From the NCBI GenBank assembly GCA_034429955.1, contig DAOUFH010000095.1, positions 1 to 40,038 on the forward strand: a DNA stretch of 40,038 bases, given 5' to 3'. Origin of the DNA: Dehalococcoidales bacterium. GTDB taxonomy: Bacteria > Chloroflexota > Dehalococcoidia > Dehalococcoidales > UBA3254. Under the pieces are notes generated by a model, which was given only the letters and a program-made list of their open reading frames with translations, ran no database searches and had not been told where the DNA came from. A program made the translations under genes and the position numbers. Shown here in pieces: positions 1 through 40,038 of the stretch. Within the stretch, counting starts at the first letter, position 1, and each line of letters opens with the position of its first letter.

Positions 1-310
1 CAGGTAAAGGGGGGAGATTCTTAGCGGTTAGACACTTCCAGCCTGAAATTTATTTTGAATTTCGTATTTATTCGTTTATTGGTATTTATTGGTAGTATTT
101 AGTACCCCTTCTCTCAAAACTAACAGCTGATAGCTGTCAGCTATTCTATAAGATCGCTTCAGGAGTGAAAGATTTTCGCGATGACGCTGGGTTTCCTGAA
201 TCATCAATCCTGATTCACCCCGGTTCCCTATTGATTTATTGGTACTTATTGGTGGCATTGGTATTATTGGTAGTATTTAGTACCTCTTCTCTCAAAACTG
301 ACGGCTAATT
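1..310 (+). repeat. Mosaic intergenic repeat, copy A (cut by window edge)
   Basis: Bases 1-50 (CAGGTAAAGGGGGGAGATTCTTAGCGGTTAGACACTTCCAGCCTGAAATT) closely match 27932-27980 and the reverse complement of 36397-36446. Two runs of TTATTGGTA-like 9-mers (about 75-100 and 235-278) are each followed by TTAGTACC..CTCTCAAAACTRAC. Hairpin ACAGCTGATAGCTGT at 123-137. Confidence 0.8.
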
Positions 311-319
311 CCCCTCCTC

Positions 320-1459
320 CTACCTTTGCAGGTACTCCACCGCCCACTGAATGGCCTCGTCGCCGGTCTCGGTCAATACTATATCTGGTGTGACTCCGAT
401 TCCTTCTATCTCATGGCCGTTGGGACTAAGCCAGCGTCCTATGGTCAAATAGATGCCTGAGCCGTCGGATAGTCCGTAAAGACGGTCATAGCTGCCTTTA
501 CCTAACGTCTGGGTACCGGCTACAACAGCGCGCCCGTAATCCTGCATGGCGGCGGAGAAACTTTCGCTGGCGCTGGCGGTATATTCATTAACCAGAACGA
601 CCACCGGTAAATCGGTCATGGTGCCGTTAGGTATAGCGGAAAGACTGGTGACATTACCCTGGTTATCACGCAGGCTGACAATGACTTTATCCTGGATAAA
701 ATGTCCGGCCACTTCCTGCAATGCATTGGAATTGCCGCCCAGGTTATAGCGCAGGTCGATGATTATACCCCGGGCTTGACTCAGGTCAAGGTTTTCCAGG
801 GCAGTCTGAAATTCCTGATTGGTACGGTCGTAAAAACTACTTATCTGTATATAGGCCACATCATCCATCATACGGTACTCAACCGATTCAGGGTTGATTT
901 CCGCCCTCACGATAGTCATCTCAACCGGAATCTGTTCGCCCTCATGCAGCACCAGCAGCTTAACTGCGGTGCCGACTTCGCCCCTGACCCTGGCCACCAG
1001 TTCATCGACGGTATAACCCTCGGTGCTGACGTCATCGACAGCCAGAATCATATCGCCTTCCAGCATACCGGCTTTCTGGGCCGGATCTCCCTCATTGACC
1101 CTGGCGATCACAATTTCACCTTCGGCATTATAGGAAATGCTGGCTCCGATACCGCCGAAACTGCTGGCGAAATCACCCACTGTAATCTCATATTGTTCCG
1201 GAGTCAAATAGTAGCTGTAAGGGTCGTCCATCGATTGAACCATACCGGCTATCATACCCTGATTTAAAACAGTATCATCCAGCTTATCCGGCTCAACGTA
1301 GTTCTTGTGAATTATATTCCAGGCTTCATTCAACAAAGAGCTGTCAGGCTGGCTGGTCGCGGGAGTATTGGAAAGTGTCAGCAGGCAGCCTGCGCTGAAA
1401 GACATCAGTACCACCAGAACGGCTACAATAGCAATAATCCAGACTTTCTTCTTGAACAT
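320..1459 (-). CDS. ctpA: S41 family carboxyl-terminal processing peptidase with N-terminal membrane anchor and PDZ domain
   Basis: 379-aa ORF. N-terminal hydrophobic segment. PDZ-like GDPAQKAGMLEGDMILAVD. S41 motifs DLRYNLGGNS, NEYTASASE (Ser) and TLGKGS (Lys). Confidence 0.85.
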   Translation of the reverse strand: MFKKKVWIIAIVAVLVVLMSFSAGCLLTLSNTPATSQPDSSLLNEAWNIIHKNYVEPDKLDDTVLNQGMIAGMVQSMDDPYSYYLTPEQYEITVGDFASSFGGIGASISYNAEGEIVIARVNEGDPAQKAGMLEGDMILAVDDVSTEGYTVDELVARVRGEVGTAVKLLVLHEGEQIPVEMTIVRAEINPESVEYRMMDDVAYIQISSFYDRTNQEFQTALENLDLSQARGIIIDLRYNLGGNSNALQEVAGHFIQDKVIVSLRDNQGNVTSLSAIPNGTMTDLPVVVLVNEYTASASESFSAAMQDYGRAVVAGTQTLGKGSYDRLYGLSDGSGIYLTIGRWLSPNGHEIEGIGVTPDIVLTETGDEAIQWAVEYLQR

Positions 1460-1561
1460 AAGAGAACCTCTATAAAGTAATGCTATCTGTATTATACAGT
1501 AGGATGGAGTATAAGTTATGGGTTTTAAGTTCTAAATGTTTTTCGTTTACTGAAAGAGTTG

Positions 1562-2290
1562 TCAGCGGTCGGTCTGCGGACGGGAGAGTTTAATATAGGC
1601 GGCCACAGCCGAGGCAGCGGTATCGACACGCAGGACATTATGGCCCAGCGAGACCGGCATGAAGCCGGCTTTTTTGGCTTTCTGTATCTCAACCGGAGAG
1701 AAATCGCCCTCCGGGCCGATCAAGACCACCATTGCACCTTTATAATCAACAGGGACAACCGCACTGATAGGACGTCCCTCTTCCAGATTGGGAATAAGCT
1801 TGAGGTTATAATGCATGGTAGAGATGAGCACTTCATCCAGAGTCATCAGAGACGGGATGCCGGGCAGAGTGTTACGGCGGCTCTGTTCGGAAGCGCTCAG
1901 AGCAATTTTTCTCCAGCGCTCCGGCCTGGGTGAATCGATATCGAATTTAGGCACTACCCGCTCGGTCAGCATAGGGATAATGACATCCACACCCAGTTGC
2001 GTCAGTTCATCGACAATATCATCCATACGCGAGCCCTTGGGCACCGCACAGGCGATCGTCAAAAGCAGGCCGGGGTCGCGATAGGGCCGGCTGCTTTCGA
2101 TACGGAAGATCGCCTTGTTTTTCTTTATGTCAACCAGATTACCGATATATTCAGTGCCCTGGGGGTCGAAGAGCGAAACGGTATCCCCCACCCGCGCCCG
2201 CAGCACATCACCGAGATGATGGACCTGGGCGGCATCGGTCAGATAATACAGCTCGCCCTGGATAGACTCCTGAACGTATAAATGCAGCAT
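1562..2290 (-). CDS. rsmE: 16S rRNA (uracil1498-N3)-methyltransferase RsmE
   Basis: 242-aa ORF with an RsmE-like PUA N-terminus and the C-terminal SPOUT motif VLIGPEGDFSPVEI. Confidence 0.8.
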   Translation of the reverse strand: MLHLYVQESIQGELYYLTDAAQVHHLGDVLRARVGDTVSLFDPQGTEYIGNLVDIKKNKAIFRIESSRPYRDPGLLLTIACAVPKGSRMDDIVDELTQLGVDVIIPMLTERVVPKFDIDSPRPERWRKIALSASEQSRRNTLPGIPSLMTLDEVLISTMHYNLKLIPNLEEGRPISAVVPVDYKGAMVVLIGPEGDFSPVEIQKAKKAGFMPVSLGHNVLRVDTAASAVAAYIKLSRPQTDR

Positions 2291-2421
2291 ATGGCTATAA
2301 ATATATAATTAAATCCGGTCCGGCGCAAGGATTCGAACATAGCTTCCGGCTGAACGCCGGAGGCTAGCCGCTTAGGCAAAGGGACATAGATCCGGCTTAA
2401 TCTACAAATCCAGACCCTTTA

Positions 2422-3120
2422 TTAACTAAAATAGCTTCTTTCTTGCTCAACCTCTACCGGTTGGCCGGTAACAGGATTGGCATAATGGAACGGGCAAATA
2501 TACCGGGTAGGATATAGAGTCTCAAAAGGTGGTTCATCATAATTGGTGACATGCGGTTTGTCCTGGAAGGACTTGTCAGCCTGTTTTTCCGGTGCGACCC
2601 AGCCGATTCCGTAGGGAGCGTTAAAATACATCCACCAGCGTAATTTCCAGATTTTCCAGACTCCGTTTTCTTTGATATAGTCATTCTCGTAAACTCCGTT
2701 CATCCAGCCCTGAAAAACTCTGTCCTGATCCTTGACCGGAATAGCCACCGCTCCAAAGCCGTACCATCTGCCCCTGGCCGTCAGTCCGTCCGGCGCGACG
2801 TCGATCACAGGAGAAAGCTGCATCACCTGATGTATAAAACCCGGATTTCTGACGCCCTGACTCTTGCCTTTAGGTTTGAAAAAAGTGAGCACGCCCTTTT
2901 TGCCTTTAAACTCGCCGGCATGGACCCGGATAATGGTATCCTCTCTTTGTGAAAACAAAGCAGCTATTTCATCGGTCATATAGTTTTCAAGATAATAGCC
3001 GTAACTGCATTGCAGCTTTTTGATGTCTTCAATATCCCGGAAAGTCCGGTTTTGTTCGCTCAGAGTTTTAACCTGTTCCTGAAGACCTTGCACCAGCGAT
3101 ACCAGTTCTGTCATGTTCAT
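2422..3120 (-). CDS. SnoaL-like / NTF2-fold family protein
   Basis: 232-aa ORF. N-terminal coiled segment followed by IKKLQCSYGYYLENY.., typical of SnoaL_4/NTF2-like proteins. Function unknown. Confidence 0.55.
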   Translation of the reverse strand: MNMTELVSLVQGLQEQVKTLSEQNRTFRDIEDIKKLQCSYGYYLENYMTDEIAALFSQREDTIIRVHAGEFKGKKGVLTFFKPKGKSQGVRNPGFIHQVMQLSPVIDVAPDGLTARGRWYGFGAVAIPVKDQDRVFQGWMNGVYENDYIKENGVWKIWKLRWWMYFNAPYGIGWVAPEKQADKSFQDKPHVTNYDEPPFETLYPTRYICPFHYANPVTGQPVEVEQERSYFS

Positions 3121-3248
3121 TACTTTCCTCCGTCTTTTTATATTGCTGAAGTCTATACAATGGTTTTTGTATATTTAGCAATTAGCTTGAAAAGAGGGTG
3201 AGTTTTAAGTTATGAGTTATAAATTTTGGTTTCTACAAATCAGAACAG

Positions 3249-4706
3249 TTATACGGCAGGTAATTTGATTTCGAAGAAAGTACCCCGACCTAGCTGACTG
3301 TTAACTGAGATATCCCCGCCGCTGGACTGTATTATACTGCGTATTATTGCAAGTCCCAGTCCGAAACCGACTGAGGTGCCCGGAGCCTTATAAAAGCGTT
3401 CAAAAATATGCGGTAGATGCTCCGGCGCAATTCCTGCCCCGTTATCCGCCACATTAATAACGACATATTCCGATTGACGGAAGGCACGTAGAGTGACAGT
3501 ACCTCCGGTAGTAGTATGCTTGAAAGCATTATCCAGCAATCCGGAGATCACACGAAGGAAATCAGAACGTTTGCCTTTAATCCTCAAATCAGGCTCAATA
3601 TCATAGTCAAAACGGATATTTTTAGCCTCAAATAGATAAGTGAATGACTCCTGTATTTCGACCAGTAAGACTGAGAGTTGCAGGGTCTCAGTGGTAGGCA
3701 GATGTTTAGTTTCATCCATCGCAGAAAGAAAGAGTAGTTCGTTAACAAGCTTTTCCATATAATTCACACGATCTGAGAGAAATGTCAGTAATTTTAGGTA
3801 GTCTTCGACAGAATGTTCGGCGGGCAGCATCTGACTGAGTGACGTTTTAACTGCTGCCAGCGGCGTTCTAAGCTCATGGGCTGCATCTGACACGAATCTT
3901 TTTTGCGAATTGAAAGATGCTTCCAGTCTATCGGCCATGGTATTAAAAGAACGCGCCAGTCGTCCTATTTCATCATTGGAATGTATTTCAATACGCTCCG
4001 ACAGGTTAGACTGGCTAAGTAGTTCAGTAGAACGGGTAACACGCCTCAAAGGCCTTACCGTCAGCCAGGTGATTAAAATACCAAAAGCTAGGGAGAAAAT
4101 GATGATAAGAGGAAGTCCGTAAGTTACGTCATAAATAACTTGTTTGGTCCAACCTGGAGATGGAATAGTATAACGGTCCAGAGATACTATATAAAGCAGA
4201 CCGGGATAACCTTCAACAGGCAGATAATACAAATCACTGGTACGGGTGCCGGATACATTCCCGAATGAGACCAGAGTATCAGGGAAATAGGATTCAGGCA
4301 AAGCTAACGGACCGATTTTAAAAGAATCGCCTGAACTCGAATATCTTCCTGTAAAAGTCACATTATAATAAACCTGATGATCTACGGTATAAGGTTCGCT
4401 GATAAAATGACTCCAGCCCACTCCTCCCTCAGTATAAATATCTATAAAAAGATTGAAACGCTCCAGACGATCATCAAAATCTGAAGCTCTTAAAGCATAA
4501 ACAGACCTGTCATCTTCTGTATTGATATATAAGTTGTTATCCGGATAGAGGTCGTCGATAAATCCCGGCCCGATTTCCGCCGTTCTCATGCATTGACTGA
4601 CTTCTCTTTTATAATCGTTATATTCAATATAAGCGATCATAGCTGTTACCAGAAACAGTATAGAAACAGAATATATCAGAGTTAATTTAACACTTAGACT
4701 ATTCAT
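3249..4706 (-). CDS. Sensor histidine kinase (2 TM, periplasmic domain, HAMP, HisKA, HATPase_c)
   Basis: 485-aa ORF. TM helices near residues 10-30 and 200-220. HAMP (NDEIGRLARSFNTMADRL). H-box SDAAHELRTPL. G-boxes DNGAGI and GFGLGLAI. Confidence 0.9.
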   Translation of the reverse strand: MNSLSVKLTLIYSVSILFLVTAMIAYIEYNDYKREVSQCMRTAEIGPGFIDDLYPDNNLYINTEDDRSVYALRASDFDDRLERFNLFIDIYTEGGVGWSHFISEPYTVDHQVYYNVTFTGRYSSSGDSFKIGPLALPESYFPDTLVSFGNVSGTRTSDLYYLPVEGYPGLLYIVSLDRYTIPSPGWTKQVIYDVTYGLPLIIIFSLAFGILITWLTVRPLRRVTRSTELLSQSNLSERIEIHSNDEIGRLARSFNTMADRLEASFNSQKRFVSDAAHELRTPLAAVKTSLSQMLPAEHSVEDYLKLLTFLSDRVNYMEKLVNELLFLSAMDETKHLPTTETLQLSVLLVEIQESFTYLFEAKNIRFDYDIEPDLRIKGKRSDFLRVISGLLDNAFKHTTTGGTVTLRAFRQSEYVVINVADNGAGIAPEHLPHIFERFYKAPGTSVGFGLGLAIIRSIIQSSGGDISVNSQLGRGTFFEIKLPAV

Positions 4707-5370
4707 CTTTGATAATATATCCCAGTCCTTTAACAGTCTTGATATAAGCTTCTTTATTCTGTGGACACAGTTTACGACGAATGCGGCTTATCAGAACTTC
4801 TATAACATTGGAGAATGCTGCATGTTCACAATCCCAGATATGCTCTTCCAGCATCTCACGGGTAACAATGCCGTTACGGTTGAGCATTAAGAACTCCAGT
4901 ACCGCGTATTCCTTAGAGGTTAAATCAACCGGACAGTCCTGAACCGTGAGCTTTTTACGGGCTGAATCCAAAACTAATCCACCCGTTTCAATAAGCGAAG
5001 AACCAGATCCACCGGTCCTCCTGAGCAAAGCCCTTAGACGGGCATAAAGCTCTGGATAGCTAAAAGGTTTAACCAGATAGTCGTCCGCCCCGCTATCCAA
5101 ACCCCGAACCTTATCATCTTCACGGTAACGAGCAGTCAACATCAGTACAGGAGTGGTTATCTTTTTGTGACGAATTTCTTGGCAGAGCGAGAAGCCGTCC
5201 AGGTCAGGCAGCATGATATCCAGAATAATTACGTCGAAAGGAAAGGCTTGCAGAATTTCAAGAGCCGTCCGGCCTTCCGCAGCCCAATCCACGGCATAAC
5301 CGCTTTCTTCCAATCCGGACTTAACGACTCTCGCCAGATACTCATCATCTTCCACCAGCAATATTCTCAT
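4699..5370 (-). CDS. OmpR/PhoB-family response regulator
   Basis: 223-aa ORF. MRILLVEDDE, acceptor motif VIILDIMLPDLDG, LMLTA, KPF, and a C-terminal winged-helix (LTSKEYAVLEFL...VKGLGY). Overlaps the kinase gene by 8 nt. Confidence 0.92.
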   Translation of the reverse strand: MRILLVEDDEYLARVVKSGLEESGYAVDWAAEGRTALEILQAFPFDVIILDIMLPDLDGFSLCQEIRHKKITTPVLMLTARYREDDKVRGLDSGADDYLVKPFSYPELYARLRALLRRTGGSGSSLIETGGLVLDSARKKLTVQDCPVDLTSKEYAVLEFLMLNRNGIVTREMLEEHIWDCEHAAFSNVIEVLISRIRRKLCPQNKEAYIKTVKGLGYIIKDE

Positions 5371-5555
5371 GGAAACTAATTATAACACTTCAAGCTGAAT
5401 GGAAGATGAACAGGTATAGAGGGCAGTTGACATAGGGATATGGTTAAATAAGCAGAGCCGAAAACAAGTCATGCCCGGCTAACCCCATTTATTAAGACTA
5501 ATCAAAAACACAAGAGGCCATTATATTTCAGACAAAGGGAGGCGGGTCAGCGGGA

Positions 5556-7715
5556 TCACTCAACCGGTGGACTCAACGATGGGTTCTTTTGCATTGAAAG
5601 CAAAATCCGCCGCCGGGCTTTATCGATTTCCAGAACGGTGACTTCAACCTTCTGCTGGACCTTAACAATGTCATTGGGATTTTTTACAAAGCGGTCGGCC
5701 ATTTTGCTGATATGCACCAGGCCGTCCTGATGAACTCCGATGTCCACAAAAGCGCCGAAGTTGGTGACATTGGTAACGATGCCCGGCAGCTTCATACCGG
5801 GTTTAAGCTGGTCGATATTATTGATACCAGCCGCGAAGCTGAATATTTCAAATTGAGCGCGGGGGTCGCGTCCCGGTTTGCCCAGTTCCTGTAAAATATC
5901 GCTTAATGTAGGCAGTCCCACCTTATCACTCAGGTATTTTTCCAGTACAATCTTTTGACGCAGTTCTTCATTCTGCATCAGGTCCTGCACTGTACAGGCC
6001 AGGTCGGCCGCCATCTTTTTAACCAGGTCATAATTCTCAGGATGAATGGCACTGGCATCCAGGGGATTTTTAGCGTTATAGATGCGCAGGAAACCGGCTG
6101 CCTGTTCAAAGGCCTTGGGGCCCAGGCGAGGCACCTTGCGCAATTCCTGGCGGGTTTTAAAAGGGCCGTTCTGGTCGCGGTATTCCAGAATATTCTTGCC
6201 CAGTGCGGGACCCAGTCCGGAAACATAGGCCAGTATCTGGCGGCTGGCGGTATTGACCTCCACGCCCACCCGGTTGACGCAATTCATTACCGTATCATCC
6301 AGACTCTGTTTAAGTTTGGATTGGTCGACATCATGCTGGTACTGTCCCACACCGATAGATTTAGGATCAATCTTAACCAGTTCAGCCAGAGGGTCCATCA
6401 GACGGCGTCCGATAGAAACCGCCCCGCGCACAGTGATATCATGATCGGGAAATTCCTCACGGGCCGCATCCGAAGCCGAATATATTGAGGCCCCGCTCTC
6501 GTTGACCTGTACTATAGCTATCGATTCCGGCAGGCCCAGGGCGCGGACGAAAGCCTCCGTTTCACGGCCGGCGGTGCCGTTGCCGATGGCAATAGCTTCG
6601 ATTTTGTACTTCTGTACCAGTTCAAGCAGGCTCTTTTTAGCTTCTGCCTCGAGTTTGGCCGACTGGGTAGGGAATATGGTGGTATTATGCAGCAGTTTGC
6701 CCTGGGGGTCGAGACAGACCACTTTACAGCCGGTACGGAAGCCGGGGTCGATTGCCAGCACCGTTTTTTGTCCCAGCGGCGGCGACATTAAAAGTTCCTG
6801 CAGATTGCGGGTAAAGACCCGGATGGCCTCAGCATCGGCACGTTCCTTAATCTCCTGACGGATATCAGTTTCCAGCGAAGGAGCCAGCAGCCTTTTATAA
6901 CTGTCTTCCAGAGCCAGTACCACCTGATCGGAGCAGGGATTTTGGGCTTTAACCATATGACGGAAAATGATTGAAAGGGCCTTGTCTTCCGGTGGCCGGA
7001 TTTCCAGTTTAAGGAACTCCTCAGTTTCACCCCGGAACAAGGCCAGCACCCGGTGGGCGGGCATTCTTAAAATCGCTTCGGATATCTCAAAATAATCGCG
7101 GTATTTGGCGCCTTCCTCTTCCTTACCCTTAACCACCCGTGACTGCAGCACTCCTTCGCGGGCAAAGAGCAACCGCAGGGACTGGCGCAAAGCGGCGTCT
7201 TCATTGATGATTTCGGCGATAATATCGCGGGCTCCCGCCAGAGCGTCTTCTACGGACTCAACCCCTTTTTCGGTGTTGATATAGGCGGCGGCAGCCTGAA
7301 GCGGATCTGTTTTATTATCCTGTAACAGAATCAAATCGGCCAGCGGAGCCAGGCCCTTTTCACGCGCGATAGTGGCGCGGGTGCGCCGTTTGGGCCGGTA
7401 AGGCAGATAAATATCTTCCAGTTCCGGCAGCGTTTGAGCTTCGTCGATAGCCTTCTGCAGCTCGGGTGTCAGCAAATCACGTTCTTCCAGTGATTTAATG
7501 ATAGCCTCACGGCGCTTGTCCATTTCAGCCAACTGAGCCAGGCGGTCACGCACATTGGCGATAACCACTTCATCCAGCGAGCCGGTCTGTTCCTTGCGGT
7601 AGCGGGCGATGAAAGGAACAGTAGAACCCTCTTGAAAAAGCTTATCTATAGCGGTGATCTGCCAGAGTTGCAGTCCCAGTTCCCGGGCTACGCTGGAGGT
7701 ATGTAAATCAGTCAT
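5556..7715 (-). CDS. tex: Tex-like transcription accessory protein (S1 RNA-binding domain at C-terminus)
   Basis: Tex N-terminal motif VPFIARYRKE, YqgF/RuvC-like and HhH regions, and C-terminal S1 domain GIVTNVTNFGAFVDIG. Start placed at the ATG at 7715 (MTDLHTSSVAREL). The 38 codons upstream in the ORF track look like read-through of the 5' region. Confidence 0.9.
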   Translation of the reverse strand: MTDLHTSSVARELGLQLWQITAIDKLFQEGSTVPFIARYRKEQTGSLDEVVIANVRDRLAQLAEMDKRREAIIKSLEERDLLTPELQKAIDEAQTLPELEDIYLPYRPKRRTRATIAREKGLAPLADLILLQDNKTDPLQAAAAYINTEKGVESVEDALAGARDIIAEIINEDAALRQSLRLLFAREGVLQSRVVKGKEEEGAKYRDYFEISEAILRMPAHRVLALFRGETEEFLKLEIRPPEDKALSIIFRHMVKAQNPCSDQVVLALEDSYKRLLAPSLETDIRQEIKERADAEAIRVFTRNLQELLMSPPLGQKTVLAIDPGFRTGCKVVCLDPQGKLLHNTTIFPTQSAKLEAEAKKSLLELVQKYKIEAIAIGNGTAGRETEAFVRALGLPESIAIVQVNESGASIYSASDAAREEFPDHDITVRGAVSIGRRLMDPLAELVKIDPKSIGVGQYQHDVDQSKLKQSLDDTVMNCVNRVGVEVNTASRQILAYVSGLGPALGKNILEYRDQNGPFKTRQELRKVPRLGPKAFEQAAGFLRIYNAKNPLDASAIHPENYDLVKKMAADLACTVQDLMQNEELRQKIVLEKYLSDKVGLPTLSDILQELGKPGRDPRAQFEIFSFAAGINNIDQLKPGMKLPGIVTNVTNFGAFVDIGVHQDGLVHISKMADRFVKNPNDIVKVQQKVEVTVLEIDKARRRILLSMQKNPSLSPPVE

Positions 7716-8004
7716 TATAAAATCTTCTCTCAGGTTGATATTTGCTTGGAGGCATAGAAGCCTGCCAACATTATACAACTTTGGGAGATTGAAAAAACGA
7801 GTAACAAAATGAACAGCCAAAGAAAACACTCACATGATATTTAAACCAGATCCGTTTGAAATATCTTTTAACTATTTAATTAACACTTTTCCTCCAGCTT
7901 TAAAACAAAATAACCAACAGTCTCCAACCAATAAACAAATTATTAAGCAAAAAGTTAAATCTGTGGATTAACTATTCGGATGTTTTTAATCATAAGTTAA
8001 CCGT

Positions 8005-8034
8005 TTGACTACCTATAGTTACAAAGAATACTAT
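8005..8034 (+). promoter_or_regulatory. Candidate sigma70-like promoter of the island operon (TTGACT - 18 nt - TACTAT)
   Basis: TTGACT at 8005-8010 and TACTAT at 8029-8034, about 30 nt upstream of the first possible start (TTG 8064). Pattern match only. Confidence 0.3.
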
Positions 8035-8063
8035 ATTTATAAATCAATCAGGACAACAAGAAT

Positions 8064-9401
8064 TTGGAAACACTAATTCAAAATCAGAATAGGGTTGCCG
8101 CGTTCTCCGTTTTTAACGAAGAAGTTGGTATGGTTTTAACTAAAGGACAATTGTCTGAATTTAGTTTAAAAAATAACGCGTATATACTTTCTTTACTAAA
8201 TGGAAAAGCATCCGAAGTTCTCCAAAAAACAGTATCTCTAAAGATAAGAAGAGAATCTGGTATATTTTTTACAAGCCACGAATTATCAAATAAATTGGCA
8301 TGGAAAATATCAAACTTATTATCCAAAGGAATAAAAGTGGTAGATCCAGCCTGTGGAGCCGGAGACCTGCTTTTAGCTTGTGCACAATATTTACCATTGG
8401 GTAAAAATTTGGGTGACACTATAAATAAATGGTCAGAATTAGTATCCGGGTTCGATTTGTATGATGAGTTTATTTTAGCCACCAAGTTAAGACTTATTTT
8501 ATTGGCAGCAGCCAGAAGTAAAGATAGTCAAAATATTGAAAACTATCTTTTAGAATCAAAGGTCTTTACTGGTTTGGTTAAAAAAGACTTTATATCTGAT
8601 AAAAACGATTTTCGTGAAATGGTATGTTTCGTCGTAAATCCACCATTCGGCGATATTGATGCTCCTAATGGATGTAAATGGGCAACAGGAAAAATTCAGA
8701 CCGCCGCCAGGTTCATGGAAAAACTGTTCATCGAATCTAATCCAGGTCAACAAATTTTGGCAATATTACCAGATGTTTTGCGTAGTGGTACAAGGTATTC
8801 AAAATGGAGAAAAGTTATTGGACAATTTTGTTCCAATTTAGAAATTGAGTCTGCTGGGCGCTTTGATGCGGGGACAGATGTAGATGTGTTTATACTTCAA
8901 GCCACTATGCGCTTTAAGAATGAGATTAACGTTACTTGGCCAGATAATAGTCCAATAATTAATTATAAATATTCAAGCACTGTTTCAGACTATTTTAATG
9001 TTTGTGTTGGGACAATTGTTCCCTATAGGGACCCTGATGAAGGTACAGAATTTCCGTACTTACATGCAAAAAATGCTGAAAAAGGGCAGATTATTAATAG
9101 TTTATCGGAAACAATTTTAACAAAACGAAAGTGTTTTCATCCACCATTTGTTGTAGTGCATCGTACTTCAAGCCCAAATGATACTCCACGATGTGTTACA
9201 AGCATTGTGAACATAAAAAATAATGTCGCTGTCGAAAATCACCTAATTATACTCAAACCAAAGAATAATCAATTGGAGTTATGCCATAGACTAGTGAAAA
9301 TATTAAATTCTTCAATTACAGATACTTTCTTAAACCAGCGTATCCGGTGTAGACATCTAACCGTAGCTTCCGTAAAAGAAATTCCGTGGGTTGAGGAATA
9401 A
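8064..9401 (+). CDS. Gamma-class N6-adenine DNA methyltransferase, M.TaqI/Eco57I-like, with C-terminal target-recognition domain
   Basis: Motif I VVDPACGAGDLLLA is followed by motif IV VVNPPFGD (order I then IV indicates gamma class). About 230 aa of C-terminal non-catalytic region. The start is uncertain: TTG at 8064 or ATG at 8130. Confidence 0.8.
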   Translation: METLIQNQNRVAAFSVFNEEVGMVLTKGQLSEFSLKNNAYILSLLNGKASEVLQKTVSLKIRRESGIFFTSHELSNKLAWKISNLLSKGIKVVDPACGAGDLLLACAQYLPLGKNLGDTINKWSELVSGFDLYDEFILATKLRLILLAAARSKDSQNIENYLLESKVFTGLVKKDFISDKNDFREMVCFVVNPPFGDIDAPNGCKWATGKIQTAARFMEKLFIESNPGQQILAILPDVLRSGTRYSKWRKVIGQFCSNLEIESAGRFDAGTDVDVFILQATMRFKNEINVTWPDNSPIINYKYSSTVSDYFNVCVGTIVPYRDPDEGTEFPYLHAKNAEKGQIINSLSETILTKRKCFHPPFVVVHRTSSPNDTPRCVTSIVNIKNNVAVENHLIILKPKNNQLELCHRLVKILNSSITDTFLNQRIRCRHLTVASVKEIPWVEE

Positions 9402-9404
9402 ATT

Positions 9405-11690
9405 ATGGATGATCGCAAATTAATCGAATCAACTCCTTTTTCAATTGATGCTCGTGTTGCAATCCAGCTAGGAAGAGAAAGTATTTCTAGTTCACTAGTC
9501 GCAGTATCCGAACTAGTTAAAAATTCCTATGATGCAGATGCTGAGGAAATAATAATTGAGTTTTTTGACCGCAATACTACATCACCAACAATAGTCATCG
9601 AAGATGATGGAAATGGAATGACTTTTGATACACTGAAGAACAACTGGTTACGAATAGGTACAGACAATAAATCCAAAACGGATAAATCCGAAGTAAAACA
9701 TCGTGTGCTTACTGGGTTAAAAGGTCTAGGTAGGTTGGGAATTGACAGGCTGTGTAAGAAATTGATACTTCAAACAATCACTGAAACATCAGACCAAGCT
9801 ATTGAACTCGAAATAGATTGGGGTAGTTTTGACCAGAGTGGAGGCATTGACCTTGCTTCTATTAAACATAATATCTACGAGATATCTCCCAAGTTTCATG
9901 ACAAATTCGGGACTTTCCCAACTAATAATAAGTCCAAAGGGACTCGATTAATATTATTAGGACTGAAAGATGAGTGGACTGAAGAGTTTATTACAGAACT
10001 AAAAAACGAACTATCCCGTTTGGTTTCACCGTTTGATAGTATAAAAGACTTTTCAGTCGTGCTAAAAACAGGTATCCCGAAGCTTGATGGCAAAGTAAAT
10101 TCAAAACAATATTTACGCGCTGCAGAAGCAACTCTCCACTCAATAATAGATAAAAACAATATGGTTTCACTTGAAATTGCATCTTCGGCCTATGGAAAAC
10201 GATTCAAACAACCACCCATTTTATGGAAAGATTGGCTTCCAGAAAGAACCTCTGTTCCTAAATGTGGACCTTTACGATTGGAAATGTACTATATTCCAGA
10301 TCGACCAGACAATGTATTACAGTCTCTTGATTTTAAGAAGCAAACTATTAAAGAATTTGTACGTAACAATCAAGGTATAAGAATTTACCGAGACCAATTT
10401 AGAGTGAAGCCCTATGGCGAACCTTCGGGAGAAGGAGACTGGTTAAACCTATCCTATCGTAGGGCAACGCAACCACAAGCAATTACACAGAAAGGATGGA
10501 GGGTCGGTTACCATCAGGTCATCGGTGCTGTATTTATCACTCGTGAATTTAATCCAGGCTTAAATGATCAAACTAATCGAGAAGGTTTAGTAGAAACAAC
10601 TCCTTTTTTTGATTTAAAAGCATTTGGACACAAATCGATTCAAATATTTGAACACTATTTACAGTTATGGGCGTCGGAAGAAAATGATAATAGTGAATCT
10701 GAAAAAGCTAAGGTTAAAACTAACTTAGCAATCTTAAATTCGGTTTCGGTAATTAATGACTTGAAACAAAAAGTCCAAGATCTTGAGATGACATCGGAAT
10801 CGGTTACCGAAAAAGGTAAACTACCCACCAAGGAATTATCCAAACAAATTGAACACGTCGAAAAAACTATAACAGAATCTATTAACTCTTTTAAAAATTA
10901 TGAAATAATTTTAGAAAATGCCCAAAAAGAACTACGACAAGAAAAAGATACCCTTTCAAATCTAGCCTCATTAGGCATATTAACTGTAAGTTTCGGACAC
11001 GAAACTAAAGGAGCCGCAAATTTAGCAGCTCAGAATTCATCAATGCTTAAAAATATTATTCAAAAAGGAAAACTCTTTTTAATGCCCGATGAAGAACAGC
11101 ATTTGTTTGAAAAAATTGACATCATAATAAGAAATATTGATTATGTAAACACCTTTGCTAACTTTGCATTAGCTAACGTTAAATGGGATAAAAGAAAACG
11201 AAGCTTAATTAGTATTGGGAAAATTTGTAAATATGTTATCGACAACTTCAAATTAATTTTTTCCAGTAAAAATATTGATGTTAACATAGATGAGATTGCT
11301 GAAAATATACCGTCTATAAAAGGATTTGCTATAGATTGGGAAAGCATTTTTGTTAATTTTATAACAAATTCAATTTGGGCACTTGAAGATATTCCAGCTG
11401 CAAATCGTAAAATTTGCATCTCAATTAAAAACAATGATGATAACATCAAGATAAATTTTGCTGATAGCGGGAAGGGTCTCGAAAAGGGGACTGAGAATAT
11501 GATATTTGCTCCGACGTTTTCAACAAAAAGGAATGAGAAAGGTGAGCAAATCGGAACAGGTATGGGTTTATCAATTATAAAAACATTTGTTGAAAATCAT
11601 GCTAAAGGAAGTATTATTGCGATTTCGCCTGGAAGGATAGGTGGAGCTGAATTCGTTATCACCATTCCCAATAGTAACGATGTGAGGTAA
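9405..11690 (+). CDS. Dual-GHKL protein: N-terminal MORC/Hsp90-like ATPase (HATPase_c_3-like) fused via coiled coil to a histidine-kinase core (DHp + CA)
   Basis: N-terminal module: ELVKNSYDA (N40), IEDDGNGM (D67xGxG), GLKGLGRLG. Residues about 430-520 are heptad-rich. DHp-like LGILTVSFGHETKG (His532, codon 10998-11000). CA domain: NFITNS, DSGKGL, IFAPTFSTK, GTGMGLS. No TM segment. GAGGAA RBS 6 nt before the ATG. Confidence 0.75.
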   Translation: MDDRKLIESTPFSIDARVAIQLGRESISSSLVAVSELVKNSYDADAEEIIIEFFDRNTTSPTIVIEDDGNGMTFDTLKNNWLRIGTDNKSKTDKSEVKHRVLTGLKGLGRLGIDRLCKKLILQTITETSDQAIELEIDWGSFDQSGGIDLASIKHNIYEISPKFHDKFGTFPTNNKSKGTRLILLGLKDEWTEEFITELKNELSRLVSPFDSIKDFSVVLKTGIPKLDGKVNSKQYLRAAEATLHSIIDKNNMVSLEIASSAYGKRFKQPPILWKDWLPERTSVPKCGPLRLEMYYIPDRPDNVLQSLDFKKQTIKEFVRNNQGIRIYRDQFRVKPYGEPSGEGDWLNLSYRRATQPQAITQKGWRVGYHQVIGAVFITREFNPGLNDQTNREGLVETTPFFDLKAFGHKSIQIFEHYLQLWASEENDNSESEKAKVKTNLAILNSVSVINDLKQKVQDLEMTSESVTEKGKLPTKELSKQIEHVEKTITESINSFKNYEIILENAQKELRQEKDTLSNLASLGILTVSFGHETKGAANLAAQNSSMLKNIIQKGKLFLMPDEEQHLFEKIDIIIRNIDYVNTFANFALANVKWDKRKRSLISIGKICKYVIDNFKLIFSSKNIDVNIDEIAENIPSIKGFAIDWESIFVNFITNSIWALEDIPAANRKICISIKNNDDNIKINFADSGKGLEKGTENMIFAPTFSTKRNEKGEQIGTGMGLSIIKTFVENHAKGSIIAISPGRIGGAEFVITIPNSNDVR

Positions 11691-11694
11691 TAAA

Positions 11695-12327
11695 ATGAGC
11701 CAAAACAAAATAGTATGGTTTATTGATGAAAACCCCGATGCACGGAAAACTTACGTCGAGATTTTACAGGGAATTTATTTACAGGATGTTACAGTATTAC
11801 CAGTTGAACCAAAACCCACCATCATTGAAATGAAGTATATTGTTGATAACCCTGATACTGCATCTATTGTTATTGATGAAAAATTGAAAGACACCGGTGT
11901 TGCTCTCTATTTTGGTATTCAACTTGCTGAATACTTCCGCTCGTTAAATGACAAAATTCCCATATATATATTAACGAGCTATTCAGGGGACTATGATTTA
12001 GAGAAGGGTAAATGGAGTGTGGAGTATATAATTGATAAAAATGAACTCACCAAGGATCTTAATACTATAAAGGCCAGATTGCAACGAAATATGTCAATCT
12101 ACTACGATTGTATAGACGAACGAGAACATAGATTCAACGAGTTGTTAAAAAAATCACTTGAACAAGCTATTACTAAAGAAGAAGCAACTGAGCTAGAAAA
12201 TTTGCAATACATACGCGCAAGAAATATTTTGGCAGATGAGCTCGGATCATCGGTTGTTTTAGAGGAAAAAGTCAAACAACAATTAGAATTGTTGGATAAA
12301 CTCGAAAAGGGAATCAAGCATGACTAA
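11695..12327 (+). CDS. Receiver (REC)-like domain protein with C-terminal coiled-coil, no recognisable output domain
   Basis: VWFIDENPD (D11/E12), ASIVIDEKL (D61, codon 11875-11877), IPIYILTSY (T94), YIIDK (K113) match the CheY-fold signature spacing. Residues about 125-210 are helical and charged. Starts 4 nt after the kinase stop, with a GAGG RBS. Confidence 0.55.
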   Translation: MSQNKIVWFIDENPDARKTYVEILQGIYLQDVTVLPVEPKPTIIEMKYIVDNPDTASIVIDEKLKDTGVALYFGIQLAEYFRSLNDKIPIYILTSYSGDYDLEKGKWSVEYIIDKNELTKDLNTIKARLQRNMSIYYDCIDEREHRFNELLKKSLEQAITKEEATELENLQYIRARNILADELGSSVVLEEKVKQQLELLDKLEKGIKHD

Positions 12328-12985
12328 TAATACAAAAATTTCTTATGATCATCTTTTTTATCCACAGCTTAAACGAAGACAGACATATTTGACGCATAAA
12401 AATAGTTCAAATTTCCAATATAATAGTTATAAGGAACAAATCGAGCAAGATTGCAAGCACAGGTGTGTGTATTGTGACATTACCTATTGTGAAATAGGTT
12501 TTGAAGGAATGGTGTTAGATCATTTCAGACCTCAACGACATTTCCCAGCACTATGTAATAATCCTTATAACTTAGTTCTTTCATGTCCAAAGTGTAATAG
12601 ACTTAAATCTGATTTATGGCCAGCCGGTGTAGATTGTCCTGAAACTTTCAAAGATAATTGCGGGTTTGTAGATCCATTTATAGAATCAATGCAGAGTTAT
12701 TTTTCTATAAAAACTGATGGTATGATTGAGCCGTTGAGACCACCAGCTACTTACCTTGAAAAAGTTCTCCATCTTAATCGATACGCACGGAAACAAGTAC
12801 GTTATTTAAGAATAATTACAAGCAGGATAGAACAATTTCGAAGTCAATTAGAACGAGAGTTCATCGAAAAATCTAATCAACATAATGAACAAAAAATAAC
12901 GGACGCTGATTTCATTTATTACATCAAGGAATACAGGCAAAAACTAGAACTAATGCGAAACCTCAACTCTAAAAACAAACAATGA
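12320..12985 (+). CDS. HNH (His-Me finger) endonuclease, PtuB/TIGR02646-like
   Basis: C49xxC52 ... D67-H68 ... N84 ... C89xxC92-N93 (CVYCD..LDHFRP..NLVLSCPKCNRLK). The ATG overlaps the upstream stop (ATGACTAA, 8-nt overlap). Confidence 0.8.
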   Translation: MTNNTKISYDHLFYPQLKRRQTYLTHKNSSNFQYNSYKEQIEQDCKHRCVYCDITYCEIGFEGMVLDHFRPQRHFPALCNNPYNLVLSCPKCNRLKSDLWPAGVDCPETFKDNCGFVDPFIESMQSYFSIKTDGMIEPLRPPATYLEKVLHLNRYARKQVRYLRIITSRIEQFRSQLEREFIEKSNQHNEQKITDADFIYYIKEYRQKLELMRNLNSKNKQ

Positions 12986-13050
12986 CTATTATTTGTAAAT
13001 ATACACTATGACTAATTTATCTATAGAATTTGAAATCGATTATCTCTCTA

Positions 13051-13314
13051 ATATTTATCAGTTAACGTTAAGCCCCTGCTCCTGATCGTATTCAGGGCAT
13101 AGGAATGCAGGGCGATGGGTGCCAGACCATTAAGGGCATTTTCAAGTTTGATATAGCTGGCTGAATCATAGGTTTTAGCTGTTTCCTCTGCAGCTTCATA
13201 CATATATCTGGTGAGAGCATAAACGGTATCTTCATCTATATCTTCAGTGGTATAAAGTGTGTCCCATTGAGAAACGGTATAGACCCTTTCAGACTGTCCC
13301 TTAAGTTGTAAAAG
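13051..13314 (-). pseudogene. 3' remnant of a solute-binding protein gene (possibly TAXI/TRAP-type), no start codon
   Basis: 88 open codons bounded by stops, at normal (non-island) GC. It translates to ..VYTVSQWDTLYTTEDIDEDTVYALTRYMYEAAEETAKTYDSASYIKLENALNGLAPIALHSYALNTIRSRGL... The LH-x2-A-x7-G spacing resembles the C-terminal PLHPGAxxYYKExG of TAXI receptors. No N-terminal part is present. Confidence 0.4.
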
Positions 13315-13319
13315 CTAAT

Positions 13320-13570
13320 TAAAAATACGAAATAACTTCGGAAAGAGCGGCAAGCTTCGGGAAAAGGTGAGTAACAAGAAGTTTTAGTTTCTAAGATTTA
13401 TCCCTGCCCTAGGATGCTTCGTTGCGCTCCAGAATGACACAATGGAGATAGGGAGAGTTTGGACTTTCAAGTTATAGGTGATAAGCTAGAAGTTTTAAGT
13501 TTAGGGAAAGGGTGAACTGTTAGCAGTCAGCTAGTCAGCTTGTAGCTTTGAGGAAGGGTCAATTTATACG
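13320..13570. repeat. Degenerate mosaic intergenic repeat, copy D
   Basis: Contains AAGGTGAGTAA (as at 27900), GTTTTAAGTT words (also at 1525 and 3210) and GTTAGCAGTCAGCTAGTCAGCT..TTTGAGGAAGGGT, which resembles the reverse complement of the hairpin module at 100-141. Confidence 0.45.
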
Positions 13571-13587
13571 TCTTGTGAGTCTTTTAA

Positions 13588-13943
13588 AAGCCAGGTAAAC
13601 CTGTAAGCCGAGTTCTGTGACCTGCCGCAGCAGGCCGGCGACCATCTATCTAGGCCGGCTGTTGCCAGACGGCTCATGCGGCCAACCCGAGGACGGGCCG
13701 GGCTTTCCCATTGTCCTTCTATTTGGCCTTGCTCCGGATGGGGTTTGCACGGCCGGACAGTTACCTGCCCGCCGGTGAGCTCTTACCTCGCCATTTCACC
13801 CTTACCTCAATAAAGAGGCGGTATGTTTCTGTTGCGCTGTCCGTAGGGTTGCCCCTCCCGGGTGTTACCCGGCATCCTGCCCGCGGAGCTCGGACTTTCC
13901 TCCCCGATCTTACAATCGCGGCGGTCGCCCGGTTTACCTGGCA
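13588..13943 (-). ncRNA. rnpB: RNase P RNA, bacterial type A
   Basis: The minus strand reads GGAGGAAAGTCCGAGCTCC (P4 5' strand, around 13876-13900) and ACAGAACTCGGCTTACAG (P4 3' strand, around 13598-13620). The P1 helix is CCAGGTAAACC / GGTTTACCTGG at the two ends. About 355 nt, GC-rich. The ORFs called over it are spurious. Confidence 0.92.
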
Positions 13944-14068
13944 CACAACATTATATCTTTTCTGGTTTCAAGTTGCGAGTTACAGACCGGAAATAAATTC
14001 AAAATAAAAGCAGATTATCCTTAAACCCGCTCCCGATGTAGAATGATACAGAGACAGGAGCAGACGGG

Positions 14069-14677
14069 ATGAAGAATACGCAGCATAAACAGGGCGTACA
14101 GGGACAGCCGGAGCGCATTTATCTGGCCGGGCCGGAGGTGTTTTTACAGAACGCCCGGGAAATCGGGGAACTTAAAAAGGCATTGTGCACCAAATACGGA
14201 TTCGAGGGCGTGTTCCCCCTGGACTCCGCCATAGATACTCACAATAAAAACAGGTATGCAACCGGTCTGTTGATCTCTGCCGCCAATGAAAAGCTGATCA
14301 AAAGCTGCCGGTACGTCATCGCCAATATCACGCCTTTCAGAGGACCCAGTGCCGATGCCGGCACGGTTTATGAGATCGGTTGCGCCAGAGGCTGCGGGCT
14401 GAAAATATTCGCTTACTCCAATACAAACTTATCCTATACAGAACGGGGCTGCCGCTTTTTTAAAACAGCCGATCAACTCGACGGCAGCGATCAGTTGAGA
14501 GACCCTCACGCAATGGCAATAGAGGATTATGCCATGGCCGACAACCTGATGATAGAGGGAGGGATCGTATCCAGCGGAGGCCGGCTGGTTCTGAACGATG
14601 TGCCAGTCAGCGAATTGTTCACCAGCCTGCAAGGTTGCGAACAATGCCTGCGGTACCTTCAAACCAGCCTGCAATAA
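14069..14677 (+). CDS. Nucleoside 2-deoxyribosyltransferase family protein
   Basis: IYLAGPEVF N-terminal motif and DAGTVYEIG motif typical of PF05014. AGGAG RBS 9 nt upstream. Confidence 0.75.
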   Translation: MKNTQHKQGVQGQPERIYLAGPEVFLQNAREIGELKKALCTKYGFEGVFPLDSAIDTHNKNRYATGLLISAANEKLIKSCRYVIANITPFRGPSADAGTVYEIGCARGCGLKIFAYSNTNLSYTERGCRFFKTADQLDGSDQLRDPHAMAIEDYAMADNLMIEGGIVSSGGRLVLNDVPVSELFTSLQGCEQCLRYLQTSLQ

Positions 14678-14689
14678 ACGGTTGCCCGG

Positions 14690-15091
14690 CTATTTTCTAT
14701 CCAGGGCCAGATTGGCCAGTTTATCGGCTTCGCGGTTCTGCTCACGGGGAATATTGCGGATTTGAAAAGCGGTGAAGCTGCCGGCCAGACGGCGGACTTC
14801 TTCATGTAGCGGTTTAAGCTCTTCTTTTTTGACCCGGTAGATTCCCAGCACCTGGCGCACCATCAATTCGGAATCACTGCGTACCAGTACCTCTTTAGCA
14901 CCCAGAGCTTTAGCCTTCTTCAAACCGGCTATAATCGCGCGGTATTCAGCCTGGTTATTGGTGGTCTCACCGATTTTCTCGGAGATTTCGGCCACCAGGA
15001 CATTTTTTTCATCCTTTAAAGTGACGCCGATAGCCGCCGAACCGGGATTACCGCGGGAGGCGCCATCGACATTTAAAATCAGTTTAGTCAA
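14690..15091 (-). CDS. rnhA: Ribonuclease HI
   Basis: LNVDGASRGNPG..AAIG, TNNQAEYRA, VRSDSELMVRQ, REQNREADKLAN are the RNase H catalytic D-E-D-D context. Start set at the TTG at 15091, preceded by GAAAGGA. The track ORF extends to 15202 through a Cys/hydrophobic stretch that looks non-coding. Confidence 0.8.
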   Translation of the reverse strand: MTKLILNVDGASRGNPGSAAIGVTLKDEKNVLVAEISEKIGETTNNQAEYRAIIAGLKKAKALGAKEVLVRSDSELMVRQVLGIYRVKKEELKPLHEEVRRLAGSFTAFQIRNIPREQNREADKLANLALDRK

Positions 15092-15304
15092 GCCAACAGT
15101 CCTTTCAATCTTTCTACAATCAAAGCAGGGGCCAACCTTACAAAAACAGACGAGCAGAACAAATACCCTGTTTACCCATTGTACAGGCAGGGTGAATGAC
15201 AAGCAACCGGCAAGAGATGCAAAGTCCGCACCGGCTGCCGGACTGAAGGTGATTCGAGTATAATCAATTGGTAAGGTGCTTGATTCGCCTTCAGGAGGGT
15301 TCAG

Positions 15305-16132
15305 GTGTCTAGAAAAAACTTGACCGAAATCATAATCAGTATTCTGGCAATCGTCTCAATAATACTGGTAGCGGTGGAGTCGTTGGTAAACGTAGCCAAA
15401 GAGACTTTAGTGGCAATCTATATCGCCGATGGAATAATTTGTCTGGTATTTGCAATCGATTTTATCCTGCGTCTGAAAGACAGCGGCAATAAAAGCGCTT
15501 TTATGAAAAGCAACGGCTATGAAATAATCGCCATGCTGCCGGCGGTGTTGTTGTACGCAGTCGGCACACTGCCCGTCATAGCGGTCATTTTACGTTCTGT
15601 CAGAATCGTCAGGGCAGTAGTGGTCCTGGCCCGTTTAAGAAGAGTCTTCGCCACAGCCGGCAAATTCGTTAAGAGAAGCAACCTGCTGACTTTATTCGGC
15701 ATCACAGCCGGTATTATACTTATCGGCGCCCTTTGCGCCTATACTCTGGACGCAGGAACACCTGATGCCGAAATAACCAATTTCTCGGACGCCATCTGGT
15801 GGAGTATTTCAACCGTCACAACCGTAGGCTACGGTGATGTAGTACCTACCAGCCTGGCTGGACGCATAATGGGCATGGTGCTGATGGTGGTGGGAATCGG
15901 CGTAATGTCAGCCTTTATATCCCAGGTGAGCGCCACCATGGTCGAGAACCGCATCAGGCATAACAACCGGGAAAAGGACGATTTCAAAACAACCTTGCTG
16001 AATGAAATCAAACACCGCCTGGACAACATCGAGAACCTGAGCGACAGCGAACTGGAGCTGCTAATGAAGAGTATTCAAACCTTGAGACTGCAGGAGACCT
16101 CCGTCAAAAAGACCGGAGACAAACCGGCTTGA
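15305..16132 (+). CDS. Voltage-gated-type (6TM) potassium channel
   Basis: S4-like LRSVRIVRAVVVLARLRR with Arg every third residue. Selectivity filter TTVGYGDV. GTG start. Confidence 0.85.
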   Translation: MSRKNLTEIIISILAIVSIILVAVESLVNVAKETLVAIYIADGIICLVFAIDFILRLKDSGNKSAFMKSNGYEIIAMLPAVLLYAVGTLPVIAVILRSVRIVRAVVVLARLRRVFATAGKFVKRSNLLTLFGITAGIILIGALCAYTLDAGTPDAEITNFSDAIWWSISTVTTVGYGDVVPTSLAGRIMGMVLMVVGIGVMSAFISQVSATMVENRIRHNNREKDDFKTTLLNEIKHRLDNIENLSDSELELLMKSIQTLRLQETSVKKTGDKPA

Positions 16133-16137
16133 GATGA

Positions 16138-17061
16138 CTAGACCACCAGACTGAGAGCAGAGGGCAGGAGGCTGAAAGTAGCCGGACCGGAACCCAGAAT
16201 CTCCCCGTCCGCCTCGACCAGCAACTCCTGGCTGGACTCCACAGTCACCTGCGTACCTCTTTCGATACGCACCTTGGGCAGAGTGACATGCGTGCCTTTA
16301 TAAACTTTTGAGAGATTGCGTAACAACTCCAGTTTACCGAAATTGCCCAGCATCACCATATCGAAGAGATTATCATCCGGCCGGGCGTTGGGAGCGATAT
16401 GCATGCCGCCGCCGAAATAGCGGCCGTTAGCCACTACCAAACTGAGCATACGACCGGTCTCGACGGCCTTCTCACCGATCTTGTAAGTAACTTTACGGTT
16501 ACGATAGGTCAGGAAAGTGCGCAGCAGGCCCAGCAGATAAGAAAAATCGCCCAGGAACTTGGGCATCTTCTCTGTGGCTGAGACCACTGTGGCATCGAAC
16601 CCTATACCGGCGCCGTTCACGAAATAGCGCTCTGAGGGCAGTCCGTTTTTGACAAATTTAACCAGGCCCATATCGATAACACGGCGCTTTCCGCCGGTGA
16701 GAGTCTGACAGGCCTGATTGAAATCGTGGGGAGTGTTCAGGGTACGGGCCAGGTCGCTACCGGTGCCGGTACAGATGATGCCCAGACTGGTAATTTTAGA
16801 GTTAGCGGTCTTCAGAATGCCGTTGGCGACCTCATGGATAGTTCCGTCGCCGCCCACAGCCACCAGATAGCGATAGCCGTTGCCGGCTGCTTCGCGGGCG
16901 ATTTCAATGCCGTGGCCGCGGCCCTCGGTGAATTGAAATTCAAAGGCCAGCCCCAGGCTCTTCAGCAGACTTTGGATGCCGGGCCATTTACGGTGGGTAG
17001 AATTGGCCCCGGCCGCCGGGTTTATTATAACCTTAAGATGATTTTTCATCTCAGTGAACAA
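16138..17061 (-). CDS. YegS/BmrU-family lipid (diacylglycerol) kinase
   Basis: IINPAAG and VAVGGDGTIHEV motifs of the DAGK catalytic domain. 307 aa. Confidence 0.85.
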   Translation of the reverse strand: MFTEMKNHLKVIINPAAGANSTHRKWPGIQSLLKSLGLAFEFQFTEGRGHGIEIAREAAGNGYRYLVAVGGDGTIHEVANGILKTANSKITSLGIICTGTGSDLARTLNTPHDFNQACQTLTGGKRRVIDMGLVKFVKNGLPSERYFVNGAGIGFDATVVSATEKMPKFLGDFSYLLGLLRTFLTYRNRKVTYKIGEKAVETGRMLSLVVANGRYFGGGMHIAPNARPDDNLFDMVMLGNFGKLELLRNLSKVYKGTHVTLPKVRIERGTQVTVESSQELLVEADGEILGSGPATFSLLPSALSLVV

Positions 17062-17307
17062 ATTCGAAATTCAAAATAAAAAATTCTAATTTTCAAGCAA
17101 AAATTCAAAACAAAACTATAATCAGGATTTAGACCCTACTTTTTTAAGTATAGCATTAAATCTTATTAAAAATCTCCTTAGCCTCGTAAACCACTGAATT
17201 TCTCAATTCATCAGGCTCAGGAGCTTTAATCACAACTACACCCGCCGGTAAAAATACTCAAATCCGGTTTTGGCCTTTATTATTTTGTATTTATTATTGC
17301 TAATCAG

Positions 17308-17805
17308 TTAGTCCAACAGGGTAATAGTGAGGGAGGGTTTTTCTTTGAGCTCGAAGGCGATGCCGGCATCTTTGAACATGGTCAGAAACTCGTCGTCGGC
17401 ATAGCGGCCGAAACTGACAAAGCGTTTTATCTGGGCATTGACCAGCATCTTGGCACATAAAACGCAGGGAGAATGAGTGCAGTAAATAGTAGCGCCCTGG
17501 ATACTGATGCCGTGCAGGGCAGCCTGGATAATTACGTTCTGTTCGGCATGCACCGCCCGGCAAATCTCGGCGCTTTTACCGGAAGGTATGTTGAGTTTAT
17601 TGCGCAGGCAGCCCAGGGTAAGACAGTCTTGCAGGCTGGCCGGTGCGCCGTTATAGCCGGTGGCCAAAATTCTTTTGTCTTTGACAGCCACTGCGCCCAT
17701 GTGATGACGCTGGCAGGTAGCACGTTCGCCCACCACAGCGGCGATCTTCAAAAAATATTCATCAAGGTCGGGACGGTTGCAGGCAGTCATATCAAACCTC
17801 ATCAA
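17308..17805 (-). CDS. dCMP deaminase (CMP/dCMP deaminase zinc-binding family)
   Basis: HAEQNVI and THSPCVLCAKM (HAE...PCxxC) zinc motifs. N-terminal RPDLDEYFL. Confidence 0.88.
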   Translation of the reverse strand: MMRFDMTACNRPDLDEYFLKIAAVVGERATCQRHHMGAVAVKDKRILATGYNGAPASLQDCLTLGCLRNKLNIPSGKSAEICRAVHAEQNVIIQAALHGISIQGATIYCTHSPCVLCAKMLVNAQIKRFVSFGRYADDEFLTMFKDAGIAFELKEKPSLTITLLD

Positions 17806-17842
17806 TCATTTTTATACGTCAGGGACGGCGACTTCCGTCCGG

Positions 17843-18406
17843 TCAGGCATTAGCTTCAAAAAGCGCCAGTACAGCCTCGGTCTGGCGGCGCAGAGCGGCC
17901 AGATCCGCTTCATTGGTGATAGTATAATCGGCCATGGCAATCGGTCCGCCCTTCTGCAGGTTTTCGATTTCCGATTTGTCTCTGCCGGCAGCCTCTTCAG
18001 CGGTCAGGGGACGCACCGGACGAGCAGCCAGGCGGGCATAACGGGTGGCGGGAGAGGCATATACCGCCAGTACCGCAAAACGCCGGCCGTAATAAGACTT
18101 GAGTGAAACGTATTCATCCCAGGAATAGAGGCCGTCAGCCACCACATTGGAGGACTCGAGAGCGGCATCGATGCGGGGCTGATTAATTATGGCGTAGGCG
18201 GCCATACCCAGTTCCCGGCGTAACTGCTCCCGGCAGAGCCGCTCGTTAGCTTCATTGACCGGCATACCGCGCTTTTTCATCTCATTATCGGTAGCATCGC
18301 CGAAACGAACGCGCTGATAACCATGTTCTTCGAAAATACAGGCAGCTTCGGATTTGCCGCTGCCGCACATACCCACGATGGCAATAACCCTGTGTTGCTT
18401 ACTCAT
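17843..18406 (-). CDS. P-loop nucleotide kinase-like protein (dephospho-CoA kinase-like / UPF0200-like)
   Basis: Walker A IVGMCGSGKS at the N-terminus, 187 aa, lid-like R-rich segment ARPVRPLTAEEAAGRD. Substrate unknown. Confidence 0.55.
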   Translation of the reverse strand: MSKQHRVIAIVGMCGSGKSEAACIFEEHGYQRVRFGDATDNEMKKRGMPVNEANERLCREQLRRELGMAAYAIINQPRIDAALESSNVVADGLYSWDEYVSLKSYYGRRFAVLAVYASPATRYARLAARPVRPLTAEEAAGRDKSEIENLQKGGPIAMADYTITNEADLAALRRQTEAVLALFEANA

Positions 18407-18415
18407 AATAAGGTT

Positions 18416-18421
18416 ATTATA
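18416..18421 (-). promoter_or_regulatory. Candidate -10 box (TATAAT) 9 nt upstream of the kinase ATG; possible leaderless or near-leaderless mRNA
   Basis: The minus strand reads TTTTATAATAACCTTATTATG. There is no Shine-Dalgarno between the box and the ATG at 18406. Confidence 0.3.
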
Positions 18422-18707
18422 AAACGGTTTGAGGAGGTTTGGCTATTGGTAGAACCGTCAGTTTCAAGAGCAGGGGATTTAACCAAAATAATGCCCCCCT
18501 CTGCCCCAGATGATTCAGTCTCTTCCGGAATGAGGCTTCCAGCCTGACCAGTGAGCTGTCATCTTCGGGAAAAGGGGAATTCTAAGTGACAGGTGATAAG
18601 TTTCCGGTACCCAAAGGGGGCGGGCACGAGGCCCGCCCACCTGAACCCGATTGACGCCCTGAGACACTGTTGGGAAACCGCCTATGGCGGGCCGGGCAGC
18701 AACCTGA

Positions 18708-19814
18708 CTACATAGCACCGACAAGGCCGGCCAGCTTGCGGCGGCCGGCAGCGGCATCACGGTTCTGGACGGAAACCCACTGTTCCAGTTTGGACATCGC
18801 ACGGCCGGAAGACAGAATTGCTATCGCCATCTCATAGCCGTCTTTGAGGTCTCGGGCTTTACCGGTCAGTAAAAAGAGCGGAGCAGCATTCAGGCAGACA
18901 ATCTCCGCGCGGGCAGTCCGTTTGCGGCCGGAAATAAGCTCGACAAAACGCAGGGCTTCCTCCTGCCGGTCGGCCTCAGGCCTCAGTTCCTGGGGAGAAG
19001 GACGGCAGATACCGAAATCCTCCGGCAGCACTGAATAGGAGACGGTTGAACCGTCCGGCCTAAGCTCGGCAATAAAGGTCTGGCCCAGTGTGGAGAGTTC
19101 ATCCATACCCTGCCCGGCAGAATCGGTACCGTATACAACCATCGCCCGTTGATAACCTATCTCGCGCATCACCTGTAAGGCCGGGGTCAGCATCTTCTGA
19201 GAATAGACCCCGCGCAAGCCATAGCGGGGCATGGCCGGATTGGCCAATGAACCGGCTATATTGAAAGTGGTACCGAAGTTGATCTGGGAAAGGATGCGGA
19301 AGAGGGCATTGGGATGGACCCGGGCACTCATACCGTTGAAGAGGCCGATCCCGGCCTTTTCGATGCTATTCTTGACCACCGCTACCTCACACTCAACATC
19401 AACCCCTAAAGATTCCAGCATATCGACCGTACCGCAGGCTGAAGTGATCGCCCTGGCTCCGTGGCGGGCCATGTAAACACCGCCGGCAGCAGCGATAATA
19501 GCCGCCGCCGTGCTGATATTGAAGGTCTTGAAAGAGTCCATGCCGGTGCCGCTGTTCTCTACCAGCGGAGCGGGCAAATCCAGCTCAACTTTCGCGGTAT
19601 CCAGCTCATAAACAGCCTCCCAGGCCCCGGCGATTTCCTCGGCCGTCTCACCTTTGGCCGTCAGCGCGGCCAGAAAAGCGCCCTGCTGCAGACCGCTCTG
19701 TTCATCCATAAGGACCTGGCGGAACATCTCTCTGGCAGTCGCCCGGTCCAGATTCTCGCCGCGCATCAAGGCGGCAATGTGCAATCCGAATTCTTTGTTT
19801 TTACAGTCAGACAT
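18708..19814 (-). CDS. Glycosyltransferase family 3 protein, divergent anthranilate phosphoribosyltransferase (TrpD) paralog
   Basis: TrpD-like blocks: GAFLAALTAKGET, NSGTGMDSFKTFNISTAAAIIAAAGG, ARHGARAITSACGTVDMLESLG, NIAGSLANP, GMDELS. Canonical GTGGDG and KHGNR are altered. AGGAG RBS in the 15-nt spacer after the upstream gene. Confidence 0.7.
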   Translation of the reverse strand: MSDCKNKEFGLHIAALMRGENLDRATAREMFRQVLMDEQSGLQQGAFLAALTAKGETAEEIAGAWEAVYELDTAKVELDLPAPLVENSGTGMDSFKTFNISTAAAIIAAAGGVYMARHGARAITSACGTVDMLESLGVDVECEVAVVKNSIEKAGIGLFNGMSARVHPNALFRILSQINFGTTFNIAGSLANPAMPRYGLRGVYSQKMLTPALQVMREIGYQRAMVVYGTDSAGQGMDELSTLGQTFIAELRPDGSTVSYSVLPEDFGICRPSPQELRPEADRQEEALRFVELISGRKRTARAEIVCLNAAPLFLLTGKARDLKDGYEMAIAILSSGRAMSKLEQWVSVQNRDAAAGRRKLAGLVGAM

Positions 19815-19829
19815 AATTTTCTCCTGTTA

Positions 19830-20864
19830 TCAAAAATTTATGATCACTTTCAAAACGCGGCAGGCAGCCACTATTTCCAGACCCCGGTTAATCTCAGACA
19901 AACTCAAACGGCTGGTTATCAAACGCTCAACCGGAATCTTCCCTGAAGCGATAAGTTCCAGGGCCTGTCTGTTCTGAACAGGAGTAGAGCCGTAAGCCCC
20001 TGTCAGAGACAGTTCCCGGTAGTGCAGTTGATTGAAATCCAGACAACCGGAGGCGGAGTCCGAGGGCAGTCCCGAGAAGCAGCAGAGTCTGCCGCCGCGG
20101 TTCAGCAAAGGTACCAACTGCGCGGCTGAATAGCTGGAACAGGCAGCGATGATGACATCTACACCCCGTCCGCCGCTAGATTCATGGATATATTCAGACA
20201 GGCTATGGCAGGAAACGTCTATCAGTGCAGCTGAGGTTAGTCCGGCAGCCGCAGCCAGACGGTCGGGACGGGATTCCGCCAGATAGAGCGCAGCCGCACC
20301 CCGGCTGGAGGCCAGCCAGCAATTCAATAGACCAAGCGGGCCGGCGCCCAGCACCAGCAGGGACTCACCGGAACGCCAGCCGACCTGATCAAAGGCATTC
20401 AAACAACTGGCCAGCGGTTCAGCCATAGCCGCCAGCTCGGAGGATAATCCGGCAGGTATAAGATTGACGCCGCCACCCCGAACGCCGGCAGCCGGCACGG
20501 TCAGGTAATCGGCAAAAGCGCCGTCATAGCTGAACCCCATAATTTGCAGACCGGTGCAGCGATTTTCCTGTCCGCTCAGGCAGGCCGGGCATTTTCCGCA
20601 AAAGACGCCGGGATAGACCTGAACCCGGTCGCCCTCCTTAAAAGGCTTCCCGGCAGCCCGGCTCTGAAAGACCACTCCGGCGATTTCGTGTCCCAAGACG
20701 CGCGGATAGACCAGAGCCGGCTGGTGATGCTTCAGCATACGGGCATCCACACTGCAAATGGAAGCAGCGGTCGTCCTTATCAGCAGGCCGCCTTCCGGGC
20801 AAGCCGGTAAAGGTCTGTCTTCGATAATCAAATTACCCTGTGATTTTAAAACAGCACATCTCAT
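19830..20864 (-). CDS. Zinc-dependent medium-chain dehydrogenase/reductase (threonine/sorbitol dehydrogenase-like)
   Basis: Catalytic Zn ligands C37..GHE(I), structural Zn cluster CGKCPACLSGQENRC, Rossmann motif LVLGAGPLGL. Confidence 0.8.
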   Translation of the reverse strand: MRCAVLKSQGNLIIEDRPLPACPEGGLLIRTTAASICSVDARMLKHHQPALVYPRVLGHEIAGVVFQSRAAGKPFKEGDRVQVYPGVFCGKCPACLSGQENRCTGLQIMGFSYDGAFADYLTVPAAGVRGGGVNLIPAGLSSELAAMAEPLASCLNAFDQVGWRSGESLLVLGAGPLGLLNCWLASSRGAAALYLAESRPDRLAAAAGLTSAALIDVSCHSLSEYIHESSGGRGVDVIIAACSSYSAAQLVPLLNRGGRLCCFSGLPSDSASGCLDFNQLHYRELSLTGAYGSTPVQNRQALELIASGKIPVERLITSRLSLSEINRGLEIVAACRVLKVIINF

Positions 20865-20946
20865 AGTTACAGGTTCCCGTTTTTATTTGTCAGCCCAGCC
20901 CGCCTGTGCGTTCAAGCCTCACAGCGCACTGCTGATCATTTGCCGG

Positions 20947-20984
20947 ATAAAAAAATCCCTGAACCGATTCAGTTCAGGGATTTC
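20947..20984 (-). terminator. Intrinsic terminator T2 in riboswitch leader
   Basis: Minus strand AAATCCCTGAAC-TGAATCG-GTTCAGGGATTT (12-bp stem) followed by TTTTTAT. Confidence 0.7.
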
Positions 20985-20990
20985 CAGACA

Positions 20991-21028
20991 ATAAAAAATC
21001 CTTAAACCAAATCTGACTTAAGGATTTT
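20991..21028 (-). terminator. Intrinsic terminator T1 (likely riboswitch expression platform)
   Basis: Minus strand AAAATCCTTAA-GTCAGATTTGGT-TTAAGGATTTT followed by TTAT. Lies about 35 nt downstream of the aptamer. Confidence 0.6.
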
Positions 21029-21059
21029 CCATCTCCATTAGTCCTAATCCACGAGGTAT

Positions 21060-21230
21060 TTACCATCCGGCAGGTCTTCTGGCTTCCGGATCAGCCTACC
21101 GGCTGAGGCCTTCCCACTCCTTCAGGAGCAGTGACCGATCAACAGCTTTCGTACCCGGATACAGCGGCGGGACCGCACCCGATTTCGACGGGTTTCCCTA
21201 TTAAGTCCCTGTTACAGGACACCGGACCTC
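21060..21230 (-). promoter_or_regulatory. Cobalamin (B12) riboswitch aptamer
   Basis: The minus strand reads AATAGGGAAACCCGTCGAAATCGGGTGCGGTCCCGCCGCTGTAT ... GTCACTG (B12 box) ... GGGAAGGC ... AGCCAGAAGACCTGCCGG. This matches the conserved core of RF00174 in order and spacing. Confidence 0.85.
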
Positions 21231-21308
21231 TATTAAATTGTTAGAAATATTGTAGCAGGAGCAAATGAGGAGTTTCAAGTTGTAGAACGTTGATATAGAT
21301 AAGCGCGT

Positions 21309-21827
21309 TTATCTGGAAAGGTTCTCTCCCTGGTAATGGCCGTTGTAGCCCTCAGTCTCAGAAGACAGACGGACAAAGACCAGCTGGGCCACGCGGGCAT
21401 CTTTCTGCAGCTTGAATCCGTGAGGATTATAAACGGTCAGCAGGGCCTGTCCACGGCCGGAATAACCGGCATCCCAGACCGCCATATGCACGGTAACGCC
21501 GCAGCGTAGCAGACTGGAACGCGGCTGGCCGAGCGCCATGACATCTTTAGGCAGGCTGACGATCTCGTTGAAAGTAATCACATAAGAGCCCGGCTCAAGA
21601 TGAAAAAATCCGGCGGCATCAGGCTGTAAAGGGCTATTTCCGGAGATAACCCTCTCAACATTCGAGACAGCGATAGTGCCGGCGTTATCCAGAGCGGCGA
21701 TTGTGCCGAAGGTCAGATCGCAACCGTTGGGCTGGACCTGTTCAGCCAGATTGATACAACCGTCAATCAAAGGCGGCTGAGCAGCCACCAGAGAAAGGAT
21801 GTCTTGTTTGGAGAGAATTACGGACAT
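21309..21827 (-). CDS. dUTP diphosphatase of the dCTP-deaminase family (archaeal-type Dut)
   Basis: 172 aa. VQPNGCDLT, PRSSLLRCGV and WDAGYSGRG motifs typical of the trimeric dCTP deaminase/dUTPase fold. Confidence 0.7.
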   Translation of the reverse strand: MSVILSKQDILSLVAAQPPLIDGCINLAEQVQPNGCDLTFGTIAALDNAGTIAVSNVERVISGNSPLQPDAAGFFHLEPGSYVITFNEIVSLPKDVMALGQPRSSLLRCGVTVHMAVWDAGYSGRGQALLTVYNPHGFKLQKDARVAQLVFVRLSSETEGYNGHYQGENLSR

Positions 21828-21839
21828 GGAACCCCCCTT

Positions 21840-22043
21840 TTCAATACAGTTGCAGCCAATAACTCATATAGAAGAGAAGGATAGTTTACAGTAGACATCT
21901 AAATATCTTAATTATCTATTAATCTACAAGCTAAGCAGCTCGCCCTTCCCCGCAACTAAAAACGAATAACGAAAAACTAACCTTCTCCCCTAATGTCTAA
22001 CAGCTAACAATCTAAATATCTAGAAATCTAATTATCTAAAAGT
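21840..22043. repeat. Mosaic intergenic repeat, copy E (modules shared with 27838-27930 and 36446-36490)
   Basis: ACTAAAAACGAATAACGAAAAAC matches ACTAAACACGAATAACGAAAAAC at 36449-36471. CTAACAGCTAACAATCTAAATATCTAGAAATCTA resembles the reverse complement of 27850-27890. Confidence 0.6.
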
Positions 22044-22307
22044 CTACCTTATGGCGAAAATTATAATGACCAGCACGGTGACCAGGCTAATCATGATATT
22101 CCAGGGCATCGTGCTGCCGCCGGCGCTTTTAGACTGGCTCTTCACCAGCAGATAAATCAGGAAGAAATAAAACGGGCTGAGGGCCGCCAGCAGATTGATC
22201 GGTTTAGCGATGATATATTGAAACAAAAACGCGGTCAGGATAAGACAGAAAAAGGTTAATCCACCCAGTTTGGCTTCATCGGTCAGTTTCATGTTTTTTA
22301 GCTCCAA
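22044..22307 (-). CDS. Small integral membrane protein (3 predicted TM helices)
   Basis: 87-aa ORF, strongly hydrophobic, 55 nt downstream of herA on the same strand. The true start may be an internal Met. Confidence 0.5.
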   Translation of the reverse strand: MELKNMKLTDEAKLGGLTFFCLILTAFLFQYIIAKPINLLAALSPFYFFLIYLLVKSQSKSAGGSTMPWNIMISLVTVLVIIIFAIR

Positions 22308-22362
22308 TCAATAATAATCGCAGCTATCCAATATTTTAGCATATCCGACCGCACACGAGCGG

Positions 22363-23991
22363 TTATTTCCAGAGGTCGTCAGCATATTCATCGAGCTTAC
22401 CGGTATCAACCGCCGCACTGAACTCGCCGTAAGTATCTGGCCCGTATTCACGGGTGCGCACCACCACGGGCATAGGCACGGAATGTCCGAAGACCAGGAT
22501 TTGCTGTTTGGGCTCCAGGCGGGCCAGTACCGAGCGTAACTCACTCTTGCCAGACACTCCGGTCAGAACGGCATCCACGTCTTTTTCATTATCCAGCAGG
22601 CAGGTGATCTTGGTGCCCATCTGAGACATGATTTCCTCATCTATGGCACTGGGCCGCTGGTCGATGACCAGCAGAGTAACGTTATATTTACGCATCTCAC
22701 GCGCGATGGTGCCGAAAATGGTCTGGGAAGCCACTTCGGGATTCAAGAATTTATGGGCTTCTTCAATTGTGATGACCAGCGGGCGGGGCTTCTTGCTCTC
22801 CTCTCCCAGGGCATTTTCCATACGGTCGCGGTACTGATTATAGATACGTCGGGAGAGCATATTGGCCACCAGCATATAGGCCGCCAGGTCGGTATAACGG
22901 CCGAACTCCAGTACCACGTTCATGCCGCTGTCCAGGTATTTGAGAATTTTTTCCACAGCGTTTTCCTGAACATTGGGAGAGAGGAATTTCAAACGGACGA
23001 TTGATTCCAGGCCGCGGCGCAGATTGCTGAAAGAAGCCTCATGAATATTGAGGGACTTGAGCAGATTCTGGGTCTCTTCATTGTTTTCCATACTGAGCAC
23101 AGCCTGCATCCAGCGGCGGTCACCGAAACGGCGGGCAAACTGGTAAGTGGCCTGAACGGCATTATCGGTCAGGTTAAGCGTCTGACGCAGCAGAGCGATA
23201 TCTTCAGGTTCTATTTCGTTATAACCTAAACGCACCACCGCATCGGTACTGACCCTGCGACGGCGGGAACTTTCTTCATCCAGTGTAAACACCGCCACTT
23301 TATCCGGGAATAGCTGTTTTAAGCCTTTGGCCTCATAATGAGTTTCACTGGTACCTTTCCAACCATATTCATTGTGCATGTCGAATACCAGATTAACGGC
23401 CGCGCTTTTTTGCAGCATTCCAGCCAATAAAATACGGGTTAAAAACGTTTTACCGGTACCGCTCTTGCCGAAGATGCCGTTGGAACGCTTGACGAACTCG
23501 GAGAGGTCCAGACAGATTTTGGTCTCCATATCGAGAGGCGTGCCGATATAGAAGCGTTTATTGTCCTCGCCGCCGAAGACGATCTCAACATCTCTTTGAG
23601 AGGCTTCATCGACGGACGAAAAATGGCTGGGAATGGTCTTGACCGGCTGCGGGCCTTCACCGTCACCCATTACCTGTCCTCCGATGGTGAGCATGGGCAG
23701 GACATGCAGGGTGCCGTAGGTGCTGGTACCTGAAAGCACTTCTTTCAAAAAGGCATCCTCGACATCTGAGGGAACAGTATTGATCTGTTCGTCCACCACG
23801 CCCAGGGTAACATCGGTAATCATACCGAAAAAGCGGCGTTTCTGACCCTGAATAATCACATAACGGCCGACAGCCATATCCTCCACCGAAGCCGAGCCGT
23901 CCAGTTTAACATCGATGCCGTGAGTCAGGGAGCCGTTGACCACCACTCCCAAACGACGGCCTTTGAGCGGAATATCGTTAGACTGCGTCAT
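22363..23991 (-). CDS. herA: HerA-like hexameric ATPase/helicase (HAS-barrel + FtsK/HerA P-loop)
   Basis: N-terminal HAS-barrel-like GVVVNGSLTHGIDVKL..GRYVIIQG. Walker A GKSGTGKT. Walker B LVITIEEAH. LLVIDQRPS arginine-finger region. Confidence 0.8.
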   Translation of the reverse strand: MTQSNDIPLKGRRLGVVVNGSLTHGIDVKLDGSASVEDMAVGRYVIIQGQKRRFFGMITDVTLGVVDEQINTVPSDVEDAFLKEVLSGTSTYGTLHVLPMLTIGGQVMGDGEGPQPVKTIPSHFSSVDEASQRDVEIVFGGEDNKRFYIGTPLDMETKICLDLSEFVKRSNGIFGKSGTGKTFLTRILLAGMLQKSAAVNLVFDMHNEYGWKGTSETHYEAKGLKQLFPDKVAVFTLDEESSRRRRVSTDAVVRLGYNEIEPEDIALLRQTLNLTDNAVQATYQFARRFGDRRWMQAVLSMENNEETQNLLKSLNIHEASFSNLRRGLESIVRLKFLSPNVQENAVEKILKYLDSGMNVVLEFGRYTDLAAYMLVANMLSRRIYNQYRDRMENALGEESKKPRPLVITIEEAHKFLNPEVASQTIFGTIAREMRKYNVTLLVIDQRPSAIDEEIMSQMGTKITCLLDNEKDVDAVLTGVSGKSELRSVLARLEPKQQILVFGHSVPMPVVVRTREYGPDTYGEFSAAVDTGKLDEYADDLWK

Positions 23992-24583
23992 TCTTAAGCC
24001 CCCTCAAAACAGCTTTCAACTGAGCATAATCACGACTTAACAGAGAGGCCAACTCCTTGCCGGCCGTGACCAGGAAGGCGCGTTTCTCCGGTCCGTAAAC
24101 CACCGCCATGCGCCGCAGAGCGGCGGCCACCATTTCTTCCACCGGCAGTTCCAGGCGTGATTTGAGCAGGATATTCAAAAAATCGAAGGAGCGGCTGAAG
24201 TCCTTGACCTCGTCATCGCTGCAATAATTAACAAAACCGTGAATGCGGGCCGGTTTGGGCGGCAGGAACTGGCAGATGCAGGACTCCTGCTTGAAACCGA
24301 CCACTACCGCATCGAACTCGCTTCTCAGCAACTTGAGTAGTTGAGGGCTGGAACGAAAAATTTCTTCCTCTGAAGCTTCGTCTTTACCGCGGGCGATAGG
24401 CCGACGGCCGGGCTCTATACCGGCGGTAGTCACACGGCAGACCACCGCATACAAATCACGCTCGGTATCATAATGCGCTTTGACCAGTTGTCCCAGGGGA
24501 GGAGAAGCATAAAGCTCATAGCACTGAGCGGTAAAATCGGTAGTACAGGACTCGATTATTTCACCAACACGCTGTTCAGGCAT
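23978..24583 (-). CDS. Hypothetical protein, HerA-coupled (14-nt overlap with herA)
   Basis: 201-aa ORF. The N-terminal VGEIIESCTTDFTAQCY..LGQLVKA..LYAVVCRV looks like a beta-barrel similar to a HAS barrel. No catalytic motif recognised. Confidence 0.5.
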   Translation of the reverse strand: MPEQRVGEIIESCTTDFTAQCYELYASPPLGQLVKAHYDTERDLYAVVCRVTTAGIEPGRRPIARGKDEASEEEIFRSSPQLLKLLRSEFDAVVVGFKQESCICQFLPPKPARIHGFVNYCSDDEVKDFSRSFDFLNILLKSRLELPVEEMVAAALRRMAVVYGPEKRAFLVTAGKELASLLSRDYAQLKAVLRGLKNDAV

Positions 24584-24697
24584 ATTACAGCTCCCTTCGA
24601 TAGCTTCAAACTATCTTAATAGTCTCAAGAACCGGGTTACTCATCGCCAATTCCATTTTCAAATTTCAGTTATAGGCGGCAACCGGCGTAATAACAG

Positions 24698-25534
24698 CTA
24701 CCAGTGTACGCTATAATGCGAGACAATACCAAGGGGACGGAAACGGGACTCTCCTACCTCCAGCATCATATTCCGCAGCAGGGCTTCCTGTTCATCCAGA
24801 CGTTTTTCCCAGGCCTGGATTTCAGCCAGTTCGGGGGAACCTTCGATATAAACATTTTCGCTGAGTTCCTGATTGAACAACTGCACTTCAGCATTATAAT
24901 CGGCAGTTTTAGACTTTAATTCCTCCCACATCTCCTCGTAATGCTCGTAAAAAGAGTAATCCGTATCGGCCGCATAAGCGATAGCAATAACACCGTACTT
25001 GCGGCCTTCGACCAGATAGGCCACCTTGTCCCAACTGCCGGGACTGACAGAGTCGGCATTAGCCTCCATCTGGCTATAGAGGCTGTCACCGGTACAATCG
25101 ATAAAAACCAGGCCTTTATCAGTCGTATTGAAGGCATTAACGGCATGTCCGATTTCACCGCTGACCCAATCGATGCTGACATAAGCCGCTTTGATACCGG
25201 CCGCCTCAGCATTATTATGCAGCATCTCGGCAAAATCGCTACAGACAAAAGGCGTCAGACCTTCCGGGTTATCACGTTCGACATAGGTATACAGGTCGGT
25301 TTTATCCCGGTGTAAAAAATCCAGTAAAGCGGTATAGGAGACCTCCTGGGCCTCCGGATTGTTCTTCAACTCCACCGGTGCATCGGAACCGTCAACCAGT
25401 ACAGCCCCATCCTCATAAATGTAATTGGGATTTTGCAATAGAGGCGCCAGTCCTGCACAGCCTGAGAGTGCCAGCAGCAGGCCGGCTAAAATGGCCGGCG
25501 TAACTAACCGGAAAATTTGGCGAAGCATTAACAT
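24698..25534 (-). CDS. Lipoprotein of unknown function
   Basis: Signal peptide with lipobox LALSGC at residues 21-26. 278 aa. Confidence 0.6.
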   Translation of the reverse strand: MLMLRQIFRLVTPAILAGLLLALSGCAGLAPLLQNPNYIYEDGAVLVDGSDAPVELKNNPEAQEVSYTALLDFLHRDKTDLYTYVERDNPEGLTPFVCSDFAEMLHNNAEAAGIKAAYVSIDWVSGEIGHAVNAFNTTDKGLVFIDCTGDSLYSQMEANADSVSPGSWDKVAYLVEGRKYGVIAIAYAADTDYSFYEHYEEMWEELKSKTADYNAEVQLFNQELSENVYIEGSPELAEIQAWEKRLDEQEALLRNMMLEVGESRFRPLGIVSHYSVHW

Positions 25535-25595
25535 TCCGATTGACTAGTCCCTTAAGTCCAGCATTTAAATAAAGCTATTACGTTGAAATATAGTA

Positions 25596-26825
25596 TTAAA
25601 TCCAGCGGGTGCGTTTACTGCGGCTTTTAACTGAATTACGCACCGGTAAATGCCGTTCGGTCAGAGTTTGCTCAACCAGGCTCCAGAACTGCTCTCTGTC
25701 CGCAGCGGTTACCACCGCCTGCTCATGAGCTTCACTTAATGCCACCGGGTAGCCGTGACCACGGCGGCACTGGTCGAGCACCAGAGCATGAGATAATTCC
25801 AGTAATTCAGGCCGGTCGGCCACCCATTGCGGAATCTCAACCCGGGCGATCTCATCCTCAAGCTTGAGATAATAGAAACAGACCTTGTGAGGGCCGTAAC
25901 CTGCCACAATTGAAGAGAGGTTCATAAAGACATCCGAACGCTGTGCGGGTTTAAGATAGGCATCGAACAGCAGACGGTCGTTAATATCCGCCAGGACATC
26001 GCAGGCTGCAACACCGGCCGAACAGGACTCCTCGCAACTCAACCTTGACTGCGGACAAATGGCCGCCCGCAGCACATTCACAACGTCATTCGAGCCGGGC
26101 AGACTGATATAGCTGACCAGTACCAGATTATTGGTTTGAGAGATGGTGCGTAATTGATTGAGGGGAGGTAAAAGGCCTCCGGCCAGTATGCTGGACTGGA
26201 CGAAATCCAGGTAAGACTCGAGCCCGAACAAGACCAGTGAACCGTCCATCATAGCTATAACATTGGGATTAGCTTGATAGTCCTGAGCCATTTTGGCCAG
26301 ATGACGGCATTCCTCAACCGAACGCAGGTTATCGGCCAGAGCACCTCTAATCTGCTGGGTACGACGGCTATTGCTGCTATCCCGAATAACCAGAGCTTCA
26401 TCATCAGCGTACAGGAAGGGCAGACTGTTCATATCAGCATCCGGACAAGAGCCGTAGCGCAGCATAACCGCGCCGATATTGATCAAATAGCAAAAAGCGG
26501 CCTGATTACGGTCCAGGGCGATATCGGAACCATCGGTAGCCACGACAGTATAATCAGCCGGCGCAGCCGGAGGGTCATAGCGACCGCTGATAGAACCTCC
26601 CAGGCCTGCCACGTTCCAGGGTAGATGGGCATCGGCCAGTTTTTGTTTGAGAGCAGCCAAATCCAGCGAGCGGTCCCCCAGTTTAGAGACTGCCAGATCA
26701 AGATGGGCTTTTAGCTCAAGGTTGCCGGCCTCCAGTTGGCCGGCCATAGCACCGATCTGTGCGGCTATTTTTGTGATATCCAGCGTCACGCCTGACTCCG
26801 CTAAAAAAGAGGGCAGGGTTTGCAC
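25596..26825 (-). CDS. nurA: NurA-domain 5'-3' nuclease
   Basis: VVATDGSD and AMMDGSLVLF motifs (NurA catalytic Asp context). 409 aa. Same strand and cluster as herA. Confidence 0.7.
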   Translation of the reverse strand: MQTLPSFLAESGVTLDITKIAAQIGAMAGQLEAGNLELKAHLDLAVSKLGDRSLDLAALKQKLADAHLPWNVAGLGGSISGRYDPPAAPADYTVVATDGSDIALDRNQAAFCYLINIGAVMLRYGSCPDADMNSLPFLYADDEALVIRDSSNSRRTQQIRGALADNLRSVEECRHLAKMAQDYQANPNVIAMMDGSLVLFGLESYLDFVQSSILAGGLLPPLNQLRTISQTNNLVLVSYISLPGSNDVVNVLRAAICPQSRLSCEESCSAGVAACDVLADINDRLLFDAYLKPAQRSDVFMNLSSIVAGYGPHKVCFYYLKLEDEIARVEIPQWVADRPELLELSHALVLDQCRRGHGYPVALSEAHEQAVVTAADREQFWSLVEQTLTERHLPVRNSVKSRSKRTRWI

Positions 26826-26842
26826 CCTGCCCTGACCTTCGA

Positions 26843-27736
26843 CTATTCCAGGGGCAAATCAATTTCATATTTTTTCAGCACTTCCCTTATCTGGGCGGCT
26901 GACTTTTCATCCGGTTCGACCAGGGGCAGCCGGGTCTGCCCGACGTTAAACCCGACCTGATTAAGAGCATATTTGACCGGGACCGGATTTGAAACAACAA
27001 AGAGTGTCTTCATCAGAGGCATCAACTTCAGATGGATAGCAGCAGCCTCCGCATTTTTACCGGCCAGGAAGGCATTGATCATCTTTTTAATCTGGAGTCC
27101 GACCAGATGAGCTGCCACACTGATGATGCCGTAGCCTCCGATGCTCATCATGGGCAGAGTATCCGAGTCATTACCGCTCCAGACCACAAACTTATCAGGA
27201 GTACCGGCAATGATTTTACCGATTTCCTCCATGTTGCCGCTGGATTCCTTGACCCCGATAATATTGGGAATCTGGCTTAGCCGGATAACCGTTTCAGACG
27301 CAATCGAAACAACGGTGCGGGAAGGCACATTGTAAAGAATGCAGGGCAATTGGGTAGATTCGGCAATCTTCTTGAAATGCTGATAAAGGCCCTCCTGAGT
27401 AGGCTTATTGTAATAGGGGGCAACCAGCAAACAGGCATCTACCCCGACCTTTTCCGCCGCCAGAGTAGCTTCGACAGCTTCAATAGTGCTGTTACTGCCG
27501 GTGCCGGCGATGATTGAGCCGCGTTTACCGACAACCTTTTTTACATCGGTATAAAGTTTCAGCTCTTCCTCGTGGGTAAGAGTGGGTGACTCACCGGTGG
27601 TGCCGGACAGGACCAGGCCATCGCTGCCCGATTTTAAGAGGGCCATAGCCAGCTTTTCAGCCTGCTGGTAGTCCACTTTGCCATCGGCGTCAAAAGGGGT
27701 AACCATGGCGGTGATTAAACGACCTAACTCTTTCAT
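26843..27736 (-). CDS. dapA: 4-hydroxy-tetrahydrodipicolinate synthase
   Basis: ITAMVTPF, GTTGESPTLT, YNVPSRT, and the Schiff-base Lys context GVKESSG. Start set at the ATG at 27736, preceded by GAAAGG. Confidence 0.92.
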   Translation of the reverse strand: MKELGRLITAMVTPFDADGKVDYQQAEKLAMALLKSGSDGLVLSGTTGESPTLTHEEELKLYTDVKKVVGKRGSIIAGTGSNSTIEAVEATLAAEKVGVDACLLVAPYYNKPTQEGLYQHFKKIAESTQLPCILYNVPSRTVVSIASETVIRLSQIPNIIGVKESSGNMEEIGKIIAGTPDKFVVWSGNDSDTLPMMSIGGYGIISVAAHLVGLQIKKMINAFLAGKNAEAAAIHLKLMPLMKTLFVVSNPVPVKYALNQVGFNVGQTRLPLVEPDEKSAAQIREVLKKYEIDLPLE

Positions 27737-27802
27737 CTTTAACCTTTCTGTTGCAACCAACCTTTTTTATTATTGTTCCTGCATTTTTTACAGGATGTTA
27801 AT

Positions 27803-27808
27803 ATTATA
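27803..27808 (-). promoter_or_regulatory. Candidate -10 box (TATAAT) for dapA downstream of repeat copy B
   Basis: The minus strand reads TTTCAC-18 nt-TATAAT about 65 nt upstream of the dapA ATG. Pattern match only. Confidence 0.3.
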
Positions 27809-27837
27809 GGCGAAAAATATGCCAAAGTGAAATGGAA

Positions 27838-28104
27838 ATTAGCGATTAGTTTTTAGACTTTTAGATATTTAGACGGATAGCTGTTAGCCATTGGGAGACA
27901 AGGTGAGTAATTCGTTCTTCGTTCTTCGTTTCAGGTAAAGGGGAGATTCTTAGCGGTTAGACACTTTCAGACTGGAATTTGCTTCGGATTTATTCTTGCG
28001 TATTGCGAATTTTATTGAGTCATTGGTAGTATTGGTACTTATTGGTATTATTTAATACCCTTTTCTCGAAACTGACAGCTAACGGCTGTCAACTGTCAGC
28101 TGCA
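27838..28104 (+). repeat. Mosaic intergenic repeat, copy B (between dapB and dapA)
   Basis: 27900-28102 is near-identical to the reverse complement of 36262-36490. It contains CAGGTAAAGGGGAGATTCTTAGCGGTTAGACAC, 9-mer run 28022-28050, and the hairpin module CTGACAGCTAACGGCTGTCAACTGTCAG. Confidence 0.9.
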
Positions 28105-28896
28105 TTATAACTTTAACAAGGTATCCAGTCCCTGTACCAGACCTTTAAGATTTACTATAGCCTGGGCAGCCAGAATAACGCCGGGCGCATAACATTCACG
28201 GCCGATGGTATCATGCCGGATGCTAAGAGTCTGGCCCTGTCCGCCGAAGAGGACTTCCTGGTGCGCCATCAGGCCGGGCAGACGGACACTATGCACATTG
28301 ATGCCGCTGTATTTTTCACCGCGGGCGGGATAATTTTTACCTTCGTCTAACGCCTGCAAAAAGGGTTTGCTGCGTGCAGCCGCCATCATTTTAGCGGTGG
28401 TTATGGAGGTGCCGGAAGGAGCATCCAGCTTTTTTTCATGATGCAGCTCGATAATTTCAGCATAGTCCATATATTTGGCTGCCAGTTTGGCAAAATGCAT
28501 CATCAGCACCGCACCCAGGGCGAAATTGGCTGCCAGGAAGATCCCGATATCGTTGGATTTAGCCAGCTGTTCCATTTCGGCCAGATCGCCGGCGCTGAAA
28601 CCGGTAGTGCCGATAACCAGGTTAACCTTGCGGGCGGCCGCTATACGCACCGCCGGCAGCGAGGCTTTGGCGATGGTAAAATCCACCATAACCTGGGGGT
28701 TGACCTCGGCCAGCAATTTATCCAGGTCGGCTGAGAAAGGAATACGGGAACCATCGTTCAGAGTCAATTCTGCAGCCGGGACCTTGATATCGACCGCCCC
28801 GACCAGCTTGATTTCAGGAGCGTTTTGCAAAGTATTAATCAGCACCTGACCCACCCGTCCCGAGGCGCCGTGTATAACCGTTCTGACTGGATTCAT
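28105..28896 (-). CDS. dapB: 4-hydroxy-tetrahydrodipicolinate reductase
   Basis: VIHGASGRVGQ NAD(P)-binding motif, GTTG, EIIELHHEKKLDAPSGT (E-x-HH-x-K-x-DAPSGTA signature). Confidence 0.92.
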   Translation of the reverse strand: MNPVRTVIHGASGRVGQVLINTLQNAPEIKLVGAVDIKVPAAELTLNDGSRIPFSADLDKLLAEVNPQVMVDFTIAKASLPAVRIAAARKVNLVIGTTGFSAGDLAEMEQLAKSNDIGIFLAANFALGAVLMMHFAKLAAKYMDYAEIIELHHEKKLDAPSGTSITTAKMMAAARSKPFLQALDEGKNYPARGEKYSGINVHSVRLPGLMAHQEVLFGGQGQTLSIRHDTIGRECYAPGVILAAQAIVNLKGLVQGLDTLLKL

Positions 28897-28990
28897 CTCA
28901 TCATCTCCCTCTGTCTGATTTTGCCGGAGTTTATATGATTAAGGATAACAGTTTAGAAGAAGAAAATCGAGCATAAAACGGAGTCCTGAC

Positions 28991-29026
28991 AAAAAACAAA
29001 AAGCCGGCAAAATTTGCCGGCTTTTC
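28991..29026 (-). terminator. Intrinsic terminator downstream of pnp
   Basis: Minus strand AAAGCCGGCAAA-TTTTGCCGGCTTT followed by TTGTTTTTT. Confidence 0.75.
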
Positions 29027-29040
29027 ACTGCTTTCAAATT

Positions 29041-31203
29041 CTATCTGCGTTCGTCGCGGCGGAAAGGAGGTCGACCTCCGCTACGGTTGTCGCGGCGAGG
29101 CGGCCGGGGCCGTTCTTCGCCGGGCTTCTCGAACATGGCGCGGCGGGAGAGGTTGATGCGTCCCATATGGTCGATTTCAATCACCTTGACGGTAATTTCA
29201 TCACCGACTTTGACCACATCTTCTACCTTTTCGACACGCTGTTCAGCCAGTTCGCTGATGTGTACCAGGCCCTCTTTGCCGGGCAGAATTTCAACCATAG
29301 CACCGAAGTTCAGAATACGGCTGACTTTGCCGGTGTAAATAGCGCCCGCTTCAACCTCTTTGGTCAGGCCTTCGATAATCTCGATGGCCCGGCGGGCCGA
29401 CTTTTCATCAGCCGAACCGATAACCACGGTACCGGAATCATCGATATCAATCGTGCACTTGGTCTCTTCGATAATAGAGCGAATCATCTTGCCGCCGGGA
29501 CCGATAACGGTGCCGATTTTTTCAGGATTTATCTTTATCTTGTACATACGCGGAGCGTATGGGCTGGTATTTTCGCGCGGAGCGGAAATAGTATTCAGCA
29601 TGATACCCAGGATAAACATTCGCCCATCATGAGCCTGACGGATGGCAGCCTCCAGGATTTCCAGGCTGATGCCTTTCAGTTTGATATCGAGCTGAAGGGC
29701 GGTAATGCCCTTTTCCGAACCGGCCACCTTGAAGTCCATATCGCCATAAAAATCTTCAACTCCAGCGATATCATTCAGGACTTTGAAATTGCCGTTATCA
29801 TCGGTAATCAACCCCATGGCAATGCCAGATACGGGACGGATGATAGGTACACCGGCATCCATTAGAGAAAGAGTGCTGCCGCAGGTGCTGGCCATAGAGG
29901 TACTGCCGTTGGAACCCAGACACTCCGAAACCAGGCGGATAGTGTAAGGGAATTTTTCATTATCTGGAATAACCGGCAGCAAGGCCCTTTCTGCCAGAGC
30001 GCCATGACCGATTTCGCGGCGTCCGGTGGTACCGATACGGCCAGTCTCTCCGGTGGAGAAGGGCGGGAAATTATAATGATGAATGTAATGCTTGGTCTCT
30101 TCGATTCCCAGACCGTCCAGCTGCTGTCTTTCCGCCATGGAACCCAGAGTCACAGTAGTCATAACTTGAGTTTCACCGCGATTGAAGAGGGCAGAGCCGT
30201 GCGTACGGGGCAGCAGGCCTACTTCGCAGGTAATAGGACGGATATCCAGCAGTCCGCGACCGTCCATACGGAAAGATTTCTCCAGTACGCTGGCGCGCAT
30301 CATGGCTTTCATGTGCACGTCATAAGCGGTATTGATATCGGCAGGTTCAAATTGCTCTTTTAATTTTTCCTGGAGGTCCAGTTTGATGGCTTTTTCAGCG
30401 GCATCTCTCTCATCACGGACAGGCATGCCTATGCATTTAGCCATCGCCTCGCCGGCGTTAGCAACGATAGCCTCAATAACTTCGGGTTTATTCCAGCGGG
30501 CCGGGGCTTCCAGCTTGGGTTTGCTGATTCCCTGCAAGAACTCTTCCTGCAAGGCAATAATCGCCTGATTGGCCTCATGACCGAACTTCAAAGCGCCGAC
30601 TACAATGTCCTCCGGTACCTCTTTAGCTCCGGCTTCCACCATCACCACATTCTTGCTGGTGCTGCAGACAAACAGGTCCAGATCTCCCTCCGTCAGGTCG
30701 GGTAGAATGGGGTTCAACACATACTGACCGTCTTTATAACCCACAGTCACACCGGAGGCCGGACCGGCAAAAGGAATTTCAGATAAGCCTAGAGCGGCGG
30801 AAGCACCGATGATGCCCAGCAGATTGGGGTCATTCTCCTGATCGGTTGAAAGTACAGTCACCACCACCTGAATATCATGATTCCAGGTCTTGGGCAGGAG
30901 AGGCCGGATAGTGCGGTCGGTCAGACGGCTGGCCAGAGTGGCTTCAGTGGTCGGACGGCCTTCACGGCGAATAAAACCGCCGGGAATTTTACCGGCGGCA
31001 TACATTCTTTCTTCATAATCAACAGTCAAAGGCAGAAAATCGACACCCTCTCTAACGTTGGAACTGTTTACGGCTGTAACCAGCACAATGGTATCTCCAT
31101 ATCTGACGGTAACAGCTCCGCTGGCCTGTTTGGCCAATTTACCGGTTTCAAGTGTGAGTTTTCTACCCGCGATTTCGCAGGATACGGATTTAGGTTCTAA
31201 CAA
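29041..31203 (-). CDS. pnp: Polyribonucleotide nucleotidyltransferase (PNPase)
   Basis: Two RNase PH domains, KH (IGPGGKMIRSI) and S1 (GKVSRILNFGAMVEI). TTG start with an AGGAG RBS immediately after the rpsO stop. Confidence 0.95.
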   Translation of the reverse strand: MLEPKSVSCEIAGRKLTLETGKLAKQASGAVTVRYGDTIVLVTAVNSSNVREGVDFLPLTVDYEERMYAAGKIPGGFIRREGRPTTEATLASRLTDRTIRPLLPKTWNHDIQVVVTVLSTDQENDPNLLGIIGASAALGLSEIPFAGPASGVTVGYKDGQYVLNPILPDLTEGDLDLFVCSTSKNVVMVEAGAKEVPEDIVVGALKFGHEANQAIIALQEEFLQGISKPKLEAPARWNKPEVIEAIVANAGEAMAKCIGMPVRDERDAAEKAIKLDLQEKLKEQFEPADINTAYDVHMKAMMRASVLEKSFRMDGRGLLDIRPITCEVGLLPRTHGSALFNRGETQVMTTVTLGSMAERQQLDGLGIEETKHYIHHYNFPPFSTGETGRIGTTGRREIGHGALAERALLPVIPDNEKFPYTIRLVSECLGSNGSTSMASTCGSTLSLMDAGVPIIRPVSGIAMGLITDDNGNFKVLNDIAGVEDFYGDMDFKVAGSEKGITALQLDIKLKGISLEILEAAIRQAHDGRMFILGIMLNTISAPRENTSPYAPRMYKIKINPEKIGTVIGPGGKMIRSIIEETKCTIDIDDSGTVVIGSADEKSARRAIEIIEGLTKEVEAGAIYTGKVSRILNFGAMVEILPGKEGLVHISELAEQRVEKVEDVVKVGDEITVKVIEIDHMGRINLSRRAMFEKPGEERPRPPRRDNRSGGRPPFRRDERR

Positions 31204-31220
31204 GATCGGTTCTCCTATGA

Positions 31221-31487
31221 CTACTTGCGCAGTCCGAGTTTCTTAATAACGGTGTTATATCTTTCCACGTTTTCTTTGCTGAGATAGCTCAACAGTCTTC
31301 TTCTCTGACCGACCAGCTTGAGCAGTCCGCGCTGAGTGTTGAAATCATGCTTGGCAGCGGCCATATGGCGGGTCAGCTGATTGATTCTTTCGGTAAGAAT
31401 CGCAATCTGAATTTCGGTCGAGCCGGTATCACCGTCATGCATCTTGAAAGAATCGATTAATTGGCTTTTCTTGTCTTTGGTTAACAT
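31221..31487 (-). CDS. rpsO: 30S ribosomal protein S15
   Basis: 88 aa. GDTGSTEIQIA..LTERI..LT.H...KHD..+RGLL.LV..RR.LL.YL signature. Confidence 0.95.
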   Translation of the reverse strand: MLTKDKKSQLIDSFKMHDGDTGSTEIQIAILTERINQLTRHMAAAKHDFNTQRGLLKLVGQRRRLLSYLSKENVERYNTVIKKLGLRK

Positions 31488-31605
31488 TTTACCCCCGAAA
31501 TTTTATCTACAGATTAATTAAATATTATTTTCGCAAATCAAATCATTTTAACATAAATGGGCAAGGGATGTAAATTTGACTGAACAGCCGCCTTCAAAAC
31601 GGCGG

Positions 31606-32391
31606 CTACAGGCCGCGGCCGACCGCTTTTTTGGCTTCCTCCCAGAGGCCGTTCTGTTCATCAAAAGAAAGGCGGCCCAACTCCTGGCCCCGCTCACGAC
31701 ACAGCTTTTCCATGTAGCTGAAGCGGCGGTAAAATTTACGGTTAGCCGCTCTAAGGGCCGATTCGGGTTCGACCCCCATACGGCGGGCGATATTGACCAG
31801 GGTAAAAAAGAGATCACCGAACTCCTCGCTTTTTTCTTCCTCGGTAGCAGCCGCTTTGAACTCTGCGACCTCCTCGGCCAGCTTTTCTATAACGCCGTCG
31901 ATGTTTTCCCAGTCAAAACCTGTCTGGGCGGCCCGGCGCTGGATATCCTGGCTGTAAGCCACGGCCGGCATTTGTTTGGGCACACTATCCAGCATGGAAG
32001 CCTGCGAGTCCCGTTCTTTTTTCTTGATGGCTTCCCAGTTCTGAGAGACCTCATCCGCATCTTTGACCTGCACATCGGCAAAGACATGAGGATGACGCCG
32101 TATCAATTTCCGGTTGAGGCCGCGCAGCACATCAGCCAGGGTAAACTCGCCTTTTTCCATCGCTATCTGCGAATGCAACATGATTTGCAGCAGGATATCA
32201 CCCAGTTCAGCCGCAAGTTTGGAATTATCCCCCTCGTCCAGGGCTTCCAGTGCCTCATAGCTCTCTTCCAGGAGATATTCTCTCAGGGAGACATGCGTTT
32301 GCTTTTTATCCCAGGGGCAGCCCTGAGGGCCACGCAACGTAGTAATTATGTCAACCAATTTTTGAAATTCCAGGCCAGCGGAATCAGGCAT
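31606..32391 (-). CDS. mazG: MazG nucleoside triphosphate pyrophosphohydrolase (tandem MazG domains)
   Basis: LRGPQGCPWDKKQTHVSLREYLLEESYEALEAL, plus a second EEVAEF...EFGDLFF repeat. Confidence 0.9.
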   Translation of the reverse strand: MPDSAGLEFQKLVDIITTLRGPQGCPWDKKQTHVSLREYLLEESYEALEALDEGDNSKLAAELGDILLQIMLHSQIAMEKGEFTLADVLRGLNRKLIRRHPHVFADVQVKDADEVSQNWEAIKKKERDSQASMLDSVPKQMPAVAYSQDIQRRAAQTGFDWENIDGVIEKLAEEVAEFKAAATEEEKSEEFGDLFFTLVNIARRMGVEPESALRAANRKFYRRFSYMEKLCRERGQELGRLSFDEQNGLWEEAKKAVGRGL

Positions 32392-32517
32392 ATCAAACTC
32401 CGGAAATATGAAATAGATTTAAAGACACAGAGTAGTTCAAACCCCTGTATTCCCACGGTCGGGGTGAAAATCAGGGAAGGCTTACTGCCCGGGTTGGAAC
32501 ATTAATAAGTCCGCATC

Positions 32518-33270
32518 CTACTTTTTATATTGAGCTGCCAGCTCCGGCTCGTACGGGGCCCGGCGGCCCGAACAACGCTGATTGGTACACAACCGGCAGC
32601 TGATGAACTCAACATCGGTAGAGAAATAAATACCGGAATGCGACTTGGTGGGCAACAAAGCGCAGTTCTCCGAAAGAGTAACGCCGATATAGCCCTCCAC
32701 ATCTCCGATTATCTGAAAAAGCTTGCGCTGCTGGTCGATAGGAAACGACTCAGTCTCCCCGGGATTGAGATTGGTCAGGGTACCGGTCTTATAGTTTTCC
32801 TGCAGAAAATTCTTGAGATAGCCGGTGGCATAAAAAAGCAGGGTATTTTTCAGGGAGTCCAGGCAATAACGCTGCAGAACGTCCTGGGGTGGAGGAATTT
32901 GCTCTACTTCGACACCCACGGTGGTCATACAAATAAAAGCCGTTTCCACCTCCCCCAGCTTTTCCCTGACCAGCTTGCTATCGAATTCAACCCCGTCGAT
33001 TTGCAGTGTTTCAGGCGTTTTATGGTCGACACAGACCACCTTAATCAAAGCCTTGGGCCGGGCAACAGGTTTAACTATCTCGACCAACTCCTTCAAAGGA
33101 GCCTCAAAGCGTTTGGTGTTGCCGTGAATATGCATCTGGGTGAGAATGTCCTGTATATCCAGTTTAAAGGGCACATCCAGGACGATAACTTTATTATCAG
33201 CCAGTTGGGCCATGCGCAAGTCCTCCGGAATAATAGGGTTTACCTGTTCTATTATATAATCATTATACAA
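32518..33270 (-). CDS. Stand-alone methionine-synthase activation-domain-like (Met_synt_B12-like) protein with C-terminal Cys cluster
   Basis: LNPGETESFPIDQQRKLFQIIGDVEGYIGVTLSENCALLPTKSHSGIYF resembles the MetH reactivation-domain core (L.PG..W.I..Q..LF.L....IGV.LTES..M.P.KSVSGI.F). C-terminal CRLCTNQRC. The opposite-strand ORF is rejected. Confidence 0.55.
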   Translation of the reverse strand: MYNDYIIEQVNPIIPEDLRMAQLADNKVIVLDVPFKLDIQDILTQMHIHGNTKRFEAPLKELVEIVKPVARPKALIKVVCVDHKTPETLQIDGVEFDSKLVREKLGEVETAFICMTTVGVEVEQIPPPQDVLQRYCLDSLKNTLLFYATGYLKNFLQENYKTGTLTNLNPGETESFPIDQQRKLFQIIGDVEGYIGVTLSENCALLPTKSHSGIYFSTDVEFISCRLCTNQRCSGRRAPYEPELAAQYKK

Positions 33271-33508
33271 TGATACGGTTTGCAGTTTACAGTTTTCAGC
33301 AGGTCTGCTTGCTGTTAAAGCCAGATATCCCGTAGCTGTGCCTGATTGACTTCACCGGACGGCGCTGGTAACATGAGGATTGGGACGACATAACAACCAG
33401 GACACTCGAAAAATCCCCGATCCTTGAGCGGACTTCCGGTATAGTCCGGCAATATCAACGAGTAAAATCAATAAAACAGCAACGCCGGTCTTTCCCACTA
33501 AAAAAGTC

Positions 33509-34567
33509 ATGTGGAAAACATTAGGCCAATCCAAAATAGTAGAATACCTGCAAAGAACAGTGTCAACAGGCACTGTTTCGCATGCGTACCTGATTTGCGG
33601 CCTGCCGCAAACCGGTAAAATGACTCTGGCCAAAGACCTGGCTATGGCGCTAAACTGCTCAGCCGCCCAGGATCAACGTCCCTGCGGCAACTGTAGCAGT
33701 TGCCGTAAGATCGCCGAGGGCAAACATGCCGATGTGCAGGTCATAAATCTGGACATCGGAGAAAACGGGGACGGCAAAGAACGCAAGCTGATCGGCATCG
33801 GACAGATTAACGATGTGCTGCATTCCGCCAATCTGCCGCCTTTTGAGGGCAGGCAGAGGGTCTATATTATAGAGGAAGCCGGTGATCTGTCGCTGGACGC
33901 CGCCAACCGGCTGTTGAAAACACTGGAGGAACCGCCCGCAGGGGTAACTTTTATCTTGTTGACTGCCAACCTGAAGTTGATACCGGCTACCGTGATATCG
34001 CGCTGCCAGAAATTAAGCCTCTCCCGCATGAAGACCTCTGAGATAGAAAGCCTGCTGGTCAATGACTATAAGCTGGATACGGAAAAAGCCGCTTTACTGG
34101 CACGCCTGAGCCGGGGCTGTCCGGGCAAAGCAGTAGAGCTGGTTCAAAACAGCAAATCGCTGGAGGAACGTCGGGAAGCCTTTGAAAAAATGCTGGAGGT
34201 TGCGGCAGGCGGTTACTCGGAACGATTCGCCTCGGCCGCCCAGATGGCCCAGCAATATTCTAAAAAGAGGGAGACAGTATATGGCACCCTGGAAGCGTGG
34301 ACCGACTGGTGGAGGGATATCCTTCTGGCTAAAACTGGCTGTGATAGTGATATTATTAATATTGATTATAGGTCTAATCTGTCTGAAATGGCAGGGAATC
34401 TTGGGCTGGCCGATATAAAAGAAACCCTTCAGAGCTTCGGCGACGCTATGAAACAGTTGAAAATGAATGTTAATCCGCGCTTAGTGCTGGAAAGCTTGAT
34501 GCTGAATATGGCCAGACCCGGCAGGGAGAAAGCCGGCACATTGCGAGCAGGGGTGAGAAATGCCTGA
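33509..34567 (+). CDS. holB: DNA polymerase III subunit delta'
   Basis: SHAYLICGLPQTGKMTLA, zinc module CGNCSSCRKI, YIIEEAGDLS, SRCQ sensor motif. Confidence 0.88.
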   Translation: MWKTLGQSKIVEYLQRTVSTGTVSHAYLICGLPQTGKMTLAKDLAMALNCSAAQDQRPCGNCSSCRKIAEGKHADVQVINLDIGENGDGKERKLIGIGQINDVLHSANLPPFEGRQRVYIIEEAGDLSLDAANRLLKTLEEPPAGVTFILLTANLKLIPATVISRCQKLSLSRMKTSEIESLLVNDYKLDTEKAALLARLSRGCPGKAVELVQNSKSLEERREAFEKMLEVAAGGYSERFASAAQMAQQYSKKRETVYGTLEAWTDWWRDILLAKTGCDSDIINIDYRSNLSEMAGNLGLADIKETLQSFGDAMKQLKMNVNPRLVLESLMLNMARPGREKAGTLRAGVRNA

Positions 34568-35627
34568 AATAGTGGGAATCAAATTTAAAAAAGCCGGCAA
34601 GGTCTATTATTTCGACCCGGCCGGAATTGAACTTCAAAACAATGATTACGTAGTAGTGCAGACCGCCCGCGGAGTTGAAATAGGGCAGGTCTCCATTACA
34701 CCGCGGCAGATACTTGAGTCCGAAATCACGTCGGAACTGAAACCTATCCAGCGCAAAGCCGGTCCGGAAGACGTCAAGAAGGCCCAGGAATACGCTGAAA
34801 AAGAAGCCCCGGCATTGGCCGAATGCGCCAAAATGATCAACCGGCTGAATCTGCCGATGAAGCTGGTCTCAGCCGAATATAACCTGGACGGCAGCCGTTT
34901 GACTTTTCATTTCACCGCTGAAGAACGGGTGGACTTTCGCGAGCTGGTACGGGAACTGACGGCCTTTTTCAAGACCAGAATCGAACTGCGGCAAATCGGC
35001 CCGCGTGACCAGGCCAAAATTGTAGGGGGACTGGGACGTTGCGGACGCCCGCTGTGCTGTGTCTCTTTCCTGAGCGAATTCAACCCTGTTTCTATCAAAA
35101 TGGCCAAGGAACAGGACTTGCCGCTGGACCCCATGAAGATATCCGGAGTCTGCGGCAGATTACAGTGCTGCCTGGCCTATGAAAGCCAGCAGTACAAAGA
35201 AGCCAAAGCCAAAATGCCGCGCAAAGGCCAGCCGGTGGAAACCCCTTCCGGTAAAGGCTTCGTGGTGGGTGTTTTCCCTCTGAAGGAAAGCGTGATGGTG
35301 GAACTGGAAAGCCATGCCAGCGCGGAATTTCCTATGAACCAGATTAAACTGCTGGAATATCAACGCCATCCGTCGCCTCAAGCCGAGGATAGCGATGAAG
35401 CAAAAAGCGAAGCAGTTAGCGAACTGGACGAGGCCGGCAATGATCAAGCGCTCCGGCCCAAAACCGGAGTTACCACCCCGCCGGCCGAAGCTCCGCGTCA
35501 GGATAAAATAGCTCCCGCTGCCGGCCTGCCGGGAGAAGTCGAAACAGCCGAAGTAAAACCGGAAACTCTGCCGCCCGGTAATATCTCTTCCGCACCCGAA
35601 CCACCCCAACCGCCGGAAGAACATTAG
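34560..35627 (+). CDS. PSP1-domain protein (RicT/YaaT-like) with long Pro/Glu/Ala-rich C-terminal tail
   Basis: The PSP1 C-terminal domain signature GRCGRPLCCVSFL...GVCGRLQCCLAYE is present. Overlaps holB by 8 nt, the classic holB-yaaT arrangement. Residues about 270-355 are low complexity. Confidence 0.85.
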   Translation: MPEIVGIKFKKAGKVYYFDPAGIELQNNDYVVVQTARGVEIGQVSITPRQILESEITSELKPIQRKAGPEDVKKAQEYAEKEAPALAECAKMINRLNLPMKLVSAEYNLDGSRLTFHFTAEERVDFRELVRELTAFFKTRIELRQIGPRDQAKIVGGLGRCGRPLCCVSFLSEFNPVSIKMAKEQDLPLDPMKISGVCGRLQCCLAYESQQYKEAKAKMPRKGQPVETPSGKGFVVGVFPLKESVMVELESHASAEFPMNQIKLLEYQRHPSPQAEDSDEAKSEAVSELDEAGNDQALRPKTGVTTPPAEAPRQDKIAPAAGLPGEVETAEVKPETLPPGNISSAPEPPQPPEEH

Positions 35628-35654
35628 AACCAGGCTTGCTTAACTGAATAAAAC

Positions 35655-35685
35655 CAAAAAACCGCTGGATCCAGCGGTTTTTTTG
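35655..35685. terminator. Bidirectional intrinsic terminator between the PSP1 gene and the HNH gene
   Basis: AAAAAACCGCTGGATCCAGCGGTTTTTTT: a perfect palindromic GC stem flanked by A-run and T-run. Confidence 0.85.
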
Positions 35686-35698
35686 CGGTCGAACTATC

Positions 35699-36214
35699 TC
35701 AAGCAGCTCTGGGAGGCAGATATTTCTGCCAGTGTTGCTGGGTTTCAATGAAATGATAGGGGATATTCAAATAGATACTGCCGGCCGGTCTGACCGGAAT
35801 GGAAAGCAGCTTCATATGGGCCTCTTCAGGAGTACGCCCGGCCTTACGCCGGTTGCAATAGGCACAGGCACTGACCAGATTTTCCCAGGTATGCTTGCCG
35901 CCCTGGTGGCGCGGGATAACATGGTCCAGAGTTAAAACCCGGCTTTGCTTGCCGCAATACTGACAGGTATAATTGTCACGGTTAAATATTTCGATGCGGG
36001 TTAATTTGGGCTGGGGGTGAGGTCTTCTGATCTGGTAGGAGAGGCGGATTACCGAAGGGATTTCATACAGGGCACTGGCAGTATGGATATATCCGGAGCC
36101 ATTCTCCAGCATCTCTGCCTTGCCGCTGAAGATTAGGGAGAGTGCTCGCCTTGCACGGCAGACGTTTAAAGGTTCATAACTCTGGTTCAGGACCAAACAT
36201 GGGTGTTCCACCAT
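35699..36214 (-). CDS. HNH endonuclease (McrA-like small core-genome type)
   Basis: CQYCGK...LDHVIPRHQGGKHTWENLVSACAYCNRRK, the canonical HNH with a CxxC...CxxC zinc site. Confidence 0.85.
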   Translation of the reverse strand: MVEHPCLVLNQSYEPLNVCRARRALSLIFSGKAEMLENGSGYIHTASALYEIPSVIRLSYQIRRPHPQPKLTRIEIFNRDNYTCQYCGKQSRVLTLDHVIPRHQGGKHTWENLVSACAYCNRRKAGRTPEEAHMKLLSIPVRPAGSIYLNIPYHFIETQQHWQKYLPPRAA

Positions 36215-36261
36215 AGCAAATCCTTAACGCCTTTTCTTAATTCTAAACGCTTTGTCAGTGG

Positions 36262-36490
36262 GAATGCAACTATAGCTGACAGCTATCAGCCGTCAGTTTC
36301 GAGAAAAGGGTATTAAATAATACCAATAAGTACCAATACTACCAATACTACCAATGACTCAATAAAATTCGCAATACGCAAGAATAAATCCGAAGCAAAT
36401 TCCAGTCTGAAAGTGTCTAACCGCTAAGAATCTCCCCCTTTACCTGAAACTAAACACGAATAACGAAAAACGAATTACTCACCTTATCTT
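36262..36490 (-). repeat. Mosaic intergenic repeat, copy C (inverted relative to copy B)
   Basis: The reverse complement is near-identical to 27900-28102. It has one extra GGTAGTATT unit (9-mer run 36319-36356) and small differences in the CGTTCTTCG and hairpin modules. Confidence 0.9.
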
Positions 36491-36516
36491 CAATTTTGTT
36501 GTATGATTAGAATAAG

Positions 36517-37665
36517 ATGTCGGAAAAACAAACTTCAATCAAACGAATCGCTTTATTAGGTTCCACCGGTTCCATCGGTCTGCAGACGCTGGATATTGTA
36601 AGGGCCCACCCTGATAAATTCAAAATCATCGGGCTGGCAGCCGGCCATAATTTGAAACTGCTGGAAAAACAAATCGTCGAATTCAAGCCCCAGCTTTATC
36701 ATCACCTGGAAAAAGCCGCTGCTCTAAACTTTGAAGACGCCAGGTTCGCCTCGCCGGAGGAAATCGCCTCTAACATCAATGTAGACCTGGTAGTGGGCGC
36801 CACCGCCGGCCCGGCCGGCTTGAAACCGCTGCTGGCAGCCATTAAAGCCGATAAGACGGTCGCTCTGGCTAATAAAGAGCCGCTGGTGATGGCCGGAGAT
36901 ATCATATTAAGCAGAATGAAGCAAAGCCATAGCTGGATATTGCCGGTGGACAGTGAACACAGCGCCATCTGGCAGTGCCTGAACGGCGAGAGCCAGAAAC
37001 CGGCCAAGATTATCCTGACCGCTTCCGGCGGACCTTTCCTGCGTTACAAACAGTCTCAGCTGGAAAAAGTTACTCCTGAAGAGGCCCTTAAGCATCCCTC
37101 CTGGAAGATGGGCAAGAAGGTAACTATCGACTCAGCCACCCTGATGAACAAAGGACTGGAGGTAATTGAAGCCCATTGGCTTTTCGACATGCCTTATGCC
37201 AGCATTGAAATAGTCATACATCCCCAGAGCATTGTACATTCGATGATAGAGCTGGCCGACGGCTCGATCAAGGCCCAGCTCAGCCGGCCGGACATGCGGT
37301 TCCCGATACAGTTTGCCCTGTCTTACCCTGACAGGCTCAGCAACGCTGATTTACCTAAAATGGACTGGTCGGCAATCGGCAGTCTGCAATTTGAAAAGCC
37401 GGAGATTGATTCTTTCCCCTGCCTTAAACTGGCTCTGGAAGCAGGTAAAAAAGGCGGGACCTATCCGGCAGCTTTATGCGGGGCGGACGAAGCGGCGGTA
37501 GCTCTCTTTCTGGACGGCTCTATCAGTTTCACCGAAATCCCGCACCTGATCGAAAAGGTACTGGACAAACACATCAACAACACTCAGCCGGACATCGAAG
37601 AGATTTACCAGGCCGAACAAGAGGCCCGGAAAACCGCATACAGTTTTGCCGGAGGTATCAAGTAG
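36517..37665 (+). CDS. dxr: 1-deoxy-D-xylulose 5-phosphate reductoisomerase
   Basis: ALLGSTGSIGLQTLDI, LANKE, PVDSEHSAI, NKGLEVIEAH motifs. Confidence 0.95.
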   Translation: MSEKQTSIKRIALLGSTGSIGLQTLDIVRAHPDKFKIIGLAAGHNLKLLEKQIVEFKPQLYHHLEKAAALNFEDARFASPEEIASNINVDLVVGATAGPAGLKPLLAAIKADKTVALANKEPLVMAGDIILSRMKQSHSWILPVDSEHSAIWQCLNGESQKPAKIILTASGGPFLRYKQSQLEKVTPEEALKHPSWKMGKKVTIDSATLMNKGLEVIEAHWLFDMPYASIEIVIHPQSIVHSMIELADGSIKAQLSRPDMRFPIQFALSYPDRLSNADLPKMDWSAIGSLQFEKPEIDSFPCLKLALEAGKKGGTYPAALCGADEAAVALFLDGSISFTEIPHLIEKVLDKHINNTQPDIEEIYQAEQEARKTAYSFAGGIK

Positions 37666-38723
37666 TGTCGGTATTAATCGCTATTTTATCTTTTGTGGTT
37701 ATACTGGTAATACTGGTGGTAGCCCACGAATTCGCCCATTTCATCACCGCTAAAGCCAGGGGAGTGAAAGTACTGGAATTCGGTATCGGCTTTCCACCGC
37801 GTATCTGGGGCTTCCGTAAGGGTGAAACACTGTATTCCATCAACGCTCTGCCGCTGGGCGGCTTCGTCAAGCTTTCCGGAGAAGAAGATCCGCAGGCCGA
37901 ACGCAGCCTGGCCAGTAAAGGCTACGGCACCCGCATACTGGTGCTGGCAGCCGGCTCTCTGATGAACCTGATACTGCCCATATTCATCGCCGCTATCGCC
38001 TATGCGGTCCCCCACAATGTTTACACACCCACGCAAACCATCGATATCGTGGTAGATGACTATCCGGCAGCCCAGGCCGGTCTGGCCCAGGGAGATACCA
38101 TTATCGCAGTCAACGGGGTAGAGATGAGCGATTACACCTCCATCCAGACCGCGATCCGTAACAGTCCCAATGTCGAGATTACACTGACCATCAGACATCC
38201 GGATGAGAGCCTGGCAACAATCACACTGACACCTGTTCTCAACAGCGCTACCGGTTACGGTCAAATCGGTCTGTCGCCACAGATGATGGCCACCCGGGAA
38301 AGCCTGCCGGTTTGGCAAGCCTTCCCGGCCGGAGCCGACTACTGCTGGAGTACGCTGGTAGCTTATAAAGATGAAATCGCCCGCTGGATTAACGGGACCA
38401 CTTCTCCGCAGGTCTCAGGCATAGTAGGCATGACCGAAGTCACCGGGCAGGTAGCCCAGGCCGGTCTGACTCCTCTATTACTGTGGATGGCTTTCATCAG
38501 CATCAACCTGGGCATAGTCAATTTATTGCCGCTGCCCGCCCTGGATGGAGGCAGAATCTTCTTCGTGATACTGGAGATGATCAGAGGCGGACGTAAAATA
38601 TCCCCCAAAGTGGAAGGGCTTATCCACGGCATCGGGTTCCTGCTGCTAATCGGTCTGATGCTCCTGGTTACTTTCAGCGATATCACCAAACTGGTCACTA
38701 CAGGCAGTGTCATACCTCAATAA
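37665..38723 (+). CDS. rseP: RIP metalloprotease RseP/site-2 protease (M50) with PDZ domain
   Basis: HEFAHF zinc motif in the first TM, PDZ (AAQAGLAQGDTIIAVNG), NLLPLPALDGG. Start set at the GTG at 37665, overlapping the dxr stop (TAGTG), with a GGAGG 9 nt upstream. The track ORF starting at 37476 runs inside dxr. Confidence 0.88.
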   Translation: MSVLIAILSFVVILVILVVAHEFAHFITAKARGVKVLEFGIGFPPRIWGFRKGETLYSINALPLGGFVKLSGEEDPQAERSLASKGYGTRILVLAAGSLMNLILPIFIAAIAYAVPHNVYTPTQTIDIVVDDYPAAQAGLAQGDTIIAVNGVEMSDYTSIQTAIRNSPNVEITLTIRHPDESLATITLTPVLNSATGYGQIGLSPQMMATRESLPVWQAFPAGADYCWSTLVAYKDEIARWINGTTSPQVSGIVGMTEVTGQVAQAGLTPLLLWMAFISINLGIVNLLPLPALDGGRIFFVILEMIRGGRKISPKVEGLIHGIGFLLLIGLMLLVTFSDITKLVTTGSVIPQ

Positions 38724-38789
38724 TATATTTCACGGAAAATCGCCTATAATATAACTGATTAAAATATTTTGCGTGGAGAAACAAGAGGT

Positions 38790-39248
38790 ATGCTTAAAGA
38801 CTTTAAAAATTTCATCATGCGCGGCAATGTGGTGGATATGGCGGTCGGCATCGTTATCGGTGTGGCCTTCGGGGCAATCGTCAGTTCATTCGTCAATGAT
38901 GTTATCATGCCTCCGATCGGGCTGGCACTGGGCAATGTGGACTTCCAAAACCTGTTTGTAGTACTGAAGGAAGGCTCTGTGGCCGGTCCTTATGTTTCAC
39001 TGGCAGCGGCCAAAGAAGCCGGCGCCGTAACGATCAATTATGGTTTCTTTGTTAATACTCTCATTAATTTTCTGATTGTGGCAGCGGTGCTCTTCTTCTT
39101 TATAGTACGGCCCATCGCCAGGATGAATGAGAGAAAGAAAGCAGCCCAGCCGGCGGCAGCGCCAACGACCAAAGAGTGTCCTTACTGCCTGTCCAGCATA
39201 CCGCTGAAGGCCACTCGCTGTCCCCACTGTACTTCAGAATTAAAATAG
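38790..39248 (+). CDS. mscL: Large-conductance mechanosensitive channel MscL with C-terminal CxxC...CxxC zinc-ribbon-like tail
   Basis: MLKDFKNFIMRGNVVDMAVGIVIGVAFG...INYG.F....INF is the canonical MscL. Tail CPYCLSSIPLKATRCPHC. ATG at 38790, preceded by AGAGG. Confidence 0.9.
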   Translation: MLKDFKNFIMRGNVVDMAVGIVIGVAFGAIVSSFVNDVIMPPIGLALGNVDFQNLFVVLKEGSVAGPYVSLAAAKEAGAVTINYGFFVNTLINFLIVAAVLFFFIVRPIARMNERKKAAQPAAAPTTKECPYCLSSIPLKATRCPHCTSELK

Positions 39249-39272
39249 CCGTTGAAAAAGCTGAATCACATT

Positions 39273-39304
39273 AAAAAAACGCTTGATTAATCAAGCGTTT
39301 TTTA
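39273..39304. terminator. Bidirectional intrinsic terminator between mscL and the convergent methyltransferase gene
   Basis: AAAAAACGCTTGATTAATCAAGCGTTTTTT palindrome with flanking A and T runs. Confidence 0.85.
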
Positions 39305-39324
39305 CTAGCTGAGAGAGAAAACCG

Positions 39325-39918
39325 TCAGGCGCGGGAATAGAAAACGAAGATACAGCCGCCGTAGTAAAATTTTTCAGCGCCGGGGAAATGCCGTTCCACC
39401 CAGCCTTCTACTTCTTCCTTAATAAAAGGCTCGCCCATTTCCAGGCCCTTAGCCCCTTTTTCTTTAATAGGTTCACGGATAAAAGCCATCGGATAGTTGG
39501 CTGCAATTTGCTTCAGACATTTTTCGGCATCTTTAAGATGGTGCAGAACGCCCCACATCACTGCCAGTTCACCTTTGGGCAAAGAGGTTTCCAGGTCCAT
39601 TTCAACAGCGTCTATGCCCCGGCCTTTGGCCCGCTTGATCAGGGCCGGATAAATATCAAAACCACGGGTTTTAACCGGTTTGAAAATCTCTTTTAAATGT
39701 AAAGTGATTTTACCGTCACCGCAACCCAGATCATCCATCTTGCGGTGGAGAAAAGACTCAGGGACACGGGCCTTGAGCACGCCAAGTTGGGCTTTGATAG
39801 GCGAGCCGATCACCAGACTGGTCCCGAAAAGGGTATAGACTAATTTTTGAATCCTGTTATGTATGACAATACCCCCTGGAGTTGAATCGATTTTAGCATA
39901 ATTTAAAGCAGCGGCCAA
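39325..39918 (-). CDS. Class I SAM-dependent methyltransferase (substrate unknown)
   Basis: Motif I DLGCGDGK and downstream acidic and hydrophobic motifs. 197 aa. The start may be an internal Met. Confidence 0.65.
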   Translation of the reverse strand: MAAALNYAKIDSTPGGIVIHNRIQKLVYTLFGTSLVIGSPIKAQLGVLKARVPESFLHRKMDDLGCGDGKITLHLKEIFKPVKTRGFDIYPALIKRAKGRGIDAVEMDLETSLPKGELAVMWGVLHHLKDAEKCLKQIAANYPMAFIREPIKEKGAKGLEMGEPFIKEEVEGWVERHFPGAEKFYYGGCIFVFYSRA

Positions 39919-39944
39919 TCCGAATAGTTTTCGAGCCGAAACTG

Positions 39945-40038
39945 TTACTGCAGCAGGTTTTGAATAAAGCCGATACCATAATAGCCGGCATACGAGATGA
40001 CCAGAGCTTTCACTATATTCCCGGCCACACAGAGTATG
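39945..40038 (-). CDS. 3' end of a truncated ORF (hydrophobic C-terminus), product unknown
   Basis: The open frame runs off the window edge and ends at the TAA at 39945-39947. It translates to ..ILCVAGNIVKALVISYAGYYGIGFIQNLLQ. Confidence 0.3.
   Translation of the reverse strand, partial: ILCVAGNIVKALVISYAGYYGIGFIQNLLQ

Follow-up and report, generated by a model that had tools for sequence, protein, structure and literature searches.

Phosphorelays of the His-Asp type serve phage defence in Detocs, which comprises the hybrid kinase DtcA, the buffer receiver DtcB and DtcC, a receiver-PNP effector. The system closest to the locus considered here is Ambrosia (AbrR-AbrA-AbrB-AbrC-AbrD), an anti-phage system of P. 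aeruginosa described in September 2025 and validated with phages, in which a MORC-like histidine kinase and a receiver are coupled to a DNA methylase and an HNH nuclease (bioRxiv 10.1101/2025.09.30.679545). Its fifth gene, located upstream, encodes the HipB-like XRE regulator AbrR, and according to the authors, who built an AbrR deletion and an E45A mutant, every protein is required; each of the substitutions AbrA T72A, AbrB N40A, AbrC D60A and AbrD H60A abolishes defence, the published mutants not including the H-box His (bioRxiv 10.1101/2025.09.30.679545). Phages obtained from AbrA-expressing cells remain sensitive to Ambrosia, the AbrA motif mutant loses defence and is not self-toxic, and defence proceeds with no host toxicity seen. 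An mNeonGreen reporter at the site of abrA or abrD shows hardly any expression in uninfected cells and strong induction once phage infects, and the authors, who assign a winged helix to AbrC, favour transcriptional control (bioRxiv 10.1101/2025.09.30.679545). Two-component-like pairs of HK-like and RR-like proteins in restriction-modification (R-M) loci were described by Bellieny-Rabelo et al. (2021; PMC8011034) and are represented in Pfam by HEF_HK (PF19191) and Response_reg_2 (PF19192). Prokaryotic MORC/paraMORC ATPases of R-M systems were delineated by Iyer, Abhiman and Aravind (2008; PMC2292703), ParaMORC1 being noted beside HNH genes, and in the DefensePredictor paper a predicted HATPase+REC system appears in a figure legend only. 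Here, we compare with these systems a four-gene cassette, A to D, located in a window of 40,038 nt (the whole stretch of DNA analysed), which by homology is of the Ambrosia type, that is, of a known kind and not a new system. As protection of Pseudomonas from phage by this gene combination has already been demonstrated, the window is no discovery in its own right; its comparative value lies in a predicted four-gene unit without an XRE regulator and in a family pattern where the kinase-receiver pair stays constant while effectors and methylases are exchanged. The constant pair, together with a receiver lacking a detectable DNA-binding domain, bears on the output of Ambrosia, i.e. on whether genes or a nuclease are switched on.

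Organization and origin of the cassette

Four intact co-directional ORFs occupy positions 8064-12985 of the plus strand (Table 1), exactly where the preliminary description had placed them. Re-derivation of the reading frames and junctions returned the same tight packing, with a 3-nt spacer between A and B, a 4-nt spacer between B and C and an 8-nt overlap of C and D, as well as the Shine-Dalgarno-like motifs GAGGA, GAGGT and AGGGA in front of B, C and D, respectively. The compositional difference of the surrounding block from both flanks, noticed earlier, is equally evident. The block is bordered by Tex (5556-7829, minus strand) on one side and by a truncated gene for a solute receptor, and then RNase P RNA, on the other. 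Because of the drop in GC content, the truncated gene at the border and the presence of relatives on 27 plasmids, the cassette is regarded as horizontally acquired, the chromosome around it being Dehalococcoidales-like. Direct or inverted repeats bounding the block, tRNA and integrase genes were looked for around it and none was found; the flanks of the cassette hold no further defence genes, integrase or transposase, and in the closest genome (Tex 81% identical), checked for an “empty site”, synteny is not conserved.

Table 1. Coordinates of the cassette and its features in the window.
Feature	Position	Strand	Description
AT-rich inserted block carrying the cassette	7830-13060		GC 34.0% vs 50.4% in the rest of the window
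Upstream non-coding leader	7830-8063	+	no XRE/AbrR-like ORF
Gene A	8064-9401	+	445 aa; putative AbrA-like gamma-class N6-adenine DNA methyltransferase (motifs, profiles, AbrA homology)
Gene B	9405-11690	+	761 aa; AbrB-like soluble fusion of MORC/SMCHD1-like ATPase and class-I histidine kinase
B, aa 1-395	9405-10589	+	GHKL ATPase head (N40, D67xGxG71) and alpha/beta transducer domains
B, aa 399-590	10599-11174	+	long coiled-coil helices into DHp helical hairpin, H-box FGHE
B, H532 codon	10998-11000	+	FGHE H-box
B, aa 600-756	11202-11672	+	catalytic ATP-binding (CA) domain, N/G1/F/G2 boxes
Gene C	11695-12327	+	210 aa; AbrC-like receiver protein, REC core and three helices
C, D61 codon	11875-11877	+	receiver Asp
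Gene D	12320-12985	+	221 aa; putative AbrD-like, PtuB/TIGR02646-type zinc-stabilised HNH nuclease
D, H68 codon	12521-12523	+	HNH His

A counterpart of AbrR was sought in two ways: the leader contains only ORFs of 45 aa and 23 aa without HTH character, and a search of the window's first 20 kb with an HMM derived iteratively from the P. aeruginosa XRE protein was negative. The leader also carries a weak sigma-70-like match at 8005-8034, the promoter and terminator scans having yielded match counts near the shuffled expectation.

The methylase and the nuclease

The product of gene A displays motif I (DPACGAGD) at aa 94 and motif IV (NPPFG) at aa 192, matches the N6_Mtase profile above the Pfam cutoff (8e-5) and ends with a weak TaqI_C-like specificity domain. 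It is 36% identical to the protein in the AbrA position of P. aeruginosa (BLASTP, E 1e-72), and T70 is the counterpart of the mutated AbrA T72. Translation of A may begin at TTG 8064 or at ATG 8130, homology with AbrA extending from aa 62 on. MADS was considered for the cassette and set aside, as only A matches MAD2, and weakly (PADLOC 2e-7; NCBIfam 0.029, far under cutoff).

The product of gene D combines C49/C52, H68, N84, C89/C92 and N93 with a helical C-terminal tail; it matches the HNH profile (4e-5), PADLOC PtuB (2e-16 over residues 19-207) and NCBIfam TIGR02646 (5e-8), and is 43% identical to AbrD (BLASTP, E 3e-57), H68 being aligned with AbrD H60. Conservation was counted among relatives of 25-100% identity, 85 for B, 55 for C and 40 for D; C49, H68, N84, C89 and N93 are retained in 40/40 relatives of D.

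In the preliminary description the cassette is read as an R-M system under two-component gating, with the methylase protecting self and the licensed HNH enzyme restricting unmethylated incoming DNA. Such a reading agrees with the type II gamma-class layout of A with its specificity domain, with the constant linkage of a methylase, swappable in family, to the relatives of the cassette, and with the N-terminus of B, which is similar to the GHKL head found in restriction enzymes of the BbrUII/HgiDII family (NCBIfam 5e-23; PADLOC REase_II 1e-14). Against it stand the Ambrosia data, where growth on AbrA-expressing cells leaves phage unprotected, inactivation of the AbrA motif costs defence with no self-toxicity, and defence is free of host toxicity (bioRxiv 10.1101/2025.09.30.679545), so that we regard gated restriction-modification as unlikely. 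By the same analogy, self-protection by methylation, assumed in the preliminary description, would probably not hold for A.

The kinase-receiver pair

B aligns with P. aeruginosa AbrB over its full length (45% identity, 757 columns) and contains two ATPase domains according to Pfam (HATPase_c_3, 3.5e-22; HATPase_c, 1e-17). Its model consists of a MORC/SMCHD1-like module, a coiled coil and a DHp/CA core; the fold of the head resembles the ATPase modules of MORC2, MORC3 and SMCHD1, and the CA domain superimposes on that of ThkA (3a0t) with TM 0.89. Profile search in PDB retrieved ZraS (1e-17) and HK853 (1e-15). The kinase boxes are located at residues 651-655 (N), 687-691 (G1), 700 (F) and 717-721 (G2), so that with the H-box His in B and D-D-T-K in C the canonical two-component residues are present. 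AlphaFold confidence is low around residues 512-533, the region of H532; this histidine is kept in 85/85 aligned relatives and N40 in 84/85, both ATP sites being intact. Relatives bear generic database annotations, e.g. “sensor histidine kinase” or “hypothetical protein”. PADLOC PDC-M43B gave a weak partial match to the CA domain alone (7.6e-6) and was not adopted; PDC-M43 is not mentioned in the literature found.

C is 40% identical to AbrC (BLASTP, E 8e-46) and has a (beta-alpha)5 REC core in residues 5-120 with D11/E12, D61, T94 and K115. D61 aligns with AbrC D60 and is invariant in 55/55 relatives, and T/S94 is likewise found in 55/55. Taken alone, C scores E = 0.089 with the Pfam receiver model; the assignment is nevertheless secure, since Response_reg matches 13/18 members of the C family (best 7e-6) and the AlphaFold2 model with its Foldseek matches supports the REC fold. 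The remaining part, residues 122-208, forms three long helices with the conserved motif R143-x2-R146-F147-x2-L150-L151.

Motifs reported earlier for A, B and D were found again in the sequence and are backed by Pfam and PADLOC profiles; for the receiver, D11/E12, D61 and T94 stand, while the conserved lysine is K115, not K113. Profile searches, proposed as a check and run with Pfam, NCBIfam and PADLOC, detected GHKL and kinase, N6_Mtase and HNH domains, REC being recognised via the family and the model. The presence of a His-Asp two-component pair between a methylase and an HNH nuclease, a claim of that description, is borne out by homology to Ambrosia, the invariance of H532 and D61 and synteny.

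Relatives of the cassette in other bacteria

Examination of gene neighbourhoods around B homologues, suggested at the outset, showed B, C and D side by side, with a methylase gene as the immediate neighbour on the upstream or the downstream side, in at least 37 loci from at least 10 phyla, and in 35 of the 37 both junctions are gaps of no more than 10 nt or overlaps. Judging from these sequences, the core extends beyond the Gammaproteobacteria, in which Ambrosia was reported. P. aeruginosa locus L084 shows the published layout XRE-MTase-HK-REC-HNH, and by the iterative HMM no more than a handful of 85 loci have an XRE gene immediately in front of the cassette. The linked methylase is always present and its family can change (N6_N4_Mtase in locus L039; C5 methylases in the 2021 kinase-receiver family, PMC8011034). 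Sister branches retain B and REC with the effector swapped or fused: in one example its place is taken by an MBL-fold protein similar to LmuA, Avs1a and DRT-associated MBL, in others REC is fused to a 230-aa C-terminal domain or accompanied by unknown partners of about 200-240 aa. A distant B-plus-REC relative was detected in a Nitrosopumilus archaeon, and in phage genomes distant B relatives occur on just two tiny unannotated “Bacteriophage sp.” contigs.

The cassette might also have no immune role, being an ordinary cytoplasmic two-component pair with an orphan methylase and a nuclease as chance neighbours, or else a remnant in decay. The flanks devoid of other defence genes and mobility enzymes, the generic annotations and the frameshift in B of a Klebsiella plasmid copy are compatible with this; yet none of the four ORFs is interrupted and no catalytic residue is missing, the four-gene linkage with its overlapping junctions recurs across phyla, D belongs to the PtuB/retron-type HNH family, and the Pseudomonas homologue is experimentally defensive (bioRxiv 10.1101/2025.09.30.679545), which renders a non-immune nature extremely improbable.

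Proposed mechanism and the output step

Quite probably, the cassette represents an Ambrosia-family system that was acquired horizontally, lacks AbrR and acts by a relay from B through C to D. The four genes would be made from one translationally coupled operon. B would serve as a soluble sensor-transducer whose MORC-like GHKL module answers a signal of infection, probably some state of DNA; dimerisation of the heads, driven by ATP, would be transmitted via the coiled coil to the kinase core, leading to autophosphorylation of H532, from which the phosphoryl group is predicted to pass to D61 of C. The three-helix output region of phospho-C may then switch on D, and D, once active, would damage phage DNA, methylase A presumably being needed for defence and yet not acting as a simple “self” mark. 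By homology to the published Ambrosia mutants, defence would require each of the following: the methylase motif of A, the Asn of the N-terminal ATPase of B, the Asp of the receiver and the His of the HNH nuclease. The requirement of published Ambrosia for AbrR, which the cassette lacks, counts against this explanation.

The manner in which phospho-C acts admits several solutions: direct licensing of D at the protein level, to which we give about an even chance, transcriptional activation, placed somewhat below even, or something else, which is quite unlikely. The fullest form of the second is transcriptional control, whereby phospho-C as a DNA-binding activator induces the operon, the methylase marks DNA, a “type IV-like” HNH enzyme cuts it, and dangerous proteins are simply kept off until needed; taken as a whole it appears possible rather than probable. 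Infection-induced expression at abrA and abrD and the winged helix reported in AbrC support it over licensing, and the loss of defence in AbrC D60A together with the persisting sensitivity of AbrA-methylated phage agrees with it as well (bioRxiv 10.1101/2025.09.30.679545). So do the best Foldseek E-values for C, which belong to full-length NarL/FixJ-type regulators, RcsB and StyR; these superpose, however, at rmsd of 10-17 Å, versus about 3 Å for REC-only matches. In the AlphaFold2 model of C, built from only 18 sequences and moderately confident as regards the output region (pLDDT 48-83), no beta-strands follow residue 114 and the helices span 35, 23 and 22 residues, unlike a compact HTH. None of the 18 members of the C family matches HTH, Trans_reg_C or GerE, even with the threshold relaxed to E <= 1, whereas the canonical OmpR-type regulator encoded in the same window scores 2e-23, and a PDB sequence-profile search with the C family returned nothing under E = 0.15. 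C models as a receiver with three long helices and without a detectable DNA-binding domain. Net charge of the output region was tried as a proxy for DNA binding and discarded, the OmpR-type regulator of the window being near-neutral too. Besides, induction in P. aeruginosa could stem from AbrR, which the cassette and most loci lack; as B, C and D would share one transcript and have coupled translation, C would be obliged to induce its own synthesis; and D is PtuB-like, without a recognisable modified-base reader domain.

Direct licensing is favoured by the lack of DNA-binding family matches among the 18 C members, by the sister branches that keep B and REC and swap or fuse effectors, and by the absence of AbrR here and in most loci. 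Licensing of the HNH nuclease via the REC protein, as put forward in the preliminary description, would be plausible and fits the structural models and neighbourhood data. Tentatively, the Ambrosia core may be considered as part of a much larger modular immune superfamily, spread over at least 10 bacterial phyla, in which infection is perceived by the MORC-like ATPase-kinase and a non-DNA-binding receiver adaptor, phosphorylated by it, licenses interchangeable effectors post-translationally and independently of XRE; PtuB-type HNH proteins, MBL-fold nucleases, fused C-terminal domains and unknown partners of ~200-240 aa would be such effectors. If true, two-component signalling would here throw an immune switch after translation, in contrast to the transcriptional circuit proposed at present.

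Comparison with described systems

The analogies with Detocs and Septu drawn earlier hold as resemblance and not as relationship, no Detocs or PtuA component being present. In concept the cassette would be like Detocs, a His-Asp phosphorelay for defence with a receiver-linked effector; none of the four proteins has a PADLOC match to Detocs and no Hpt or PNP domain was found by Pfam, and unlike Detocs the cassette has a MORC-like sensor and a methylase and no Hpt, buffer receiver or nucleosidase. With Septu and retron type I-A, where the nuclease is under a partner ATPase at the protein level (PtuA with PtuB), it shares the PtuB/TIGR02646 HNH family of D, but a PtuA-type ABC/AAA ATPase is lacking, and the ATPase partner here is of GHKL type and signals via a receiver protein. 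The N-terminal half of B is a GHKL and transducer module as in paraMORC and BbrUII/HgiDII proteins, which differ from B by having neither a histidine-kinase core nor a receiver partner and usually occur with SF2 helicases.

Closer in architecture are the pairs of PMC8011034: B is soluble like them and combines HATPase_c_3, a DHp with His-Glu and HATPase_c, the receiver-like gene directly follows the kinase, and methylase and nuclease genes lie around. That family, known from a computational study only, differs in having mostly C5 methylases with Vsr and a longer receiver. PF19191 and PF19192 do not match the window proteins at E <= 0.1, PF19192 matches 0/18 C-family members at E <= 1, and PF19191 is absent among the matches listed for 17 B-family members (25 of 72 families); membership in HEF_HK/Response_reg_2 was rejected for want of Pfam matches.

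The gene combination had been taken not to correspond to any named system; it is that of Ambrosia (2025), and the link of kinase-receiver pairs to R-M loci was published in 2021. The cassette departs from Ambrosia by the lack of AbrR, by its Chloroflexota-like host as opposed to Gammaproteobacteria, and by the model of C, which shows no winged helix of the kind published for AbrC. The assignment to defence was nonetheless right as far as homology tells, all four proteins being homologues of the validated system: the core genes keep the Ambrosia order, their products align with 36-45% identity along the full length, and the residues mutated in Ambrosia all have their counterparts here (A T70, B N40, C D61 and D H68).

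Homology to Ambrosia

The preliminary description proposed a phosphorelay-linked defence cassette and recognised no named system in it; the first proposal was right, all four proteins being homologous to a validated system, while the second does not stand, since the combination has already been named and validated as Ambrosia in Pseudomonas aeruginosa (bioRxiv 10.1101/2025.09.30.679545). Ambrosia comprises AbrR (XRE), AbrA (N6 methylase), AbrB (histidine kinase/HSP90-like ATPase), AbrC (receiver) and AbrD (HNH), protects against Pbunavirus and Mesyanzhinovviridae phages, and loses defence in AbrR E45A, AbrA T72A, AbrB N40A, AbrC D60A and AbrD H60A mutants (bioRxiv 10.1101/2025.09.30.679545). 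In BLASTP comparison with sequences from Table S1 of the preprint and the P. aeruginosa locus L084, methylase A matched AbrA with 36% identity (E 1e-72), the MORC-like ATPase/histidine kinase B matched AbrB over its full length (45%), receiver protein C matched AbrC (40%, E 8e-46) and HNH nuclease D matched AbrD (43%, E 3e-57), the published mutated residues of AbrA, AbrB, AbrC and AbrD aligning to T70, N40, D61 and H68; together these identities and alignments make the cassette, on sequence grounds, an Ambrosia homologue. The same four genes in identical order recur in Pseudomonas and the nearest metagenomic relatives. The kinase-receiver theme was in print in 2021, when soluble "HK-like" proteins (HATPase_c_3 + HEF_HK + HATPase_c), with 91.6% linkage to "RR-like" proteins and enrichment in type II R-M contexts, were described in a purely computational study (Bellieny-Rabelo et al., 2021; PMC8011034).

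Organization and Genomic Setting

The ORF map reproduces exactly the codirected arrangement described earlier, with spacers of 3 nt (A-B) and 4 nt (B-C) and an 8-nt overlap (C-D), and GAGGA, GAGGT and AGGGA lie 6-9 nt ahead of the starts of B, C and D, respectively. Gene A has two candidate start codons, TTG 8064, preceded by a weak GGA, and the in-frame ATG 8130; homology to AbrA begins only at residue 62. GC content is 34.0% in the block 7830-13060 versus 50.4% elsewhere in the window. The best named relatives of Tex (72-76% identity) come from Dehalococcoidales MAGs, one of the closest homologues of C is likewise from Dehalococcoidales, and the RNase P RNA lies ~600 nt downstream of the cassette. 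A search near the cassette for tRNA genes, bounding repeats, integrase genes and further defence genes found none. The solute-receptor fragment covers profile positions 219-279 of 289 with an in-frame stop codon just upstream; this remnant of a truncated gene borders directly on the AT-rich insert, as would fit an insertion or deletion here.

Features of the window
Feature	Coordinates	Strand	Remark
Histidine kinase and OmpR-type regulator	3249-5370	-	canonical membrane kinase (HAMP + HisKA + HATPase_c); second, milder GC dip (0.40-0.43)
OmpR-type regulator	4699-5370	-	Trans_reg_C 2e-23, Response_reg 3e-31
Tex gene	5556-7829	-	left neighbour of AT-rich block
Gene A	8064-9401	+	ORF
Gene B	9405-11690	+	ORF, 761 aa
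Gene C	11695-12327	+	ORF
Gene D	12320-12985	+	ORF
TAXI/NMT1_3 solute-receptor fragment	13066-13310	-	unannotated; last ~60 residues (Pfam 2.4e-12)
Bacterial class A RNase P RNA	13588-13940	-	299 bits; right of AT-rich block
Cobalamin riboswitch	21052-21241	-	109 bits

Domain Architecture and Conservation

Profile searches assigned N6_Mtase to A (8e-5) and HNH (4e-5), PADLOC PtuB (2e-16) and TIGR02646 (5e-8) to D. B carries HATPase_c_3 (aa 30-159, 3.5e-22) and HATPase_c (aa 646-756, 1e-17), with matches to a BbrUII/HgiDII restriction-enzyme model over aa 12-220 and to many histidine-kinase equivalogs over aa ~505-756. Its AlphaFold2 model (pLDDT 75) comprises a GHKL head, alpha/beta transducer domains, long helices 399-520, a DHp hairpin 524-590 and a CA domain; in agreement with the sequence profiles, Foldseek related the N-terminal ~470 residues to SMCHD1, MORC2 and MORC3 ATPase modules and the C-terminal ~250 to CpxA, HK853 and ZraS. 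All previously reported motifs were found at their residues except the receiver lysine, the conserved one being K115 rather than K113. Across the loci, conservation is nearly complete for NPP[FY] of A (50/52) and N40 of B (84/85) and complete for H532 of B (85/85), D61 and T/S94 of C (each 55/55) and the HNH residues C49, H68, N84, C89 and N93 of D (40/40).

C alone gave Response_reg at no better than E = 0.089, but 13 of 18 C-family members match this profile, and the AlphaFold2 model (pLDDT 76) is a (beta-alpha)5 receiver in which D61, T94 and K115 occupy canonical positions. Beyond the receiver the model has helices 122-156, 161-183 and 187-208 and no strands. Foldseek superimposed it on isolated receiver domains (TM 0.75-0.81, about 3 A) and on full-length regulators only at 10-17 A; the OmpR-type regulator of the same window provides an internal contrast. 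The family is compact: nearly all of its 668 representative clusters are 205-235 aa long and align over their whole length, which makes the helical region a conserved output module. One member (P0137, 209 aa, 35% identity) was found in an assembled eukaryotic transcriptome (EukProt, TRINITY contig), where it most likely represents contaminating bacterial sequence.

Distribution and Modularity

The architecture of B defines a large family: among 8,000 candidates scored, >3,800 matched at E <= 1e-5, most of the 120 matches listed being full-length (about 740-790 aa), and relatives are encoded by at least 592 species-level genomes. Of the best 80 loci, 37 have B, C and D side by side and a methylase immediately upstream or downstream of them; together they cover at least 10 phyla, and in 35 of these 37 both junctions are <=10 nt or overlapping. 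The methylase lies upstream, for example, in Pseudomonas, Roseateles, Kuenenia, Spirochaetia, Gemmatimonadaceae, Gastranaerophilales, Lachnospiraceae and Mycoplasma sp. CAG:956, and downstream in Bacteroidota, Paceibacterota and Alphaproteobacteria. Twenty-seven plasmids, including 12 conjugative ones, carry relatives of B. Klebsiella variicola plasmid pBM374-1 (L088, NZ_CP063918.1, 3700-8569) bears an A-B-C-D cassette with generic annotations throughout, in which B (44% identity) is broken into three annotated CDSs, probably a frameshifted or decaying copy.

Seemingly "B-only" loci (Streptococcus mitis L078, L037, L067 and about 25 others) encode just after B a protein of 360-415 aa that begins with a receiver (Response_reg 1.7e-6 in L078) and ends in a ~230-aa domain with a conserved "TPACDL"-like motif and no Pfam or PADLOC match; this may be a receiver-fused effector. 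Another branch combines B, a ~195-aa receiver (Response_reg 3.5e-10, above the Pfam cutoff) and a ~200-aa protein; these three genes stand together in Tenacibaculum (L046), Bacteroides (L070), a Flavobacteriaceae MAG (L079) and the archaeal Nitrosopumilus sp. MAG (L023, 5995-9229; B relative of 29% identity, genuine receiver with Response_reg 3.5e-10, third protein of 199 aa). In Anabaena, Scytonema and Nostoc (L052-L054) and Albitalea (L065), B and a 225-233-aa C-like receiver precede a 338-aa MBL-fold protein replacing HNH and resembling LmuA, Avs1a and DRT-associated MBL modules (Lactamase_B 2e-9; PADLOC RTasMBL, PDC-M48B, LmuA, Avs1a); the methylase HMM detected no methylase in the cyanobacterial loci. 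"Long C" loci (Bacteroidota L045, L060, L064, L068, L071 and L081; L041, L049, L058) encode a receiver protein of 340-390 aa whose C-terminal extension is rich in Cys and Trp, then a conserved ~237-aa protein with the His-rich motif WH[LI]D ... HP.YHFH.GG and no Pfam or PADLOC match, usually with a methylase, directly downstream (~610-645 aa) in Bacteroidota and upstream in L049 and L058. The methylase can be swapped too: after B-C-D, a Chitinophagaceae MAG (L039, 9600-10487) encodes a beta-class N6_N4_Mtase (9e-53) in place of the AbrA-type enzyme. As effectors and methylases vary between branches, the constant part is the kinase-receiver pair.

Proposed Signal Transfer and Output

By homology to the published mutants, the N-terminal ATPase, receiver Asp, HNH His and methylase motif would each be needed for defence. 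Self-protection by methylation, as suggested earlier, is disfavoured by published experiments, AbrA methylation giving phage no protection and host toxicity not being seen (bioRxiv 10.1101/2025.09.30.679545). An infection cue would be sensed by the MORC-like head of B and travel via its coiled coil to the kinase core, H532~P would pass its phosphoryl group to D61 of C, and phospho-C would activate D. In Septu and retron I-A, a partner protein controls the PtuB-type nuclease. Because of this, and because C has no detectable DNA-binding domain (none of 18 C-family members matches a DNA-binding Pfam family at E <= 1), C-D coupling is tight, AbrR is frequently absent, effectors are swapped and receiver-effector fusions exist, the data lean modestly towards direct licensing of D by C, to which we give an even chance. 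The preprint argues that phospho-C is a transcriptional activator, from reporter induction and a wHTH claimed in AbrC (bioRxiv 10.1101/2025.09.30.679545); we regard this as a serious possibility of somewhat less than even probability.

Comparison with Published Ambrosia

Ambrosia of P. aeruginosa includes AbrR, whereas the present cassette does without it: the 234-nt leader holds no XRE/AbrR gene, its ORFs being only 45 aa and 23 aa, and an iterative HMM built from the P. aeruginosa XRE placed such a gene directly upstream in no more than a few of the 85 loci. The 537 published instances are confined to Gammaproteobacteria (bioRxiv 10.1101/2025.09.30.679545), while our host belongs to Dehalococcoidales. 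The window adds a new regulator-less Ambrosia member in a distant phylum, and the survey reveals an Ambrosia-type family far broader and more modular than previously reported.

Follow-up and report, generated by a model that had tools for sequence, protein, structure and literature searches.

What is the role of a soluble protein in which a MORC-like ATPase is joined to a complete histidine kinase core? Such a protein, of 761 aa, is encoded at positions 9405..11690 (plus strand, ATG start) of a 40,038-nucleotide stretch of DNA from a Dehalococcoidales bacterium (contig DAOUFH010000095.1; "the window" below), and its two halves are seen both in Pfam matches and in Foldseek comparisons of an AlphaFold model. 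Our answer is that it serves as the sensor kinase (AbrB type) of an anti-phage operon of the Ambrosia kind, and so is a further example of a known system. The fuller account, in which an AbrB-type kinase in an acquired Ambrosia-type operon works through the phosphorelay proposed below, is to our mind the best explanation as a whole and quite probably right.

Architecture of the kinase

The two Bergerat-fold modules that the original prediction had recognised in one protein are both far above the Pfam cut-offs: HATPase_c_3 (PF13589) matches aa 30-159 with an E-value of 3.5e-22 (79 bits vs. a cut-off of 25) and HATPase_c (PF02518) matches aa 646-756 with an E-value of 9.6e-18 (65 bits vs. 26.4). 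Judged from the sequence profiles, such matches are far beyond chance. Every motif that had been quoted was found where it had been placed, namely ELVKNSYDA (36-44), EDDGNGM (66-72) and GLKGLGRLG (104-112) in the N-terminal part, GIRIYRD...WLNL (324-349) in the middle region, and SFGHETKG (529-536), NFITNS (651-656), DSGKGL (687-692), FAPTFSTK (701-708) and GTGMGL (717-722) towards the C-terminus. The reported lack of membrane and sensor elements is upheld as well: no PAS, GAF, HAMP or other sensor domain was detected by Pfam at E-values up to 10, and a Kyte-Doolittle scan gave no transmembrane helix, the top 19-residue hydrophobic window having a mean of 1.29. Conservation was assessed over 79 relatives, down to 24% identity, and over a 56-sequence subset; the AlphaFold model is that of a monomer (pTM 0.51).

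The N-terminal GHKL domain (HATPase_c_3, MORC-like; residues 1-190, positions 9405..9974, plus strand) has complete Bergerat-fold motifs I-III, including the catalytic-type Glu36 and Asn40, D67xGxG71 and G104xKGxGR110. Homologues that lack these ATP-binding residues, which would have spoken against a working module, were not what we observed: D67, G69, G71, G104, K106, G107, G109 and R110 are invariant across the 79 relatives, E36 and N40 are conserved in at least 90% of them and invariant in the 56-sequence subset, and E36, N40, D67xGxG71 and G104xxGxG109 are all invariant or near-invariant. A beta-rich, transducer-like middle domain follows (residues 191-398, positions 9975..10598, plus strand), recognised by model secondary structure, Foldseek and conservation, with the motifs GIRIYRDxFRVxPYG and DQTNREG; of its basic residues, the invariant R392 and R329, which at least 90% of relatives share, might contact the ATP site. 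The structure comparison that had been suggested, carried out by Foldseek on the monomer model, matched both MORC and histidine kinase structures. The first ~450 residues match SMCHD1 (6mw7), MORC2-DNA (9cdh and 9cdj) and MORC3 (6o1e) at E-values of 2e-10 to 1e-9, and the alignments to SMCHD1, MORC2, MORC3 and GRP94 cover 447-488 columns, i.e. the GHKL and the middle domain together.

It is also from the N-terminal domain that one might read the protein as a restriction enzyme of the BbrUII/HgiDII type, the nuclease subunit of a type II restriction-modification system that would include the upstream methyltransferase. The NCBIfam model restrict_BbrUII matches aa 12-220 at 5e-23, and 47 of the 56 relatives have a PADLOC REase_II match in this domain. 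However, NF050001 gives 81.5 bits vs. a cut-off of 550 and aligns over model positions 3-198 of 659, so that the shared GHKL domain alone is matched, the remainder of the protein is a histidine kinase core, and the nuclease of the operon is encoded by a separate HNH gene. Contradicted in this way by domain content, this candidate was rejected, and we regard it as hardly credible.

Between the two halves lies a long helical (coiled-coil) stalk (residues 399-510, positions 10599..10934, plus strand), which differs in sequence and length among homologues and is variable and gapped in their alignment. The linker had been described as heptad-rich and roughly 90 residues long; its helical nature stands, but the model, with helices at 399-428, 431-464 and 475-553, gives about 130 residues up to His532.

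The kinase core consists of a DHp helical hairpin (residues 511-590, positions 10935..11174, plus strand), in which the phospho-acceptor His532 (codon 10998-11000) lies in an FGHE motif within the model helix 475-553, and a CA domain (HATPase_c; residues 600-756, positions 11202..11672, plus strand) with N651/N655, D687xGxG691, F701 and G717xGxG721. In the model, the last ~250 residues match ZraS, CpxA, HK853 and FixL chimeras over about 245 columns; a PDB sequence search with the kinase found ZraS (9e-7) and a VicK-like protein (1e-6), and the NCBIfam kinase models AtoS and PRK09303 align from aa 481-506 to 756, spanning the H-box. The possibility that His532 would be absent in homologues did not materialise, since it is invariant in 79/79 sequences, as are N651, N655, G689, G717, G719 and G721; conservation reaches at least 90% at D687 and G691, and F701 is invariant among 25 close homologues. 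Two residue assignments need adjustment. Residue 686, given as the Asp of the G1 box, is an Ala, the G1-box Asp of the kinase module being D687. N651, given as the N-box Asn, is indeed invariant, but N655 is equally so, and in histidine kinase N-boxes it is the second Asn (here N655) that is the likelier Mg-ATP ligand.

A four-gene operon on a low-GC island

The original prediction looked at a single protein and overlooked its neighbours, a methyltransferase, a receiver protein and an HNH nuclease, which define what the protein is for. The kinase gene is the second of four, in the order N6-adenine methyltransferase, kinase, receiver protein and HNH nuclease, and the genes are separated by gaps of 3-4 nt or overlap by 8 nt, the methyltransferase gene ending 3 nt before the kinase gene.

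The first gene (8064..9401, plus strand) encodes an AbrA-like N6-adenine DNA methyltransferase of 445 aa when read from the TTG at 8064, with an alternative ATG start at 8130. It matches Pfam N6_Mtase (8e-5), TaqI_C weakly, and PADLOC MTase_II (1e-11), and it has motif I (DPACGAGDLL) and NPPF; NPP[YF] is kept in 30 flanking genes of related loci. The third gene (11695..12327, plus strand) encodes an AbrC-like receiver protein of 210 aa with the full canonical REC residue set: D11/E12, D61 (codon 11875-11877), which is invariant in 40 partners, and T94 and K115, which vary little or not at all even among highly divergent relatives. Pfam Response_reg matches 22 of 40 short receiver partners, and stand-alone REC domains superpose on the REC core of the model with an rmsd of about 3 Å. 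The fourth gene (12320..12985, plus strand), which overlaps the receiver gene by 8 nt, encodes an AbrD-like HNH nuclease of 221 aa with H68 (codon 12521-12523) and K91; its matches are Pfam HNH (4e-5), PADLOC PtuB (2e-16) and the NCBIfam retron-type HNH model TIGR02646 (5e-8). Nucleases of this PtuB/retron class act together with a partner ATPase, as a complex.

The operon lies on a low-GC island (7750..13550) bordered by two minus-strand genes, tex (5556-7829) and that of the RNase P RNA (13588-13940). Along the window the GC content drops from 0.53-0.57 to 0.26-0.40 at about 7700 to 13500 and then returns to 0.54-0.63; by gene, the operon has 0.345, while Tex (0.521) and a deoxyribosyltransferase (0.524) put the flanks at ~52%. 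The island was probably acquired horizontally, and copies are found on plasmids. A search for attachment-site or direct repeats flanking the island found none. Upstream of the operon there is a candidate promoter-like site (8005..8034, plus strand; TTGACT-16/18-AATACT/TACTAT, 9/12 matches), of a kind that is not enriched over shuffled sequences, and the only operator-like repeats there are short and of low identity, as expected in AT-rich DNA.

Relation to the Ambrosia system

Ambrosia is a phage-defence operon of Pseudomonas aeruginosa (AbrR, AbrA, AbrB, AbrC and AbrD) described in a 2025 preprint, where its gene set was validated as anti-phage defence in one P. aeruginosa strain and where Table S1 lists a HATPase_c_3 and HATPase_c pair for AbrB (bioRxiv 10.1101/2025.09.30.679545). 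The four window proteins are co-linear with AbrA-AbrD as orthologues, at 36-50% identity and in the same gene order. The methyltransferase is 36% identical to AbrA (E 1e-63), the receiver 40% identical to AbrC (E 6e-45) and the HNH protein 43% identical to AbrD (E 2e-56), while the kinase is 50.5% identical to the AbrB representative over the first 400 aa (E 2e-135) and 44% identical over 99% of its length to P0088, a protein whose first 400 residues match that representative exactly. The detection thresholds of the preprint use AbrA-D only (bioRxiv 10.1101/2025.09.30.679545), and the kinase scores 672 bits by phmmer, compared with a threshold of 500 bits that was set on a different profile.

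The residues that are essential in Ambrosia are all kept. Defence is abolished by N40A in the MORC-like module of AbrB and by D60A in AbrC (bioRxiv 10.1101/2025.09.30.679545); N40 of the window kinase is equivalent to N40 of AbrB, P53 and D61 of the receiver to P52 and D60 of AbrC, and H68 and K91 of the HNH protein to H60 and K83 of AbrD. The earlier suggestion that the MORC-like module is the only candidate input domain fares well in that Pfam found no other such domain and in that the published loss of defence in AbrB N40A agrees with it; by analogy with AbrB, it fits the data that this module would be the input of the kinase.

One could still suppose that the protein is a MORC-like ATPase whose C-terminal, kinase-like part serves only to bind nucleotide a second time or to dimerise, and that the receiver is a structural partner, a reading encouraged by the fact that no Pfam HisKA match reaches threshold in the window kinase, even with E-values up to 10 tried; the model matches 2 of 56 relatives. 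Against this speak the invariant or nearly invariant His532, N, G1 and G2 boxes and receiver Asp61, Thr94 and Lys115 in very divergent relatives, the NCBIfam kinase models that run through the H-box, the matching DHp and CA structures, and the loss of defence in AbrC D60A, all of which make this reading very improbable. An ordinary housekeeping two-component kinase that came to lie beside restriction-modification genes by chance is what the database names of homologues ("sensor histidine kinase" or "ATP-binding protein") might suggest. Against it stand the low-GC island that carries the operon and the copies on plasmids; moreover, the four-gene linkage is kept across phyla, and in P. aeruginosa the orthologous operon has been validated as a defence against phage (bioRxiv 10.1101/2025.09.30.679545). 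We consider this explanation most improbable.

The arrangement is widespread. Upwards of 1,100 clusters formed at 50% identity score E <= 1e-30, and the order kinase, ~210 aa receiver and ~200 aa HNH protein was observed in 33 of 80 related loci, in at least eight phyla, with an N6-methyltransferase gene upstream or downstream in about 29 of those 33. Ambrosia has been reported only from Gammaproteobacteria, in 537 instances (bioRxiv 10.1101/2025.09.30.679545), whereas we see the same core in Bacteroidota, Planctomycetota, Verrucomicrobiota, Gemmatimonadota, Patescibacteria, Firmicutes and Alphaproteobacteria, so the Ambrosia-type system extends far beyond Gammaproteobacteria. A further difference concerns AbrR, a HipB-like XRE regulator encoded by a fifth gene and reported to be essential in P. 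aeruginosa (bioRxiv 10.1101/2025.09.30.679545). No HTH-like ORF that could encode such a regulator is present at 7750-8350 or 12900-14100 of the window, and an HTH_3 ORF within 900 nt was found in only 3 of 33 related loci, the other 30 being without an XRE regulator.

Proposed mechanism and the question of output

We propose a phosphorelay whose first three steps are suggested because His532 and the motifs of both GHKL modules are invariant, the folds match, the receiver is canonical, and N40A and D60A abolish defence. In the first, the MORC-like module (GHKL plus transducer-like domain) would act as input, binding ATP and dimerising or clamping upon an infection-derived ligand, most plausibly DNA. 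The change would then pass via the coiled-coil stalk to the DHp, where, to judge from motifs and fold, the CA domain would phosphorylate His532. In the third step the phosphoryl group would move from His532 to Asp61 of the adjacent receiver, whose orthologous residue in AbrC is the essential D60. Finally, the phosphorylated receiver would switch on the methyltransferase and HNH arm.

How might this last step be carried out? We favour, as a roughly even call, a direct route at the level of protein, in which the receiver would license the PtuB-like HNH nuclease by means of its helical C-terminal extension. We do so because no DNA-binding domain or HTH was detected in the receiver, either by Pfam (E up to 10) or by PDB profile search, and because its model continues past the REC core as three long helices (122-156, 161-182 and 188-208) with no beta wing; because the window and 30 of 33 related loci are without an XRE regulator; because distant relatives, in loci without an HNH gene, have the REC domain directly fused with other domains at its C-terminal side; and because the HNH protein belongs to the PtuB/retron class, whose nucleases have a partner ATPase. 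For the C-terminal domains of those fusions, a PDB profile search returned REC only and PADLOC only weak matches to PDC-M60B/C.

The alternative is that output is transcriptional only: phosphorylated AbrC would be a DNA-binding regulator that turns on the methyltransferase and HNH genes, and the nuclease would need no licensing. When a reporter takes the place of abrA or abrD, its expression is very low before infection and is then induced, and a winged helix is annotated in AbrC (bioRxiv 10.1101/2025.09.30.679545), which favours transcriptional control, at least in P. aeruginosa. In addition, StyR and RcsB, both DNA-binding regulators, head the full-length Foldseek matches of the receiver model, though at an rmsd of 12-17 Å; JGI lists one homologue as a FixJ-family regulator; and the model, which is that of a monomer, has low confidence in its C-terminal third (pLDDT 46-63), leaving room for a helical DNA-binding module. 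On the other side, besides the negative HTH searches, the model is all-helical past the REC core, with helices of 21-35 residues and no wing where the preprint annotates one in AbrC, operator-like repeats do not stand out upstream of the operon, and the induction in P. aeruginosa could stem from AbrR, which the window and most relatives are without; the text of the preprint does not report whether induction depends on AbrC (bioRxiv 10.1101/2025.09.30.679545). We therefore take the transcription-only output to be a serious possibility, although somewhat unlikely to be the correct one; that both routes operate, or something else, has an outside chance.

Returning to direct licensing, one may ask what the clamp reads. 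Phage grown on a host with AbrA only stayed sensitive (bioRxiv 10.1101/2025.09.30.679545), so simple self-marking by methylation is not the principle of discrimination. We tentatively suggest, as a possible but rather doubtful elaboration, that the MORC-like clamp reads some property of incoming DNA (its structure, its ends, its replication state, or an AbrA m6A mark that is present or lacking) and signals through the kinase to the receiver, whose helical hairpin licenses the HNH nuclease directly, and that the XRE-less four-gene form is the ancestral core. If the clamp reading is true, the system would resemble a restriction-modification machine whose "reader" signals to its "cutter" through a His-Asp phosphorelay, and a histidine kinase would for the first time be seen to take its input from a GHKL DNA clamp. 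The MORC silencers of eukaryotes presumably descend from bacterial relatives of MORC, and, with phosphorylation as a simple read-out of MORC-module activation, this tractable system could be useful beyond phage defence.

Comparison with known systems

Like canonical class I sensor histidine kinases (ZraS, CpxA, HK853, AtoS and NtrB-like proteins), the window kinase has a DHp hairpin in which the His is followed by Glu, a CA domain containing the N, G1, F and G2 boxes, and a cognate receiver encoded next to it. It differs in that its input is a second Bergerat-fold ATPase rather than a periplasmic, PAS, GAF or HAMP domain, and in having no membrane anchor. With the GHKL ATPases of the MORC, paraMORC and SMCHD1 type (Iyer, Abhiman and Aravind 2008, as cited in PMC8011034) it shares motifs I-III, Glu36/Asn40 and the transducer-like domain that follows, as well as the linkage to restriction-modification genes; in contrast to them, it has no CW, PHD or chromatin-reader domains, and its C-terminal half is a histidine kinase core.

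The combination itself is not new, contrary to the idea of an unusual signalling logic: kinases with HATPase_c_3, DHp and HATPase_c that adjoin receiver and restriction-modification genes, with HATPase_c_3 proposed as the sensor, were already described in 2021 (Bellieny-Rabelo et al. 2021, PMC8011034), and the gene set has been validated in the Ambrosia preprint. These HEF_HK/Response_reg_2 systems have the same architecture (HATPase_c_3, middle region, DHp with His, HATPase_c), are likewise soluble, and likewise have a receiver-like gene next to them and a methyltransferase and nucleases adjoining. A Pantoea dispersa HEF_HK member shows full-length homology to the window family (hhalign probability 99.9%, E 5e-34, 697 columns). 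However, HEF_HK (PF19191) has no match in the window kinase (E up to 10) or in 56 relatives, and Response_reg_2 (PF19192) has none in 40 short and 34 long downstream partners, of which 18 of the 34 long ones match Response_reg (PF00072); the P. dispersa positive control gave 7e-6 for PF19191 and 4e-19 for PF19192. The genes typical of the HEF_HK branch differ too: its methyltransferase is of the C5 type, its nucleases are Vsr or HNH_2, and its receiver is far larger, with 629 aa in Pantoea. This branch is a homologous sister of the window family and a separate family.

In Detocs, reportedly described by Rousset and colleagues in 2023, an anti-phage histidine kinase with a TPR-type sensor is said to sense infection and to control, by phosphorelay to a receiver, an effector that is fused to that receiver, a nucleosidase depleting ATP, with no methyltransferase or HNH protein. 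The principle of a kinase-receiver phosphorelay in phage defence is thus common to Detocs and the window operon, whereas the sensor and the effector arrangement differ. PADLOC Detocs models gave no match to the window proteins at E up to 0.1 (for the HNH protein, among the best 25 of 63 matches). PADLOC has no dedicated model, PDC-M43B matching only the CA domain of the window kinase (7.6e-6) and REase_II only its N-terminal domain. Two further candidates were rejected: MADS (methylation-associated defence system), whose mad2 models are weakly matched by the methyltransferase, has a different gene set, the only "histidine kinase" of the MADS paper being a gene that marks the boundary of a defence hotspot, and VcSduA/Shedu, with its N-terminal GHKL domain, differs in architecture, a nuclease being fused to that domain there. 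In the DefensePredictor paper, HATPase and REC appear in a figure legend only.

Ambrosia is the closest system, and the locus represents a clean, intact Ambrosia-type example from another host background and without the XRE regulator. The comparison provides several starting points: the homology to HEF_HK, the receiver without a visible wing, the REC-effector fusions, and a core that is found in at least eight phyla.

Architecture of the kinase

The open reading frame at 9405-11690 (+) encodes a 761-aa protein in which every motif quoted in the original prediction lies at the residues given for it. Two Bergerat-fold modules are indeed present in the one polypeptide, since Pfam detects HATPase_c_3 over aa 30-159 (E 3.5e-22) together with HATPase_c over aa 646-756 (E 9.6e-18). 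The NCBIfam histidine-kinase models AtoS and PRK09303 cover approximately aa 481-506 to 756, H-box included, and a sequence search of the PDB matched ZraS, VicK-like proteins, CpxA and HK853. The predicted absence of a TM helix and of a sensor domain also held: Pfam gave no sensor domain even at E up to 10, and no hydrophobic segment of TM strength was found in the protein.

An AlphaFold2 model built from 25 homologues (mean pLDDT 77) consists of a GHKL domain (aa ~1-190), a beta-rich middle domain (aa ~200-395), two long helices (aa 399-464 and 475-553, the second carrying His532), a return helix (aa 561-590) and an alpha/beta CA domain (aa 600-755). When this model was compared with the PDB by Foldseek, two classes of match were obtained. 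The first comprises DHp+CA cores aligned over about 245 columns, namely ZraS (9jfj, 5e-11), CpxA, HK853 and FixL chimeras, and the second, over 447-488 columns, ATPase modules made of a GHKL and a transducer domain, i.e. SMCHD1 (6mw7, 2e-10), DNA-bound MORC2 (9cdh/9cdj), MORC3 (6o1e) and GRP94. Since both classes were found, the description of a MORC-like N-terminus joined to a canonical kinase core is structurally sound.

Distribution and conservation of the kinase family

Judged by its sequence relatives, the kinase is a member of a family and not a one-off fusion. Full-length relatives number in the thousands in a large protein database, where 120 of the 120 best-scoring carry both PF13589 and PF02518 and are named either "sensor histidine kinase" or "ATP-binding protein". 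A filter-free search returned 1,137 matches at E <= 1e-30 among 1.84 billion cluster representatives, at least 592 species proved to have a full-length relative when a single genome of each was scanned, and both GHKL domains were present in all 56 diverse members tested.

Loss in homologues of His532, or of the N-terminal ATP-binding residues, had been named as grounds for abandoning the two-module reading; both are conserved, and the reading therefore stands. Across 79 kinase sequences, with identity down to 24%, the invariant positions are D67, G69, G71, G104, K106, G107, G109, R110 and R392 in the N-terminal and middle regions, and H532, N651, N655, G689, G717, G719 and G721 in the C-terminal part. 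E36, N40 and D687 are conserved in at least 90% of these, E36 and N40 being invariant in a subset of 56 sequences. Two details required correction: the G1 Asp of the kinase, given as D686, is D687 (residue 686 is Ala), and N651, proposed as the CA-module target, is invariant but N655 equally so.

A full-length relative with 29% identity, followed by genes of 193 aa and 199 aa, was also observed in a thaumarchaeal MAG (Nitrosopumilus sp., OZ252092.1, locus L018), so that the family appears not to be confined to Bacteria. Shorter calls were made on a 15.8-kb contig, 543 aa for the kinase (P0001, 100% identical, corresponding to residues 220-761) and 124 aa for the receiver (P0122, 97% identical, 58% of the query); either the start codons were chosen differently there or the genes of a close relative are disrupted.

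An Ambrosia-type operon

The kinase is the second of four genes on the same strand, which are spaced by 3-4 nt or overlap by 8 nt. It is preceded by an N6-adenine methyltransferase with an NPPF motif (8064-9401 (+)) and followed by a 210-aa protein (11695-12327 (+)) and a PtuB/retron-type HNH nuclease (12320-12985 (+)). The methyltransferase frame opens with a TTG at 8064, with similarity to its Ambrosia counterpart AbrA from residue 62 onward only; an in-frame ATG at 8130 (residue 23) is an alternative candidate, it is uncertain which is used, and a promoter-like site at 8005-8034 is compatible with either.

The 210-aa kinase partner is a receiver. On its own it matches Response_reg weakly (E 0.089), and 22 of 40 such partners match this model; D61 is invariant in all 40, and D11, T94 and K115 among the closer homologues. 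Its AlphaFold model (pLDDT 76) superposes at about 3 A on stand-alone REC domains such as TrrA, Spo0F and QseB (TM 0.7-0.8). An AbrC-like receiver with 35% identity in a eukaryotic transcriptome assembly (P0137, eukprot) is most likely bacterial contamination.

Ambrosia, named and validated as a phage-defence system in P. aeruginosa in a September 2025 preprint (bioRxiv 10.1101/2025.09.30.679545), consists of the XRE protein AbrR, the N6 methyltransferase AbrA, the sensor kinase/HSP90-like ATPase AbrB, the REC protein AbrC and the HNH protein AbrD. We compared the window proteins with the sequences in Table S1 of that preprint and found them co-linear with AbrA-AbrD: AbrA matches the methyltransferase (36% identity, E 1e-63), the first 400 aa of AbrB the kinase (50.5%, E 2e-135), AbrC the receiver (40%, E 6e-45) and AbrD the HNH protein (43%, E 2e-56). 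A database protein whose residues 1-400 are identical to the AbrB representative (P0088) has 44% identity to the kinase across 99% of its length. The residues mutated in Ambrosia are all kept (N40, P53, D61, H68 and K91). From these co-linear matches and conserved residues, we conclude at the level of sequence that the window carries an Ambrosia-type operon, of which the kinase is the AbrB.

The operon has a GC content of 34.5%, versus 52% in the flanking tex and deoxyribosyltransferase genes, which points to horizontal acquisition. The low-GC island extends from ~7750 to 13550, where it meets the gene for a full-length bacterial class A RNase P RNA (13588-13940 (-), Rfam RF00010, 299 bits), placed directly at the high-GC edge, so that tex and rnpB border the island on either side. 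Elsewhere in the window, the gene after the deoxyribosyltransferase (14690-15202 (-)) has RNase_H and RVT_3 Pfam matches, as annotated on an identical metagenome contig (L083), and a cobalamin riboswitch (21052-21241 (-), RF00174, 109 bits) presumably controls the minus-strand genes downstream of it.

Signalling and output

The four-gene set was shown to defend against phage in P. aeruginosa, and point mutants in every Ambrosia protein abolish defence, the required residues including N40 of the MORC-like module (AbrB N40A), D60 of the receiver (AbrC D60A) and the HNH catalytic residues; infection raises expression of the system, and AbrA methylation does not protect the phage (10.1101/2025.09.30.679545). 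It is plausible that the MORC-like module is the sensor of the kinase, which is consistent with the N40A result. We envisage that this module would engage an infection signal, most plausibly DNA, in an ATP-dependent manner, and that engagement would be relayed via the coiled coil to the DHp helix. The C-terminal CA domain would then phosphorylate His532, the phosphoryl group would pass to Asp61, and the phosphorylated receiver would switch on the nuclease arm.

Of 80 related loci, 33 share the arrangement of kinase, ~210-aa protein and ~200-aa HNH, and in about 29 of the 33 a gene recognisable as an N6-methyltransferase by motif I and NPP[YF], the latter invariant, is found upstream or just downstream. 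In more distant loci the gene after the kinase encodes a REC domain with other, uncharacterised domains attached at its C-terminus, and an HNH gene is often lacking, a hint at direct action of the receiver on an effector. Direct licensing of the HNH protein is the reading we favour, with about an even chance of being correct. Transcriptional activation is a somewhat less probable alternative. The preprint annotates AbrC with a winged helix and proposes transcriptional control, whereas neither Pfam nor a PDB profile search detected an HTH in the window orthologue; its model has three long helices beyond the REC core, and full-length DNA-binding regulators superpose on it only at an rmsd of 12-17 A. 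That both outputs operate, or something else, seems rather unlikely.

Two types of REC fusion were distinguished. One (alignment A8; loci L025, L028, L029, L032, L039, L051, L062, L067 and others) lies 3' of the kinase, is ~360-410 aa long and has a conserved C-terminal domain with the motifs GD...TPSCD...K...SLDSPFAE...GRxGxPDLD, for which no PDB sequence relative was found. Frequently there is no HNH or methyltransferase gene in the vicinity, and such loci may represent a two-gene defence system of kinase and REC-effector. The other (A7; L020, L036, L040, L055, L059, L063, L066, L069 and L076) is ~340-390 aa long, with the motifs RLGVS..S.DW...Y.G.FS...RWW and a Cys-rich tail, and is usually followed by genes of ~235 aa and ~620 aa.

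Comparison with known systems

AbrR is absent from the window, with no HTH ORF in either flank, and an HTH ORF occurs within 900 nt in only 3 of the 33 related loci, which leaves four genes as the conserved core. The detection thresholds of the preprint likewise cover AbrA-D only. Unlike the range given there, Gammaproteobacteria only, we observed the core also in Burkholderiales, Candidatus Kuenenia, Akkermansiaceae, Gemmatimonadaceae, Paceibacterota, many Bacteroidota, Alphaproteobacteria, Lachnospiraceae and Christensenellaceae. A 303-kb Klebsiella variicola plasmid (NZ_CP063918.1, 3700-8569; L082) carries an Ambrosia-like operon whose kinase, 44% identical to that of the window, is annotated as three separate CDS and has probably been broken up by frameshifts; downstream, the other strand encodes an HTH regulator.

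Soluble proteins combining HATPase_c_3, HEF_HK and HATPase_c, encoded beside Response_reg_2 and R-M genes, were described by Bellieny-Rabelo et al. in 2021 (PMC8011034), who derived them from paraMORCs and suggested HATPase_c_3 as the sensor. The HEF_HK model matched neither the window kinase, at E up to 10, nor 56 of its relatives, and the Response_reg_2 model matched none of 40 short and 34 long downstream partners. Both models match our control, a bona fide locus of this type on a plasmid of Pantoea dispersa (NZ_CP106661.1, 4784-10852; L081) that codes for a kinase of 989 aa, a Response_reg_2 receiver protein of 629 aa and a C5 cytosine methyltransferase; the large C-terminal part of the receiver is unannotated, and an adjoining separate nuclease gene is absent. 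Over their whole lengths the window family and the Pantoea kinase proved homologous by profile comparison (probability 99.9%, E 5e-34, 697 columns), and by this measure the two families are sister branches of one superfamily.

The original prediction was right about the anatomy, i.e. domains, motifs and fold matches, but its claim of an unusual signalling logic fails as a claim of novelty, because the architecture was published in 2021 (PMC8011034) and the exact gene set in 2025 (10.1101/2025.09.30.679545). The window holds an Ambrosia-type kinase locus, known in its architecture and gene set and of interest for its mechanism.

Follow-up and report, generated by a model that had tools for sequence, protein, structure and literature searches.

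A receiver-domain protein with a conserved helical tail as candidate phospho-acceptor of a four-gene, restriction-modification-like cassette with a PtuB-class HNH nuclease

What does a receiver-domain protein do when it has no recognizable output domain and its gene runs directly into that of an HNH nuclease? The question is raised by a 210-aa protein (ORF 11695-12327, + strand) encoded in the window analysed here, which is the whole 40,038-nucleotide stretch of contig DAOUFH010000095.1 (positions 1 to 40,038, assembly GCA_034429955.1) from a Dehalococcoidales bacterium. A sequence-only reading of this DNA had proposed that the protein is a receiver with a coiled-coil tail, translationally coupled to the nuclease, and had suggested that the tail may dock on or inhibit it.

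The gene belongs to a cassette of four genes spanning 8064-12985, all of which lie on the + strand by their ORF coordinates, in the order N6-adenine methylase, GHKL ATPase/histidine kinase, receiver and PtuB-class HNH nuclease. The cassette is held in an island of low GC content (~30-39% inside the island versus ~50-56% in the flanks, by composition profile). The features are as follows.

5556-7829, - strand: Tex gene, neighbour of the island on one side
~7850-13500 (limits approximate), no strand: low-GC island holding the four-gene cassette (composition profile)
8064-9401, + strand: N6-adenine DNA methyltransferase, gamma-class (Pfam, PADLOC, motifs)
9405-11690, + strand: soluble sensor kinase, 761 aa (Pfam, NCBIfam, conservation)
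11695-12045, + strand: CheY-like receiver domain (AF2 model, Foldseek, family profile, conservation)
12046-12327, + strand: helical tail, residues ~118-210, three helices (AF2, conservation)
12320-12327, + strand: overlap ATGACTAA, 8 nt, with ATG 12320 of the HNH gene and TAA 12325-12327 of the receiver gene
12320-12985, + strand: PtuB-class HNH nuclease, 221 aa (PADLOC, NCBIfam, PDB profile, Foldseek, AF2)
13588-13940, - strand: RNase P RNA gene (Rfam RNaseP_bact_a, 298.9 bits), neighbour of the island on the other side

A contig from an independent run joined the island to both flanks at uniform depth. Presence/absence polymorphism of the island was sought in metagenome runs, and no informative joint was found there. 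PADLOC placed the four genes in no defined system, and a literature search found no experimental study of the cassette and no report of a phage-defence phenotype.

The receiver gene is real, and its product begins with a genuine, though divergent, receiver domain and continues into a conserved helical tail. The acidic pocket (D11-E12), acceptor Asp (D61), Thr (T94) and Lys (K115) that had been read from the sequence were all present, with little or no variation among 18 close homologues and conservation of at least 90% across 67 diverse ones. An AF2 model (pLDDT 75.8) ran b1-a1-b2-a2-b3-a3-b4-loop-b5 and then into a long a5, and Foldseek searches with this model returned almost exclusively response-regulator receivers, with TM scores of 0.7-0.8 to stand-alone RECs at an rmsd of ~3 A. 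When residues 1-120 were checked for a CheY fold, AF2 and Foldseek thus gave a (beta/alpha)5-like fold save for helix a4, which is missing from the model; residues 95-110 form a low-confidence loop. The aromatic switch residue of RECs is not conserved in the family, and given these two absences the canonical a4-b5-a5 mode of signalling may not apply. With respect to profile searches, Pfam Response_reg (PF00072) gave the window protein 13.4 bits, under the cut-off of 30.2, and matched 38 of the 67 family members at E<=0.01 (best 4.7e-7), while a profile of the family itself recognized RECs of known structure (E=5.5e-5) and placed its acceptor Asp in register with theirs. The family comprises 668 clusters at 50% identity, all of ~205-235 aa.

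Helices of the tail were assigned to residues 115-156, 161-183 and 187-208 from the AF2 model and the sequence, and 38% of the tail is charged. As had been proposed, no HTH, enzymatic or transmembrane output was found in Pfam, PADLOC, NCBIfam or PDB. The description of the tail as a coiled coil held only in part: it is helical, charged and ~90 residues long, but it is not a generic coiled coil, for a family-specific motif (R131, R143-x2-R146-F147-x2-L150-L151-x-K153-S154, E163 and E166) is conserved in it. A receiver protein fixed at ~210 aa over the 668 clusters indicates that the tail is under selection. A profile built from the tail alone matched nothing in PDB or Pfam, and no similarity to the PtuA C-terminal domain was among the results.

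The nuclease was assigned to the PtuB class by PADLOC PtuB (2e-16), by a profile match to PDB PtuB chains (E=4.7e-5) and by Foldseek, where the top 10 matches were all PtuB chains, from retrons Ec78, Eco7, Ec83 and I-A and from Septu 8eea; its match to TIGR02646 (5e-8, 33.1 bits) was under the cut-off of 52.15. The Zn-ribbon cysteines (C49/C52/C89/C92) and the catalytic residues D67-H68, N84 and N93 are invariant in the alignments. In the AF2 model (pLDDT 94.4) the C-terminus forms a basic helical hairpin of residues 155-189 and 195-220. This basic tail could simply bind nucleic acid.

Read directly, the 8-nt overlap of the receiver stop with the HNH start was as the sequence-only reading had given it, and an AGGGA Shine-Dalgarno-like motif lies 5' of the HNH start, within the receiver gene. 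Among 23 homologous loci the REC/HNH junction spanned -17 to +20 nt; close packing of the two genes is general and the precise overlap is not. The overlap makes translational coupling likely, but it does not imply the fixed stoichiometry that had been proposed along with it. The remaining operon junctions are just as tight, and tight or overlapping junctions would couple the expression of all four cassette proteins.

In the kinase, residues ~12-220 form a GHKL ATPase of the paraMORC/BbrUII-like type, followed by a conserved middle domain (~320-395), a variable helical segment (~431-510), a DHp domain with the H-box FGH532E and a C-terminal HATPase_c catalytic domain. Pfam matches were to HATPase_c_3 (3.5e-22) and HATPase_c (9.6e-18). 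The NCBIfam BbrUII/HgiDII model matched residues 12-220 alone (5.2e-23), at 81.5 bits versus a cut-off of 550. Across 22 sequences the invariant residues of the N-terminal GHKL module were E36/N40/D43 and D67-G69-G71, and those further on were H532-E533, N651/N655, D687-G689-G691 and G717-G719-G721, so that the ATP-binding boxes are intact in both GHKL modules. Inspection of the sequence revealed no evident transmembrane segment. The methylase has motif I (DPACGAG) at residue 94 and motif IV (NPPF) at residue 192, and it matched PADLOC MTase_II (1.3e-11), Pfam N6_Mtase (22.5 bits) and, weakly, TaqI_C. The TTG at 8064 may not be its true start, which could be further downstream. It is predicted to be the self-protection arm of the cassette.

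Is the receiver bound to the nuclease by more than one operon? The order MTase-kinase-REC-HNH was found in ~25 loci of many phyla, namely Planctomycetota, Chloroflexota, Kiritimatiellota, Poribacteria, Lentisphaerota, Spirochaetota and Pseudomonadota (including P. aeruginosa). A methylase homologue lies 5' of the kinase in most loci and Eco57I-type MTases are present instead in others; the HK-REC-HNH triad was kept even where the MTase was relocated or swapped. The proposal that the REC is tied to the downstream HNH was borne out, since the order was identical at every sufficiently long locus across phyla. In more distant relatives adaptor and effector change together: in Hymenobacter and Pseudanabaena the REC has a different C-terminus and an MBL hydrolase replaces the HNH as effector, and in Acaryochloris and C. 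jejuni the REC protein is longer and a separate nuclease is absent. Natural REC-HNH fusions were found neither among the best 150 REC representatives nor among 65 HNH homologues. A separate HTH controller gene was observed upstream in some loci. The cassette is common: the kinase has more than 3,788 homologues, among them proteins of Pseudomonas aeruginosa, P. fluorescens, Klebsiella, Pantoea and Serratia and of many uncultured phyla. The Klebsiella version had no match at the DNA level in complete E. coli genomes, and phage records yielded two distant kinase matches only, both on unannotated fragments. Defence-island context near the sampled loci was weak.

A plausible role for the tail is that of an HNH-docking adaptor, by analogy with PtuA-PtuB. 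In solved PtuA-PtuB complexes the helical C-terminal domain of PtuB is clamped between the three-helix C-terminal domains of a partner dimer, and the two proteins are toxic when together (PMC12673091). Charges in the present family are complementary in sign, the tail having a net negative charge at 20 of the 23 loci and the HNH C-terminal domain a net positive one at all 23. Mirror-tree co-evolution, computed over 19 loci, gave a partial r of 0.42 for REC tail versus HNH C-terminal domain with kinase divergence as the sole control, but adding a fast-evolving control segment and a quadratic term brought this signal down to 0.15-0.18. Unrelated pairs were equally high (HNH core versus DHp, 0.45), and the HNH C-terminal domain gave a partial r of 0.34 against the kinase helical segment. 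The earlier suggestion that the tail may dock on or inhibit the HNH has indirect support in the PtuB analogy, the charges and a C-terminus that tracks the effector; the co-evolution signal is lost once rate is controlled.

Taken as a whole, the best explanation is that the 210-aa protein accepts the phosphate in a horizontally acquired, restriction-modification-like defence unit, and to this we would give an even chance of being correct. Whether DNA gets cut probably hinges on a phosphorylation signal. In the proposed sequence of events the methylase, judged by its family, would mark host DNA, and the GHKL ATPase and middle domain of the kinase would detect non-self, which we would suppose to be most likely unmodified DNA. 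The kinase would then autophosphorylate at H532 and hand its phosphate on to the receiver at D61; the residues and fold for this are in place, and the chemistry is predicted from them. The acidic three-helix tail would grip the basic, helical C-terminus of the HNH, in the way that PtuB is held by the PtuA dimer of Septu and type I-A retrons, and phosphorylation would alter the conformation or oligomeric state of the receiver, switching the nuclease between restrained and licensed states. With respect to the direction of this switch, we lean towards licensing, that is, activation of the nuclease on non-self DNA.

An antitoxin-like receiver would reverse this last step. Unphosphorylated REC would sequester and inhibit a constitutively toxic HNH, and its phosphorylation or degradation would free the nuclease and bring about abortive infection, with the methylase mattering little for targeting. 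The order of inhibitor then toxin with an overlapping junction does resemble type II toxin-antitoxin operons, the acidity of the tail could let it cover a basic, nucleic-acid-binding domain, and toxic PtuA-PtuB is restrained by a partner until triggered (PMC12673091). Nevertheless, the presence of a methylase and a paraMORC-type GHKL module makes this a four-gene unit whose logic is restriction-modification-like and not that of a two-gene toxin-antitoxin pair, and the conserved methylase and DNA-enzyme-like GHKL point to self/non-self discrimination more readily than to pure abortive infection. The partner in Septu and retrons is moreover needed for PtuB activity and is not inhibitory (PMC12673091), and a stably folded receiver domain is no labile antitoxin; we consider this alternative unlikely. 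The nuclease might instead dock on the kinase, at segment 431-510 or the DHp, leaving the receiver as a mere phosphate sink or timer that sets the state of the kinase. The divergence of the HNH C-terminus also tracks the kinase helical segment, GHKL partners of nucleases are frequent in R-M loci (PMC2292703), and for Detocs it has been proposed that a stand-alone receiver soaks up stray phosphate. A cassette with a single receiver has nothing to buffer for, however, and a ~90-residue tail of constant length and motif in 668 clusters would be superfluous for a sink, as would a REC C-terminus that varies with effector type be unexpected. We therefore regard kinase docking as quite unlikely.

Even less weight was given to two readings in which no phosphorylation signal would reach the HNH through the receiver. 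It could regulate elsewhere, acting on operon or host genes at the transcriptional or protein level, while the HNH works as an independent restriction nuclease that shares the operon. A regulatory role has been suggested for an analogous TCS-like pair whose genes are stress-induced (Bellieny-Rabelo et al., PMC8011034), and the HTH controller found upstream in some loci can be counted on the same side, but no PtuB-class nuclease is known to work without a partner (PMC12673091). The tail also has no detectable HTH or other DNA-binding domain, and in every phylum the receiver gene stays linked to the HNH gene, the two often overlapping, which leaves this possibility very improbable. Hardly any credence was given to the last reading, a pseudo-receiver that serves as a structural adaptor, is never phosphorylated and is paired with a kinase-like module acting as an ATPase only. 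Pseudo-receivers bearing a coiled coil do exist, FrzS being an example; the window protein falls under the Pfam REC threshold, and neither helix a4 nor the aromatic switch residue is conserved. Against this, D11, D61, T94 and K115 of the receiver and H532-E533 of the kinase are invariant or nearly so over deep divergence, which is hard to explain without phosphotransfer.

The phospho-acceptor reading can be set beside several known systems. The closest described kind is the R-M-associated TCS-like systems, in which HEF_HK (PF19191) and Response_reg_2 (PF19192) occur with R-M systems and paraMORC ATPases, and which are known from computation alone (Bellieny-Rabelo, Pretorius & Moleleki 2021, PMC8011034). 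As in those systems, the cassette kinase is soluble and combines HATPase_c_3, a His-Glu/Asp DHp and a C-terminal HATPase_c, and its ~200-aa receiver-like neighbour has no known output and is tightly associated with a methylase and with nucleases, HNH types among them. PF19192 matched neither the window protein at E<=1 nor the 67 family members at E<=0.01, and PF19191 matched neither the window kinase at E<=1 nor any of the 120 kinase homologues listed, both being models without a positive control; such controls were sought in five distant plasmid variants and none was found. The cassette differs in having an N6-adenine methylase where the described systems have mostly C5 enzymes, and a PtuB-class HNH where they have HNH_2 or Vsr; a REC tail acting as effector adaptor is not discussed in that paper (PMC8011034).

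With Septu and type I-A retrons the cassette shares the nuclease class, an HNH core with a helical C-terminal domain, and the position of the HNH directly 3' of an ATP-using partner system by which, on this analogy, it is probably bound. Unlike in those systems, a GHKL-histidine kinase and a receiver replace the PtuA ABC/SMC-like ATPase, a methylase is added, and control would be by phosphotransfer and not by ATP level or msDNA. PtuA models had no match in the other three cassette proteins, the kinase and receiver being the HNH neighbours in all loci; the sole PtuA-named match was to a fused PtuA model whose HNH-like N-terminus aligned with the HNH. Detocs (DtcA-DtcB-DtcC) is similar in its His-Asp phosphorelay, which there is a direct immune switch, and in its swappable effectors (PNP, REase, TM). 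Its effector is fused to the receiver, whereas here, as had been pointed out, the HNH is encoded by its own gene. Detocs also has an extra stand-alone buffer receiver, the proposed role of DtcB; in the cassette the one receiver carries a helical tail, the nuclease is separate, a methylase is present and the sensor module is a GHKL ATPase. No Dtc family was among the PADLOC matches of the kinase and receiver, in a release that may lack Dtc models. The first ~220 residues of the kinase, and its association with a methylase and HNH, recall BbrUII/HgiDII enzymes and paraMORC GHKL proteins (PMC2292703), while the rest of the cassette kinase is a histidine kinase and the separate nuclease would be reached via the receiver. 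MADS was considered because of a weak mad2 match and dropped as an unrelated eight-gene system. The DefensePredictor paper names a predicted HATPase+REC system, without detail or validation that ties it to this family.

A broader and more tentative reading, to which we give somewhat less than an even chance, is that these loci represent a distinct and widespread class of restriction-like immunity in which a His-Asp phosphorelay joins separate sensing and cutting. In such a class a paraMORC ATPase-kinase would read modification, and a receiver-adaptor family would steer interchangeable, non-covalent effectors. In the window the effector would be a PtuB-class HNH; other loci would use an MBL hydrolase, and some branches a fused domain of unknown kind. 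The tail would then be a new docking module replacing the PtuA C-terminal domain. If this is true, restriction would be gated by reversible phosphorylation in place of a direct read-and-cut reaction, and the gate could provide thresholding, timing and a guard against self-cutting; PtuB-class nucleases would also be drivable by a partner very unlike the Septu/retron ATPase. As the receiver and nuclease are at present annotated as hypothetical or generic, naming and testing the cassette would fill a real gap in defence annotation, and the model gives the TCS-like R-M prediction of 2021 a concrete, testable mechanism (PMC8011034).

A composition profile showed the cassette block to be a low-GC island (approximately 30-39% GC versus 50-56% in the flanks), bounded by the Tex gene on one side and the RNase P RNA gene on the other. 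The four cassette open reading frames (ORFs) are closely packed on the same strand, and the features of the region are as follows.

8064-9401, plus strand: methylase, 445 aa (ORF reading)
9405-11690, plus strand: kinase, 761 aa (ORF reading)
11695-12327, plus strand: receiver (REC), 210 aa (ORF reading)
12320-12985, plus strand: HNH nuclease, 221 aa (ORF reading)
13588-13940, minus strand: bacterial class A RNase P RNA gene (rnpB), 298.9 bits, directly downstream of the island
21052-21241, minus strand: cobalamin riboswitch, 109 bits, farther on than rnpB

Direct reading of the sequence confirmed the 8-nt overlap between REC and HNH, ATGACTAA, with the HNH ATG at 12320, the REC TAA at 12325-12327 and an AGGGA motif slightly upstream; the remaining junctions are gaps of just 3 and 4 nt. 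Contigs from an independent anaerobic-digester metagenome run joined the island to both flanks at uniform depth, which indicates that the assembly is sound. The island was probably acquired horizontally. No integrase or tRNA was in view. Approximately 600 bp of AT-rich sequence (12986-13587) separates the HNH stop from rnpB, its sole ORF being of 51 aa on the minus strand (13048-13203), and a simple scan of this interval found no terminator.

The 210-aa protein matched Pfam Response_reg only marginally (E=0.089, 13.4 bits; cut-off 30.2), had a single, insignificant match in NCBIfam (E=0.022) and none in PADLOC. A word-indexed search gave only 18 relatives, and an exhaustive profile search 668 clusters at 50% identity (332 with E<=1e-10), essentially all of 205-235 aa and matching end to end. 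D11, D61, T94 and K115 do not vary in the close set, and their conservation in 67 diverse members is 90% or more; 38 of the 67 matched PF00072 at E<=0.01 and none Response_reg_2. Solved receivers were matched by the family profile at E=5.5e-5, their acceptor Asp aligned with that of the family. The AlphaFold2 model (pLDDT 75.8) has the receiver fold looked for by the sequence-only reading, in the order β1-α1-β2-α2-β3-α3-β4, loop, β5 and a long α5, with a low-confidence loop (residues 95-110) replacing α4. Foldseek against the PDB returned almost only response-regulator receivers (RcsB, StyR, PorX, QseB, TrrA, Spo0F, PhoB), with TM 0.7-0.8 to stand-alone receivers. The usual aromatic switch residue in β5 is not conserved. 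Taken together, family conservation, profile matches, model and Foldseek clearly identify the protein, in sequence and predicted fold, as a receiver.

With respect to the C-terminal tail (residues 118-210, approximately), the absence of HTH, enzymatic or transmembrane output was correctly called, and a tail-only profile matched nothing in PDB or Pfam. The tail is indeed helical and charged (38% charged residues, net charge -3), with three helices predicted by AlphaFold2 (115-156, 161-183 and 187-208). It is no featureless coiled coil: its length is constant throughout the family, and R131, R143, R146, F147, L150, L151, K153, S154, E163 and E166 are conserved.

The kinase combines an N-terminal HATPase_c_3 GHKL module, like the N-terminus of the BbrUII/HgiDII restriction enzymes (E=5.2e-23), with a C-terminal histidine-kinase core. 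Both ATP sites and the H-box F-G-H532-E533 were invariant in 22 homologues, as was a strongly conserved middle domain. Homologues at E<=1e-10 number more than 3,788 and include proteins of P. aeruginosa, P. fluorescens and Chromobacterium; no listed homologue carried a HEF_HK annotation. The methylase (445 aa) is of the gamma-class N6-adenine type and carries DPACGAG and NPPF motifs. The nuclease (221 aa) is an HNH protein of the PtuB class (PADLOC PtuB at 2e-16), whose profile matched the PtuB chains of retron Ec78/Eco7 in the PDB. Its AlphaFold2 model (pLDDT 94.4) comprises an HNH core and a C-terminal helical hairpin (155-189 and 195-220), and all ten best Foldseek matches were PtuB chains, E. 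coli Septu 8eea included. Zn-ribbon cysteines, D67-H68, N84 and N93 are invariant.

Loci gathered via receiver, kinase and genome scan were re-annotated by script. The order methylase-kinase-REC-HNH was kept in every locus of sufficient length, in Phycisphaerae, Chloroflexota, Kiritimatiellales, Poribacteria, Lentisphaerae, Spirochaetia, Rhodospirillales, Pseudomonas, Klebsiella and Rheinheimera. Fixed stoichiometry had been read from the overlap; the distance from REC stop to HNH start ranged from -17 to +20 nt, with overlap in approximately 14 of 23 junctions, so that the 8-nt overlap is one variant and says nothing firm on stoichiometry. In the P. aeruginosa cassette every junction overlaps, by 4-11 nt. 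With such tight junctions throughout, coupled expression characterises the operon in its entirety.

The methylase position is modular (loci L002, L016 and L019; L031 7541-9109; L035 2035-3474; locus-internal coordinates). In Poribacteria (L002 3576-5633, also L016 and L019) a 685-aa N6_Mtase/Eco57I-type enzyme replaces the window-type methylase. Small HTH genes resembling restriction-modification controller (C) proteins lie directly upstream of the methylase in P. aeruginosa (L004 5426-5668, HTH_3/HTH_31 type) and in L035 (1007-1901); the window's methylase has no HTH ORF upstream. Decayed cassettes were also seen (L030 4672-8294; L023 1692-3976; L032 3995-6774): a Chloroflexia MAG has the kinase in three pieces, REC in two and HNH truncated, Pseudomonas aegrilactucae has a split kinase, and in a plasmid of Klebsiella variicola three genes are annotated for the kinase and REC is down to 168 aa.

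More distant variants were found through plasmid kinases with 25-30% identity across full length. Bacteroides finegoldii has kinase, REC (209 aa), HNH and an Eco57I-type methylase, the last placed after HNH and not before the kinase, and its REC and HNH both match the window-family profiles. Deinococcus gobiensis keeps the window's gene order; its methylase is Eco57I-type and its HNH PtuB-like. In Hymenobacter volaticus (plasmid; L033 5486-7199) and a Pseudanabaena plasmid (L038 5654-8271) the kinase precedes a protein of approximately 227 aa, weakly REC-like at its N-terminus and different at its C-terminus, and an MBL-fold hydrolase stands in place of HNH; that of Pseudanabaena is interrupted by an IS982 insertion. 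Homologous kinases on Acaryochloris marina pREB1 (L036 5635-6801) and a Campylobacter jejuni conjugative plasmid (L034 5668-6690) are followed by response regulators of 388 and 340 aa, which have in common a conserved C-terminal domain of unknown function (BLASTP E=1e-21; motifs PSCD and FSRYxxRxGxP); these loci have a C5 methylase and lack a separate nuclease gene. Across the variants the receiver is constant, and changes in its C-terminal extension go along with changes in the effector, as would be expected if the extension were an effector-specific adaptor. A Stenotrophomonas rhizophila plasmid (L037 5620-6950) carries a C5 methylase and homologous GHKL kinase, then unannotated ORFs of 212 and 226 aa with no Pfam match, which may be another receiver/effector variant.

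In solved complexes of Retron-Eco7 and of Septu, PtuB has two parts, an HNH domain (1-152) and, sandwiched by the three-helix C-terminal domains of the PtuA dimer, a C-terminal domain (153-216); PtuA and PtuB are jointly toxic (PMC12673091). The window HNH has an equivalent C-terminal domain but no PtuA, and the receiver is the only protein nearby with a three-helix module. Net charge is negative for the tail in 20 of 23 loci (mean -5.0) and positive for the HNH C-terminal domain in all 23 (mean +5.2). These indirect observations make docking of the tail on the HNH C-terminal domain a plausible hypothesis. Distance matrices of the two correlated significantly (partial r 0.42) with kinase divergence as the sole control; adding a fast-evolving control segment lowered this to 0.15-0.18, and unrelated pairs then scored higher, and the correlation is not counted in favour of docking. 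The expected positive control, REC core versus DHp, gave 0.34-0.43.

From the observed folds, catalytic residues, synteny and coupling, we propose a restriction-modification-like cassette. The methylase would shield self DNA, and the GHKL-kinase would detect non-self DNA and autophosphorylate. D61 of the receiver would take the phosphate, and the tail, bound to the HNH C-terminal domain, would relay phosphorylation to the nuclease, either licensing or releasing it. That REC is instead an antitoxin-like inhibitor seems unlikely, and an arrangement in which HNH docks on the kinase and the receiver serves as a phosphate sink somewhat less likely still. We consider it very improbable that REC regulates elsewhere, and give the least credence to a pseudo-receiver.

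The earlier observation is confirmed, and the interpretation given to REC and HNH is partly supported: as a hypothesis it is plausible and better motivated than before, but too narrow. The closest described kind is the HEF_HK/Response_reg_2 two-component-like pair, which adjoins C5 methylases and nucleases and is related to paraMORCs; that study was purely computational and left function open (Bellieny-Rabelo et al., PMC8011034). A 2008 study recorded paraMORC GHKL proteins in restriction-modification loci together with HNH nucleases (PMC2292703). Full-text literature searches found no experimental work on the four-gene system. MADS is unrelated. In Detocs, a phosphorelay defence system that has been validated, the effector is fused and there is an extra buffer receiver, unlike in the window cassette. 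The window family resembles the HEF_HK/Response_reg_2 systems in architecture and genomic context, but has an N6 methylase and a PtuB-class HNH and matches neither Pfam model; five distant plasmid variants yielded no positive control for the two models. The window cassette is a novel variant, widespread, poorly annotated and experimentally tractable, of a kind already predicted computationally.

Follow-up and report, generated by a model that had tools for sequence, protein, structure and literature searches.

The locus described here lies within a window of 40,038 nucleotides (the whole stretch of DNA that was analysed) from a Dehalococcoidales bacterium. All of its features are found on the minus strand, in the order promoter-like site, cobalamin aptamer, two terminators made of a hairpin and a U run, a zinc-dependent dehydrogenase (ADH) and a TrpD-like phosphoribosyltransferase (TrpDL); the coordinates are given in Table 1. 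The dehydrogenase ORF stops with TGA and is followed by a short spacer and the TrpDL ORF, and the closest relatives of both proteins come from the Dehalococcoidales/Chloroflexi. The preliminary description had named these two enzymes and the spacer with its ribosome-binding site that joins them, and the domain matches and the sequence bear this out. It had placed the whole arrangement at 18708-21230; the lower end stands, while the upper end was set too low and cuts 11 nt off the 5' end of the aptamer.

Table 1. Features of the locus in the order of transcription
Feature	Coordinates	Strand	Basis and details
Promoter-like element	21249..21278	-	consensus match; TTGAAA / 18-nt spacer with extended-10 TG / TACAAT
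Cobalamin riboswitch aptamer, RF00174	21052..21241	-	Rfam scan of the whole window; full length, B12 box GCCAGAAGACCUGCC
Terminator-like hairpin T1	~20991..21026	-	folding; 13-bp AU-rich stem, -10.5 kcal/mol, U6, then UUUUUUAU
Terminator-like hairpin T2	~20949..20981	-	folding; 12-bp stem, 3-nt loop, -20.1 kcal/mol, U7, then UUUUUUUA
Zn-dependent NAD-type medium-chain dehydrogenase (ADH), 344 aa	19830..20864	-	ADH_N + ADH_zinc_N
Intercistronic spacer, 15 nt	19815..19829	-	read from the sequence; taacAGGAGaaaatt, AGGAG ribosome-binding site
TrpD-like phosphoribosyltransferase (TrpDL), 368 aa	18708..19814	-	Glycos_trans_3N + Glycos_transf_3
GC-rich hairpin GGGCGGGC-CUCG-UGCCCGCCC	18616..18638	-	sequence and fold; ~70 nt past the TrpDL stop

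A scan of the whole window against Rfam gave a single Cobalamin match (21241..21052, minus strand), with 109.0 bits (gathering score 31.5) and an E-value of 1.4e-26. The alignment spans positions 1-189 of the 189 in the model, B12 box included, in agreement with the close consensus match noticed earlier. By its Rfam score the riboswitch is genuine, and it is predicted to sense B12; the aptamer looks to be of the class-I type and lies directly 3' of the promoter-like site, which ends about 8 nt before it and agrees with a sigma-70-like sequence at 10 of 12 positions, as judged by consensus matching. Both terminators previously suspected on the same strand were located by folding, in the part of the leader that separates the aptamer from the first start codon. 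A simple consensus terminator scan missed T1 and T2 because it extends stems greedily and so took in the U tract. Tandem terminators are also found in the Dehalococcoidia relatives L003, L007, L008 and L009, and folding of partial transcripts revealed no convincing antiterminator pairing.

Past TrpDL, the operon may end at the GC-rich hairpin, whose U tract is weak and which does not appear in the terminator scan. The 300-nt gap at this end holds no near-threshold Rfam match and no unusual folding. None of CobT, CobS, CobU, CobC or CbiB is encoded within the 40-kb window, nor is any other cobamide gene or any trp gene, and the linkage to CobT described below rests on homologous loci elsewhere.

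ADH has the catalytic zinc ligands C37/H59/E60/E149, the structural zinc ligands C89/C92/C95/C103 (both sets being alignment invariants), a Rossmann GxGxxG motif (G173xG175xxG178) and an acidic residue, E197, that indicates a preference for NAD. These features place it in the Zn-dependent medium-chain dehydrogenase/reductase superfamily, and its further invariants include H281-Y282-x-E284. Every named NCBIfam equivalog lies under its cutoff for this protein, including IolM (160 vs 450) and the two profiles for L-threonine 3-dehydrogenase, Tdh (157 vs 380 and 150 vs 458), so that an identification as Tdh is not supported. By the invariants shared in the alignment, ADH belongs to a subfamily that is associated with CobT or fused to it. 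The window protein could be altered or decaying, since, alone among 74 aligned ADHs, it has HQPA in place of the conserved G(H/Q)R(D/A) loop.

TrpDL scores 262.5 bits with the trpD model TIGR01245, over the trusted cutoff of 199, and automatic annotation therefore names it TrpD; every homologue is publicly annotated as anthranilate phosphoribosyltransferase. The profile of YbiB (TrpD2, a nucleic-acid-binding paralogue) gives 34.8 against a cutoff of 185, and the NP-II thymidine/AMP phosphorylase models give 51-54 against 434-535. Matches to AnPRT entries of the PDB reach E 7.5e-56, and the predicted structure (pLDDT 91.5) shares its fold with TrpD enzymes (PDB 1ZYK, 1ZVW, 9UCW) at Foldseek TM values of 0.8-0.93. 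The structure model and the Foldseek search confirmed this fold and nothing further. Sequence identity is 26-33% to the solved AnPRT structures (Foldseek) and 32-39% to canonical TrpDs (protein library).

The PRPP/Mg motifs of TrpD (GTGxD, NxST, HG and D-E) are kept, with G89, T90, G91, D93, N99, S101, T102, H118, G119, D238 and E239 invariant. The acceptor side is different. The third Gly of GTGGD is replaced by Met92, and A120, L175 and S176 stand in place of N138, R193 and R194 in the numbering of the Mtb enzyme; G181, S189, two new invariant arginines (R173 and R201) and an N160-G161 insertion complete a signature which is present in full in the window protein. On the strength of the AnPRT structural literature, we take Mtb N138 and R193 (N109 and R164 in Sso) to be anthranilate-binding residues. 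Their role has been probed with N138A and R193L variants, which are deposited in the PDB. In a family search of 1.84 billion proteins, A120 and L175 occur in nearly all of the ~20 full-length proteins that score at least 228 bits, and Asn and Arg in nearly all of ~100 lower-scoring canonical TrpDs. Almost all full-length members at or above 228 bits carry the signature, and typical canonical TrpDs score ~203 bits or less, with a few intermediates close to the line between these values. A tblastn search of plasmids returned only canonical TrpDs, at ~36% identity. Because both anthranilate ligands are replaced and the proteins form a clade of their own, TrpDL is, on the evidence of its sequence, not a tryptophan enzyme.

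We compared 86 loci related to the window pair. ADH adjoins TrpDL in 82-86 of them, and the two genes form a conserved cassette that is not peculiar to the window; the window pair, an ADH of the subfamily next to a signature-bearing TrpDL on one strand, is a member of it. Of ~66 bacterial loci with upstream sequence, at least 56 (~60-61 after correction of ORF-call artefacts) are immediately preceded by a Cobalamin riboswitch, whereas the 9 archaeal loci for which such sequence exists all lack one. The linkage is conserved across phyla, and the comparative check proposed at the outset thus found the orthologous pair behind B12 riboswitches in most bacterial loci. The layout riboswitch, ADH, TrpDL recurs in Dehalococcoides mccartyi and in Dehalobacterium, whose two-gene versions likewise have no adjoining nucleotide-loop genes. 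Methanogens and Acetobacterium are among the other carriers, and the cassette is abundant in the Desulfobulbaceae and Desulfobacteraceae. TrpDL is followed in 43 loci by a protein of ~70 aa with no Pfam or NCBIfam match; an HMM search of the six-frame translation did not find it in the window. No trp genes were found among the recurrent neighbours of TrpDL in the 86 loci.

The recurrent neighbours point to cobamides instead. CobT is adjacent in 45 of the 86 loci, and in 29 of those 45 it is fused to ADH in a protein of ~700 aa (Pfam ADH_N + ADH_zinc_N + DBI_PRT; NCBIfam cobT, 437 bits). Dehalococcoidales loci show the order cbiB-cobD followed by riboswitch, ADH, TrpDL, cobT, cobS, cobC and cobU, and in a Salinivirgaceae locus the cassette lies within a de novo cob operon (CbiG, CbiJ, CobA ... 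CobQ, CobD). The order is CobT, TrpDL, ADH in Syntrophoarchaeum, and in Methanothrix an archaeal-type CobT (TIGR00303, 303 bits) is found directly upstream. CbiZ is near the cassette in 5 loci, two Bacteroidota loci have two CobT paralogues side by side, and in 4 Desulfobacterales loci an outer-membrane channel of the 'phenol MetA' type (PF13557) is encoded between TrpDL and CobT. ADH and TrpDL are indeed not textbook members of the B12 regulon, as had been remarked. The suggestion that they serve the nucleotide loop fares well in so far as the neighbours (CobT, cobS/cobC/cobU, cbiB/cobD, CbiZ) belong to the lower-ligand stage, but neither of the two chemistries offered with it is supported: the supply of aminopropanol is taken up below, and the idea of TrpDL as an alternative to CobT is at odds with its co-occurrence with CobT and with the 29 ADH-CobT fusions, a pattern that fits a partner of CobT rather than a replacement.

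We consider it fairly probable that the locus is a two-gene, cobalamin-repressed operon for an accessory cassette that acts in concert with CobT in the activation of the lower ligand. Cobalamin riboswitches mostly work as OFF switches, and we assume the same logic here: binding of B12 to the aptamer would most likely cause premature termination at T1/T2 and turn the operon off, because two intrinsic terminators come after the aptamer. TrpDL would then transfer the 5-phosphoribosyl group from PRPP to an aromatic N-nucleophile other than anthranilate; a different acceptor is suggested because the pocket has been rebuilt, with the ligands changed to Ala and Leu and with two new invariant Arg and a Met. 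The NAD-type zinc ADH may subsequently oxidise or reduce a secondary alcohol or ketone in the product of TrpDL or in its precursor, and its output would be passed to CobT, to which it is fused in many lineages.

The version that we favour, though it should be read as tentative and rather doubtful, is that under B12 scarcity the cassette provides CobT with a ribotide by capturing or processing the benzimidazole-type lower base or the compound that directly precedes it. PRPP chemistry yields beta-ribotides, while cobamides require the alpha anomer, so that the capture of a base would call for a hypothetical step of anomerisation or hand-over. The presence of the cassette in D. mccartyi, which needs an exogenous benzimidazole base and is not known to make a lower base of its own, argues against de novo base synthesis by the cassette. 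In more general terms it is quite possible, at somewhat less than even chances, that ADH and TrpDL, with the optional ~70-aa protein, catalyse an undescribed PRPP- and NAD-dependent step of lower-ligand attachment that is widespread in anaerobic bacteria and archaea. Such a step could capture scarce benzimidazole with high affinity as a beta-ribotide, which would then undergo a redox-assisted conversion or be handed over to CobT to give alpha-ribazole phosphate, or else it could be a new O2-independent route to a benzimidazole base such as 5-methylbenzimidazole.

Other explanations have to be weighed against this partnership with CobT. TrpDL might be a non-canonical phosphoribosyltransferase of nicotinate or a related pyridine, which uses the nicotinate that CobT releases to rebuild NaMN or a NaMN-like donor, the net reaction being base + PRPP to alpha-ribazole-P. 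D. mccartyi, methanogens and Acetobacterium differ in their bases and in how these are obtained, and the co-substrate of CobT is common to all, so a base-independent role can be argued; the PRPP motifs are kept, and R173 and R201 might accommodate a carboxylate with shifted geometry. We nevertheless regard donor regeneration as unlikely. It leaves the CobT-fused ADH without a role, CobT carries a tiny flux next to that of NAD metabolism, which would seem to make a dedicated riboswitch-controlled recycling of little obvious value, and the outer-membrane channel for aromatic compounds in some cassettes better suits an imported base. A new anaerobic route to benzimidazoles, in which TrpDL ribosylates an aromatic amine precursor and ADH aromatises or oxidises the product to a base that is channelled to the fused CobT, would parallel the fusion of a base-forming enzyme to CobT in BluB/CobT2; TrpD-type chemistry also builds heterocycles from PRPP in tryptophan synthesis. 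Some of the Desulfobulbaceae and Desulfobacteraceae, in which the cassette abounds, are reported to contain 5-methylbenzimidazolyl cobamide, and we know of no pathway to 5-methylbenzimidazole. The dependence of D. mccartyi on an exogenous base speaks against this route, as does the bza pathway with which Acetobacterium is already equipped. Two enzymes and an optional 70-aa protein are also few for the assembly of a benzimidazole, a plausible precursor is not known to us, and we find the route improbable.

A Tdh-like ADH could convert threonine to aminoacetone and aminopropanol for the linker of the nucleotide loop, as the preliminary description proposed: Tdh is among the best-named relatives of ADH, the cassette comes after cbiB-cobD in the Dehalococcoidales, and to our knowledge the L-threonine kinase step has no assigned enzyme in many anaerobes. 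However, ADH is far under the Tdh cutoffs, the recurrent fusion partner is CobT rather than CobD or CbiB, and TrpDL, which is always present, would be left without a role, so that this reading appears very unlikely. The second early proposal, a B12-independent bypass repressed in the presence of B12 in the manner of metE or nrdDG, can draw on riboswitch-repressed isozymes as a known class and on the fact that both genes fall outside the classical cob and btu sets, yet dozens of loci embed the cassette in, or fuse it with, genes of cobamide biosynthesis and salvage, the cassette is present in riboswitch-free archaea, and there is no known B12-dependent reaction for a PRPP transferase and an alcohol dehydrogenase to bypass; we hold it to be highly improbable. 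Strongly disfavoured, with next to no chance of being right, is an ordinary TrpD of the tryptophan pathway beside an unrelated dehydrogenase, with an incidental riboswitch. The TIGR01245 score, the public annotations and the AnPRT fold would all suit such an enzyme, but the two anthranilate-binding residues are replaced throughout the clade, a gap in bit score divides it from canonical TrpD, no trp genes adjoin it in the 86 loci, and the riboswitch is conserved across phyla.

It is instructive to compare the cassette with known systems. In Propionibacterium freudenreichii, BluB is fused to CobT2, and the DMB that it forms is passed straight on to CobT (PMC4657239). The ADH-CobT fusions have the same domain order and genomic logic, with the enzyme of the preceding step, a predicted one in the case of ADH, fused N-terminally to CobT, although the window ADH itself is unfused. 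The enzymes differ, BluB being an O2-dependent flavin destructase of the nitroreductase fold and ADH a Zn/NAD medium-chain dehydrogenase that is always accompanied by a TrpD-like PRPP transferase, in carriers that are strict anaerobes. With CobT and ArsAB (NaMN:base phosphoribosyltransferases, PF02277), TrpDL shares the predicted pathway stage, the riboswitch family and, if our prediction is right, the phosphoribosylation of an aromatic base, and the side-by-side CobT paralogues of ArsAB resemble the two Bacteroidota loci. What sets TrpDL apart from them is a glycosyltransferase family 3 fold and a donor site of the PRPP type; it would yield beta- and not alpha-ribotides, and it accompanies CobT. 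Unlike TrpD, it is never found in a trp operon, is paired with a dehydrogenase and stands under a B12 riboswitch. The salvage of alpha-ribazole by CblT/CblS (kinase and transporter) and the remodelling by CbiZ (amidohydrolase) are riboswitch-controlled ways of acquiring or exchanging the lower ligand without de novo synthesis. They are accessory modules like the cassette, but their protein families are unrelated to it, and neither PRPP transferases nor dehydrogenases are among them.

B12 assembly is regarded as fully understood in its late steps (CobT, CobU, CobS, CobC). A cassette that is conserved from Dehalococcoides to methanogens, predicted to be switched by B12 in bacteria, repeatedly fused to CobT and annotated everywhere as a tryptophan enzyme would, if our reading is true, add new enzymes to a pathway regarded as essentially complete. 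Its chemistry could explain how strict anaerobes and corrinoid auxotrophs, among them the organohalide respirers used in bioremediation, acquire or activate lower ligands where these are available in very low concentration, and also the origin of bases without a known pathway. A reassignment of TrpDL would correct a widespread mis-annotation, and thanks to its signature residues the family is easy to recognise. An incomplete full-text literature search returned no description of the ADH and TrpDL cassette; the only paper that mentions both a cobalamin riboswitch and anthranilate phosphoribosyltransferase and seemed relevant, one on Chlorobium (PMC8620254), does no more than name trpD in a figure legend.

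In strain 195, DET0125-0126 were reportedly found by Johnson et al. in 2009 among the riboswitch-associated genes that are up-regulated under B12 limitation. If the cassette pair corresponds to DET0125/0126, this response fits the gene order of strain VS.

The operon in the window is laid out as listed in the table below. Scanned against Rfam, as proposed in the preliminary description, the whole window gave two families above threshold, RNase P RNA and Cobalamin (RF00174); the aptamer lies above the gathering score and a chance match is excluded. The order that had been described, i.e. an aptamer, two terminators and two genes joined by a 15-nt spacer with a ribosome binding site, is present in full. 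As for the coordinates the layout was right; two corrections are that everything lies on the minus strand and that the aptamer reaches 11 nt past the end assigned at the time. An antiterminator was looked for by folding of the leader and none was found. We infer that B12 binding leads to transcription termination, i.e. the OFF logic that is usual for cobalamin riboswitches. The riboswitch itself belongs to a known family and is unremarkable within it. A 300-nt non-coding gap (18407-18707) follows the second gene; it holds a GC-rich hairpin (18616-18638), and no credible ORF, near-threshold Rfam match or unusual folding energy was found in it.

Features of the riboswitch operon and of its surroundings in the window (T1 and T2, terminator-like hairpins between the aptamer and the dehydrogenase start codon; TrpDL, TrpD-like phosphoribosyltransferase)
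Feature	Position	Strand	Basis
Promoter-like TTGAAA-18-TGnTACAAT	21278-21249	minus	consensus match, 5' of aptamer
Cobalamin riboswitch aptamer RF00174	21241-21052	minus	109 bits vs gathering 31.5, E 1.4e-26, full model
Hairpin T1 + U run	~21026-20991	minus	folding, -10.5 kcal/mol
Hairpin T2 + U run	~20981-20949	minus	folding, -20.1 kcal/mol
Dehydrogenase ORF, 344 aa	20864-19830	minus	ORF read from sequence
Spacer, 15 nt, with AGGAG	between dehydrogenase and TrpDL ORFs	minus	sequence read
TrpDL ORF, 368 aa	19814-18708	minus	ORF read from sequence
RNase P RNA, bacterial class A	13588-13940	minus	298.9 bits, full length
Nucleoside 2-deoxyribosyltransferase-like	14069-14677	plus	domain matches
dCMP/ComEB-type deaminase	17308-17805	minus	domain matches
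AAA-type nucleotide kinase	17843-18406	minus	domain matches
Archaeal-type dUTPase/DCD-like	21309-21827	minus	NF002598, 194 bits
HerA/201-aa ORF/NurA region	22363-23991, 23978-24583, 25596-26825	minus	domain matches

Homologues of TrpDL at 50-65% identity are found in Dehalococcoidia including D. mccartyi and Dehalogenimonas, in Dehalobacterium, Formimonas, Acetobacterium and Desulfitobacteriaceae, in many Desulfobacterota, in marine Bacteroidota and one Nitrospirae MAG, and among archaea in Methanothrix, ANME-1/Methanophagales, Syntrophoarchaeum and Methanomassiliicoccales. Both window proteins are closest to Dehalococcoidales/Chloroflexi sequences. A dehydrogenase homologue adjoins TrpDL in 82-86 of the 86 homologous loci fetched (L-numbers below), and we refer to the pair as the cassette. 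D. mccartyi VS and Dehalobacterium share the layout of the window, with RF00174 aptamers of 107.5 and 93.5 bits, respectively. All loci were searched for the riboswitch with an nhmmer profile built from three aptamers, supplemented by three further Rfam scans. It lies directly upstream in at least 56 (about 61 after correction of the ORF calls) of the approximately 66 bacterial loci with upstream sequence, i.e. the orthologues do sit behind B12 riboswitches in other genomes, the comparison that the preliminary description had called for. Bacterial exceptions lie inside longer B12 operons (L045; L049, with the riboswitch further upstream), and none was within reach at L040, L041, L056 and L080. 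The riboswitch was detected in none of the 9 archaeal loci, an absence that is expected in archaea. Of 55 leaders, 31 have terminator-like hairpins downstream of the aptamer; in the Dehalococcoidia relatives these are in tandem, like in the window.

In the complete genome of Dehalobacterium formicoaceticum (CP022121, L002) the dehydrogenase consists of the C-terminal 163 aa only, the riboswitch is missing, and the upstream region is made up of other genes, an IS21-type transposase pair among them; L001 (GCA_024705665) has an intact order of riboswitch, dehydrogenase and TrpDL. Unrelated RNA elements in the loci are a c-di-GMP-I riboswitch (L018:3722-3806, minus strand), a pyrrolysine insertion element of mttB (L085:12535-12634, plus strand) and a group II intron fragment (L083:9861-9970, minus strand).

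A recurrent companion is CobT, the lower-ligand-activating enzyme of cobamide synthesis, which adjoins in 45 of the 86 loci; of the other contigs many are short. The order is CobT, TrpDL, dehydrogenase in Syntrophoarchaeum; Methanothrix has an archaeal-type CobT directly upstream (TIGR00303, 303 bits); and in Dehalococcoidales MAGs cbiB-cobD stand beside a unit of riboswitch, dehydrogenase, TrpDL, cobT, cobS and cobC, with cobU further on. In Desulfobulbaceae, Desulfobacteraceae, Geopsychrobacteraceae and Bacteroidota the riboswitch is followed by TrpDL, an optional ORF of ~70 aa and a fusion protein of ~700 aa. The fusion, present in 29 loci, joins an N-terminal dehydrogenase to a complete CobT (Pfam ADH_N, ADH_zinc_N and DBI_PRT; NCBIfam cobT, 437 bits). 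The fused CobT domains are 62% identical among themselves across phyla and 43% to stand-alone CobTs, with the catalytic LGEGTG motif kept; they form a coherent subgroup, which points to movement of the cassette as one unit. A de novo operon at a Salinivirgaceae locus runs CbiG, CbiJ, CobA, TrpDL, small ORF, dehydrogenase-CobT, second CobT, CobQ and CobD. CbiZ is close by in five loci, a PF06189 5'-nucleotidase follows the cassette in Acetobacterium, and an outer-membrane channel of the 'phenol MetA' family (PF13557, Phenol_MetA_deg) comes directly after TrpDL in four Desulfobacterales loci (L029, L034, L035, L036). No CobT or other cobamide gene was found in the 40 kb of the window.

The channel (e.g. 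L034:2443-3375) stands ahead of CobT where the contig reaches that far (L029, L036); both of these loci continue with a further cobalamin riboswitch and a TonB-dependent receptor, and in L029 CbiZ comes next. Two Bacteroidota loci (L045:7266-10374, L049:7308-11032) encode two CobTs, the fusion and a stand-alone DBI_PRT, that are ~41% identical, an arrangement that recalls ArsA/ArsB. A conserved ORF of ~65-75 aa directly follows TrpDL in 43 loci of Bacillota, Desulfobacterota and Bacteroidota (L001, L018, L025, L038, L040, L045-L085; e.g. L085:7102-7323). It has no Pfam or NCBIfam match and was not found in the window, in Dehalococcoidia or in archaea. In the database protein P0138 it is fused to the C-terminus of TrpDL, and this sequence looks frameshifted.

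The first ORF of the cassette has the domains ADH_N and ADH_zinc_N of a Zn-dependent medium-chain dehydrogenase. Its zinc and NAD sites are shown by alignment to be intact: C37, H59, E60 and E149 as catalytic ligands, C89, C92, C95 and C103 for the structural zinc, and GxGxxG followed by the acidic E197. In medium-chain dehydrogenases an acidic residue at this place goes with a preference for NAD over NADP, so NAD is the predicted cofactor. By model scores the protein is a member of no named equivalog (Tdh 157 vs 380 and 150 vs 458; IolM 160 vs 450). Stand-alone and CobT-fused dehydrogenases share the non-generic invariants C-x-x-D-x-K, G(H/Q)R(D/A)L..PR..GHE, FSG, HY-x-E and GAYG, which places them in one subfamily. 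The window protein is the sole exception (1 of 74) in having HQPA instead of the G(H/Q)R(D/A) type at residues 47-50 (20723-20734, minus strand), its other invariants being intact; this could reflect altered specificity or early decay.

By overall similarity TrpDL could pass for a true TrpD. It scores 262.5 with TIGR01245 (trpD, trusted cutoff 199), matches solved anthranilate phosphoribosyltransferases (AnPRT) with E 7.5e-56, is predicted to adopt the AnPRT fold (pLDDT 91.5; Foldseek TM 0.8-0.93), and all its source-annotated public homologues are named 'anthranilate phosphoribosyltransferase'. One alignment combined 120 members of the subfamily with three TrpDs of solved structure; a second was made of ~120 representatives from a library of 1.84 billion proteins. 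In both alignments the PRPP/Mg residues are retained (G89-T90-G91-x-D93, N99-x-S101-T102, H118-G119, D238-E239), but the Asn of KHGN is replaced by Ala120 and the Arg-Arg of PVRR by Leu175-Ser176. Going by the spacing of the motifs, the counterparts of A120, L175 and S176 in the M. tuberculosis enzyme are N138, R193 and R194, of which N138 and R193 grip the anthranilate carboxylate; engineered AnPRT variants N138A, R193L and R194A exist in the PDB. Other changes are GTGGD to GTGMD, R/K of GxRT to Gly181 and LGPL to AGSL, and an N160-G161 insertion and the invariant R173 and R201 are gained. Canonical TrpDs in general score up to ~203 bits and carry G, N, R, R and P at the signature positions, and almost all full-length library proteins of at least 228 bits bear the TrpDL signature, with few boundary intermediates (P0145, P0148, P0158). 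In the 86 loci, trp genes do not figure among the neighbours that recur beside TrpDL. The alignments show a PRPP site combined with a non-anthranilate acceptor site; since the anthranilate-site residues are replaced, membership in TrpD sensu stricto fails in spite of the TrpD-like fold and donor site. A true TrpD is thus unlikely. As judged by these residues TrpDL is not a tryptophan enzyme, and the automatic naming of the cassette protein is a universally wrong annotation.

The preliminary description had left the choice between a part in the nucleotide loop and a B12-independent bypass. The function of the cassette very probably lies in lower-ligand activation, together with CobT; a bypass repressed by B12 is unlikely, and so is the supply of the linker by a threonine-dehydrogenase-like enzyme. 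Within lower-ligand activation, regeneration of NaMN from nicotinate would engage TrpDL but leave the dehydrogenase without a role, which makes it a rather improbable reading, and a new anaerobic synthesis of the base, hard to square with D. mccartyi, is still more doubtful. We tentatively favour a scheme in which the lower base, or the compound from which it is directly made, is captured or processed, because the acceptor pocket has turned more hydrophobic, base-auxotrophic D. mccartyi retains the cassette in a riboswitch unit by itself, an outer-membrane channel for aromatic compounds accompanies some cassettes, and induction at low B12 fits scavenging.

TrpDL would phosphoribosylate an aromatic N-nucleophile other than anthranilate. 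Stereochemistry is the difficulty with this scheme, since ribotides made from PRPP are beta and those in cobamides are alpha; we speculate that a transient NAD-dependent oxidation could allow anomerisation or hand-over of the base. The dehydrogenase would act on the TrpDL ribotide or its precursor and hand the product to CobT. A precedent for such a hand-over is BluB/CobT2, in which base-forming BluB is fused to CobT and DMB is channelled (PMC4657239), whereas in the fusions of the 29 loci it is the dehydrogenase that is joined to CobT. That the cassette hides a new enzymatic step is a real possibility, if somewhat short of an even one.

No description of the cassette was found in the literature searched, and it is annotated everywhere as TrpD. 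The D. mccartyi pair, which we take to be probably DET0125/0126, was reportedly listed in 2009 among corrinoid-responsive genes with no function given; DET0128 is a neighbouring cbiA-like gene. The cassette would represent a cobamide assembly operon that is controlled by a B12 riboswitch and contains two enzymes with no assigned function.

The neighbours in the window are HerA/NurA, dUTPase, kinase, dCMP deaminase, YegS, Tex, PNPase and RNase P RNA. The (deoxy)nucleotide-metabolism genes that flank the riboswitch operon appear to be separate transcription units, with a promoter-like site at 18445-18416, and the NCBIfam model 'anti-phage dCTP deaminase' matches the kinase and the deaminase weakly. 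Further away, a bacterial HerA-like ATPase (HAS-barrel and DUF87), a NurA nuclease and an unannotated 201-aa ORF that overlaps the HerA start could form a repair or defence module.

Follow-up and report, generated by a model that had tools for sequence, protein, structure and literature searches.

The window analysed here, a stretch of 40,038 nt from a Dehalococcoidales bacterium, carries an 8.2-kb block of housekeeping genes running from dapB to an HNH endonuclease gene, with dapA and dxr as its outer neighbours (Table 1). The gene calls were confirmed: dapA, dapB, pnp, rpsO, mazG, a hypothetical gene, holB, ricT, HNH and dxr. The block is flanked by two copies, B and D, of a non-coding repeat of about 230-260 nt. 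An association of the HNH gene with the repeat was considered and rejected, since HNH and dxr are conserved as divergent neighbours in repeat-free relatives too, which is not how a mobile gene behaves.

Table 1. Genes, repeat copies and sequence motifs in the window (rc, reverse complement)
Feature	Positions	Strand	Remarks
Repeat locus R3	1-310	+	L-L-M1-U-M1'; begins 121 nt before the window
Motif-level resemblance (proposed copy C)	13320-13570	+	family motifs only: AAGGTGAGTAA, CTGTTAGC, AGTCAGCT; downstream of RNase P RNA
Degenerate M-end fragment (CTCTTGAAACTGACGG..ACCAATAG)	18453-18531	-	intergenic
Repeat locus E	21898-22046	-	modules K-L only; between DUF8049 gene and dcd
dapA	26843-27736	-	297 aa from conserved ATG
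dapA promoter-like site (TTCACT-17-TATAAT)	27803-27831	-	-10 motif and following leader kept in relatives without B; outside element
Repeat copy B	27845-28106	+	K 27854-27897, L 27901-27964, M2 27966-28094; between dapB stop codon (28105-28107) and dapA promoter-like motif
Heptamer array (TTCGTTC) of L module, copy B	27911-27930	+	
98-nt exact run, B side	27940-28037		= rc 36340-36437; substrate available to homologous recombination
9-mer array (ATTGGTAnT), copy B	28022-28052	+	3 units
Predicted hairpin from palindromic M2 end	28070-28101	-	14-bp stem; dapB sense strand, few bases past dapB stop
dapB	28105-28896	-	
Terminator-like hairpin after rpsO-pnp	28995-29029		
pnp	29041-31203	-	
rpsO	31221-31487	-	rpsO-pnp span 29041-31487
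mazG	31606-32391	-	
Hypothetical gene	32518-33270	-	250 aa
holB	33509-34567	+	
ricT/PSP1 gene	34560-35627	+	
HNH endonuclease gene	35699-36214	-	171 aa
Repeat copy D	36263-36489	-	L 36485-36413, then M2 36411-36273; divergent spacer, HNH start (36214) to dxr start (36517)
9-mer array, copy D	36316-36355	-	4 units in window sequence
98-nt exact run, D side	36340-36437		partner of 27940-28037
Heptamer array of L module, copy D	36447-36474		
Block TTTTGTTGTATGATTAGAATAAG just before dxr ATG	36494-36516	+	kept in relatives (68% Dxr identity) without D; outside element
dxr	36517-37665	+	

The inverted repeats that bracket the gene block are real. When B (27896-28106) and the reverse-complemented D (36263-36489) were aligned locally, 200 of 210 columns were identical, with indels of 7, 1, 9 and 1 nt, and gapped BLAST returned 87.7% identity over 228 nt (E = 7e-77), so the similarity is far beyond chance. 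A repeat finder placed inverted arms of 116 nt (27937-28052 / 36325-36440) and 73 nt (28022-28094 / 36274-36346), both at 93%. The longest identical runs are 98 and 55 nt long (the latter 28022-28076 against the reverse complement of 36292-36346 in the local alignment), which agrees with the runs of about 95 and 39 nt read by eye once an extra 9-bp ATTGGTAGT unit is allowed for; this unit, which sits in D, is the 9-bp difference that had been predicted. B and D were also expected to resemble each other far more than they resemble any other copies. Within the window this holds, but just to its left R2 and R3 form an inverted pair, 3 kb apart at the window's left edge with R2 outside it, that matches over 351 nt at 92.6%, and R1 and R2 match over 184 nt at 91.8%. 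Across the central M2 module B and D are each other's closest relatives, and a 90-nt unitig covering 36348-36437 has about twice the depth of the flanks, so this M2 centre appears to exist in two genomic copies only, B and D.

We identified at least eight intergenic loci of the same family, on both strands, by self-BLAST of 55 kb comprising the window and both contig extensions, and nhmmer mapped the modules and added a ninth, weakly matching fragment. The copies are 150-450 nt long, strictly intergenic and assembled from modules K, L, M1 or M2, and U. Module K is a TTAGAY-type 8-mer array followed by GCTGTTAGACATCAGGGGAG; module L consists of AAGGTGAGT, then (TTCGTTA)n, then TTAGTTTCAGGTAAAGGGGGAGATTCTTAGCGGTTAGAC; M1 and M2 have a variable centre, (ATTGGTAnT)n and TACCCTTYTCTCRAAACTGAC, and end in a GCTGATAGCTGTCAGCT-type palindrome; and U is about 90 nt long. 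Copies vary in the modules they carry and in their unit counts, and locus R8 is a tandem array of three K-L units of about 120 nt. The L (left) module of D is 93% identical to that of R8, closer than to B, and its M2 matches only B. This indicates a patchwork; some unitigs also join modules in other combinations. Of the further copies proposed originally, those at 1-310 and 21840-22046 are clear family members, but the one at 13320-13570 is alike at motif level only and matched the family neither by BLAST nor by nhmmer. Stop-free stretches within the elements are short (28-70 codons) and differ between copies, and six-frame peptides of the element found no match among 5.8 billion proteins.

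Copy number was estimated roughly by summing Logan unitig depth: relative to the flanks, the L and 9-mer modules reached about 30-35x, module U about 5x and the M2 centre 2x. By this rough k-mer measure the family has tens of members in the genome. Compared with about 30 genome-wide, the eight loci in 55 kb suggest either that the family is clustered in this region or that diverged copies escaped the count.

Between samples, the 20.8 kb and 11.5 kb compared differ by one SNP (31962 C/G), and all other differences lie inside the elements: D shows an indel of one 9-bp unit, and A1 an indel of 9 bp together with five clustered substitutions. The 9-mer unit of D at 36331-36339 is absent from another sample's assembly, and in runs X1 and X2 a unitig with the three-unit version of the array reaches 2x depth. 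The patch variant of A1 is identical to the R2 copy and the same patch is present in two assemblies. A1 could have been converted by R2, or the change could be an assembler path swap, because run X2 contains both A1 variants, each at about 1x. Changes in unit count and in one clustered patch point to slippage, possibly with gene conversion. The recent duplication or gene conversion that had been proposed for B and D is plausible as recombination or conversion between copies, given the patchwork, and sample differences, bar one SNP, are confined to the elements. B and D, as sole carriers of the M2 centre, would be the most recent duplication or conversion partners for that module.

The family was found in no relative examined. 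There was no match by BLAST in 15 related Chloroflexota loci or by nhmmer in the close relative L093, which has a heptamer-arm hairpin in its dapB-dapA spacer; the alignment to L095, in which no dispersed repeats were found, breaks across D; and in L098-L100 the spacer alignment shows resemblance at motif level only. The viral contigs scanned had no family match, and a scan of metagenome contigs with a 20-nt core gave one unrelated 21-nt match from a different organism (L085) in a collection evidently without the source assemblies. Equivalent spacers in relatives are shorter and contain unrelated short-repeat sequences. At 368 nt the dapB-dapA spacer is longer here than in relatives whose DapB is 80-81% identical, where it measures 138-170 nt, and positions 36249-36493 are without counterpart in relatives with 68% Dxr identity. 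The view that copy B splits a dapB-dapA pair was not borne out, since the two genes are already separate elsewhere: asd lies between them in 14 of 14 more distant relatives with a readable junction, and the closest relatives have either the short spacer or a 386-nt gap, with no asd. Displacement of asd by B was also rejected, as asd is already gone from these closest, B-free relatives; it is absent from the 55 kb examined.

We consider it likely that B and D are members of a lineage-specific, non-coding, mosaic family of intergenic repeats in an uncultured Dehalococcoidales bacterium of anaerobic digesters. Rather than a special pair of sites for a switch, they are two among many family copies. 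Species-specific, dispersed, non-coding intergenic repeats constitute a general class (PMC3372372), characterised by multiple copies of more than 85 nt at unlinked intergenic sites, by absence or unrecognisability in other species and by a lack of protein-coding capacity. The present elements occupy at least eight such loci in 55 kb, were absent from the relatives and contig collections searched, and have no protein-coding capacity. No report of repeats or MITEs in Dehalococcoidia came up in a search of the literature.

A regulatory role was also considered, in which dapA and dxr have each recruited an upstream element as a cis-acting cassette, be it promoter, leader or insulator. Such recruitment would account for the orientation that B and D share relative to these two genes, which the original prediction had correctly noted. 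Only 27 nt separate the dxr ATG from the end of copy D, so that D would contain any -35 region or upstream element that dxr has. In addition, the 9-mer arrays contain sigma-70-like motifs with TG (TTGGTA-17-TATTAT), those of D pointing toward HNH, and a stable palindrome hairpin stands directly past the dapB stop. However, the dapA -10 motif with its leader and the TTTTGTTGTATGATTAGAATAAG block, which is probably the dxr core promoter, lie outside the elements, between element and gene, and are kept in relatives that have no element. A promoter or leader role of B and D therefore seems unlikely from the placement of these motifs. Moreover, orientation relative to flanking transcription is mixed (R2 and E forward, B and R3 reverse, D and R8 in divergent spacers), the same promoter-like motif in copy B runs antisense into dapB, and module content varies by locus. 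Rfam covariance models gave no match at the gathering score, only a weak one to CsrC (E = 5.8). The cassette reading as a whole is thus given little weight.

Alternatively, the elements could be non-autonomous transposons of a MITE-like or REP/REPIN-like kind, which depend on a transposase acting in trans from elsewhere in the genome. Their dispersal in tens of lineage-specific, strictly intergenic copies of 150-450 nt, their status as insertions relative to close relatives and the palindromic nature of one end would all agree with this. Nevertheless, we found no terminal inverted repeats, target-site duplications or constant ends of the kind that define MITEs, and aligning B to the shorter spacers in relatives revealed neither such inverted repeats nor such duplications; copies vary in the modules at which they start and stop, and tandem K-L arrays are among them. 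Pfam detected no transposase or RAYT-type domain in the genes called across about 75 kb. Nor were the hallmarks of REP sequences seen, namely imperfect palindromes of 20-40 nt in alternating orientation, as only the M end is palindromic and the rest consists of tandem 7-9-mers and unique sequence. The flanking repeats are non-coding and so differ from the transposase-encoding insertion sequences of a composite transposon. On this evidence transposition in trans is improbable.

A bolder proposal is that the K/L/M elements are an undescribed, actively spreading, minisatellite-like mosaic element of Dehalococcoidales that has colonised promoter-proximal spacers without a classical transposase, is homogenised by its own gene conversion and drives rearrangements, possibly including rare inversion of the 8.2-kb block. 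If true, such inversion of a housekeeping block would create cryptic structural heterogeneity in digester populations; we regard the proposal as very doubtful.

The original prediction had further suggested that inverted repeats of this size can drive RecA-mediated inversion. In this reading the two copies are recombination sites, at which a crossover flips the dapB-pnp-rpsO-mazG-holB-ricT-HNH block and produces two genome isomers in the population. A stretch of 98 nt is sufficient for RecA-dependent homologous recombination, and the perfectly identical inverted core is of that length. Orientation was read from assembled contigs, as short-read unitigs with k=31 break at both copies and cannot span the core. 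The parental dapB-B-dapA junction was present in all three spanning contigs (L001, L003 and L090), as was the parental HNH-D-dxr junction in its three (L001, L090 and L092); the D junction was also kept in a strain of 98.5% identity (L094). In relatives dapB stays near dapA, with the order rpsO-pnp-dapB-(asd)-dapA maintained, and HNH lies beside dxr. The equally good inverted pair R2/R3 has one orientation in two spanning assemblies. No inverted order was found in these assemblies and relatives, and a single order in assemblies and relatives is the outcome that the original prediction had itself set against inversion. Programmed invertible segments such as shufflons and phase-variation switches likewise place a DNA block between inverted repeats, but they have short specific sites, an adjacent site-specific recombinase, and promoters or variable genes that are flipped. 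Here the repeats are generic family members, the genes are housekeeping genes, one orientation was observed in the contigs that span a junction, and no recombinase or invertase gene is present in or beside the block, where the genes are those confirmed above from dapA to dxr. An inverting block is highly improbable.

The mosaic repeat family is closest in organisation to several known systems. Like the BIMEs (REP/PU units) of Escherichia coli, it is extragenic, dispersed and built as mosaics of a few modules in variable combination and number, with palindromes that can fold into hairpins at gene 3' ends. According to passages in PMC3372372 (ref. 31 therein) and PMC2817692, BIMEs contribute in a major way to the intergenic polymorphism that distinguishes strains. 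Unlike BIMEs, the modules here are AT-rich and consist mostly of 7-, 8- and 9-nt tandem units; they have no sequence similarity to BIMEs, no GC-rich REP-type palindrome of 20-40 nt in alternating orientation, and no RAYT gene was seen. BOX elements have the structure boxA-(boxB)n-boxC, with fixed terminal modules. Both BOX of Streptococcus pneumoniae and STAR of Staphylococcus aureus (PMC3532100) are, as here, modular, intergenic, species-specific and non-coding with variable internal units. They differ from the present family in module sequence and size and belong to unrelated taxa, and in contrast to BOX the modules at which copies start and end are variable. The ~120-nt tandem units of R8 (K-L x3) and the variation in unit number between populations recall the MIRU/VNTR minisatellites of Mycobacterium, but MIRUs lie inside operons, often with small ORFs overlapping the neighbouring genes, whereas no conserved ORF is found here. 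Cyanobacterial STRR sequences are intergenic tandem heptamer arrays that sometimes form hairpin arms. These and the small dispersed repeats of cyanobacteria share the intergenic tandem heptamers with the present family, but they belong to another phylum and have other unit sequences, and the heptamers here are set within longer unique modules.

The family may change through slipped-strand events in its short tandem units and through exchange between copies, by homologous recombination or gene conversion, there being no enzyme nearby that the elements encode; how new loci arise is inferred as well. B and D each sit in free spacer DNA, immediately upstream of a conserved core promoter region (that of dapA for B, that of dxr for D), in place of the shorter, unrelated short-repeat sequences found in the spacers of relatives, and their opposite orientation would be incidental. 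The 98-nt core could permit rare inversion of the RecA type, with the parental orientation being the one maintained. Any effect in cis is likely to be modest, with the palindromic end acting perhaps as a REP-like 3' hairpin past the dapB stop. The predicted fold of this hairpin has a free energy of -19.9 kcal/mol (z = -5.2). Folded as RNA in both orientations, whole elements did not exceed shuffled sequences in stability (z about -1), and only the terminal palindrome stands out; in other copies its placement relative to genes is inconsistent.

For the original claim the result is mainly negative: the inverted B/D pair gives no evidence of a switch or of a regulatory cassette around essential genes. 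The genomes of Dehalococcoidia are usually described as small, and a mosaic repeat family at about one locus per 7 kb (55 kb examined) is for that reason a modest curiosity. The elements break short-read assemblies of this organism, with contig ends falling on them, and can yield chimeric or collapsed repeat sequences. Their 9-bp unit counts provide VNTR-like markers that separate otherwise near-identical populations.

Copies B and D are a real inverted repeat pair with an ordinary explanation, and they belong to a new family within a known class of intergenic repeat. Aligned locally, 27896-28106 and the reverse complement of 36263-36489 agree in 200 of 210 aligned columns (BLAST E = 7e-77) and are separated by four indels: 7 nt in a heptamer array, 1 nt in a G run, one ATTGGTAGT unit of 9 nt, and a further 1 nt. 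The longest exact runs are 98 nt (27940-28037 = reverse complement of 36340-36437) and 55 nt (28022-28076 = reverse complement of 36292-36346), and a repeat finder returned inverted arms of 116 nt (27937-28052 / 36325-36440) and 73 nt (28022-28094 / 36274-36346), each at 93%. The original prediction of a near-identical pair was therefore borne out, as was its list of bracketed genes (dapB, pnp, rpsO, mazG, holB, ricT/PSP1 and HNH), to which one hypothetical gene is added; dapA and dxr lie outside the block.

Self-comparison of 55 kb, comprising the window joined to contig extensions on both sides, located eight intergenic members of the family, distributed over both strands, and module queries resolved their composition. 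Two further copies listed originally, at 1-310 (R3) and 21840-22043 (E), are genuine members, while a third at 13320-13570 (copy C) has motifs only. The modules consist mostly of short tandem units (TTAGAY 8-mers, TTCGTTA 7-mers and ATTGGTAnT 9-mers) with unique stretches between them, and the M module terminates in a GCTGATAGCTGTCAGCT-type palindrome. At R8, where the 106-kb JGI contig L090 terminates, three tandem K-L units of ~121 nt with 89-99% identity form a minisatellite-like array.

Repeat-family loci and other features in and near the window (negative positions lie left of the window)
Feature	Position	Strand	Modules or content	Basis or score
R1	-6073..-5891		L-M1	nhmmer, module queries
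R2	-3483..-3095		K-L-M1-U-9mers	nhmmer, module queries
Short family fragment	-2415..-2372			self-comparison
R3 (copy A)	-121..310		L-L-M1-U-M1'	nhmmer, module queries
Degenerate family fragment	18453-18531			nhmmer
E	21898-22046		K-L	nhmmer, module queries
B	27845-28106		K-L-M2	nhmmer, module queries
D	36263-36489		L-M2	nhmmer, module queries
R8 (5.2 kb right of window end)	45206-45543 = L090:18690-19027		K-L-K-L-K-L	
Low-GC island	8064-12985		33-36% GC vs ~50% elsewhere	
Truncated NMT1_3 fragment	13060-13290			
RNase P RNA, class A	13588-13940	-		299 bits
Glycosyl-transferase-family-3 gene	18708-19814			
ADH-like gene	19830-20864			
Cobalamin riboswitch	21052-21241	-		109 bits
HerA	22363-23991			
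NurA	25596-26825			

The L module (27900-27945, 36430-36485) reads AAG|GTGAGT, a pyrimidine-rich heptamer run and TTTCAG|GTAAAG, and its resemblance to the eukaryotic 5' and 3' splice-site consensus is probably coincidence. It also carries a Shine-Dalgarno-like GAAGGTGA with no suitably spaced start codon. In an unrelated metagenome contig, 21 nt immediately 5' of a gene start (L085:6070-6090) match the core of the element (AGATTCTTAGCGGTTAGACAC) exactly and adjoin what appears to be a tRNA gene; the other modules are absent from that contig, and the match may be chance.

B and D had been thought far more alike than the other copies, a view that the self-comparison upheld within the window but not beyond its left edge. 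R2 and R3, an inverted pair 3 kb apart, share 92.6% identity over 351 nt, and R1 and R2 share 91.8% over 184 nt. Since the similarity of B and D is equalled by these pairs, inverted repeats around genes are something that the family produces repeatedly as a by-product, and they are not peculiar to this block. Logan unitigs of two runs were mapped on D and A and their depths summed. Against a flank depth of ~20x (run X1), the sums were ~600-700x for L and the 9-mers and ~100-140x for U, and a 90-nt unitig over the M2 centre had 47x. Because assembler word depths of >=85-90% likeness were added together, the estimate is rough; it puts the common modules at tens of copies and gives the M2 centre exactly two, those in B and D. 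Should it hold, copies are over-represented in the 55 kb analysed.

The copies form a patchwork. The L module of D has 93% identity with the R8 L units, a better match than to B, from which it differs by three mismatches and two indels in ~50 nt; D has the palindrome type of A1 (part of copy A) and B a different one, and B and D are identical in the centre. Some unitigs combine modules otherwise, one omitting 36364-36440. Recent duplication or gene conversion had been proposed, and the module arrangement points to recombination or conversion between copies rather than simple copy-and-paste. Between samples, 20.8 kb differed only by one SNP (31962) and one 9-bp unit lost in D, and a further 11.5 kb solely in A1 (a 9-bp unit and five substitutions at 107-131). 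The unit-count polymorphism in D looks real because a 63-nt unitig with 2x depth carries the 3-unit form in runs X1 and X2, and three other samples have the 4-unit form. The A1 patch variant is identical to R2 within the same assemblies. It may reflect gene conversion or a path swap by the assembler, since run X2 has both variants at ~1x each.

The elements behave like species-specific mosaic intergenic repeats (PMC3372372) such as BIME (PMC2817692), BOX, STAR (PMC3532100), cyanobacterial STRR and MIRU-like minisatellites, but share no sequence with them. Our literature search found no description of comparable repeats in Dehalococcoidia, and Rfam gave no family match. Assignment as REP, MITE, composite transposon or programmed invertible segment is unlikely, as they lack defining features of each. 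The family is of modest interest for strain typing, for the quality of genome assemblies and for work on repeat dynamics in an uncultured lineage.

The sole recurring structural feature of the elements is the terminal palindrome, which on the dapB sense strand is predicted to form a 14-bp hairpin a few bases past the stop (-19.9 kcal/mol, z = -5.2); whole-element RNA folds were unremarkable. The relative L093 has a hairpin with GTnnTGA heptamer arms in the same place (L093:6790-6860, z = -3.5), and L098 has none at the corresponding site. This suggests that the palindrome may act as a REP-like 3' hairpin.

A promoter or leader role had been tentatively proposed from the shared orientation of B and D relative to dapA and dxr. 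In four close relatives the dapB-dapA spacer is 138-170 nt, with a short heptamer-repeat segment right after the dapB stop, a -10 conserved as CATAATATT (the window has TATAATATT) and a leader that is likewise conserved (AAAAGGTTGGTT...AAGGTTA.AGATG); B is additional DNA between the stop and this putative promoter. Likewise, relatives with 68% Dxr identity lack any equivalent of 36249-36493, which is essentially D; their spacer before dxr is unrelated, 193 nt long and contains CGTCCCG heptamers (L095:3440-3500), and the conserved block TTTTGTTGTATGAT.AG..ATAAGATG beside the dxr start codon lies outside D. The loci differ in how they are oriented to flanking transcription (B and R3 reverse, R2 and E forward, D and R8 in divergent spacers). 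With the conserved regions outside the elements and no consistent orientation, such a function is unlikely. The short repeats in the relatives' spacers (L093, L095) are unrelated to the window family, and heptamer-based intergenic sequences may be a clade-wide habit.

Nor did B split the dapB-dapA pair. In all 14 more distant Dehalococcoidia relatives with a readable junction (from L005-L019 and L045, including L005 with 76% PNPase identity), asd, encoding a 341-aa aspartate-semialdehyde dehydrogenase, lies between the two genes. It is absent from this site (27737-28104) in our organism and its closest relatives, and was not found within the 55 kb examined. Because asd was already gone in the closest relatives, its loss predates B.

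Inversion of the block, which such a pair was suggested to be able to drive, was not seen. At each junction the three spanning JGI contigs are all parental: L001, L003 and L090 read dapB-B-dapA, while L001, L090 and L092 read HNH-D-dxr, an arrangement that the 98.5% strain (L094) also keeps. The rpsO-pnp order is constant in 16/16 related Chloroflexota loci, with dapB and dapA next where the contig extends that far; closer relatives (80-81% DapB identity) keep dapB-dapA-nurA, and those with 68% Dxr identity keep HNH(-)/dxr(+). Gene calls revealed no recombinase in or around the block. The present orientation is thus ancestral and the only one observed among assembled contigs. The k=31 Logan contigs end at the repeats, one of 8275 nt coinciding exactly with the interval from B to D, and a rare inverted subpopulation might go unseen in them.

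The nearest PNPase among GTDB species representatives (76% identity) is from an uncultured Dehalococcoidales MAG, followed by Dehalococcoidia and Chloroflexota. Exact proteins are present on JGI and Logan metagenome contigs, and the sequence occurs in metagenome runs from anaerobic digester, biogas, bioreactor and sludge samples. Contigs of sample 3300050336 are 100% identical to the window, one of 3300050335 differs by one base, 3300050582 and 3300044580 hold near-identical variants, and 3300045916 a strain ~98.5% identical.

Elsewhere in the window, the low-GC island, adjoined by the NMT1_3 fragment, is probably a defence island gained horizontally. Its products are a 445-aa protein resembling Type II methyltransferases, an uncharacterised 210-aa protein, a PtuB-like HNH nuclease (221 aa) and a 761-aa GHKL-ATPase protein that weakly matches a Type II restriction enzyme. 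In the window, as in the closest relatives (L093, L098, L100), the NurA-HerA cluster adjoins dapA; two unannotated genes between NurA and HerA encode 278-aa and 201-aa proteins with no Pfam or PADLOC match. The cobalamin riboswitch lies upstream of the ADH-like and glycosyl-transferase genes. At 32518-33273, near-full-length ORFs overlap on opposite strands (250 aa minus, 247 aa plus); gene callers choose the minus-strand ORF, whose only match, to Met_synt_B12, is weak and sub-threshold.
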